Shown here: positions 1 through 64,000 of the stretch, in pieces | How positions within the stretch are numbered: position 1 is the stretch's first letter | Layout: the number at the start of each line of letters is the position of its first letter | Assembly (NCBI RefSeq): GCF_003704095.1 | Contig: NW_020846761.1 | Coordinates: 1 to 64,000, forward strand | Direction: 5' to 3' | DNA: 64,000 nt | Origin: Pocillopora damicornis | Lineage: Eukaryota | Position numbers and translations under genes: made by a program | The notes under the pieces: generated by a model | The model's database searches: none | What the model was told of the DNA's origin: nothing | What the model saw: the letters and a program-made list of their open reading frames with translations, nothing else

Positions 1-300
1 GTTTGACAGGCAGAAATATGCGTGTTACAGGTTATTCTATTTGTTTATGTAGAATTCTATCTGCAATCACACACATCCAATTCATAGTCTCCCATACATA
101 AATATACAAAATAAGGTACTTCTCAAGCGCTTTTTTTCAATCTAAGTTGAGAAGACCAGGAACATGATATTTTGACGACAGCACTTTTCTATGTGCACAC
201 AGGCACAAGCAGATTAATATAAATCTTTTTTTCGGGGAAATTGTATCGCTAAGTGAGGGTATTGCTTTGAAAACATTAAGTATTCGTTTTCGACGCCAAC

Positions 301-683
301 GCTCGCGAAAATCCGACAGTCGCAAAGAAAAGGTAATTTGTAAACTCATTTGTTACTTCAACGTGGTGATAGCCCTCAAACAGGAAAAAAGAATTACCTC
401 TTATGCAATTCTCTAAACTTTTACCATTCTCCTGTGTAGAGTAAAAGGTTTGCAACCTTGGACAGTTGATTTCCAAAGGTCTGTTTAAATGCTCGCGAAA
501 ATCTGACAGTCGCAAAGAAAAGGCAATTAGTAAACTCATTTATTACTCCAACTTGGTGATAACCCTCAAACAGGGAAACAGCTTTATTTCTTACGCAATT
601 CTCTAAAAAACTTTTACCGTTCTCTTGAGCAGAGTAAAAGGTTTACAACCTTAGACATTTGATTTCCAAAGGTCTGCTTAAAT
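301..683. repeat. ~190-bp direct tandem duplication
   Basis: gctcgcgaaaatc(c/t)gacagtcgcaaagaaaagg ... gatttccaaaggtctg(t/c)ttaaat occurs at 301-490 and again at 491-683. Confidence 0.85.
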
Positions 684-3455
684 GAAAAGCGCACAGATAT
701 CCACGCATGTTAAGCGCGGTTGACGTATTTCTGAAACTGACTGAAATTTTTGGTTTGGTCTCCGAACGTAAAGTTATGTTACAAATTCGTCACTAGCGAA
801 GAACATGAACAAATTATTAGTTTCCCACGAAGATTCAAATCTCTCTTCCTATTTTGTAGAGAATTTGTGGAGAAATTCGATCCCTATATAAAGTTTATAA
901 TTTTCTTCATCCAAGCTAGTGTCAAAATGTGAAATATTCCTTTTTGACGTACGAGCCTAAAAATTTACCGTCTCTCTTGACGTATTTACACATATGCCGC
1001 ACGCTTATGTCCAAAATGCAAATTAAAAAAAAAAAGACCCCTTTAAACCATTATGATAAAATTTACCGGTGGATCAAAGTTTATTAATTTTTTTATCTAT
1101 TAATATTTTTTTTTACAAAACAGTGTCACTTTTAAATTTTATTAAGCTGGCAAGATCTTGATATCTTCTTCTATAAACAGCCACAATATTGCTCTTAAAA
1201 TTGCATACATGTTATTAATTTAACTAACCCTTGTTGCGAAATCTCCCTAGCTTTGTAGAACACGACGTTTAATGCATGAACGTCCATTGTTGCACTCATA
1301 GTCCATTTGACCGAGTTACAGGCACGCGCTAAAGTAAAGCAAGTGCAGGTGAGTAAAATAGAATGATGTTCCAAAACAGAAACTAGAAAAATATATACAT
1401 CTTTCACAATAGCGTTCTTCTTGCTCGAAAATATACTCATAAATTGTTTCAAGAGCATGCATCTGTGTCGCACAGCGAATGGTTTTCCGAGGACTGAACT
1501 CAAATAAAAACTGTAAACTTCGCGATTTGAACGACATCTAATTTCCAGGGGAAAAGATAACAATCTACCACCTTGAAGCGACAAATAAACAAAGTGTTAA
1601 GTCATAGGGGACGTGATGTTGTCATCATTTTGAAGAATCCAAACCCTTCTTCGTGGTCTTCAACTTTTTAGGAAACGAAAACATCCTCAAAATTTATGTT
1701 ATATGAATATTTTTGCCTTCAGTTTCTTAATTACTATAAGGACGTAAATAATGTTCAAAAATTTTTTAAGAAATTGAGTATCCATCGACTTTTTAATTAA
1801 TTAATCCAGATGAAGCCTGCTTGCTTACACGAAAAAACTGCTATATTATTAAAGAATTGGTCCACGCTTTTGACTGTGCGTATATTGAGTTATGGAGCAC
1901 TTGAGAAATTTAGAGAGCAATTGAAAAGCCTAAGTTACTTTCAGTAGCCTCAACAGCTCTTACTATTCTTCCATGCTCTCCAGACCTCCTGCACGCATGC
2001 ATGCTTCGACACACGCACGTAGGCGTTGCGTGACATCCCAAAGTACGGCTCTACGAGGGAGACCACGTATTGACCGCACGAAGACGCTCCCTGAGTGAAT
2101 ATTTCAAGATATTCTATTTGACATATATAGGAAACTATACAGATTTAAAATGTTTGTATTTCACTTTGCTCTATGATTGTTCTTGAAAATCGCGTCAATT
2201 TACCAACCAATCAGATACAAAACTTAAAACATTTACACCTCGGTCACTCGCGTTTTCCCGCGCTTCAAGCCCTTTGCTTCTTTTCACTTCGAGTCCTCAT
2301 TGGCTTATGATATGATGCAAACCTTCGCTCTAATTGGTCCCCAGGATAACCCTTTTGACAATAAATTGAAGACTGCTCCAATCGTCTCTCTTTAACCGAA
2401 CTGGATGTGTCGATAGAGTACGTTAAACCACAGATTCTACGTCAATAGGCGAAACATACCCACTCTGACACCAAAAAAAACCAGCATGTAATTTCTCCTC
2501 ACAGTAATACTGCTGAATCATTCACTAAGATTATGAGATTAAAGGAAGTGATCGCCAACATAAGAAGCTTTGATTGGGAAACGAATCCTCCTTGACATTA
2601 CCGAAAGAAGCGTAAAGAGAGGAAAAATATGGATACTGATGTTGGGGTTTAAAGGATTAATTATTGCCGTGTTTAGTGGAGCCAGAATCAGACCAAGACG
2701 TTTTATTGAACGGACAGAAATATATATTTCGTATGATCCCATTTAACACAATTCAGAGCTCCTCACACAAGCCTTTTTTCTCGAGGTAAATTATTCTGAC
2801 GTCGACTGACTTCGAGCAATTATTTATTTTGAAATTGCGTCATACACTTCACTTATTGAGTTCCCTTCTATACTAAGTATTATGATGTAAATCCTTTTTC
2901 GCAATCACTAATACTATTATAATATAGCGAAGTTTGCTTCCACCAAATCTTACGCAACTCTAGAGTGTAGTTTTTTAGACAGGCATTGTAAACGCTGGCT
3001 TATAAACAGCTTTATGTAATGAGCCTTTGAGATATTAAAGAGAACCAGGTAATTGAATTTGCAATTGTTATATATTTATCCCGCTATTTTGAGTGATTTT
3101 TACCTTTTCAAAACGATATGAAAATAAATGCAAATTTTCTTTGTCAACCGTTGATTACGAATTGACGCGGTCAAGCGTTGAATTGACATGGCGTCCTTAA
3201 TTAGGACGAGTTCTCCGGCTAACAATGAAATAAGAAATGTTTTTTTTTCATTTGCGCAAACGTAAAGCCGATAAGCGTTATACACATAAGTTGCTTAACA
3301 TTTTTGTCACCAAGTGAGGTGCACTGTTCTGCACGCAAGCTTAAAATGGTCCGTGAGGGGATGGTGTTATTGAGTTAGCCAGTTGGGAACTTACAACAGC
3401 AAAATAGGACATATACAAATCAACTTAACAACGTTGATTGGTTAAAAAATTTATT

Positions 3456-3746
3456 ATGATACACAGTCAAGATTCTTTTCACGACCTGGAGGAAGTATTG
3501 CGTAGCCTACAAGCCTATTCCGGAGAAAAAGTAACCTCTCTTCACCACGAGGGTACGAGGAAAGAGGATAACTACGGCGACAGGACAATATCACAAGAAA
3601 ATCCAACACAGGAATGCAATGATGAGCTTGAAATTGAGGACATATTAATGGAAATACTGTTACATCAAAAGCTGCACACGTCTAAAGAATACTCTTTCAA
3701 CGGTCAGAGATTCAAAGTGTATATATTGGATGACACAGAACTTTGA
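3456..3746 (+). CDS. Possible single-exon orphan ORF (96 aa, acidic, ends DDTEL)
   Basis: ATG at 3456, open to TGA at 3746; protein-like composition; ATTAAA at about 3928; no family recognised. Confidence 0.35.
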   Translation: MIHSQDSFHDLEEVLRSLQAYSGEKVTSLHHEGTRKEDNYGDRTISQENPTQECNDELEIEDILMEILLHQKLHTSKEYSFNGQRFKVYILDDTEL

Positions 3747-4219
3747 GAATTGGGTGTGATAGCAGTGCGAGCAAGGTGCTCTCTTGGAAGACGAAACTCT
3801 ACATTCAAATCGCCTTCGACTGAAAATGTGAATGGTTACTATGTACACACGGATCCTAGAAGAATTCAAAGTCCTCGAGCAATGCTTGAATAATTTATTT
3901 ATGATGCACTTATGATGAAAAATGGGAATTAAAATGTTCGAAATCTAATAAGCGACTGATTATTTACTTATCATGTTTGATCAAAGCTCTGGCAGACCAT
4001 AGAAATATTACTTAGCCTGCCCAATTATGTCTCACATCAATTGCTTTACCTGTAGGTTTAGTACACCTCTTCAGCCCCAGTGCAATTGCCTCAGCTTGTT
4101 GTGCTAAAGACAGTGACAATTTCCATGCATTTGCGTCATAATATCAATAAGAATAGACTTTTCATAGGTATATCTGCCATTGATTGTCTTTCTTAAAATT
4201 TCTAACACCCACAGATCTG

Positions 4220-4775
4220 CCACTAATGTCCAAAATTACAAATCGGCCACTAGCGTCCAAAATAAAAAAATCGGGCACTCTCGTCCAAAATCGTAAAATC
4301 GTTAACTAGGCTCTACGATCCGGCTCTACAATCAAATCGGCCCCTGACGCCCGATATCACAAATCCGTCAGTAGTGTCCAAATTCACCAATCAGCCACTA
4401 GCGTCTAAAATCGAAAATCATCCACAAGGGTCCTAAAATAAAAGATCGGCCCTAAAAAAATTGGCCACTAGGGTCCAAAATCGCAAGTCCGCCACTACTG
4501 TCCAAAATCACAAATCGGCCACCAGTGTCCAAAATCGCAAATCGGTCTCTGGGGTCCAAAATCAAAAATCCGCCACTAGGGTCCAAAATCGCAAATCGGT
4601 CACTAGAGTCCAAAATAACAAATCAGCTACTACGGTCCAAAATGTAAAATCGGCCATTAGGGGTCACAAACAAAAACAGTTGTCTAAAATCAAAATGCGG
4701 GCACGTGTCCGAAATATTACACTAGTGTCCAAAATAAGAAAAAAAAACCCAACACTTGTGACAAAAATAAGAACC
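4220..4775. repeat. 27-bp minisatellite (consensus approximately ccactagggtccaaaatcgcaaatcgg), roughly 18-20 degenerate copies
   Basis: Visible tandem units; explains the 9-aa periodic ORF 4461..4778. Confidence 0.9.
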
Positions 4776-5571
4776 TAAGTAGATATTTCAACAATGAAAA
4801 GCTCTGGTTTTTCGAAATTAAAATAACACAGGGACGAGATTGAAATTATTTTACGTTTACCGCCCTTTGCAATGTCGCGGCAAGAACGGAAACACAATGC
4901 ACTGGTGGCTATAGGCCAGAAATCGCAAATTGAGAGAACTCCAATGTGTATCGAGTGCTAATTTCGAGCTTATTAGATACTCGGAATAAAACAGTTAGGT
5001 CACCTCGTATTATATAGGAGGCGAGGCCACAAAATCTAGGAACCGTACAATCAGGTTTGGTTTTATTATGCAAAGACTATGTAAAGAAACGATCCTCTTC
5101 ATGGAATTGCAATCTATTCTGTCAAACCAGTATGTCTCGGGCTCGTAAACAAGTTTCATTCTCATCCCTGATCGCTCTATGATTCATTTGAGAATAAGGA
5201 GCATTTTCATCCTCTTGCCAAGTGGCCTTCATGTGTAGTGTCTCATAAATGAGCTGTTTCATGGTCATATTTAAGGGGCCCACTAATATCACAACAGTTT
5301 TTCCATACACGTCACATGAAGACAGAATTTTTCTCTACTCAGATCCTCTCATTTTTTAATATAAATTTTTCTCAAACTAAATGGCGCAACATTGTTTTAC
5401 GCACTGTAAACAAACGGGCCTAAACCCCGCGTAAGTGTCAGCAAATTCAACATGGACAACAGTCTAAGGCTCTAGTACCATGCGAGGGAGATTTTAGGTG
5501 AGTCGGGGAAAGGTTTAGCGGAGTCCTGGCACTACTAACTGATAATGAGGGCCTACTTGCACACTAATGCT

Positions 5572-5614
5572 TTAGAGAATGGAATTCGAGGTGCTCCTAA
5601 GTGAGCTTACCAAG
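5572..5614 (-). CDS. COPS7: COPS7 distal alternative terminal exon (G-LVSSLRSTSNSIL*)
   Basis: Acceptor (tgt)n-ttc-ag at 5616/5615; phase matches the GG|gt donor at 7036; TAA at 5572; minus-strand AATAAA at about 5062-5067. Confidence 0.7.
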
Positions 5615-6506
5615 CTGAAACAACAACAACAACAACAGTGAATTTTCAGTGTGTACCACGTAGGAGAATCTGGAGGAACAAACGAAAAATGTTGGCCAGC
5701 AGTTGATTTGGCCTCATATGGTTTAATGCCCTTTCCATGAGCATAACTTTCCATACATAATTTGAACATTTATCAGCCGTACCCGAGACAACAGACATTT
5801 TCTTCTTGAAGTATAGGTGTACAGTAATTACTAAGGTACTAAATTCTTCCCTACAACTGTAACGTGAATTAAAGCTCCATCTTTTATTTACAATACCACG
5901 CACAGCATTTGAACACCAGCTTTATACTATCCGCAAGAAACTCAGTTATCATATGTTACCCTAGAAACAATTATGGAAGCAGCTTTAAATACTCAGTCAT
6001 GCTTTGTGAGGAACATAGTATTCTAAAAAAGGAAACAACTGACGTGGATGGCCGCAAAATGAATACCTGTCGAGAAATTGGACTTCTTATCCAGGAAGTT
6101 TCCTTGGAGAATGTCGCTACCACGTTTTCTTTGCAACAGCAACTACTTTATCCATGAAGGGTTAACTTACGAGACAAAAATTGCACGTGTACATCAGGAC
6201 TTTCTTAGAGAGTAGAAAATAAAAACCAGATCAAATGCAAACCTTGTATCATAAACCGAGCCCAGACTCAAAGGATTTAGAATTTGGAAAAATCATACGA
6301 CACATTTCGGAAATCTTCGTCATGCTTCGGAATTTCTCGTTTACGATCGATGTCCTTCTTTCCTTACGTGCGAGGTATAACCACCAGTATTGCCCACAGC
6401 GACCAGTGGAGGATTGTAAACGGTAACCAAGCAGGTTTGAACTGAGATAATACAAAAATGCGAATAAGCTAAGTCCATCCTGGTGGCAGTATTGTGTCAT
6501 TTTCAG

Positions 6507-7470
6507 TCATCTGCGAACTTGAGTACCGAATACCTTTCCGCTTCCTCGTAATCTGTAACAGAAAAAAAAGTGGGTGGAAAAACCGAAAGTGCCAATGGTT
6601 CATGTTCGAGTATCAAGTAAAGCAACAATTCTCACAAGTGAGCAGCAACTTAAGCAACTGCAGAAAAGCCTGAAAAAAAAAAAACATCAGGCCTCGACGG
6701 GATTGAACCCGCGCCTCCCAGAAGCTCGTTGGGCGCTTTTACCGACTGAGCCATGAAGCCGCACATTTTAGAGGGTTCTTTCTTTCCCGTGAAGGATTCT
6801 GATCGTAATTTCTCACTACATAAATTCCACTTGACCTGCATATGAGAATAAGTAGAGCAATGATCGAGTGGACTTGCTAAGAAGTTCAATGGTCGAGCGA
6901 ACTTTCCATGGGCTAAATATGCGAAGTTTCAAGTTCAAATTTGATCATTTGAGTCAAATCAAGTAGGTATCGAAGTTTGTATTGTAAAAATTCAACGCTT
7001 GGACATCAAGGAGAACCGAAATAAGATAGACCAACCCTTTAGTTTTGGAGGTGGTTGGAGCTTTCTGTTGATATTGCTGACTGTGATAACTTGCTGGCAT
7101 TCCTGATACGCCACCATTATCCATGTCTGACTGTGAAGATGCCTTTATTGCCTTTTTCAGATTTTCGACCTGGAGATAAAAAGCAGTCATGAGAAATTGA
7201 TGTTAAACTTAGTGATGAATAAATGGATGGAAAAACGAATGAAGAAATGAAAGTATGAGAGAAAAATGGAGGAATGAACGAACGAAAGAATGACTGACTG
7301 ATAGCTGAATGAATGAACTAAACGAATGAGACTCATCCACCTATTCTAAAACTTCAGTTTTAGAATAGGTGGATACGATTGAGAATAGGTGTAACGATTC
7401 CGAGTATTAAATCTTCCCTAGGTTCTCGTTGAATGAATCCTATACTAAACGAATTAAGGTGGTAACTTTT

Positions 7471-7503
<33 letters not shown>

Positions 7504-10500
7504 TATAACAAGTAATTTTGTGTTAACAACTGGGTTGAAAACGTAAATTGACCACCGTAAAGAGTTTAAAAGCTGACGTTTCGAGTGTTGGCTCTTCGTC
7601 AGAACGATAGAGCGTTAGCCCTCCGTCACACCTATACTAAACGAGTCTAGCATGCAGGTATGTGGGTGGTGTACCATGTATGGTGGCTAAAGATGGGTTA
7701 AAAGACTGTTCTCTACCTCTGCTTCCACTTGAATCTTCTGCTTTTGTTTTTTTTCTTTGTGTGTATTTGCCCTCTCTATTTGTTTCTCTATGCTACGAAG
7801 AACTGATTCACAGCCGTCACACCTGTAATAAAGAGAAAAAACACTCAGCAAAAGTGGCTTGATTTGGCGTGATTATAGACCAAAAGATTTATTGATTGAA
7901 AATTTAAGAACACGACAATGGTTCCTCTTTTTTACACACCCAATACTGAACCACAAACCCTGCATAGAGACCATACAACAGCAGATTAGCAATGGGCCCA
8001 TTGAATATAACAACCGCAGTACGTTAATTGCAAATGTGATGAGCGTGAATCTCACTTAGTCTCATTTCTTTTTCTTTTCTTCAAATTCAAAACAATAGAA
8101 AGAAAAAAAACGAACAAATTTTAAACAATCAAGCAAAGGAATACTCCTTGCAAATAGAGTACAATTTAAGCGATTGCAGAAAAGAAGGCTGGAAAAGTGC
8201 TGGCTGTGACAGGATTCGAACCCACGCCTCCAAGATATTAGTTGAGCACTACTAACAACTGAGCTATGGAGCCAAATGCGAGAAGCGAGGGAAATTTTAG
8301 AAGGTCATTTTTCACTTTAAGTAATGTGATCACATCATTATTTATTGTTATTATTTTTTTCATGAAATATAGTTCAGTTACTCGTTAAAAGAAAAATTAA
8401 ACTGTAGTTGTAAATCTACGAATATGAGAGCCTAGTTCAGCCATATTTTAATTATTGTAGTGTTGACTGGGGCAACTGTGGCAGTGGTCTCTCCGAAAAG
8501 CTCCAGAAGCTCCAAAGTCGTGCAGCCCGTATTATAACGTGTGCCAATTATGACTCTGATATCGATGAATTGTTCTGGGTACTGGATTGGCGTAAACTTA
8601 GATATCAAAGATTTTAATCAGCTGCTGTTGTGATGTACAAACCTTTACATGGGATGACCCCTGAGTATCCGAGTTCTAGATTTGTGTTTCGAAACGACAA
8701 AACATCATATCGATTAAGGAATACTGAAAATAAATTGGCTCTTCCGCAGCCCCGCACCAATTATTTGAAGAAGAGTTTCTCTTACATCGGAGCCAGGTTG
8801 TGGAACAGTCTATTTAGTGACCTTCGTGCAGCAACATCTTTACATGATTTTAAACTTAACATAAGTCACCACAGTTTTGAATGAGTTTTAACACGGCATC
8901 CTTGTAAAGCTGCTTTTAGTATATAGTTTAGGTTAGTTAGTTTAGTTAGGGATACTTAGTTGATCTTGTATCATTTTGTAATATTTGCTGAAGGATTTAC
9001 CGTGTATAAATAAAGTTACCATTACCGTTACCATCTCTAAGTTAAGAAAAACAAGTAGCCGTGGATAGTTTAAATGTGAGCATGATTCTATAGACTTGCT
9101 TTGATCCATGACAAAACTTACCAATCTTGTAATACTTCTGTGACTCGATTTACTGTTTCTGGAGTGATGTCTCTACCAATGGCAAAATCTACTTCTAGCT
9201 AAAGATTGACATGATGAAAGAAACATAAATTTTGTGGTATTTCTAAAGTATTAGAACTGCCCAAGGGGATCATTAAGACTAGGAACAGTGTCTCCAGGCC
9301 CCTTACCCCATTACACCCTAATATCAGTATGCATATTCTCCAAACTGTTCTCTATACAATTTTTAAAGTGCCGACATGGAGAGTTTGTTAAAAAAATCAA
9401 GAGCTTATTTAGTTCGTGATCATTTCATTTATTCTTGTGACTTCAAAGTTTGATTCAGAGGTGATATTGTAAGGAGAAATTAGATGTCAATCTCAGGACT
9501 CAAAGGGTTCTTAGTGGTTCCCTATTAAAAAAAAACTAATTCATTTGTATTTCAAGTTACAGGTCAGAGCTGTTTTCAAGTTGGGATCAAAATTTGTGTC
9601 CCCTGAATGGAAACATCCTCTGGGGAAAAAAGTGTGCTAAAGGGCAGGTTCCACAAGTGAACACAACACAAGTTCAAAGTCCAACCTGTTTATTTTTCTG
9701 GTCTAGTTTTCCATGGATAATGTCAGCATAAATAGCGTCAATAATTACATCCTGAAAGTTGAAAAATATACCAAATGAGAATTCAGAAGTCACTGGAAAA
9801 TCAGCAGTCTTAATCCCCACAGTATTGACGAGCGCTTTTCATTCAACTAATTTATTCTTGTTTTCTCGTCATCATACTCCCACCAATAGTGTAGCTCCAC
9901 TTTCTGCATATAAACTCACGCACAACCCACAATTCCTCCAATCACTAGATGACAAAGGGCTAACGCTTGAAATTTCAGCTTTTATTCTTTACAGTGGCCA
10001 ATTTACGTTTTTAACTCAGTTGTTAACACTAAATTACCTGCTATACTCTCCCGCCTATGCAGCACCAAAGTTTCTTTAGAAACTTACCCCCTTTAATCAG
10101 AGCAAAATTGAGCTAAGTAGTTGTTTATATAAAAAAATTTAAAAGAAGGACTCTTTAGTAGCATTCGCATGTGTATGTACCTCTAGTTCTCTTAAATTCT
10201 TGATATCCAGTTCTTGCAATAACAAGCTGTATGGTATGAACTACAAAATCAAATTTGAAAAAAGAAAATTTTACAAGGCAAATAGTATCACACCTCTAAA
10301 CAGTTATGGTTTAAATTTATTCACTGTCTTAAATGTCAAAAGAAATGAATGGTCGACTGATAAGATACAAGTTGTTTGAAATGTCCCTTCAGTTTTATAG
10401 AGGAATTTCACAATTTAGATCTGGCACTCTTCATAAAATTAAATATTGTTATGCAGATATATCTCAACAATATGTCGGTCATAATTTGCATACTAGACAA

Positions 10501-11957
10501 ATTTATAATTTTTTCATGATGTGCAGACTAGATCAACAACCATACAAATTACATTATACAGTCAAACCTGGATTAAGCAGTTACCCACAAGGAATGGCAG
10601 GTCCACAACTTAATACAGGTTTCTCCAGAATAGGGGTCAAACGTAATAAAGAATGCCATTTTGTCCTAACAGTCCTAAGGAGAAAGATAATCTACGGTGC
10701 ATTGAGGACATTTGCACTACAAATGCTAACACTGAATTTGGGAGGTAAACGTGGAATAAATTTGACATGAGAAATTATTCTTTGTTATATTTGAGTGGTT
10801 TTACACGCAAGTTATTGTTCAATTCAGGTGGAAGGCAATACAAACAGGGGGCAACCACAACTCCTTAATGGAGGTGGAATATAAAGCAGTGAAGGAGAAA
10901 AATTTGGGGACTTTTACAACCGACCGCTTAGTGTGGGGTGATCACTTGATACGGTGCCACTTAATACAGGTTTAATTGTATGTACCTTTGATTTAGCTGC
11001 TAAGGACACTATGGTTAGATGTTGTAACTTCCTTAACTGTGTCGCAGTTAAAGCTGGTAACAAACTGGCTTTTTCTGAAATGGAACAGTGAATACACACC
11101 CTTAACAAAAAATAAAGAAAACAATTTCTAATCACTAAGGAATTTACATGAAAATCACTGTAAGATTTCAGTGCACTACTCCTTAAAAGAAAAGATAACA
11201 ATCCTCAATGATTTTTTTATTAATCACTTCTTTTCAGCTCAAAGACACAGCCTTTTAGTTAGCCACAGCACATGAACTATGTTTACAACAAAGGGGCGGC
11301 AGTTGTTCACAACACCTCATGGGAAGGACTAGGAAACCTTTCAATCCACATGTACTGTTAGCATTTCACAAATCAACTGAAGCCTGGTAAATGTTAACAT
11401 TTAGCAAGAAATCTTGATCTTACCTTTATAGTCACTATAAGTTCCAAATGCAAATATGTTCAAGAGAGTCCAGTATGATGAATTTTCAGAGTTTTCTAGC
11501 TGCAATTGAAATCAAGGATGAAAAGAGAGGGTCCAATCTTGTTTCCCATTTCCAAAACTGGGAGTTTAAAGGAATCCAAAACAAACTTTTTGGAAGAGAA
11601 AATTAAATGCAAAGCATCCAATTACACAAAGAGAAAATATTTTGACTTCAGTTGCAATGCTTTCCATACTACTACCTCCAGAGACAAGCAGTGTAGTCGG
11701 AAGTTTTGTGTCTGATCTAGTTATGTTGCAATTATCATTAATAGCACCTTAATAACTGAAGACAAATATGACATAACAGTACATACCGCTTTGACAGAAG
11801 GCATCTCTATGAGTTCCCCAAAAACATACACACCAGGGGCCTCTAATGTCTGATTTATAAGGGCTACTAATCCGGCTCCTCTGGCTGACTTGGCCAGCAA
11901 AACATACTGTTCTAAGTTGTGGCTGTGGCTGAATGTTTTGACTTCTTTTTCAGCCAT
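6507..11957 (-). CDS. COPS7: COP9 signalosome subunit 7 (PCI domain)
   Basis: Coding exons 11957-11787, 11499-11424, 11074-10986, 10240-10181, 9751-9686, 9198-9122, 7822-7717, 7169-7036, 6552-6507, all GT-AG and in phase. Motifs [77 protein letters not shown]. Probable non-coding first exon ends at the donor near 14937. Confidence 0.96.
6600..6865 (-). mobile_element. tRNA-derived SINE
   Basis: Minus-strand A box (tggctcagtcgg) and B box (ggttcaatccc) at 6687-6760, with non-tRNA flanks. Confidence 0.7.
7335..7374. repeat. Perfect 19-bp inverted repeat next to an imperfect (GAAT)n tract
   Basis: atccacctattctaaaact-tc-agttttagaataggtggat. Confidence 0.85.
7439..7644 (-). mobile_element. Penelope-like element terminal fragment carrying a minimal hammerhead motif
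   Basis: Bounded by the direct repeat cctatactaaacga (7439 and 7631); related copies at about 9940-10090 and 47690-47790. Confidence 0.6.
7572..7605 (-). ncRNA. Minimal hammerhead ribozyme motif
   Basis: Minus strand reads gtt-CTGACGA-a-gag-ccaaca-ctc-GAAAC-GTC-agc. Confidence 0.55.
8150..8310 (-). mobile_element. tRNA-derived SINE remnant
   Basis: Minus strand tagctcagttgttag ... gggttcgaatcctg. Confidence 0.6.
8455..9035 (+). mobile_element. 5'-truncated LINE (CR1/L2 group) 3' end, degraded ORF2 C-terminus
   Basis: [24 protein letters not shown]...(stop)...[35 protein letters not shown], followed by AATAAA and a (ttacca)-like tail. Confidence 0.85.
9302..9510. mobile_element. Degenerate copy of the TTAACCC...GGGTTAA MITE family
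   Basis: Shares the core gtgatattgtaaggagaaattagatg with the 19588 and 47478 copies. Confidence 0.65.
10559..10978. mobile_element. Tc1/mariner-pogo-type MITE
   Basis: TA|cagtcaaacctggattaag ... cttaatacaggtttaattg|TA: terminal inverted repeats with TA duplication. Confidence 0.7.
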
Positions 11958-24532: not shown

Positions 24533-27500
24533 ATGTCGACGGCGTTCGCCACAATTTACGATTTCCTCAGCCTTGGCAATGTTTTTCTGCTGTTGTTCAC
24601 CCTGATGGTATCACATTACATCATGGTGCTGTACGAGTTCAGAGGAATGCCACCGGGTCCGCGATTTACAGCCGTTCCCGTTTTAGGTAACGTGTTTTCT
24701 CTCGATTCGAAGGCGGAGAAACTAACCGACGCTTTCCGAAGGTCAGTGAATCGTATCTTAAAATATTTAACTTTCGATTTGATATAGCCATCTTTGGTTT
24801 TGCTTTTGGCTCAAAGATTATTGTGTCGGGTATTAACATTGTGGGAAAGAACACTTTTTTTGATGACATTTCACCAAATTCTCTGGTTCAAAAATTGAAA
24901 ATTTTCTTTACGCCCATCTGCCATACAAATATTATGTAATTTCTAATCAGCTATTTGTATACAGTGTAGAATATTCTGTTTGACCACTTGACTTATCAAA
25001 CTATCCAAACATATATCTTTCGGAGCAAAACAACTCCACTACTGAGTAAACAGTCTTCTTAACTTCTGCCATGGAAACGCTTTACGGTTATTTGGCCGTA
25101 ATTGTTAAAATTCCTCTTTGATGAAGCCATAAAAAAGTTAAAAGCATATAACCACTTAATGAATTTTCCATGGAAATAGATCATAAAACAGTTAACACAC
25201 CTATTCGGAAGCGCATGATTAGTGATTGGAACATTATCAGCCTGTTGAGATGTAAGAATATTCATTTATCTACACCTAGTGTTGCCCCGCTCTCGTCATC
25301 TTGCCTCGAACGAATTCTCTCTAAAAATCCAATTTTTTAAAAAGCCGGTTAAAATGTTGTGATAAATTCAGAGCAGAAAAATGTTAATTTTAGAACAATC
25401 CAAACTACCCACATTGTTTTACATATGTGGGCTACTTAGCCATGTAATTATGAAGTAATTTTTCAGTTATTTTTAGTTGCCACTGTTTTTGACAATTATT
25501 TGTCAATAATAGTTTGTATCGCCACTAAATAAACCGTTATATATAGCTTTATTTTAATTCATGGTACAGAAATAGCGTTCCACAGCATGACTCCTGTAAA
25601 AGTGCGGTTTAATTGATTTGCGTGAGAAGTCTTTTGAGAGAATAGCTTTAAATTTGCATTTTTTCTCTTAAGTTACCGGTAATTTATGATCATAGACTGT
25701 TTTTCCATTCTATAAATCAAGAGCGATTATTCTTAAGTGGCTATGATTTCATTCGGTTTCGCATTTTAGGACTTTTTTTCCAGGCTCAGTAATTTGGAGT
25801 CCACAGGCGGTTGCAGGGTCACCATTTGCTGAATGGACAATGACGACAAATTGCTTTGTAAAGTTGCGCGATGATCGATTATAGTAATCCTGCCGTCAAA
25901 ACAATGTCTTTAAGACATTAGATAGGGATGTGGAAGATTCAGCGGCGTTGATAAAAGATTGGACAAAATTGGATAACGAAACAGACTAATTACTTTGAGT
26001 AGATACGATTATTAGGTCTTTATCGAATAATGTATTTAGCTTCAGTTTCCAAAGCTCAAATCGCGTTACTGAAATCCTCTCTTCAAAACCGCCCATTGTT
26101 AACATAAAAGAATACAAGAGCTATTTATATTTCCTATTAACATTTCTGGCGTTGTTGTTGGGGTCACCACTCCTGTCTTTTCAAACCACTGAATCCACTG
26201 TTCATCAATTGACCATTTCAATGGTTTGAAAAGTGAAAAAATATTTGAGGCTCGAATTTCTTTTTAGAGATTGAAACAAAACGCAAAGCGCTGAGTTTAG
26301 TCAAGAGAAATCAGCACTGCTATTTTGATCATTGTTTCATGAATATCATTACCGAGGCAGATGTTTAACAAACGATTCTCTTTGTTCTTTTTCAGCCTCA
26401 AACGAAACTATGGTCCTGTATTTTCGCTCAAACTTGGTAGTTACAAGTTTGTTATGGCGTCTACACCTGAATCTGTTAAAGAGATGCTAATAAAGAAATC
26501 TACTGAGTACGCTGGAAGACCACAGACATATTCAGTTCAAACTAGAACACTAGGTAAGGCCTTTTGCACATTGATTACGTAATAGGGTTCTGAAAAAGGA
26601 ATAATTTAAATCGATTATCGGAAGAAAATCCTCAGTAATGATTATTATGAAACGTTTAAGGGGCAGTTAAGGATAGGGGAAGGGAAGGACGTGAGAGAAA
26701 TTGCAAGAACGGTCGCTTCCCACCCCTCCAATACTTCGTTTGCATCGAGCATTGGATTATGGGACTTGTTGTCACATCTCTCACATACAGATTGAGGTTG
26801 TAGTTGATTTCCTTCCTTCATTTGAAGGTTTTTTGGCGATTTTATACTGCTTCTAGCCAGTGGTACAAGAAGATCACTACGCAAACTTCCTTTAGAACAA
26901 AGAAACTGAAGAGGGAGAGCCATCCCTTAGATGTGTTGCTTCACGCGCATTCATTACTCATAAACCTTTGACATTTTGACGGCAGAGAGGCAGAACTTAA
27001 TCATTTTTTTTAATTACACTGTAACTTAAGTCCGTAACATTTGTTCTGTTGCAGGCGGTAAAGATATTGCTTTTGGTAACTATGGTCCTTCTTGGAAGTT
27101 TCATCGAAAATTATTCACATCAGTATTGCGCCAGTATGTTTCCGATATTCCCCTCATAGAAAGCCGAGTCTCAGTTCAAGCTCAGAAATTGGTGCAGTTT
27201 ATGCAAGAACAAGATGGCAAACCTTTCGATCCCGCAGATTGCCTCATGAGGGGCGTTGCTGATGTCATTTGCGGGATAACCTTCGGTGAAGGTTTCGACA
27301 CAACGCACCCAGATCTAAACCAACTTTTGAATCTTTGCGCGAATATTGTGGAAAATGATGATGTGGCGAGGCTTGTTACTGTGTTGGACTTCTTCCCCTT
27401 TACGAAGTACTTGCCGATCAAGGCTTATGATCGCTTCATACAGCCCTTCTTCGAAATGTTTGGAATCATTCGCAAATTTTTAAGAGAACGCGAAGAAAAT

Positions 27501-28226
27501 TTCGACCCAGCAAAGAGCGTACAGGATTTCATCTCGGGTCTTCTTTGTGCAAGAAACGAAGCAAAGATGGCAGGCGATGGAGAAAGGTCCGCATTCCTTT
27601 CTGATGACTATCTTGTGAACGATGTTGAGGTCATGTTTGCTGCTGGCTACGAAACTACCAGCACAACCTTAAAATGGGTGATAGCTTACCTAGTTAACCA
27701 TCCAAAGTACCAGGAGGACATTCAACGCCAGTTAGACGAGGTACTTGGTGAGCGGAGTCCTTCCTTGAATGATCGTGCCAGTTTACCTCTAGTGCAGGCA
27801 GCAATCATCGAAACACTGCGACTTGGAAACGTTGGACCTCTTTTACTTCCTCATGTCACCATGACCGATACCACACTATGCGGCTACCGCGTTCCAAAGG
27901 ATACAATTGTCTTTGCTGACACAGAGTCTGTTCATCTGAATCCTAACTGTTGGAAAGATCCCACCAATTTCAATCCTTACCGTCACATCGACAAAAACGG
28001 TCAGCTTATCACTAACCAAAGTAACTTCTTTCCTTTCGGAGCTGGTCGCCGGGTATGCGCTGGGGAAGCCCTTGCTAAAGTGAAACTGTTTTTGTTTGTG
28101 TCTTGGATTCTTCAAAATTTCACTTTTGTTCCTGAAGTAGATGGCCATCCTCCCGAGCTGAGGGGCATATTTAGTATTACTCAGTTTCCCGCTCCCTACA
28201 AGATACGCGCCATACAGCGAAAGTGA
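24533..28226 (+). CDS. Cytochrome P450, CYP2 clan (CYP17-like), ~512 aa, copy A
   Basis: Exons 24533-24741, 26396-26553, 27055-28226; N-terminal anchor plus PPGP, YAGRP, WKFHRK, AAGYETTSTT, ETLR, heme motif FGAGRRVCAG. Confidence 0.95.
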
Positions 28227-28289
28227 AATATTTTTTTATAAATTGCAATTTTTGTTAAGTGCTTTAGACGAATTACAATTTTTTATTCA

Positions 28290-28560
28290 GAGCTCTTCTC
28301 GATTGAGCTTCGTGAGATTAAAAGTGAAGGTATAAAGGCAGCCTATCAGAGCGGAGGAAGGCATCACAAGGAGCCAATGAGAACTCAAAGTGAAAAAAAA
28401 AAATTAGACTACCTCGTCCGCGCGTAAAAACGCGAGTCACTAAGTCGCGATTGGTTTCAGTTTTACATCTGATTGGTTGAGAGATTGGCGTGTTTTTTCT
28501 TTCGACCATTCATATAGCAGTACAATCAAGATTTCCTTTTCACGCTAACTTAAAAAATTT
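28290..28560. mobile_element. Dispersed CCAATCA/GCGCGGGAAAACGCG repeat family (MITE-like)
   Basis: Related copies at about 2160-2380, 47320-47920, 50490-50760, 53580-53840, 54330-54560, 60660-60930. Confidence 0.7.
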
Positions 28561-29809
28561 TTGATATTAGGTTACAGAGTTGGCAATAAACAAAGAAAAG
28601 AGCAATTACTAGTGACTGAATGGATAACCAATGAACTTCGTGCACAGCCTGTATGTAGAACGCGGTTTACGAATAGACTTCAGCCCCCATAGGGCTTTGA
28701 GTCTAAGGTTCCTGTACCACTTACGAATTAATTTTTTATCCCTTCCATTTTCGGAAATTTCAAGGGTATATAGGTTAAAAACCCACCCATTAATTTTCGC
28801 GCGACCCTATAGGCTACTTTACGTCGCGCGGTAAAAAAATCACCGGAAAATTATTACACAATAAGCTACATTGACGATATTTGCCTCCGATCATTCCCGT
28901 CGAGAAAAAAAAGACAGCGGAAAAAAGCCAGCTGAAGAGTTTCACTTTTTCGTCCTTATTACTTTACATGGAAGGAAAACAAACTCGTTTGGTAGAGTCC
29001 CACTGGTAGTGACATTGAAAACTGATTTCAATCGCTGCTCAATTGCCGAAAAGAAAAAAAAAGGGTCAACGAAATTTTTCTGTCGGCCGCAGCTTCAAAG
29101 TGTTTACTTACTAACTAACCGAGCAAGCACAAAGAAATCTCCTTCAGTAGACATTCCATCTGGCCTATTCTGATTCTTCAAAAACAAAAAAGGGGATTTG
29201 AACGGGGTTAACTTTATCGATATATGTATTGATTTCTAGTCAGAAAGAGGAGCACTCTGGCTCAGGAGGTAGTAACTTGAAATATAAGACTCAGTTGATT
29301 ATAAAATTTCCTGTTATCAAACTTATCTTGTAGGAACGCGGGCTCATTTCCAGAGCAATGTCCGGTACTCGAGCCCACGAATTACCTGAATAAAATAAAT
29401 AACTAACATGTATTTTTAATTATTAGCTGAAATTTGCCGACTACCGACAAATATCGAAAATTTGAACCAACTACCGAAAAAGAAATGAAACTATAACCGA
29501 CAACGGATATAAGGACACCCACCCCCATCCAGACACTCATAAGCAGCCCGCAAACCCATGAAACATTATTCCTTAGCGACCAATTACCTTGAGTTCATTA
29601 ACATTTTTGATAAAACCTAGTGAATCCTGTTGGTGATACGGTCTCATGACCTAATTCTCTATTTGTACCTGTGTTTCGCATAAACGAGAAGGTCTGTACT
29701 AATCTCGTACCCAGATCCTTTCTCGTTACTGTCATAACCGTTGTCCTCGGAAGGTCTGGGTGGAAGTCACTTGTTTTTGAGTATGTAGCAATGAAAAGCA
29801 AAGGCAAAT

Positions 29810-30130
29810 GGTAAATGGTAAAAGGTTAAGTCTGTAATCAAGACAAGAGGTCCACCCAGCCCGAGCTTATTATGGTTTCCTTAGCATAAAGCGACCAGGA
29901 GTATCACTACTCCACCCACCCTTCCCCCCTGGATGGGGTGCTACCTCATCGCAAGGTAACCCTCCACATATCATCATGCTTCCCTGGAAATTCGCCGGTA
30001 CTCATAAATAATCTTGGGTAGGGAGAGGCACTGGGGACTAAGTTACTTTGCCAAAGGACGCAACACATTGACCTGGCTAGGTCTCTAACCGGGAATCCAG
30101 CGTTGTAACCATTTCACCACCGCTCTTCCA
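29810..30130 (-). mobile_element. SINE with a Deu/Nin-type central domain
   Basis: cctggatggggtgct...tcgcaaggtaaccc...aaattcgccggtactcat...gagaggcact; degenerate plus-strand copy at about 43750-43990. Confidence 0.6.
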
Positions 30131-30826
30131 CGTAACATAACATGGCATACCTTTATCGCCCAAGTTGCGCAAATTGACTCAGAATATGATGTAATGTTCT
30201 TTAACTACTATACAACGGTGAAATCAAAGAAATTTGTCAAAATTGCTGAGATTTATTAGCTGTAAATAGTGTTAAACGAAATGTAAAAAGACGTTCATGT
30301 GTAAAAGAAGTCCAAACACGCTTCTTCGCAGGGTACGGTCAATGTTTTACATAGGATTTACCAAAAAAATTTATTGGGTTGTGGTTATTCGTGCAGAATG
30401 TAAACAGGAAAAGATATACTGCTACAGAACACCGATTGCCTTAAATTTTTTATTTAAAAAAGGATAAAAGGTTTGAAAATTTAACAATATGGAGCCAAGT
30501 TTAAATAAGTGTGGAAAGTCACACGTGACTGCGACAGTTTTGCCTGAGAGAATATAAACTGGTTTATATACTTTTGTTTCGCTTTACTTCGTTTTGAGAT
30601 TGGTCTTGTTGACCCTTCTGATCACTTTGGATTTGGTTTTATGTACTACTCTCAATTTAAAAGTACTCTATTTCTATTAAAAAGATAGTTTCTAAGGGCG
30701 CTTTTGATGCAAACTAGCACAGTGCCGTCTCCGGCACTAAATTCTTCGTTCTATAAAATCAGCAGTCTCATATAGCGGATTTGACATCACCGATAAACAA
30801 GCCTGAGAAAGTGATATCTGAGATCC

Positions 30827-33800
30827 TCATTGTCGCTTGATGGCACGTATCTTGTAAGCAGAGGGAAATTGAACAAAAGCTCCCTTCGTGTTCACAGGAT
30901 GTCCCTCATCAGCTATAAAAGTAAACTTTTGAAGCATCCACGAGACAAACATGAACAGCTCAACTTTGGCCAGGGCTTCACCTGCACAGACACGGCGGCC
31001 GGCTCCGAAAGGATAGAAGTTGCCTTGATTGGTGATCAACTTGCCATCTTTGTCCAGGTGACGGTAAGGATTGAACACGGTGGGGTCTTCCCAAAATTTT
31101 GGATCCAGATGAATAGACTCCGTGTTGGCAAAGACGATGGTGTCCTTCGGTACACGGTATCCACACAATGTGGTGTCGGTAAGAGTCACATGAGGTAGTG
31201 CAATGGGTAATAAGTTTCCGATCCTTAGGGTTTCCATGACTGTGGCCAGCACGAGCGGCAGACTGGAGCGATCGTGTAAGGAAGGGCTCTTTTCCGCACC
31301 AATTACCTCATCCAACTGGCGCTGAATGTCCTTTTGATGCTCCGGATATCTGACCAAGAGGGCAATAACCCATTTTAGTGTGGTGCTTGTGGTTTCGTAG
31401 CCGCCAACAAACATGTCTTCGATAGTGATGACAAAATGGTCTTCAGACAGCTGAACGTCTCTCATCTCGTCGTCTGGCTCATTTTCGGTTTCGTACTTGG
31501 CACGGAGAAGACCTGAAATCAAGTTTTCTACAGGTTCTGTTGGATCAAATTCTTTTGCGCGCAATCTAAAGATCTTACGGATGATATCGTGTATCTCAAA
31601 CAAGGGCTGCAGAACACGGTCATAAACCTTAAGTGGCAAATAGCGTGCCCATGAGAAGAATTCCAAGATTGTGGCTAATCTGAGATCCTCATCGTTAGCT
31701 ATAAAATCCGCATTCAATTTCAAAAGTCGGTCCAATTCTGGATTGGTCGTGTCTTCACCCTCACCGAACGTTATACCGCATATAACATTAGCCACGCTTC
31801 GCATCAGACAATCTGAGGGATTAAAAGGCTTTCCATTTTGTTCCTCCATGAACTGCACAAGTTTCTCAGCCTGTGTTGCGACTCGCCTTTCTATGAGCGG
31901 GATATCAAGAAGATACTGTCGTAAAGCTGCAGTGAAGAGCTTCCGCTGCTTTTTCCATTGTGGGCCATAGTTACCCATTACGATATCTTTGCCTCCTACA
32001 ATTCAAATGAAACCCAGTTGTTAGGATAACATAATACAAGAGTAATCACAGCTACATTCCACAATTCTGCCAAACGTATGTTTCTATGCTGTGTCTCTGT
32101 GAGATTCCCATGACTNNNNNNNNNNNNNNNNNNNNNNNNNNNNNNNNNNNNNNNNNNNNNNNNNNNNNNNNNNNNNNNNNNNNNNNNNNNNNNNNNNNNN
32201 NNNNNNNNNNNNNNNCTCCCACTTTGGGACAAGTACCCGTGAACGGCCACTCAAAAGATACAAAGACATTTCGAGGCCAACTTAAAAAAGCTGTGACATC
32301 AACATTATCTCTTGAAGAACAGTTAGTTAATTACAACCATCACAGACAAAAGAAAAAGGAAGGAACACGCTGCCCCTCTCCCGGATGCCTATCCCTGCAT
32401 TCTCTGCAGGCAAGTCTTTTCATCCAGGAGTAATCCTCGTGCATATAAGGTCTCACTCGAATACCAGCCATTGACTAACCCGCCTCCTCGTCTCTCCCTA
32501 CAGTCTTTCTTTGTAGTCTCAATAGACAGGATATACCATTATTGACTCAAATTACCCGACCAACATAAAATGTGGGCCAGATAGATAATAACAGCCGAAG
32601 ACGAGAGACATTGCCGTTATGCTGTGGCTCTTGATTGACGATGGCAATCAGACCTAAAGGATGGCTAGTACTTGTACGCATGTAAGATGTAAGATCTCGG
32701 CACGTCTCGACATGTCTCGACACGTCTCGTCACGCTTTGTTACTTCTCGTCACGCAATGTGTTCTCTCGGGGAGAGCTTCTTGGGTGACGTGATCAAACA
32801 AGCTGCAAAAATACACCATTTGCGTACTAATGAAAATATCGCTAACTTTACTGCCTACTAACTTACCTAAGGTTTGTGTATAGAAGGCATAGGTTTGCGG
32901 TCTTCCTGCGTAATCAGCAGATTTTTTTACTAACATTTCATGAACAGCTTCGCGAGAGGATGCCATAACAAACTTGTAACTGCCCATTTTCAAGGAGAAT
33001 ATCGGGCCATAGTTTTTAGTGAGGCTAAAAATTCAACAAAGAAGCCGTTAGGGCCGATAAGTTTTTATTTGGGTGTCAAATGGTTTTGGTTGTAATACAA
33101 GTCGACACAGGTCTGAGTCTGAGGTGGTGTAATTGTTTGCTTGGAATATCTTTTTTAAGGGAAGTACATGAAGCTAATTCAGAATCAACAGGTTAGCTTT
33201 GAAGCTAGGAACCTTAAATGTTCACATACTAAACAATGATTTACGCTGCGTATTATCATTGGAAATACTGATTAGTATGTATAAGATGCATTTCTCATCT
33301 TCACCTTTTTGCTTAGGTCGTTCGAGCAATTCGATTATCATGTCTCCCAGTAGCACTAAATGTGAGTCCACAAGTAAGGATTGATTCGTTCTGGACTCTG
33401 CAAAGGCTTATGCCACCAAAAAAACTAAAAGCGGTCATAAATGTTAGAATTTTCGAGTTGCCCATGAGTATCGTTGCATTAAAATTACTCCAGCTTGGTA
33501 TCATGCATTCTTCTTTATGAGAGGTCAGCCAGAACTGACTTCTACGCCTGTTACTCGTTGGACATCTGCCTGTAGATCATATGGGCTAAAACCGATTGAT
33601 TCCCGAAGCCATACAGCAAAAATAACTTACCTTTTAAAGATGTTTGACAATGTCTCGGCCGAGGGGTCAAGCGACAACAAGTTTCCAAGGACTGGGATAG
33701 TCGTGAAGCGAGGACCTGGAGGCATGTTCCTGAATTCGAACAAAACCATAAAGTAATGTAACATTAAAAGCGAAATAAACAGTAGAAAGACGTTACCAAG

Positions 33801-33842
33801 GCTGAGAAAATCGTATATTGCAGTCAAGGGAGACGGCGCCAT
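30827..33842 (-). CDS. Cytochrome P450, CYP2 clan (CYP17-like), ~512 aa, copy B
   Basis: Exons 33842-33631, 33024-32867, 31995-30827; same intron positions and phases as copy A; GGYETTSTT, ETLR, FGAGRRVCAG; intron 2 contains an N gap. Confidence 0.93.
32116..32215. other. Assembly gap (100 N)
   Basis: Run of N. Confidence 1.
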
Positions 33843-34740
33843 TTTTGTGATGTCGAGAACTCAATGAAGCGTGGTTATTTAATCTGCATGTCCTTTTCGC
33901 CTCTTGTCACACAACTGAATCGCAGCAATTCTTGTTCTCTCGCAAAGTAAAAATAAATATTGACTCTCTTAAGGTAAGGTCACTCAAGGTTACCCGAAAT
34001 ATCGTTGACGGCTAACACAGTGACAGTTAAGGGCTTAACCATGAACTCGTCTGAATTTTAAGTCCAAAGTCCATCACCTTGCCGAAAAAAATAGAAAATA
34101 AAAAAGAAAGAAAAATGGTAATGACTGACTTTCTACAATTCTTTGAAGTTATTCCCAAATCGGCGAGTTATTTTGTAATTGAAAACTCTCTCAAATCTTT
34201 GAAACTGGGAATTTAAGGGGTTCTTTCCAAATGTACAATTACCATCGGGTTGATAATCTGAGAGGATCTGTGAATCTTTTCAAACCAATCTTATGGTTCA
34301 TGACAGTCGAACTATTTAAAGCGTACTGAATGCAGTATATTAATTGCGTGGATCGATTATTTGCATGTTGCATCGAATGATAGGAAATTCTGGAGACTGT
34401 ACAATTGGGATATGTCGTAAAAGTCAAGAATCTGTTACATTTACGTTCAAAAGGAAAGATATCCAAACGAGACAATAAAAATTGTTTCAAGTGAAACAAA
34501 ATCTTGGACAGGTGTTGGTAAAAGTTTGATATTTAAATTAACTACTCAATATGCGTTCCGAAATCCATGAACGAGAACATCAGTCACACAGTAAAATATC
34601 ACAGAATGGAAGAGCACTGCGCCAAAGTCAATTATGGTGACTTTTATTGCTGATCTTAAACCTAAACCCCTAGTTTTGATCCATACTCTATTGAACAGTT
34701 TCAAATTAAAGTAATACAGCATTTAAAAGCGAGTTACAGT

Positions 34741-35487
34741 TCAAGCAAAATGAAACTTATTCAAAGCTGGGAATAGTGACGTAACCCAAACCAAAACTAG
34801 ACTTGCACGAGAGACCAATGAACTGCCCTTAGCGTCTTTGTTACTCAGTCGTTTTTTTACCACTTCGTCGTTCTGGTTAGGACTCGTAATATTCATCTTC
34901 AAACAATCGACATCGTTTTCTTTGTAGACAAAAGTCTGGCCCCACTTTCCCTCGCAAAGATCTTTGCCATTGGTGAAGTAAGCGCTGAAGTTCCTGCAAG
35001 GCTGTTTACACGTGTTGACTCCATCGGCGCTGACGTTGAAGTCTGTCAGCCAGTTTCTCCCACAGGTTAGGTCGTATCTGCAAGCATCGTACCACTCATC
35101 ACAAAAACTCGCGCAGATAGGGGCTTTCTTTATTGCTGAAGGAAAATCTGGATTTTCCCAATAGATCGCATCGGGTGAGCACCGGTAGAAACATTCGATC
35201 AAAACCAAAAACGCTTCACATCTGGCGCTCAAGGTGTTGTTACAAGGCGTCCACGAGAAATTGTAGATGCTTTTTACTGGAGGAGGGACCAGTTGTCTGG
35301 TGAAGTCACTCGTGCAGCAGGAATTATTTTTGTATGCTTTACAAGCCAATAAGTTCTCTTCCGCGGACGCATATTTCTTGTGATTGTTACCGGGCAGACA
35401 TCTTTGTCCTATTTCATGTCCGATTGCCGCGTTTGCGATCAAAAGGAGTGAAAAGGCATGAATCAAGAATTTCACAGAAGCGTGCAT
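34741..35487 (-). CDS. Riboflavin-binding protein / folate receptor family protein, intronless, signal peptide plus GPI-type tail (copy 1)
   Basis: Cysteine pattern CLPG..H, SCC, ECFYRCSP, PICASFCDEWYDACRYDLTC, NW, DLCE..WG..F, CL.MN; hydrophobic C-terminus. Confidence 0.92.
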   Translation of the reverse strand: MHASVKFLIHAFSLLLIANAAIGHEIGQRCLPGNNHKKYASAEENLLACKAYKNNSCCTSDFTRQLVPPPVKSIYNFSWTPCNNTLSARCEAFLVLIECFYRCSPDAIYWENPDFPSAIKKAPICASFCDEWYDACRYDLTCGRNWLTDFNVSADGVNTCKQPCRNFSAYFTNGKDLCEGKWGQTFVYKENDVDCLKMNITSPNQNDEVVKKRLSNKDAKGSSLVSRASLVLVWVTSLFPALNKFHFA

Positions 35488-38400
35488 GGTTCTTCAGAGA
35501 GAGTTGAAACACGTGTTTAAACTTATATTTCTCTGACCGTCAAACTCACAAAACCGTGAAATCGAGAATATGAATATTGATTGTCGACACACAAACACCG
35601 CTATTGAATAATAGAAAGAGTTCTAGTGTGACGCAAAAACCATGGAAACAACTGAACGATTTGCCATTAGTCATGATTTTTCTCTGAAAATTGTTGCATC
35701 ATATCTTGATACCGGCCAATTGTTTCATTCAAAATTAATAAATCGAGGTAAATTACAAATGTCAGCTTTACTGTTTGCAGGACATGCTCGATCAGACATC
35801 ATTGTTATTCTTTGAATCTCTGGCACATGCCCTTTCCCATCTTTTCCTTTAAGTTATTACCATTATTTTGATTTGGCTCTCCATTACCCTAATGAACTCT
35901 TGTTTCTGATCAGAACCGCATATTTCTTTCATTGTCCCCGATGTCGTAGACGCTGCCTGGCGACTAAAGAGTCACTGGTTAAATTTTGTCACACACACAC
36001 TAAGTAAATGGAAAGTGTCAGGATAACGCAAACTAGAGCAAAGCCCCGGAATTAAATAATTTGAATCTTTCCCTATCGACTACTATTTGATTTTTGCATA
36101 TCACTGCGGGTGTTAACGTGTGGGTTCATTGACTCTACACTCGTGTCCTACCAGTTTTATAAAAGGCAAGTAGACGCCCAATATCACATGTTAGTCACTA
36201 ATTGCTTGTCAATGGATTACCACTAATAATTTATTCTTTTCTTCAAGTCACTGTGTTAATCATTGAAAATAAAACAAGATTTTCAGTAACACACAACAAC
36301 CGACTTCAACTCCGTTGGCAACATGGAAAAGAAACCGTAATATTCTTTTAAATTTCATGAGTGTGGGGTTCAGACTCCCAAAGAGCTGAGGAAATGAGAC
36401 ATGTTGTAGAAGAGGGCTTTCTCCTACTTTTAACCTAGACTCTCTGAGCACTGAGATCGCATCGCATTTCAACGCGCACATTGAGAGCTAGATATTACTG
36501 CAAAAGATATTGAGATTTTTTTAGTTTGACATCAACTTTATTCTGTTGCCTGCAGAGCAAGCGTAGTTTAAGCGAGGGATTGCTCTGTATTTCCTTAGTG
36601 AAAACTATAACTGCCTTCTTTTACGGCAGCGAAGGGCTGAGGAGAGAGTGAAATTTGTACCAAGAGGGTGAGCGACGGTCAAAAGGAAAGAAAGGGGAGG
36701 GGGTGGGGCAATAGAAATTCCTCTCGACTTCCTCACCCCCTCCACGCACCGTGCATTTTAACTCTTACTCAAACATGCCCGGCCGGATGTAAACGGTCGT
36801 TATTTACGCTTTCTCTCGTTAGTTCCGCCACAGTGCCAACTGATTAACACACATAACAGTGTATTGATAGATACAATTTACAGCTACCTAAACAATTCTT
36901 GTGTAAGTAAACTCTAATATTGAATTAACTGATAACTGAGCAAATAGGTAAAGTTTCAGCGATGCAAAAATTTGTTGAAAGTTTTAGTTGTCTAAAATCG
37001 TTCTCATTTTGACCTCGCAATTTCCATAAGCGGCTACCCTCTATGTTTGCGCATGAACTTTTGGATTTTTCAAAGATCTCTGAAATTAAGTCAGACATCG
37101 ACACTTCATCCTTTGACTTTTTTAATATTGGTGCCTGTCTCGATACCATCCTCGTCTGTACGTTGTGTTTTGGAGAGGCCCGGCAGTCTCCAGGGCATTT
37201 ATTTCCCTTACGAAAAACAACTGCAACAAAAGCACCACCCTCCCTAACTTTGATAAGAAACATGCCGCGCTGAACGTGACAGCTTACCTTGACCATGTCA
37301 CGCTTGTCAATATCCCATAGTGTCAACCATGTTCAGAGGCAGACGTTCGTAAGTGGACACAAAGTTTTCTGTCTACGAGCTAAAAGATCATAGACGTTAT
37401 TGCTGTGTGTTTACTTATATCCACTCCTGGGGGCGTCTACGAAAGTGTTCCTTTACGTTTTCGATAATGGCGTTTACGCATGGTGGAAAGACGCGACGCA
37501 TAAACATATATAGCTACGTTCACGAAACGAAACTTAAACGAGTGAACAAGGCCCTGGCATGCCTACCCTCTGTTACGGCGTGTTTATCAAACGCATTAAC
37601 AGACTGATTTTAAGATATTTGATTGGCGACTTTGTGTTCGACGTATATTGTCACCGAGAGAGGCAGACTGAATGCTGCTCGTTTCAGACCGTGTTACGTT
37701 TGTTGGCTCTATCTCTATACGAACGCTCTACCAAATACAGGAGAGGTGTTAATGAAGAGAGCAGAACAAATTGTCCCAAAAAATCGAAAAATCGCTCAAT
37801 GAAACACACGAAACAAGAGGAGAGAGAGAACTTTATTCATCTGAATGTAACTTAAGTGGAAGATCAAAGTTAACTAAATGAATCTATGAAACATTTCCTA
37901 CGATCACTTGGATTGAGCCGAGTTTAACATTTGTAACACAACAGCGAATAAACACGACAAAAGAGCTGAAATGTATCAAAAGAGATTACGTAACGTCGTC
38001 TCAAGCCTCTTGGGTGGCTGCCTGTCCCATCATCGAGAAACAGGCCTACAATGACCTGGTCACCGACCAACAAAACTTCTTTTCCGGCTTCGGGCTGAAG
38101 CTGCTTCCGCTCTGCAGCTACTTCCGCTCTGCTTGATATATTAGAGACATATGATTGTCTTATGTATGCTTTTATGAGAAATGTTTCGTTCCGCCCTTGA
38201 AAAGGTTATCCACCTAACTAAATAACAAAACATATTTTGTTTCAAATTTTATTCAACAAATAGAATTCTACATGAAACATTTGGGCTAACAGAAATGAAG
38301 ATTACGGTTGCGTAACCTCGAAAAATTTTAGATTTGCCCCGGGTTAGACAAAAATCTGACTTTCATCAAACTCTTCAAGCTACCTAAAAACTATGTCGAC

Positions 38401-38990
38401 TTCTACAAATCACAACAGAGAATACGGTCGTGCAAACAATTTTAATGAAAAAGCGCACAGAATGGGAAAGGGCATGAAACGGTGTTGAAGCTTACATCAT
38501 GTGACCATAAAAAAAACCCTCTATCCTTTCGCATTGCTAATGTACTTATCCGCCTATTAATGACCTGTCTTCTCTTCTCTCCAAATATTTTTCAGTCCAA
38601 AGTGTTGCCCTAAGAAACAATCCTAATCCGTCAATCTCAGAAGAACCTTTAAACCTAAGATCTAAACTGACATACAGTTTTGTTCAGTCAAAACGCACAC
38701 AAACGCGAACAAACTACTTTTTAAAATCACAAACTGAAAAATGCCGTGCAAAGGTCAGCCATACCTAATTTCTCTGATTTAACCTCCCTTTTGTCTAAAA
38801 TCTGAGAAAGCTCGGAACCTAAGACTCCAAGCGAAATGCTATACAACTGAGGCAATGTCAAAATGATTTTTTAACTAGTGAACGAGGCAAGCATAATCCC
38901 GAGCCTATCTACACAAATTCTATAAATTTGGACTCATCGATTTAAGGCGAAATGTTACGCAATCAAGGAATTTTCAAAGTCGTTTCTCAG

Positions 38991-39701
38991 TTAGTAAATG
39001 AAGGCAATAGTGAACAGCAAAGGAATCCAAAGAGCTGCCAAACTAACAGTGAAAAACAGCGCACCACTCTTTTCAGAGAGCCTTTTCACTAGGTCGTCAT
39101 TCGGGTTTGGGCCCGTGAAATTCATCTGCAGGCAATCGGTTTCCTTGTAGACAAAGCTGGTTCCCCACATGCTCTCGCAAAGGTCCTTACCGTTGGTGAA
39201 GTAATCGCTAAAGTTCTTGCACGGCTTTTTACAAGTGTTCACTCCCGTCTCAGTCTTGTTAAAGTCTGTGATCCAATTTTTAGCACAGGTTAGGTCGTCT
39301 TTGCAAGCGTCGAACCAGCCATTGCAGAAACTTGCGCATACAGGGGCCTTCATGATTGCAGACGGATAATCGGGATTCTTCCAGAAGTACGTGTTGTGTG
39401 AGCAACGGTAAAAACATTCCACCATCACCATGAAAGCTTCACATTTGGGGCTCAAGGTGTTGTTGCACGGTGTCCACGAAAACTTTCCGACTTTCTCGAC
39501 CGGAGAGGTAGCAAGCTGTTTGGTGAAATCACTGGTGCAGCATGATGCATCTTTGTAAGATTTACAAGCCGCCATGCTTTCTTCTCCAGATGGGGATTCC
39601 TTGTGTTTATCACCAGGTAGACATTTTCCATGTCCTTTATGAGCCGCATTGGCGATCATGAAAAGAGAAATAGCCACAACCAAAACAGTTACAGTATTCA
39701 T
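38991..39701 (-). CDS. Riboflavin-binding protein / folate receptor family protein, intronless, signal peptide plus GPI-type tail (copy 2)
   Basis: ECFYRCSH, PVCASFCNGWFDACKDDLTCAKNW, DLCESMWGTSF, CLQMN; TATA-like element (plus-strand tttata) at about 39758-39766. Confidence 0.93.
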   Translation of the reverse strand: MNTVTVLVVAISLFMIANAAHKGHGKCLPGDKHKESPSGEESMAACKSYKDASCCTSDFTKQLATSPVEKVGKFSWTPCNNTLSPKCEAFMVMVECFYRCSHNTYFWKNPDYPSAIMKAPVCASFCNGWFDACKDDLTCAKNWITDFNKTETGVNTCKKPCKNFSDYFTNGKDLCESMWGTSFVYKETDCLQMNFTGPNPNDDLVKRLSEKSGALFFTVSLAALWIPLLFTIAFIY

Positions 39702-41193
39702 GGTTTCCTTGATCTTCGAAACGAATCGACTTCTGTCTCACTTCAAAATAAATTCAGCTTTATAAACCTTGTGTCATATGAATGATTACGTAACAATATC
39801 TGCCAACACGCATGCGAGCTGTCAGAATGTCTGTCGGACACAATCAAGTGACCTCTCACCCAGGACCAGAGTCGAAACGGGAGACAATTTTATTTGACGT
39901 TTTTATTTTAGTGTTTTCTATTTCTGATGAAATAGATGTTGGTAAAACTTGCCAGCTTTAGAGTTAAAAAGGCGGATTGTATCATTTTTGTGCTCTTGGA
40001 AAAAATGGATCCCATCCAAGGTGAGCTGAAGCAGCAAACCGAACTCTACTGAGACTGTAGCAACCCTCGTCGTCGGCGACGCCAACGGGGACATCTCGAG
40101 ACAAAAGATTTAATTTAGAACATTAGCTCTGCGCGTATGAAAATCTTTTACCCATTCTCGCCGTCTTTTGCAAAACAAGAACGTCATAGTACCAGATTCA
40201 GCCTATTCTGAGAACGGGAATGCCAAAAGAAAATTGTTAACTATCCTCTAGAACAGGTAATTCCTTCGCTTTTTTTTATCTCAAGTTTGGATCGGGCGCT
40301 AAACGACAACGGAGATAAATATATTGCATTACTTGAAACATTCTCAACGACTAGTGGCTGCACACGTGCGTTTTAAACTTTGAACATTTCTGAGCCCTCC
40401 TCTGCAAAACATCAAAGTGCAGTTTGACCTTGTTGGTTTTTTTTTTGTTTTTTGTTTTTTTTGTTTTGGTCCAGAAGGTGAAAAACAATCGACATTAAGT
40501 TGCTCAACATGCAGCAACAAGTCTGTCTTCTCAAATTCATCTGAGGAAAGCTGCCCGCCCATAGCAAAACTTTAATACAAGTAAAAGCTTATTTTATTTT
40601 TGCTAAGGTTTTCTAGTGTCGGAAATAGAGTGGTTTTTGGCAAACTGGAAAAAAAACGCTTCTATGATAGGAAATCTCTTGATTTCATGTTACTTTAACG
40701 GTAATTGTCTGCGGGGTATATACAATGACGAAAGGCAGACAAAGATGACAGGACTTTTCCTGTCTTCAATTTATAACAAGCATTAGTGATAAAGGTCTTC
40801 ACGTTAATATTAAAGCGCTAAGACTCAGCGCAACGCGTAAACATCTCCCGCAAAGCCGATAAAAATGTAGTTACTACAAAAGAAGGAAAAGAAACTGGAC
40901 GACGAAACAACTTTTCGCTTTATATCTCCTTCTGGCAACTTACAGTGTTCGCCCTGTGGCGATCCCAGAAATCTTGGCGTAAACAAAAGGATCCAACTAC
41001 TGGGAACTCATCAATTTACCATTTGTTCACAAAACATGATCACATCACATCTAAGAAAGCCGAAGACATCGCAGACATGTTGATTTAATAACTGTTTTGT
41101 TCCATGACACGCCAGGTGCCACCATGACGTTCGATTTGAGCAGGCCCTTATTATTGGCTCTTCAGTAAGAGTGTTTCTTCGCCCGCGAACATG

Positions 41194-41405
41194 TTAAACC
41201 CTTTAACTCCCAACATTTCCTAGTAATTCTCCTTACTATCTGTCATACAGTTCTTGTCATGTTAGTTTGGAGAATTTGAGATTGGATCAAGTTATAATCC
41301 CCTAATTGATATTTTTCTTTATTCTCATCACTTGTTTGCTTGATATTGTATTGATATTGTAAGGAGAAATTCTATCTTGGTCACTCATGGGAGGCAAAGG
41401 GTTAA
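41194..41405. mobile_element. piggyBac-like MITE
   Basis: accctttaactccc ... ggcaaagggttaa; inverted relative to the 63466 copy. Confidence 0.75.
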
Positions 41406-44201
41406 GGCCTTGAGTAACGCGACCCGTTGAGAGATCTGCAAGAGGTCGTCTGTACTGATAATTAGTGCCAGACTCCCGGCAGACCTCTCCATGACTCTTC
41501 TCAGATCTGGCCACAGGCGTAGAAATGCTCGCCGTCTGGCAGCACTAATGCAGAGGGTCTACTCTTAGACCAGCCTTTAAACGTAGAGGTGTTTCTAGTA
41601 AGTTCGAAGCCTTCCTCTTCACAAATCTTGCCACAAAGTTCCATCGCCCAAAGACGAACCCATGCCTATATGGTTATTTGGTTGTCCATAGTGAGGGGTG
41701 CGGCAAACAGCGAAGTTTTTTCTTTGCTATTAGGAAAAGTTTTGATAAAGCATCTATAGAGTATTGCAATCATGTTTTCTTTATTTCATATTGCTGCATC
41801 TGATCTAGAAGAGACTCGTTGCCCATGCGTGTGGGGAATAAGGTGAGTATGGGTGAAGAGGAGGCTACACCACATGGAAGAAAACTTCACTCATTAACAA
41901 TACCTCCATTTGTGATATCAATGGTTACAATTAATACAAAAAAAAAAATGATCTTTTTTTTAAAAAAAAAAATGGCATCAGAACTGGAAGCTCTCTATCT
42001 TCAGCTCTGGCGAAGAAAGAAATAACCCATAAAGTTGGAAACCGCAAAATTTTAAGCAAAAGACTCATTTTTAACAGATCAGCAACTTGTCAGAAATCAG
42101 AAATTCGACTCCTCTTCCTCCTCCCCTCCCCTCGCTCTGGAGAAAAAAAACTGGGTCAAATTTCCTTTGCTTATTTGGGTTATGTCGCAAACATCTGGCC
42201 AAAATACCGTGAAAGAAGGTGGAAATATGACGGATATTCCTTGAAATAACAACCACAGAGAAATGGGAGTAAACGCATTCTTGGTTTTGAGAACAGGTAC
42301 CAAAAAGTCACCCTCCACTCATAAGTTATTCATTGGTTGTGAACCGCCAGTTGAAAGGCTCACTATTCGCCAACATCTGGCGATCATTACGGGAAAAAAA
42401 GCAGGATAAGCTCAAAAAGAAGGGAATATTGAAAAGAAAACGAAATTATATTCTAGTTTAGAACAGAGGAGCGACGATTCAACGAAGGGATCATAGAATT
42501 AGATTGGAAATGAATTGTATTTGGTGGAAAGAACACTAACTTTGAAAGGTAAGTTATGGATTCGATTTTACAACTTTACAACCTTGGGAAAGGAAAAGGC
42601 AAATTATTTTAGACAGGTTGAATTCCTATTTTGCTGATAATTTTGGCAAGGGGAGAAGAGTGTGATGCTTAAGCTTCGACCTATCGAAGAAATGGGAAGA
42701 TTGATCAAATACAAAGTTTGGTGGTCAATACAAAACATGGTAGGGCACTTAGAAAAGAAATCCTTTTTGGTGTCTTGATTTTGAAATCGTTTGAGGCTGG
42801 AAGTTTGAAAGCGAAAATAGTACTGATTTGGCTATGAAATACTTATTAGCAAAAAATAATTCAAGCCGGAATCGACGAAAGTTCAAATTTGTCAGTATTT
42901 TTAAATTTAGAAATCAGCTACAGGTCTTTTCATCCAATGATCTCCATTTTGCTGGTACTGCAGACTGACACTAAATAAACATCTGGTGATTTCTGATTTT
43001 TTTTTTCCTACAATCTTTTTTATTTGCGACAAGTGATTTCCAGCAAGATTTCTTACCAACTTCGCGAGTATGTCCAGAGTAGCCTTCTAATGAAGGATTA
43101 AACATCAATATTTGATACGATACAAAATAAACGTTGTACTGTTTTATTTTGGAACGTAAATCACGTTTTGGTGAATTAGTCTCGTTTGGAGTAAGTTACT
43201 GCAGTCGTCAGCAACGACGTATACCAAAACCATTGCTTTATAGCGCTTAAAAGAGCTAAAATCTAAAGAAAGAGAAAAACAATTTTCCGATGAGAATTTT
43301 TTCATCACACCCTTAAACAGAAGAGAGACTGGTCCCTTTCAAGAAATCGCAGTTATTCCCCGAATTTAATCGATGGCTGTCTTAGTTAAGAAGACTCAAA
43401 ATCCAAGCCCTAAAGATCTCCAAGGAAAACAAGTTTCCCGTGATCTGTAACAACATTGTTTCTTTACATGCATATCGCGTAAAATCGATTTGTGGTTTAA
43501 CTCCTTTGAACCAGACACACAAGGTATAAAACTAACAGGTTTTCCATACGTTTTCCATGTGCTCCACTCTTAAAACGTTTGCATTGATCTGGAATCGAAT
43601 AATTTTTAAACGTCGAACATCCTACAAATGCTTTAGTGAAATCTTTTTCAACGGTATAGACATCAGTTACGCAGTATAAAAACAGAGTTTAAAAAAAATT
43701 GCCAATATATAGCTATTAACACACGCCTTTGTTTACCTTTGGGAAGCGCAGCGACTCTGAAGTTCGAGTCCAGGCCTTGTCCTTGCGTTACGTTCTCGGG
43801 AGAGACAATTTACTCTCAAAGTGTCTCCGTCTCCCCTCAGAAGTAAATATATAAATGCCAGTGAAGTTCCATGGAAGCCAGACGAAATGTTTGGGGTTAC
43901 TCAACTAGCATATTACACTGAACAATTAAGAAGGAGCTTTTTTACCCATAGCTGCTTCACGCTAACATAAACTTAGATAAGCTTCGGCAACTACGTTGGT
44001 CAATCTTATACACGGTTGTCTATTTGGAAATTTTGAAAAGAAAACAGTAATAAAATAATCTTCCACAACAGCGAAAAAAAACCAATAAATAAATCTTAGA
44101 ATCTTAAGAATCTTAAAAAAATACTTCACACGTCTAACTCAACAATTTGTGATATATCTGCCTCAGGAAACCCGAGTTGGCAAATACGAAGGACTTCGAT
44201 C

Positions 44202-47200
44202 ATGAAGATTACCATAGCCTTGATATTGCTAATTACGGCCAATTTCATACGAGGTAAGTTTCGTAAAGAGCGAGTAAAACGCTGAAAAAATCCGTGCGAA
44301 ATGGTAAACGTCGCGTTTAGTCACTTACCCAGACCTTCCAGTTACATTTACGAGACGTTTAGTTAATACCCAAACCTCCCTCGTTTTTTCACTACTCCGC
44401 TACCGTCAAGACGTTTACTATCGCGTTTCCTTTAGCTTACTAAACATTTGTGTCCAGGCGATACCGTTTTTAATTTCTTGCTTAACGTATGCAACTGGAG
44501 ACTGAGAATAACATCAATGATCCGCGAAAAAGCAGCAAAGTTTGATGTGAGGAACAAAATGTATAGAAGCAAATTGAAGAGTCTATGTTTTCATTGGGGA
44601 AAAGAATCTCGAACGCCAATCTTATCAGGCCTCAAATGAATCAGTTTATTTTTAGATAAATAGTTTTCTGCGCCTCTAGATAAAAACCTAACCACTTTCT
44701 CTCCGTGTTATAATCAATTCAAGGTCTTCCGGTTGATCGGGAACTTTTACGAGTCAAAAGAAAAGGAGAGGGAGAGATTGACAACAACGAAGAGACTTTC
44801 CATAGAGTGCGAAGATCACAAGACGACTTAGAAAGTGAAATTAGACGTAAAAGACGATTCTTTGCCCCGAACACACCGACACAAGAGACCGAGGACAGTT
44901 ATAAAACAAAAATGGAAGCTAGATCGTCTCGTTCATCCCGTGAGGATAGGGACATCACGGCAAAACGACCCGAGAGATTTCGTCTCCGAATTAGAAAAAG
45001 AAGCCAGGACGGAAGTTCCATACTCCGCGGCGATACTCCCGGCTCCGGTTCTCTGCCAGGATCGGGTTCTTCCGGGGCAGGGTTGTGGATGGGACCACTG
45101 TTAGAAAAAAAGAACGATAAACGAAGCGCAGGTTCAAACTCGCTGGATAATCTTATAGCTACGTTACGAGCGATCAGTTCTCTAAGTCCTGATGAAGATG
45201 ACAATTCGGCGGAAGAAGTCAGATCCTCTGGTTCAGGTCTGTGGATTGCGCCTGAAAGTACAGTTGATAATAAACTGCCACAGTTTTTTCAGGAGGAGGC
45301 AAACTCTGGTAGCGGTGAAAACCCGGAGAAAGCTTTAAGGCTGCTGAGTGAAACAGCCCAGAGAGAGTTAAACCAAAAAGCAAATGAAGTTGGCAGTGGT
45401 GCGGAGCAGAGAGTACAAAATGATGACAAAAAGGAAACCGAGCAGCAGACTGGCGAGAGACTTTTTAGACGAGAAATAGAGAGCGACGCGCCTGCAGATG
45501 ATTTAATTGCTGCTAATGAGAATCAGGATAAAAGAGGCGACTCTGAACAGGAAGACAATCCAGCCTCATCTTCAGGATCCGCTGATGATTGGCAAGAAAT
45601 CGAAGATAAGATTTCAGAACAACCAGATGAAAAAGTTACGCGGTCGCTAACAGAAGCCTTACTTCCAGACGCGTATTACCGCACAAAGAGGTCATCTCAA
45701 GAAAATGCGTTTCTGGTTTCAGACCACAGTCTCGGTGAAAATGACGCCCTTATTGGCGATAGCCTCGTGGCGCGGTTTTACCGCGATCAAGACGCAGTTT
45801 CCGATGACGTCACAGAAACTTCGATGACATCCCTTCCTAGCGAGACCCAGTCCCTTTCAAGTCCCGAAACCCAAGAAAAACCTGTAAAACGAGAACTGGA
45901 AAATCATAACTTTAGAGACTTCTCAGAGCCAAGGGTTGTGTACACAAGGCAGATTAGAGAAGCTCGAGAACCTATCATAGAAAGACCTGCCGTTTACTCA
46001 CAAATCGAAGACGAGAGTAAGATGGATTCCAGCTTCGGAGGCGAAGACGATGACGACGACGAACCAACTTTAACGATTCATGAAAGAGAGATTAGAGAAG
46101 ACGGTAGGATCAACAGTCTTCCTTCAAGTTTTACCTCAAAAAGTACATTAAGTTCAAAGTAAATCATATCAGTCGGTCACAGTATGGTAATCTGGTCGAG
46201 ATAGTATATTTTGTCAGCCAATCTTCTTTCAGTATAACAGCAACATCTATAAATTAGAGAGCTTCTCGATCTCAAAGATATAGAAATGGTTTTGCAGTTT
46301 TCTAATTTTAGTGGAGATGGAAATTGAAGTGAGTTATTGATAGCACAGTTTCACTATTTAAGCAACATGCAATCTGATGTTTGTTTACAGTAAGCTGGGC
46401 TGTTAACTTTTAAGAACAAAACGTTATTTTCTGCCCGTCGCATGAGGCGATTTCAGTTTTTTATTTTCCTCATTCGTTCCATAGAATTCGTTTAATCAGC
46501 ATGAATCTGTAGACTCAAGGATTTCAGTTTCAAAATTTTTAACAGCTAACAGAAAATGTAACCATTTCCAATTGCTAGGATATGTCGGCTGTTACGAGGA
46601 CAAGGCTCCCGACCGAGATCTTCCCTCCATAGTCTCAGTTCCCAAACTGACTCCAGACTCATGTCGTAGTGCATGCCGGACAGCAGGTCACGCTTATGCT
46701 GGAGTGCAGTATGGGTATTTGTGCAGGTGTGGCGATTCGTACGGGAAGTACACAAAGGTTTCAGACGAAGAATGTAATACTCACTGTACTGGAGATCATG
46801 CTCAGAAATGTGGAGGATTCTGGAGAAGTGCAATATTCACGACTGGTAAGTTGGAGCTCTCTGATCTTTAAACGACACTTGTAAAAGTTTGTCCTCAAGG
46901 ACTGCCAGTGAAGGAAACAGTCTCGAATCATTTATCATACAATTCGTGTAGACATTTATTTCGTGCGATGACTTAGAGGCAACCGACAAAGGAGGGAAAA
47001 ATTCTCTCAAATCAATAAGCAAAATTATTCCTATCCTATCCAAAGAGGTAAAGGCCTAGCTTTGACCAGCAAAGCGTACTTATGTCTATGACCAGATTTA
47101 TAGCATTGTTTAATTTTTCATTTATATTGCGAAAAATCAGTAATTAAGATTTTATGACGTTGTAATTCTTTTTTCCTTCCACAGCCGGAGCAATGGAACC

Positions 47201-50200
47201 CACAAAGCGTGGAAACTTCTTTCACATTGAAAGTGTTCGGCCTATGACAGAAGAAGGTGCATACTTTTCAGTGTCACAGTATTTCACATACGCAATCGCT
47301 CGGTTAGGATGTACAGCGCTTTTCGAATGAGTGTCGCAAAACCAAAACCAAAGTAATTACAACAGTCAATCTCAGAGAAGAGAAGAAAATATCCTGAACA
47401 ATCAATTAAAGCCCAATGTAAAAACAAAAAACCTTCTAAAGTGCGGGAAAACACGGGCGACTAAGTGGTGATTGGTTTTAACCCTTTACACCCTAACATG
47501 AGTTTGCATATTCTCCATACTGTTCATTATACATTTCTCAAGATGCAAACAAGGAGAATTTGTTCAACGATCAAAAGCTTCTTTAGTTGGTGATCATTTC
47601 CTTTATTCTTGTAACCTCTATGTGTGATTCAGGGGAGATATTGCAAGGAGAAATTAGATGCTAGTCACTCTTAAGGGTGAAAAGGTTAACGGCGTAATTT
47701 GGTTTTGTCGAATTAGTTGATAACGTAAATTGGCCTCCGTGAAGAGTTTCAAAGCAGACGTTTCGAGCGTTAGCCTTTCGTCAAAGCGAATGATTGGTTT
47801 AAGTTTTGCATCCGATTGGTTGAGAGATTTGCTTTGCGTGATTTTTCCGGACCAATCTCAGAGCGAAGAAAAGGAAATCCAATGCAATTCCGGATTTCTT
47901 TCCATGCTTTACTGAAAACGGTTCTGATGATAATTCTTCTTTGTTTAGATCTTTTTGACATTCCGCGCAGCGACATCGCTTCTGGTGGTGAAGCAGAGGC
48001 AGAGGAACATCAGCAACCAATAATCACAGAAACCTTTCACTTGACAGCTTCAGAATCCCCTGCGACTGAAGTAACGGCAGCTGAAGTGGTAACTACCCCA
48101 CTCGAGTCGTCTGGTAATTATGTGCAGGAGATACACAGAGAACCATCTCTCCAAGAATCCCCTGTGCAATCACTTCCCATAGAGACAGCCCAGGAAGACA
48201 ATTCTTTAAACACGCATGCGTCAGGCGAAGAGCACCCACATGAGAAAGCAGACTCTACGCATGCTACAGTATCTGCTTCTACAGTTGAGCCCGATTCTGC
48301 GCATGCTGCAGATATCTTACCTGCGATCGCAATTTCTGAAGCTCCTCCTCAAGCTTTGACCCAATCTGAACCCAAACCATCCTCCGGTTCGCCTGCAATA
48401 GCTACTCAACCGGTACCGAGTGTGGTTCATCCTCAACACAATGAAACGCCACAGGGTACCCACGGGAGTCGACTGATTTACTTGCATCAGCAACAGGATA
48501 TTTTGTCAAAACCAACTCCAAAAACTATCGTGGCAGTGGCTCCGGGAAAGCTCAAGGAAGGAAGTAAGTTGCTGAAATTTTCATACCATCATATATTCCT
48601 CTAGTTTAGATAATTATAGTGAACTTTTGCCAAGAAGAGTTGTGTTTTACCCTAGGCCATGTCTTAACTTGAAAATCATAATTTTTTTTATTCAAATACT
48701 TTATATTTTAGCTGTCGTCTACACGGGAACAATCAAGCTTAAACAAAGCTGGCTGGACCAGTTTGAAGATGCCAAAAGCGCAGAGTCAAAAATATTAACA
48801 GGAAATATCGAGCAAGCGGTATGTGGTTAAGAAATCATAGCAAAACATTTAAATCGCAAAAATGCCTAACAAACTGGTGCAACGAGTATCTGTTAAAAAG
48901 TACACGAAAAACTGTCTATTTTTATTTCATTCTGATAATTGTGTAAACTTTTCATCCTTTGTAAACCAATAGAGTATGTGCTTTTGTACGTTTAACTGAA
49001 AAAATTTACTAAACAACAAATTTTGTTTGACAGTTCAAGCGTGTGTTCAAGAATGATCCAAAATTTGTCAAGGCCGAGGTTGTAGGATTAAGGTAAGGAC
49101 TTTTCCAGGAATCACCGAATATTATGTACGATTCGCATTTTCCAACGTTGCCCTATTAGTTTAATAGTTAAAGATTCGCAATTACTTTAACAAGAATTCC
49201 TTCATGGGTGTTCCCTTGTCAATTTAGAAGAAAATCCCAACCTTTACCTTAGCAAATTCCCCCAAAACCTGATGTGCTGTTTGTAGGTTTGTGGGTATAT
49301 ATGTGAACTTAATTGACCACTTCATGGGCTTTTCAGGGCCAATACGAATAAATCAATAAATGGGTGACTGAAAAAAAAAAGTGTTTTAAAATATAAAGCA
49401 CAGTCAAGGCGTTGAACTCGGGGAAACCGGGAAAAATCCCAATGAGTTGCAGGGTGGAGAGCTTGAACCCAGGACCATATGAATACAAGCCTAACATCAA
49501 AACCACTAAGCTACACGGCCTGGTTAATGAATAAGGAGACCTTTTCGGGCAAAAGTCTACGAAGACCAAATTGTTTTTGTTGATGCAGATGACTTAACAA
49601 GAACTATATAGTGCGTAAAGAAATTCTGCGGCAACAAGAAGCACTTTGTACAATTTTCATGATTTGCTTCAATAACGAAATCTCCAGAATAACTCAGTCT
49701 TAAAATTCTATGTTTCTCAAGGGAAGGCCTCGTGAAACACAACCCGAACACCATACGTAAGGTGATTGCACCGTTCATTTTGACGTTCAAGAACGGCATC
49801 CAAGGCATCGAGGAGAAACTAAAGAACATGGTACAGAATGTGGGGAAACTTGATGATATGCCTGTGTATAAACATTCACTCCAATTGTCAGGTGAGGTGA
49901 AGATTTAGGAATAGATAGCGATACGAGAAAGGAAAGTTCACTTAGACACAGACTTAGAATAACTGTGAAGTCGGCCGAGTGGGTGCAGAACCCAAAAAGG
50001 CTAATTAACACGCAGTTTGCTCCCAGTCAGGAGACTGCTGACGAGCTAGGCTACGAAGATACGATTACGTGGCTAAAGTATTTTTAGACCTTAGTGATTA
50101 AAGATTTTTTCTGGCTACGCCATGACACTTACTGCTCGTTGCAGACTTTATCTCACACGTCCACTGAACGATTACATTATGGCTTATTGCACCGTATTTA

Positions 50201-51212
50201 ACTTGTCTCGTGGAAGGAGATCGGTGAAAAAAAATTCAAGTTTCAAACATAAATGTATAAATTGCTGTATTTTTTATTATGTCCTTTCTTCTTTATTTAT
50301 TAATCTAAAGTATTAACTCATTTGCGTGTTAATTATTTTACAGAATATAGTCATTCACCAGCTGTAGGAAAAGCACCGGAAACAATGGACGAGGCAAGCA
50401 AAGTGGACCTCGTTGAGGAGGATAAGAAGCGGAGTACTGTCAATATTCCAAGTAAGAAATCACTCTCAAAACAGAAATTCTCATGGCGCTTTTCAATTGA
50501 GTGTCGTAAAACCAAAATTAAAGTTGTAACAACGGCCAATCAGAAGAAGGAACATACCATTAAGACCTAATGAGAATTCAGAGTAAAACCGACCAATCTG
50601 CCTAAAGCGCGGGAAAACGCGGGCGACCAAGTCGTGATTGGTTTGAGTATTGCATCTGATTGGTTGAGAGAATGGCATGAGTTTTCTGGACCAATCAAAG
50701 CGCGAAGTAAAGCAAAAACAAAGCAATCCCAGATCACTTTGGACACTCAATTGAAAATTTTTCTACATAACGGGAATTCGATTCTCTACATAACGGGAAT
50801 TCGAAGCCAACGCGAAAACAGTACAGCTAACTGTTCTTAACTAATTTCGGGTATTCGTTTCAAGAAAAAAATACTAGGTCTTCACTTGCTACAGTCGTTT
50901 GCAAAAAAATCGCTCCCTCAGTCTGCAGCTTTGCTAGGGGACAATTAACACTTCCCAAAACATTGCCAACAAGGAAAAAAATTCACGAAATAAATTAAAC
51001 TGACAGAATGAATGACCTCAAGGGGGCTATCTACAACACTCCACCCGAGGGAAGAGCTTTACATGTAGTCGAAACCCGCCGTCTGAAACAGAATGCAGAA
51101 AGACGTTTCTGAACAACCACATGGAATTAGACTTAATTCACCTCGTCCTTCTTTTTCAGACGGTGGAGTTGATCCTTTCCTTAAAGGAATATTTAGACAG
51201 ATTTCGGCGTGA
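44202..51212 (+). CDS. Secreted ~971-aa acidic Ser-Gly-rich pro-protein with WSC and SEA domains
   Basis: Coding exons 44202-44253, 44724-46103, 46546-46845, 47185-47256, 47949-48563, 48712-48818, 49034-49092, 49722-49891, 50344-50451, 51160-51212, all in phase. Signal peptide MKITIALILLITANFIRG; WSC motif YVGCYED...YAGVQYGYLCRCG...C...C.G....CGG; SEA-like segment VVYTGTIKL...SLQLS; probable 5'UTR exon donor at about 42549. Confidence 0.85.
47320..47920. mobile_element. Nested repeats: CCAATCA-family element interrupted by a piggyBac-like MITE (47478-47689) and a Penelope-like fragment (47690-47790)
   Basis: tgattggttt duplicated at 47469 and 47791; TTAA at both MITE ends. Confidence 0.7.
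50490..50760. mobile_element. Near full-length CCAATCA-family MITE
   Basis: ttttcaattgagtgtc ... gacactcaattgaaaa inverted termini. Confidence 0.8.
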
Positions 51213-53036
51213 GCTCTAGTTTAGGTTTCACTATTTCAGGTAAGATCTGTCATCCACGTCGTGAAAAAAAAAATAATAAAGTGTATGCTGTAACGGTACT
51301 TGACACAACCAAAATAAATTGATATATCAAAACATACGAATAAACAGACAAAATGCAAATAGTTCGTCTGTGAAACTTTCAAGTTTGTCAGTTTTTGCAA
51401 CGGAAATATCATGATTACTATAAAACTGACATGCTTCTCTTTACTGATCCTAGAGAAACCATACACCTTACAGCTTTTTCTAATGAAAGACTTCTTCGGA
51501 AAGAAAAAAAGAAACTCACAATCATTTAGGGAATAAAGAGACAAGCCGAGTGAATTGAAAAAGATCTACAGTCGCCTCAATTAATAATCAGTTGAAACTG
51601 TTGACGCCGGTCGCACCAATATAGCGTTATTAGCAGTAGAGTACACCTAAAGTATCTGAGCTAAATATTTTTAACCAATAGACAACTTTTCAAAATGGCA
51701 TAATTTGTTTAGTCAACACAAAGCGCACCAAAGAAATAATCTTTAGGTTTTATTATTAGTAGAAAAGATCGCGAGATATCAGATTTCAACGTTTAGTTTC
51801 CGGAGTTTCGAAGATCGCGGATATGCTCCACGCATTCAGTTAATAAATCGGAGCGAAATAGTAAACAGTGCGATAGGAGCGGAAACGAAGGAGGCTTGGA
51901 TCGAGTCGCGTTCACTTCGTGGCCCGACCCAAACCCGCTCTTCGTGTAGTAAAATTTAATTATCTGACAGGAAGTATCTAAGAAAAGTGCTGCAAGTATA
52001 AAGTGCACTATGAGAAAAAGTTGTATGCTCTTTTTGTTTCAAAAATTAATCATCAATTGTAATGGGGCTAAATCCCGAAAGCCTAAAGAAATTTGTCTTT
52101 TTACTTTCATGAATGATATTTGATTTTCTATTAATCAAGTAAACGTAAATAAAATTTATTTTTCCCAGTAAGTCATTTTGTCTCCTTTCCTCATGTAACT
52201 GGAACGCCAAAATAGCCACAACAATGGTACTAAGCTCTTTCGTCCGCGATCAACATTTTTGCGAGCCTGCGAGCAAGCCCTCATTATTTCGGCTTGAGGA
52301 CGAGCTTTTGTGCGCCTGCGTTGGAGTGTGAGGCCCTAAGCAACGAACGCCGGCGAGGTGCCAGCGTAGGGTCTAGCGTAGATCATTAGTGCCAGACCCC
52401 CACCACACCCTTTCCGACTCGTCTCAAATCTTCCTGCGGATGAAGAAAAGCGAGTCCTGCGGCGCAAATAATATTGAGGGCCTGCTCCACTATTTCCAAA
52501 CGCCGCCCCAAAGCCACTGGAATTATATTACGCCTGCTATTTACATGTCATTCCTCCAACAGAAAAATCTTAAGAACAGAAACTCGACAAAAACGATATC
52601 TAGTATCTTGCGTTTTAAACATCCTGTACAAAACGTATAGTTTATACACCCAGGAATATCAAGAATCAAGTACATCTACGTATAATGTAAAATGCGCTCA
52701 AATAATGAAAAACAACCAAAGTAACACAGGAATTGGTTTAAACTACGCCACAGACATGACAAAGGAAGTGGTAAGAGTAACCACGCGCTCTAATTTAACC
52801 ATAAGAGTCATAAAGGGATTAACAGCGTAAGTTTCAACAGAAATAAGTTACATAGTTAAGAATGTCTCCAATAGTTACCAGTTATGATAACGTGATATCT
52901 AAAGAAATCATTACAACGAAAGAGTAACAACTTACTAAAAGCAAGAAATCGGGATCTGCCGTTAAAACAATCGACCAATTCTATAACCCTGGCTTTCGCC
53001 TTACGAATTTAATAAGAATATCTTTTGAATTCACCA

Positions 53037-56000
53037 TTATGTCCTTGGGTCTGTCAGAAAACACAAGCACATGTGATCTTTTCCCAGCAGTAGGAGAATG
53101 TTGCCATCAGGATGAAACTGTAAGGATGTGATCTGGAAAGTGGCTGAAATGAAGCCAGAAGGAAACACATGAAATCAAGACTATGAAATCGCACTGGGAA
53201 TTGGGTGTGCACACTGATTTAGCAACGATTCTCTTGTGGTATACATACCTTTCTGGAGAAACCTTTCAAAGACCAATACCAGATAAACAAAAGTAATAAT
53301 GTAAACTTCGTTTCCGCATAACGAGTAAGCTGAACACAAACATGCCATAGTTTACGTATGTTAAATTTTACGAGCTACACAAACTTAATTGATCGTACAA
53401 GTGTCCTTCTGACAAAAATTAAAATTCAGTGAAATTTTTTTCCAAGTTTTCCATTTCCAATCTTTTTAAACAGTTTCTTTCTTTAAATGTCCGAATTTCT
53501 TTTTGGTTTATTCTTGTTCTATCCCAGTCAATTGGTAGCAATTTTCAACGTCCAAACACACCATTCAACACGAGGCAATATTCAATTGAGAGCCGAAAGT
53601 AATTCAGGATTGCATTGGTTTTGCTTTTTCGCTCTATGATTGATCCAGAAAACTCGTGCCACGTTCTCAACCAATCAGATGCCACTGAAACCACTCACGA
53701 CTTAGTCGCGCGCGTTTTCCCGCGCTTTAAGTAATTTGGTTGTTTTCACCGTAAGTTCTCATTCGCCGTTGAAAGTCTTTCCGTTCTTCAAGTTGGCAGT
53801 TGTGATAGCTTTTGTTTCGGTTTCACGAAAAGCGCTTAATCATGGTCATAACAAAACTAGGAACCAAATGAGGAACAACAAACCTTCTGTAGGTACGACT
53901 ACCGACACGCAGCCTGCAGGCGACCAAATGTACAGCTTGTTATTTCCGGTACAGACGGCTAGCCGGGGTTGTTTTGGATCCCACTGGAAAGCTAAGACAA
54001 AAGAAGAAAAAATGAAATAATAATGGAATAATAAATCTCTTATTCGATTGCTTGAACATATATACTCGCGGCTATTTTGTAAGCTGCTTGTGTGTTTACT
54101 CTTCCCTACGGAGCTCAGAAAAATACGAAGCAGCTCGCACAATATCCGCGCGTATTACTAGTTAAACTATGAACTAAGGTGTATCAACTGACCTCTCACG
54201 GAACTGGTCTGCAGTAGCAATGCTGTAAGACATAACTTGGACACATCCCATAACCAAAGAGCATTAGGCATGTTGTCTATGTACAATAAAAACGAAAGAA
54301 AGAAAGACATGTTAGTTAGAGCAAATGCGGTTTGAAAGCAATCTTTAATTGGAAAAGTCGTAAACAATCCAGCATTGCTTTGATTTTGCGTTGTGATTTC
54401 TTCAGAAAACTGGCGGCTCGGTCACTAACGTTTTTTCCCGCGCTTCAGGCTGCTTGTTTTTAATTCAAGTTCACATTGGCTCCTGCTGACATTTTCCTGG
54501 CTCTGATTGGCTGTTGTGATTGCTTTGGTCACTTGCGTTTTTCCGCGCTATGAGCAGTTTCTTGTTTTTTTCTATTCGCACGGACAGGTACTGGTAAAAA
54601 TTATACGTTATTTACCAAAGAAGTAAAACCTTAGTGACTGCCACTAACCATTCTTAGTTGCTAAATATCTGTTGTCTTGACTAAAGGCCACATGTCCAAC
54701 ACCAAGTTTGGGGTTTGCCTTTTCTGGGTCAGGTTTAAGCGTCGGAACCTGGACTGGGCCTGGCTGAACCTCATCTGCAAAGAAATAATTAAGAAATAGA
54801 TTCCATGTTTCCGCGCGTCTGTTTAGAGATACAGAGGCTTGACTTGAGCATTCACATAAGGGAAGAGAATTACTCACGCGATAAAATACAATCCACTTTA
54901 ACTAATTAACTGAATAGCAGATTATTAGGGCGAATTATACCTGAATGATCAACTTCGTATTTTTCCCGTCGCAAGAACGCATTCAAGAATCGTTAAGTCC
55001 GGCGAAGTACAAATTTCTTAGCGATCGCAGTGGTGTGAAAGAATACCCGCATATGCGTGAAGCGAACGACGAAGATGAATTAAAATACCCACATTCACGT
55101 GTAAACCATTGCATTTGCGTAACTACACCCACCGGAGACGCATGGGGTTGTTGCAGTACACGAGAGCGGTACTGTAGATCACAGATGGCGTCAAAATGTG
55201 GTAGGAGCGACATCGTGTCTCTAAACACATTGTGACGTCTCGGTGATCCTTTTAACAGCAATCGCACTGTAAAAATATTAAAAACTCACATTTACTCTGC
55301 ACCGTAAACCCGCCAGGCGGCATGATCTCTCCTTTTAGCAAAGGTGGCTTCAGCTCCACTTCTCTGTAAACAATCTAAGAAATTCAGGAAACAAATTAAT
55401 ATAAACTTTTTATAAGATGACCAATCAGAGCTTCAATTTTTTTCAAAGTTACCATCCTACAACCTAAAATCATGAGATGATCAATCCAGGATAAAATTTT
55501 GATCGCCAAGATACGCTCTATATTACATAACGCTGTCAAAACCACTTATTTTTTGAGTGAGCAGTGTAGTTGGCATCCATTGTGGATATTCACTCAACTT
55601 CCCAAGGCTTAACACTCCAGCAACAAAGGAAGTAGAGCCATTTTTCGAAGAAAAAGAGTTTGCGCAATGCATTCCCGGGTGCCCTCCTGCTCCAAGCCTC
55701 AAGGAAACCCTATATAAGGATTGTAAACTCCATTCTTTATAGTTCATGCTCTTTAAGCGAACACTTAATTTGACGTCATGGAAAGATTAAGGCAACTCTA
55801 GAGGAATTGTGCATGTAGTCCTTATCTAGTTCATCGTAACAAGAAGCTTTATTACCACTGACGGAGAATCCACCGTGTGACTATGGTTGTGTTCTGCGAC
55901 AATTTTCCACGTGACGTGGTTCAACACGCGACACTGCAACAGAGCAGCAAAGTTTTTTTAAAAGGCTTTTATAACTGCTGTGTGGAGTAACCGTGTTGTC

Positions 56001-59000
56001 CTTAAAAAAGTGATTCAATTACGTTACATCACAAGTCTTCAATTTTACAGTGATGTACCTTTACAAATACGTAACAGGTTGGAAATCGATAGATTTTCAT
56101 CATATTGCACGCGTGTCACTTATGTAGTGGGTTGCCTACATTCACAGTTCTACTTTTACCAAAGTTGAAGCAGAAAACCAAGGCCCATTTAAGCAATGCA
56201 CAGCGTATTATTGCAAACCTACCTTTCCCATAGGCAATAGTTGAAGTACAAAATTTGGCAACATTTTTCCATGTAACATAAAAACAGCATATAGCTTTAT
56301 AAGAGTATTAAAGCTTTCAACGGGCGATGCTTGCAACTTATTTTATGGTACAGATAAAGGTTGTTTACATGCCGTAACTTTAGCTTAAAGAACGAGTACC
56401 GTAACTGGATTGCTGACGTCAAGGACAGCTGACCAGAAGTAAATTTCATTTTGCACATGTCTGTTTCATGAGTAGTGTTAAGTGAAAGTGTGTTACACAA
56501 CAAGACATTGATGTGTGCCTAGCTTTGTTATGACATAAAATATAATTTAATTTTTCCAAAAATACCTTCTCATCAAAGCTGCCAATTGCTAGAAACTGAC
56601 TGGATGGAGACCAGCATACAGACTTGATTCCCAGAGCAAACTCGTATGCACTGTATTTTGATAGGCAACGGCCATCCATTGAATAAACCAATAGTTCATA
56701 CTAAAAGTAAAGAAAATTGTGTAAAAACATTTCTAATCAAGTTGATCACATCAAGTATATCCAATTATCGAAAAAATCNNNNNNNNNNNNNNNNNNNNNN
56801 NNNNNNNNNNNNNNNNNNNNNNNNNNNNNNNNNNNNNNNNNNNNNNNNNNNNNNNNNNNNNNNNNNNNNNNNNNNNNNNNNNNNNNNNNNNNNNNNNNNN
56901 NNNNNNNNNNNNNNNNNNNNNNNNNNNNNNNNNNNNNNNNNNNNNNNNNNNNNNNNNNNNNNNNNNNNNNNNNNNNNNNNNNNNAATTCATGCAACAACT
57001 GTTAAAGCATATGCATTGCATTTGTCACTGTTTTACCATAAGTGAACTCTTGATTTAAGTTCCTAAGAGTAGAATGAGTATTACTGACAGTACTTACTCT
57101 TAAGAGAGAGTCCCATATGCAAAGAACTCTACCATCAGGCGACCAAGCCAAGTCAGCCAAATCATTTGTTTCCACCTCAAAATGCTGAAATATTGAAGTT
57201 TATTAACATTCAGCATAGATATAAACAATAAAAATGAGGAAAATATTAATGTTCGTCTCCTAAAAACTTAGCTTAGAATTTTCACATCAATGGTATTTAC
57301 TACAGTAAACTGTAGTATTCTTGGTTAAGTTAATATTCAAGCATATAATAATTGTATCCTGATAGCTTCTGAAAACTGTTTCAAAAACTACACACTGACA
57401 TGGTCAATTACAGTTATGCGAATCATCTTTTTAATTAGTAATTTTGCCATTCATGTATATGTACCTTCACTAGCTGCCATGAAGAGCAAGCAAATATACT
57501 TATACAATCTTTGCAGTTTCTTCTTTCAGCTAAAGCCATATATTTACCATCTTTAGAAAAGTCAAGTCCTGAGAATAAAGATACATTTATTCAGAATTAA
57601 GGTATAAGTTTCAGATTAAATTAATTGCATAGTTGGTAAAAACAATCTTTGACTAATTTGACTGGCATTTCCCTTTGTTCCAACCAACATTTTCAAAATT
57701 ATTAAGAGATTGAACTACATATTTCAATCTAAAATCTGTTTAATCAAGAAAATAAAGGTATGCCATCACACTTTCAAAATTAATACACTTGAAAACATTT
57801 TTGAGACATTCTACTGTACATGTGGTACTGCAAAACTTAGAGCAATTACAGTAGGGGACCACACCATTATTTTTATCAATAACATGGCAAGTTGAAATAC
57901 AACTTACACTACATATGATGATAATTTGGTTACTTTCAGTAAAAAGTCATCATTGCGCAGATATACATTAAGAATTACCTGCATGTGCATGCTTTGGATA
58001 CTTGATGTAACTGACAGATTTGCTAACCAGAGACCAGACAGAAATTCTCAGCTAAAAAGAAAAGAATAAAATAAAGTAGCCCACAGCATTAGGCAGTAAA
58101 GCAGCTCCTCTAAGAAGCAAGAGTCAAGCCAGTAATAAGCATGCTGATATCTTGCTATCACAGGTAGAAAAACAAATTTGGCAACCACGTTTGCAGTGAA
58201 AGTCATTATTTTGGTGACCTGTGTTCAATGCTGTGTAGTTTGCTGTATCACTAGTATTCTTGATACTCTTTTTGCTAAGTGTTCATGAATGGTTTAAAGT
58301 CAAAGAGATAAAAATACTGGTACAGAAGATTTTGCAATATTCTATGAATTTCAAATTTTTTTCCATTCTATTCTTTTTCTGCCACACCACTTTAAATTTA
58401 TTATGGTGAATTTGATAAAAAAATTCACCTCAGAGCCCTTGTTATACCTCACTTTTGGGAGGCTACTAACAAGCTAAAAACCTCCACCCAGATCCAAATT
58501 CGTAGTACGGTACTCTGTAAACTGATCTACTCTGATCTTCTTTGTGAAAAAGATCACATAACTAGTTCATGCCTGACAATCATGAAGACATATGTTTCTT
58601 TAAATCATCACTGATCAATGGCAAAAAATTTCCCCTGTTAGAGCCACACACCTGAAAATCTGCGGTGGATAGAATGTGTCTTCCATCAGGACTCCATCTA
58701 ACAGCAGTCAATCCCGCTAATCCCTCATCAATCTTACAAGTCCAGTCTGGTTTCTCTAAAGACCACACCTGATGGTATGTTTAAATTTTAAAACGTACTA
58801 TTTGATGGCAGTTATTGAGAAAAATTTAAAGTAAAGAATGGATGGATATTTCCCCATAGAAACAAAAACATTTCAACTCTTAAATCTGGTCTAACATTCT
58901 TTGACTGGTATGTGCTGTAATAACTTTCTAATTCAGAGCTTCCATAATTCCATATTTTGGCAAGCTCAGAGCTTTAAGTCCTGTATTTGTTACAGATTGC

Positions 59001-59953
59001 CCCAGCATGTTTTTGAGGTGGTTGAGTAAATGTAGCATCTATTTCTACTTTAGAAGTGTTTCCTCTTTTTTCAACAAATTTTTTTATTTTTTATGCTTTA
59101 AATCATTTTCTTTAACATAATTTCACAAAACATATACAAACATTAATCAATCATGAACAAAAGACAACTACACGAGGGTAATGGATCTACTCTTCTCTTA
59201 CATTTATCTCTTCTCAGTCTATCAAATCAGAGACTGTACTTATTCCTAACTAAAACAACATAGAAACATACTTGAACTATTCCTCTCTTTAACATGCCAC
59301 AAAGTATGTACAGGGAATCAGAAGACCACTACAAGGGAAATAAAAATAAAAGTAGTTTGTCAAAAGCTGTCCAATCTTTCAATCCAGGAGTGACCAAGAC
59401 ATACATGTAATTTTTCCATATAATATCATTAATTGAATAAAGAGATATTTCAGTTAGGGATTAATATTTGATCCAACAGCAAATTCTCTGAAATAACATT
59501 GTAGGGAATCTATGGAATATATGATTGCTAGGGTAATGATGCTGCACTTTCAAAATACACCACCAGGATTTGATAGTACGTGTTGATGTATCAACTACAC
59601 CTGCAGTTCTTCTATCATATATAAATGATTCTCAGTACATTAAATTGTAGTCACGAAAGTGACGAATCATGTAATTTACATACTTCGCGCCTCAGCTCTA
59701 ATGAATTCGAACTTTACCTCTACATGTTGTACAACATCTAAACAAGTGTAGAGTTGGAGAATCTGGAGGGTTTTGATATCTCTGACAAGTAATCGATACT
59801 GGACACAACTACCCTGGTAACGAAAAAAAAGTTTGTTAGTACAGCGTGAACAAGATCGAAAGATGTTCTCTCCCTAGAACTTACCAAGTATTTGCCATTT
59901 GGTGAAAATCTACTCAGCTGATTTGTCTGCTTAAACAGTTCTGAAAAGTTCAT
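53037..59953 (-). CDS. WRAP73: WD-repeat protein WRAP73 (WDR8), ~441 aa
   Basis: 14 exons: 59953-59885, 59813-59718, 59328-59272, 58768-58652, 58051-57979, 57568-57465, 57184-57098, 56700-56566, 55933-55856, 55374-55290, 54774-54649, 54276-54193, 53991-53884, 53143-53037. Motifs [82 protein letters not shown]. Confidence 0.96.
56779..56984. other. Assembly gap (206 N) in a WRAP73 intron
   Basis: Run of N. Confidence 1.
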
Positions 59954-60222
59954 CTCGACTTGTATACAAACAGCTTAGTGCATGATTTACATCGAAACGT
60001 CGCGAAATTTCAAACATCGCACTCGCGCAAGAAGTGGTTTAATAATTCGAAGAAACCCGCCATAATAAACTCAGTAACCAGGCTTTATACTCTCTTTACT
60101 GCGCATAAGTTTCATGTAGCCCGCTGAGCATAACTACTGTATGGTCGCTCCTTAAGAAAATACGTGTTTTTATTCTACTGGGTTTAACATTGGCAGCAGC
60201 AAAATAACACTTTTTCAATACG
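59954..60222. promoter_or_regulatory. Compact bidirectional promoter of WRAP73/SPCS1
   Basis: 269 bp between the divergent ATGs; CpG-containing motifs (tcgcga, ctcgcgcaag, tgcgca). Confidence 0.75.
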
Positions 60223-62372
60223 ATGAAGCTAAAAAATTTCTTCAAAAGCATCCCAACACATATGGTTTGTTTATATTTGAATCGCCCTCACACTATGTTT
60301 TCTCTTTAGCGATCTGAAATGTGAATTGTCAGTACATATTTATTCAACGAACCAACAATATTTCTCTGTTGCTACAGGACTATGAAGGACAGAAACTAGC
60401 AGAGCGACTGTTCCATATCATAATCCTGTTCTTTGGTGTAAGTCACATGTCAAATTACATGTATTGTTTGATAATACGGTTGATATATGTTGGATTATGA
60501 TATGTACCATGTGGTATTGCATCGATCCCGAGATGGTTAAATTTCAGGGGAAGTGCAGATTTCACCCCTTTCTCCTCCCCAGAGCCACTCGTTTTAACCT
60601 TCATGTACCTTGATGAGAAGAATGATAAAAACTTCTTTTTTTTTTGGTTGATAGAGCAGGTTTTAATTTAGTCTTGAAAGTAATCAGGGATTGTTTTGTT
60701 TGTGCTTTTAACTTTACTCTTTGATTGGTTTATAAAACTTGTGCCACCTGACCTTCACCAATCACATGCGAAACCAAAACCAATCATTATACTTGTTCCT
60801 GGGCTTTAGGCATTTTGGTCAGTTTTACTTTGAGTTCTTATTGGCTCTTAAACATAAATTCCTTTGTTCTGACTTTCCATTATGATTACTTTGCATTTGG
60901 TTTCACATGGCCTAATCAAAAACTGCCCTAAAAAAGGGAATGTGCACCAAGAATTAAATCACAGAGTACTCAGATCCCTGTCACCTAATGAATCTTAAAA
61001 TTTGATTGTTGTCGTCTGAGTCGAGAGTATACATCAATGTTTTAAGCTGAAATAAAGTTTTTGAATGGAAATGAATCCAACCAAAAGCCAGAAAGATTTC
61101 TTTATAAGTTAGAGCCATTGAACTTGGTAGTAGATTCAGAAAGTTTCAGGTAGAGTGTATATGTAAATTGTATGTCGATGACCAAGAGGGAAAGCTTAAC
61201 CAGACATGGTCTGTTTGTGAGTCCTTGTGAAATGAAAAGTAGACAATTGAATTTTCAGTGTGTCTTGATTGGAATATCTGAATGAAATAAAATGTAGATG
61301 CAGTGATGTAGTACTTTTCTCCCAGTACATTGTAGAGCATCAGTGTTGGAATTTGTATCAGTGAAATTTTCTTAACTGAAGTTCATTGATAATTCCTTTG
61401 ATCTGTGGTTTATTTGGGTGCTACCACCAACTTAGCTAAGTTGGGATCAAGGCAAACTCTGGAGGGTTCTTCACTCTCGTGGATTGGCCTGCCTGTGACA
61501 GTCTTAGGTGCCTTTCAAGCCTCTTATATCATCATTTTGTGAAAAAACTAGTCAATGCTCTTCTTGTACCTTTTTTCTTAAGCCAAATGTAGCATTCCTT
61601 TCTGTTCACTTTACCATTCTGTCTGTATATTTATTAAATTGCACATGTTCTGTTATTCTCTTTTTAACAGGTGGTAGGCTTTGCTTGGGGATATTACATA
61701 CAACAGTTCGGCGCAACTATAATCATTCTAGCAGCTGGATTTATAGTCAGCTGTTTGGTAAGTGCTGAAAAATTTCCTCAAGGTCCTTTAATGCTCAACT
61801 TGAGTGCATGTAAGCAATTAGTTTTTCCTCTTTTAGCTCAGCTGTGTACTCATTAAGATTGACTACATGCAAACAACATTTACAATTTTTAACACCTTTC
61901 ATGATCATCATGTGCAATTAAAACCTTTCAAGAGGATTTACGAGATTCTTCACTGAAATCTTCCCAAATTCCCCGCTGGGGGATCTAAATTTATGTAGTG
62001 TTAGTTAGAAATAAATTACTGTGGCAGAGGAACAAAAAGTGGTTTTAGTAAGTAACAGAGAGGAAAAATTGGGACTTTAAAAAAAAATGGTACATCAATC
62101 TGGGGATGGAAGGGAGCAAAGATGCAGCTGTTGCATACACCAAAAAGCACAGCTCTTGAATTTGCAAGTGTTATCCATCAACCCTGACCCATACAGCAAA
62201 CCCATGCTCCCTTGCAAGATGCCTGCACTACTGACTGTATGTACTGTGTGATATTTTTCAGCTGGTGTTGCCTCCATGGCCTATGTACAGAAGAAATCCA
62301 CTGGACTGGCAGAAGCCACGCCCAGAGAAAGCAGACACGAAAAAAGAAGGAGGAAAAAAGAAGCAAAAGTGA
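60223..62372 (+). CDS. SPCS1: Signal peptidase complex subunit 1 (SPC12), 99 aa
   Basis: Exons 60223-60264, 60378-60437, 61671-61757, 62262-62372; SIPTHMDYEGQKLAE, two TM helices, LPPWPMYRRNPLDW. Confidence 0.96.
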
Positions 62373-62924
62373 ATCCTAGATTACATTCTGGTAGAGCTAG
62401 CTTTGTAATAAATTATTAAAATGTACTACCAAGTGATAAATGTCTGTTTATGTGACTTACTTACTTTATACAATGATATGGATTTTGGTAAGTTGTAAGT
62501 TGATCAAAATTTCGTACATTGTAGCCAAGAATTATAACTGAATATGGTAGGAGAATTTATCTGCCAACCCAAAGTTTCCCACAGTCCTGACTTTAATCTC
62601 ATATACTGTGGTGTGCATCATTTTGGCCATGATAATCATTACTGAACACAACTCATCTTTCTTCTCTGATAAAGCAGTTGAAATGGTATTCAGAAAAAAA
62701 AATTCACCATTCTGTTTGTTGCATTGCAGACAGCATATACATATACTCAAAATACTCTTATGAAGCCTAAATGGGAAGAGATGGGTTATCAGGATCTAAA
62801 TTGAAACATGCTAAAGAATTTGAGGAACTGTTATTGTTCTTTGTAGCATTAAACCTCTCTTCACACCAGCTGTTTTTCAGCTTTATATATTTGTAGTCAA
62901 ACAGTTGCCTGATCAGTTTGTTAA

Positions 62925-62992
62925 ATTATATATATATAAATATATATAATTTACATTTATACAGTAGATATTATATATAATTATATATATAT
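62925..62992. repeat. (TA)n-rich microsatellite
   Basis: Visible TA runs. Confidence 0.8.
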
Positions 62993-63465
62993 GCACAGGA
63001 GCCTCCAAGTCACAAATTTTCAATCTGGCAAAACTTTGATACTGCATGTTACATTGAGTGTTTGAGTATAAGAACTTGAATTTTACACATGTTGTCTGTT
63101 TGTGTTAAACCATTCGCATGTTATGTGTTAAAAATCGGTCGATAGATGTGCTTGGTCGAGAGTGCGCTAATATGATTGTAAAGTTTGCCACTGGTCCTTT
63201 TTTTTTTCAATTTTTTTTTTCTTGAGGAATCTTTCATGAAAGCAATGGAGAACATTTTCGGTATTTACATAGCCTTTTATTGACACTAGGAGGGTTGGGA
63301 GAATACTGACTAAAGCTAATCAAACCTCTGACTTCGTCAAGAGTTCGTGTGACAACACCTGCACGCATGAAAATGAGGAAATTTCGAAAAATAAAATAAA
63401 AAAAAAACATTGGCATCGTTTAAGAAAAAAGAACAGAGATAAAAGCTGATTAGTTCGGCTTCTTG

Positions 63466-63677
63466 TTAACCCTTTAAATCCCACGAGTGACCAAGACAGA
63501 ATTTCTCCTAACAATATCAATACAATATTAAACTGACGAGTGATGAGAATAAAGAAAAATATCAGTCAGGAGATTATAAGTTGATCCAATCCCAAATTCT
63601 CCAAACTAGTATAACAAGAACTGTATGAGAGACAGTAAGGAGAATTACTAATGAGATGTTGGAAGTTAAAGGGTTAA
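63466..63677. mobile_element. piggyBac-like MITE
   Basis: ttaaccctttaa ... ttaaagggttaa. Confidence 0.8.
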
Positions 63678-64000
63678 ATACTCCTCATCTCTTGTTTTTC
63701 GGCAGATGGTTGAGATAATTTTCTGCGAGATTCAATTCATTCTCTGCTCAATCAGTGGGGCAAGCCTATACTGTAAACAAAAGAAACTTTGGTCACGAAC
63801 TACTTGGATCAGATGAAATACTCTCAAACTCTCGCTTAATTTTTTTACTGAAGGGAAATCTATTAGTTTCCCTGGAAAACCTGCCATTTTCAACTCTTTC
63901 TTTTTACACTGTCTCAGCCTCCTCATTTTCCAATTAACCATTCCGTCCCTTTTCAATAATAACTTCTAATTTATCAAACTAAAACTCGATTGGATCACGG

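Follow-up and report, generated by a model that had tools for sequence, protein, structure and literature searches.

A gene in the window that we analyzed, a 64,000-nucleotide stretch of the Pocillopora damicornis genome (contig NW_020846761.1), encodes a predicted secreted precursor in which, as our comparisons support, convertase-type and glycosaminoglycan (GAG)-type sites are non-random and partly conserved. The gene belongs to a family that is common to corals, sea anemones, and a jellyfish and is unstudied so far, and in corals it is spliced so that its product carries one or the other of two short predicted peptides at its end, both of them old and conserved. Judged from its sequence, the product may be a soluble acidic granin-like prohormone proteoglycan that neurons or gland cells of cnidarians carry in regulated secretory vesicles, a reading to which we give nearly an even chance; the predicted likeness to granins is not one of sequence.

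An earlier, sequence-only reading had placed the gene at 44202..51212, and this span, from ATG (44202) to TGA (51212) on the plus strand, holds 10 exons with GT-AG introns that join in frame into 960 amino acids; it was incomplete, however, because a second terminal exon at 51454-51536 had been missed. The splicing of the P. damicornis gene is backed by RNA contigs from four studies. The predicted signal peptide was borne out by hydropathy, and the roughly 460 low-complexity, acidic, Cys-free residues ascribed to a single 1380-bp exon correspond to exon 2, which has exactly that length. No description of the gene was found in the main texts of the literature. Its features are as follows.

44202..44253, plus strand: exon 1, signal peptide (residues 1-18); hydropathy peak, 1.94; RNA cover (bin 44107-44413) in 4/4 runs
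44724..46103, plus strand: exon 2 (1380 bp), acidic, Cys-free, predicted to be disordered; RNA contigs in 4/4 runs
44750..44761, plus strand: furin-type site RVKR (residues 27-30), in 9/10 coral-type and 6/6 anemone-type sequences
44843..44857, plus strand: furin-type site RRKRR (residues 58-62), in 10/10 coral-type and 6/6 anemone-type sequences
45044..45076, plus strand: SG cluster 1 (residues 125-135); SG125 in 10/10 coral-type and 6/7 anemone-type sequences, with scant acidic context in this species
45227..45238, plus strand: SG cluster 2, SGSG (residues 186-189), candidate GAG site, in 10/10 coral-type and 7/7 anemone-type sequences
45305..45316, plus strand: SG cluster 3, SGSG (residues 212-215), candidate GAG site, in 10/10 coral-type and 7/7 anemone-type sequences
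46579..46845, plus strand: exon 3, WSC domain (Pfam PF01822, E 1.1e-20)
47185..47256, plus strand: exon 4, coral-only TKR site and a conserved aromatic motif
47949..48563, plus strand: exon 5, poorly conserved S/T/P/E/H-rich linker with a conserved YLHQ/YLHPQ motif at its end
48712..49891, plus strand: exons 6 to 8 (48712-48818, 49034-49092, and 49722-49891), SEA domain (Pfam, fold search)
50344..50451, plus strand: exon 9, variable spacer, then a KKR site (50424-50432) ahead of the tail
51160..51212, plus strand: last exon A, short tail of the 960-amino-acid form, predicted amphipathic helix
51454..51536, plus strand: last exon B, PYTLQLFLMKD peptide followed by G-KKKR, giving a 970-amino-acid form

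The absence of a membrane anchor was also upheld. No hydrophobic stretch above 1.1 follows the signal region in any of 17 sequences (19-residue Kyte-Doolittle), and the hydropathy maximum of the last 60 residues is at most 0.42 in all 17, with no transmembrane (TM) segment after the SEA domain. An extra TM exon was ruled out, given an in-frame stop in each last exon and the lack of a hydrophobic tail in any ortholog. A minus-strand gene ends near 53040, and RNA cover past 51536 was not counted as untranslated region of the plus-strand gene.

All nine basic sites previously named for exon 2 are present, as are TKR after WSC and KKR after SEA. Within residues 18-477, R-X-K/R-R occurs 5 times versus 0.6 in shuffles (p 0.0002; 5000 shuffles) and K/R-R 12 times versus 6.5 (p 0.014; 5000 shuffles). 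Among 21 homologous N-terminal regions, which are related sequences and hence not independent, R-X-K/R-R was enriched over shuffles (p <0.05) in 18 and KR in 14. Conservation of cleavage sites across orthologs held for three basic sites common to corals and anemones but failed for DKR-287, found in 0/10 other coral-type sequences. Four basic sites are present in 10/10 coral-type sequences but in 0 of 6-7 anemone-type sequences, which counts against a granin-like product. The WSC domain is preceded by R-X-X-R in hexacorals and by KR in the jellyfish and in P0181, a distant homolog. Granule convertases usually cut at plain dibasic sites, and in 8/8 proteins the sequence outside the domains has more plain K/R-R sites than furin-type ones (for instance, 11 versus 3 in Stylophora and 27 versus 5 in Sanderia). 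Directly after these sites, S, E, or D stands in 36 of 68 cases, versus a background of 34%.

Ser-Gly dipeptides, put at about 13 in the earlier reading, number exactly 13, and residues 18-477 contain 9 versus 3.1 in shuffles (p 0.0014; 5000 shuffles). Their context had been described as mostly acidic; this applies to 8 of the 13, which have at least three D/E within 8 residues, but not to the first cluster (residues 125-134). SG was enriched over shuffles (p ≤0.01) in 20 of the 21 related N-terminal regions. In P0181 it was not enriched (3 versus 1.7, p 0.25), a further point against granin likeness. Across the ortholog alignment, three SG clusters are kept from coral to anemone but the linker Ser-Gly sites are not, and DIASGGEAE and ASGEE, cited earlier as examples of GAG attachment, are both absent from anemones. 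The suggestion of several acidic GAG-bearing peptides is left with three conserved N-terminal candidate clusters, and no more than two of the predicted fragments (111-151 and 152-267) carry these.

The pI is 4.95-5.05, the D/E content of the N-terminal part is about 22% (18-21% in anemones), and this part is disordered in the predicted structure, with all eight Cys of the protein lying inside WSC. The best-conserved short motifs of exon 2 (residues 79-97, 363-372, and 418-478) are 51-90% identical to anemones and are without paired basic sites bounding them in the usual prohormone manner. Exon 2 and eight homologous N-terminal parts matched no Pfam family over the cut-off, granin families included, and the Atlas search gave no usable match for this part.

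The WSC domain, which also matches Kremen1 (E 5e-12), is of partial confidence in both AlphaFold models, and the fold search was run on SEA only. SEA exceeded the Pfam cut-off in the Stylophora ortholog and was matched in 5/5 orthologs. Its predicted model resembles a MUC16 SEA (Z 14.0; rmsd 2.1; 114 residues), and in the Atlas search the SEA region matched nothing but MUC16-type SEA clusters below 0.9. A GSVVV-type motif in the beta2-beta3 turn is the mark of self-cleaving SEA domains; self-cleavage of the MUC1 type was rejected, with the motif found in 0/8 proteins and a conserved insertion in the beta2-beta3 loop. The expected Ser/Thr/Pro/His-rich spacer between WSC and SEA is the exon 5 linker, which is 9-10% identical to anemones, and its YLHQ/YLHPQ motif has 30-60% identity to anemones and 40% to the jellyfish. 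The idea of free WSC and SEA modules was only partly sustained: the TKR site after WSC is present here, but this site, which would separate WSC from SEA, is coral-only. In the full-length proteins we found no Pfam domain besides WSC and SEA and no kringle, CUB, TM, or glycosyltransferase domain; Kremen1 and its like share WSC with the coral protein and differ from it in kringle, CUB, and TM.

Both tail isoforms occur in Stylophora, Oculina, Orbicella, and Montipora, where tail A is annotated; in the two anemones and the jellyfish the protein ends in tail B. In the RNA data, intron contigs end at 51189 within last exon A, and contigs begin at 51452-51454, at exon B, in 3/4 runs. Tail A has a helix moment of 0.71 and a low-confidence helix in the predicted model. 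Identity in the core of tail B reaches 64-71% with anemones and 50% with the jellyfish, against only 8-12% for the preceding spacer, and tail B lies between basic sites in 7/7 named species. Its candidate amidation glycine occurs in the four named corals and in this window but not in the two anemones or the jellyfish. In two AlphaFold models both tails have pLDDT <50, values that with such a shallow alignment say nothing about docking of the tails on SEA.

Orthologs, among them Stylophora LOC111345783 and Exaiptasia LOC110236030, were recovered from four named corals, three anemones, and one jellyfish, and because they occur in anemones and jellyfish, the gene, as judged from this range, is not skeleton-specific. 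All named homologs are cnidarian; outside Cnidaria, the profile search covered 150 of 6293 matches, a list crowded by multi-WSC proteins in which weak SEA-only relatives would not show. The SEA exon search of the genome indicated a single copy. The genome also encodes a paralog built from these parts (signal peptide, KR sites, WSC, and SEA) but with the order of SEA and WSC swapped; it has 6 [DE]SG sites versus 0.8 expected and a Q/P-rich stretch with paired Cys. In a WSC tree built from 75 of 173 distinct domains over 90 columns, with a bootstrap that did not converge, the jellyfish protein falls with the gene and the paralog at 83/92, on a branch without a star, and the jellyfish row has no fixed place between gene and paralog.

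If the product is granin-like, xylosyltransferase in the Golgi would add GAG chains to the three SG clusters that are conserved, furin would cut at RVKR and RRKRR to release the first short peptides, and the polyanionic chain would aid the condensing of vesicle cargo. In the maturing vesicle, PC1/3- or PC2-type enzymes would cut the plain KR/RR sites, and release would free acidic fragments with their GAG chains, the modules WSC and SEA (as one piece in anemones, perhaps as two in corals), and one tail peptide. The choice of 3' splice acceptor would set this tail, a likely amphipathic helix (A) or a conserved hydrophobic peptide (B), the latter amidated in corals. PMC8434799 states that chondroitin sulfate can be borne by prohormones. 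Genome matches to a convertase P-domain, a xylosyltransferase, and a copper monooxygenase count in favor of this scheme; the P-domain matches lack typing as PC1/3 or PC2 and the copper monooxygenase matches are weak exon pieces without assignment to PAM, which counts against it, as do the folded WSC and SEA, which are typical of surface or matrix proteins rather than granins.

Like granins (chromogranin A/B and secretogranin II) and prohormone proteoglycans, as described in PMC8311481, PMC2289203, and PMC8434799, the coral protein has a signal peptide, an acidic pI, a disordered chain, many dibasic sites, candidate GAG sites, and candidate released peptides; it differs in having no sequence match to granins and in its folded WSC and SEA and alternative tail exons. 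With cnidarian neuropeptide preprohormones it shares the signal peptide, acidic spacers, KR sites, a G-KKKR amidation signal in corals, and a conserved peptide (tail B) flanked by basic sites, but it has two folded domains, its amidation glycine is not kept outside corals, and the predicted fragments contain no repeated peptide copies and a single G-KKKR. IA-2 and phogrin (PTPRN/PTPRN2) are dense-core vesicle proteins with a disordered pro-region, a convertase site, and a SEA-like lumenal domain. The coral protein resembles them in these three respects and differs in lacking a TM or phosphatase domain; no IA-2 structure was among the 50 fold matches listed for SEA, though the two may be distantly linked.

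Somewhat unlikely, in our estimate, is a proteoglycan of matrix, mucus, or glycocalyx that is secreted constitutively, is trimmed by Golgi furin, holds water through its GAG chains, and is tied to glycans by WSC and SEA, as in IMPG1 or perlecan domain I. SEA domains stand beside GAG sites in secreted proteoglycans, the coral SEA folds like that of MUC16, the linker is S/T/P-rich, the SG clusters are fully kept, and the best-kept basic sites of the N-terminal part are furin-type. The SEA fold (Z 13-14 to MUC16 SEA domains), S/T/P linker, and SG sites are shared with IMPG1/SPACR, perlecan domain I, and agrin and with the mucins MUC1 and MUC16, but the coral family lacks the GSVVV-type motif (8/8) and a TM and has a loop insertion, a convertase-site array, and a WSC partner. 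Against this role, the term "WSC domain" is absent from the text of a Nematostella matrisome paper (PMC12549020). Further, cuts at the many plain KR sites would break up a scaffold, the lack of Cys outside WSC precludes mucin-type polymerization, and the conserved tail between basic sites would require a separate explanation. A cnidocyst matrix protein, possibly the core of nematocyst chondroitin, is improbable. The cnidocyst is a specialized secretory vesicle with KR-processed proteins; nematocyst chondroitin exists, and capsule proteins are KR-processed. The GAG-type and KR sites, the Q/P-rich stretch with paired Cys in the paralog, and the cnidarian origin of all named homologs agree with this role. 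The protein, however, has neither the cysteine-rich domains nor the collagen repeat of capsule proteins such as minicollagen and NOWA, its eight Cys all falling in WSC, and it is single copy by SEA exon search, whereas capsule proteins tend to form families.

We give little credence to the view that most of the basic and SG motifs are side effects of a disordered region rich in R and S, with the protein secreted largely whole and acting through WSC, SEA, and short linear motifs and with tail B serving in structure or sorting instead of being released as a peptide. The unbounded N-terminal motifs and the many sites that shift between lineages fit such a protein. Against it, the motifs exceed shuffles in most homologs, S, E, or D is favored after the sites, and the paralog repeats the same design. 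That the protein belongs to the coral skeletal organic matrix and steers aragonite growth through its acidic fragments is extremely unlikely: it is acidic, secreted, and disordered, but three anemones and a jellyfish, none of which has a skeleton, show the same architecture, and the D/E content of its N-terminal part is close to that of anemones. The skeletal role entertained earlier is therefore unlikely to be ancestral.

A bolder form of the granin-like reading, which we consider unlikely, is that the gene and its domain-swapped paralog are independently arisen cnidarian counterparts of granins, forming a GAG-bearing dense-core vesicle matrix, that a last-exon splice switch picks between two peptides, and that tail B is an unrecognized signaling peptide kept since the coral/jellyfish split. 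To our knowledge, there is no agreed answer to how early-branching animals pack and condense the peptide cargo of their vesicles, and few core proteins of cnidarian proteoglycans have received names; none of the WSC and SEA kind was found among the literature matches listed. Gene and paralog supply a pair of definite candidates for which GAG sites and fragments are predicted exactly, together with a tail peptide that is conserved, and these predictions can be matched to existing anemone single-cell, peptidome, and matrisome data.

The literature search found no paper naming a WSC domain, a SEA domain, and a cnidarian together and no mention of six ortholog accessions; among the 15 of 17 matches listed for six peptide strings of the protein, five strings had none and the sixth appeared only in unrelated papers. 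Database labels on the orthologs (xylosyltransferase, KAT6A-like, and uro-adherence factor) are misleading. The Stylophora ortholog carries the UniRef label "Xylosyltransferase oxt," which most likely derives from the WSC match alone; xylosyltransferase identity was rejected, as the protein has only WSC and SEA and no glycosyltransferase catalytic domain and the real Xylo_C gene lies on another contig.

Ten exons in the window sequence join in frame, with canonical splice sites throughout, to encode a protein of 960 amino acids (aa). The joined gene model contains the signal region, the 1,380-bp acidic exon, and all of the basic sites listed in the sequence-only reading, and its 13 Ser-Gly (SG) dipeptides, candidate glycosaminoglycan (GAG) attachment sites, match the ∼13 claimed there. 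Both proposed domains were borne out, WSC by Pfam (E = 1e-20) and SEA by a domain search and a fold match, and the claimed absence of a membrane anchor held, with no transmembrane (TM) segment or GPI-like tail in the gene model or in 12 homologous proteins. Compared with shuffles of residues 18 to 477, SG dipeptides (P = 0.0014), furin-type sites (R-X-K/R-R; P = 0.0002), and dibasic sites (P = 0.014) were all in excess.

Expression was assessed with poly(A) or cDNA contigs from four studies (four runs) mapped to the gene. In two of the four runs, one ∼3,020-nt contig matched exons 2, 3, 5, and 8 successively; its gaps fit exons 4, 6, and 7, and it extended ∼240 nt upstream of exon 2 and ∼110 nt past exon 8, about the length of exon 9. 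A genome search with exon 8 returned a single location. RNA contigs also covered intron 9 (50452 to 51159) in all four runs; read-through would give a 982-aa form whose basic tail enters a repeat, and this RNA is more likely to be unspliced than to be a third isoform. Introns 4 and 9 contain dispersed repeats (∼47478 to 47690 and 50486 to 50700) with very high summed RNA contig depth, drawn from other loci.

Sequence searches recovered homologs with the parts arranged in the same way from four named corals, from the anemones Actinia, Exaiptasia, and Actinostola (the last as a partial model), and from the jellyfish Sanderia malayensis (P0053), along with further homologous records such as the distant homolog P0181. 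Exon 2 was 85% identical to its Stylophora counterpart. WSC, tail B, a YLHPQ motif, and the insertion in SEA are all present in P0053; the P0053 model has no clear signal peptide and may be wrongly predicted at the start. The named homologs found by these searches are all cnidarian, and their database names are either "uncharacterized" or low-complexity artefacts. We conclude that the gene family is real, expressed, old, and cnidarian.

We aligned sites across 10 coral-type, 7 anemone-type, and 3 other sequences, some of them grouped by similarity, and scored a motif as present if it lay ≤2 residues away in the alignment. SG 186/188 and SG 212/214 were found in 17/17 sequences, SG 125 in 16/17, and SG 134 in 15/17. 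Basic sites 29-30, 58-62, 936, and 962 were common to corals and anemones. Thus, the expected conservation of cleavage and SG sites held in part: it extended to SG 186/188 and 212/214 and to basic sites 29-30 and 58-62 but failed for the four linker SGs, none of which occur in anemones, and for basic site 287, found in 0 of 10 coral-type sequences. SG 242 and SG 301 were restricted or nearly restricted to corals, and basic sites 47, 109, 339, and 406 were present in all 10 coral-type and no anemone-type sequences; anemones carry their own sites at other positions. Directly upstream of WSC, six hexacorals have R-X-X-R, and Sanderia and P0181 have KR; a KR downstream of WSC was found only in corals. 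Of 21 N-terminal regions, 20 were enriched in SG, 18 in furin motifs, and 14 in KR.

An AG acceptor at 51453, overlooked in the sequence-only reading, starts an alternative last exon (exon B, 51454 to 51536) that replaces tail A (51160 to 51212) and yields a 970-aa form ending in KR, a 24-residue peptide (tail B), G, and KKKR. Stylophora, Oculina, Orbicella, and Montipora each have both forms annotated as isoforms. In two related coral transcripts, tail A is spliced in and exon B lies within the 3′ untranslated region (UTR), and therefore the choice is between two acceptors. Long P. damicornis RNA contigs end where exon 9 ends. Among those listed, intron-side contigs end at 51189 in two runs and at 51481 in two runs, in each case about one assembly word beyond the acceptor, and contigs start at 51452 to 51454 in three of four runs, a pattern that fits the use of both acceptors, with the joints crowded out by intron repeats. 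In a region-by-region comparison, the tail B core was 64 to 71% identical to anemones and 50% to the jellyfish, on par with WSC and SEA, whereas the spacer upstream of it reached just 8 to 12%. The glycine ahead of the final basic run occurs only in corals. Since Sanderia has tail B and P0181 has a C terminus made of KKKR and a peptide resembling tail A, both tails look old. The splice switch between two tail peptides is conserved.

In the AlphaFold model of the Stylophora ortholog, SEA (∼795 to 912) is confident, WSC is partly confident, and the remainder is disordered, except for three short helices within the N-terminal region. Within the disordered part, motifs at residues 79 to 97, 363 to 372, and 418 to 478 (window 44724 to 46103) are 51 to 90% identical to anemones and matched no known family. 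The best fold match of SEA was to MUC16 SEA domains (Z = 14.0; root mean square deviation, 2.1; 114 residues). The MUC1 SEA domain self-cleaves at a turn that in 8/8 proteins here is occupied by a conserved insertion. With an insertion in place of the self-cleaving turn, any SEA release would depend on convertases. We rejected a self-cleaving or membrane SEA protein because of this insertion and the lack of a TM segment.

The closest other WSC in the genome (51% identity) belongs to a gene at G000:C4151 (∼320,200 to 336,250; L029 and L030), whose relatives in three transcripts (L016, L017, and L018) encode ∼1,240 aa. Its order is signal peptide, acidic KR region, Q/P-rich stretch, SEA, WSC, acidic [DE]SG/KR region, and a long C-terminal region. 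The Q/P-rich stretch contains paired Cys. WSC and SEA are 47% and 27% identical, respectively, to those of the gene under study, and the first pro-peptide is similar in both. The paralog has no TM segment by hydropathy, a pI of 5.1, 16 KR sites (5.9 expected), and 6 [DE]SG sites (1.0 expected); a WSC tree joins the two genes with only moderate support (83/92). That the design recurs with its domains in reverse order suggests selection for having polyanion, basic sites, WSC, and SEA together.

We infer all functional steps of the family. In 8/8 proteins, plain KR/RR sites are more numerous than furin-type ones, and the residue after them is S, E, or D in 36 of 68 cases, more than the 34% expected. 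These two features, together with the conserved basic-flanked peptide and the coral amidation signal, point to regulated secretion. Such a profile is that of granins and of chondroitin sulfate-bearing prohormones (PMC8311481, PMC2289203, and PMC8434799). The best reading, which we hold tentatively at somewhat less than an even chance, is a soluble protein that would enter vesicles, receive GAG chains, be trimmed by furin, and afterwards be cut by granule convertases. The genome has matches to a convertase, a xylosyltransferase, and a copper monooxygenase, matched at this level only. In its mode of action the protein would resemble granins or prohormone proteoglycans. The homology test to granins failed, which counts against the vesicle reading, as do the lack of an amidation glycine beyond corals, the shifting site positions, and P0181, which has no SG excess.

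The folded domains also weigh against a vesicle protein, being more typical of surface or matrix proteins; a constitutive matrix or mucus proteoglycan is a possible but rather unlikely alternative. That the protein is a cnidocyst core protein seems improbable, and that it stays largely unprocessed more improbable still; we give very little credence to a skeletal matrix protein. Nor does the gene encode a xylosyltransferase, a capsule protein, or a neuropeptide precursor of the repeat type. Searches of main texts for the two domains together, for accessions, and for peptide sequences turned up no description of the gene, and further searches listed nothing on it in titles or abstract starts; supplementary tables of single-cell atlases, peptidomes, and matrisome and skeletal proteomes may well include it. 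Within the scope of these searches, the architecture is undescribed.

The window carries these other features.

27030 to 28226 (+) and 30827 to 32002 (-): two facing cytochrome P450 open frames, each intron-free along its ∼390 aa
34741 to 35493 (-) and 38991 to 39737 (-): two tandem, single-frame folate receptor family genes, each with a hydrophobic tail at its end
∼53037 to 54780 (-): last exons of a gene that matches WD40 weakly (E = 0.02)
4437 to 4778 (+): open frame of tandem 9-residue basic repeats

The minus-strand gene at ∼53037 to 54780 presumably resembles WRAP73, and its 3′ UTR may overlap that of the gene under study. The frame at 4437 to 4778 may be a tandem DNA repeat instead of a gene.
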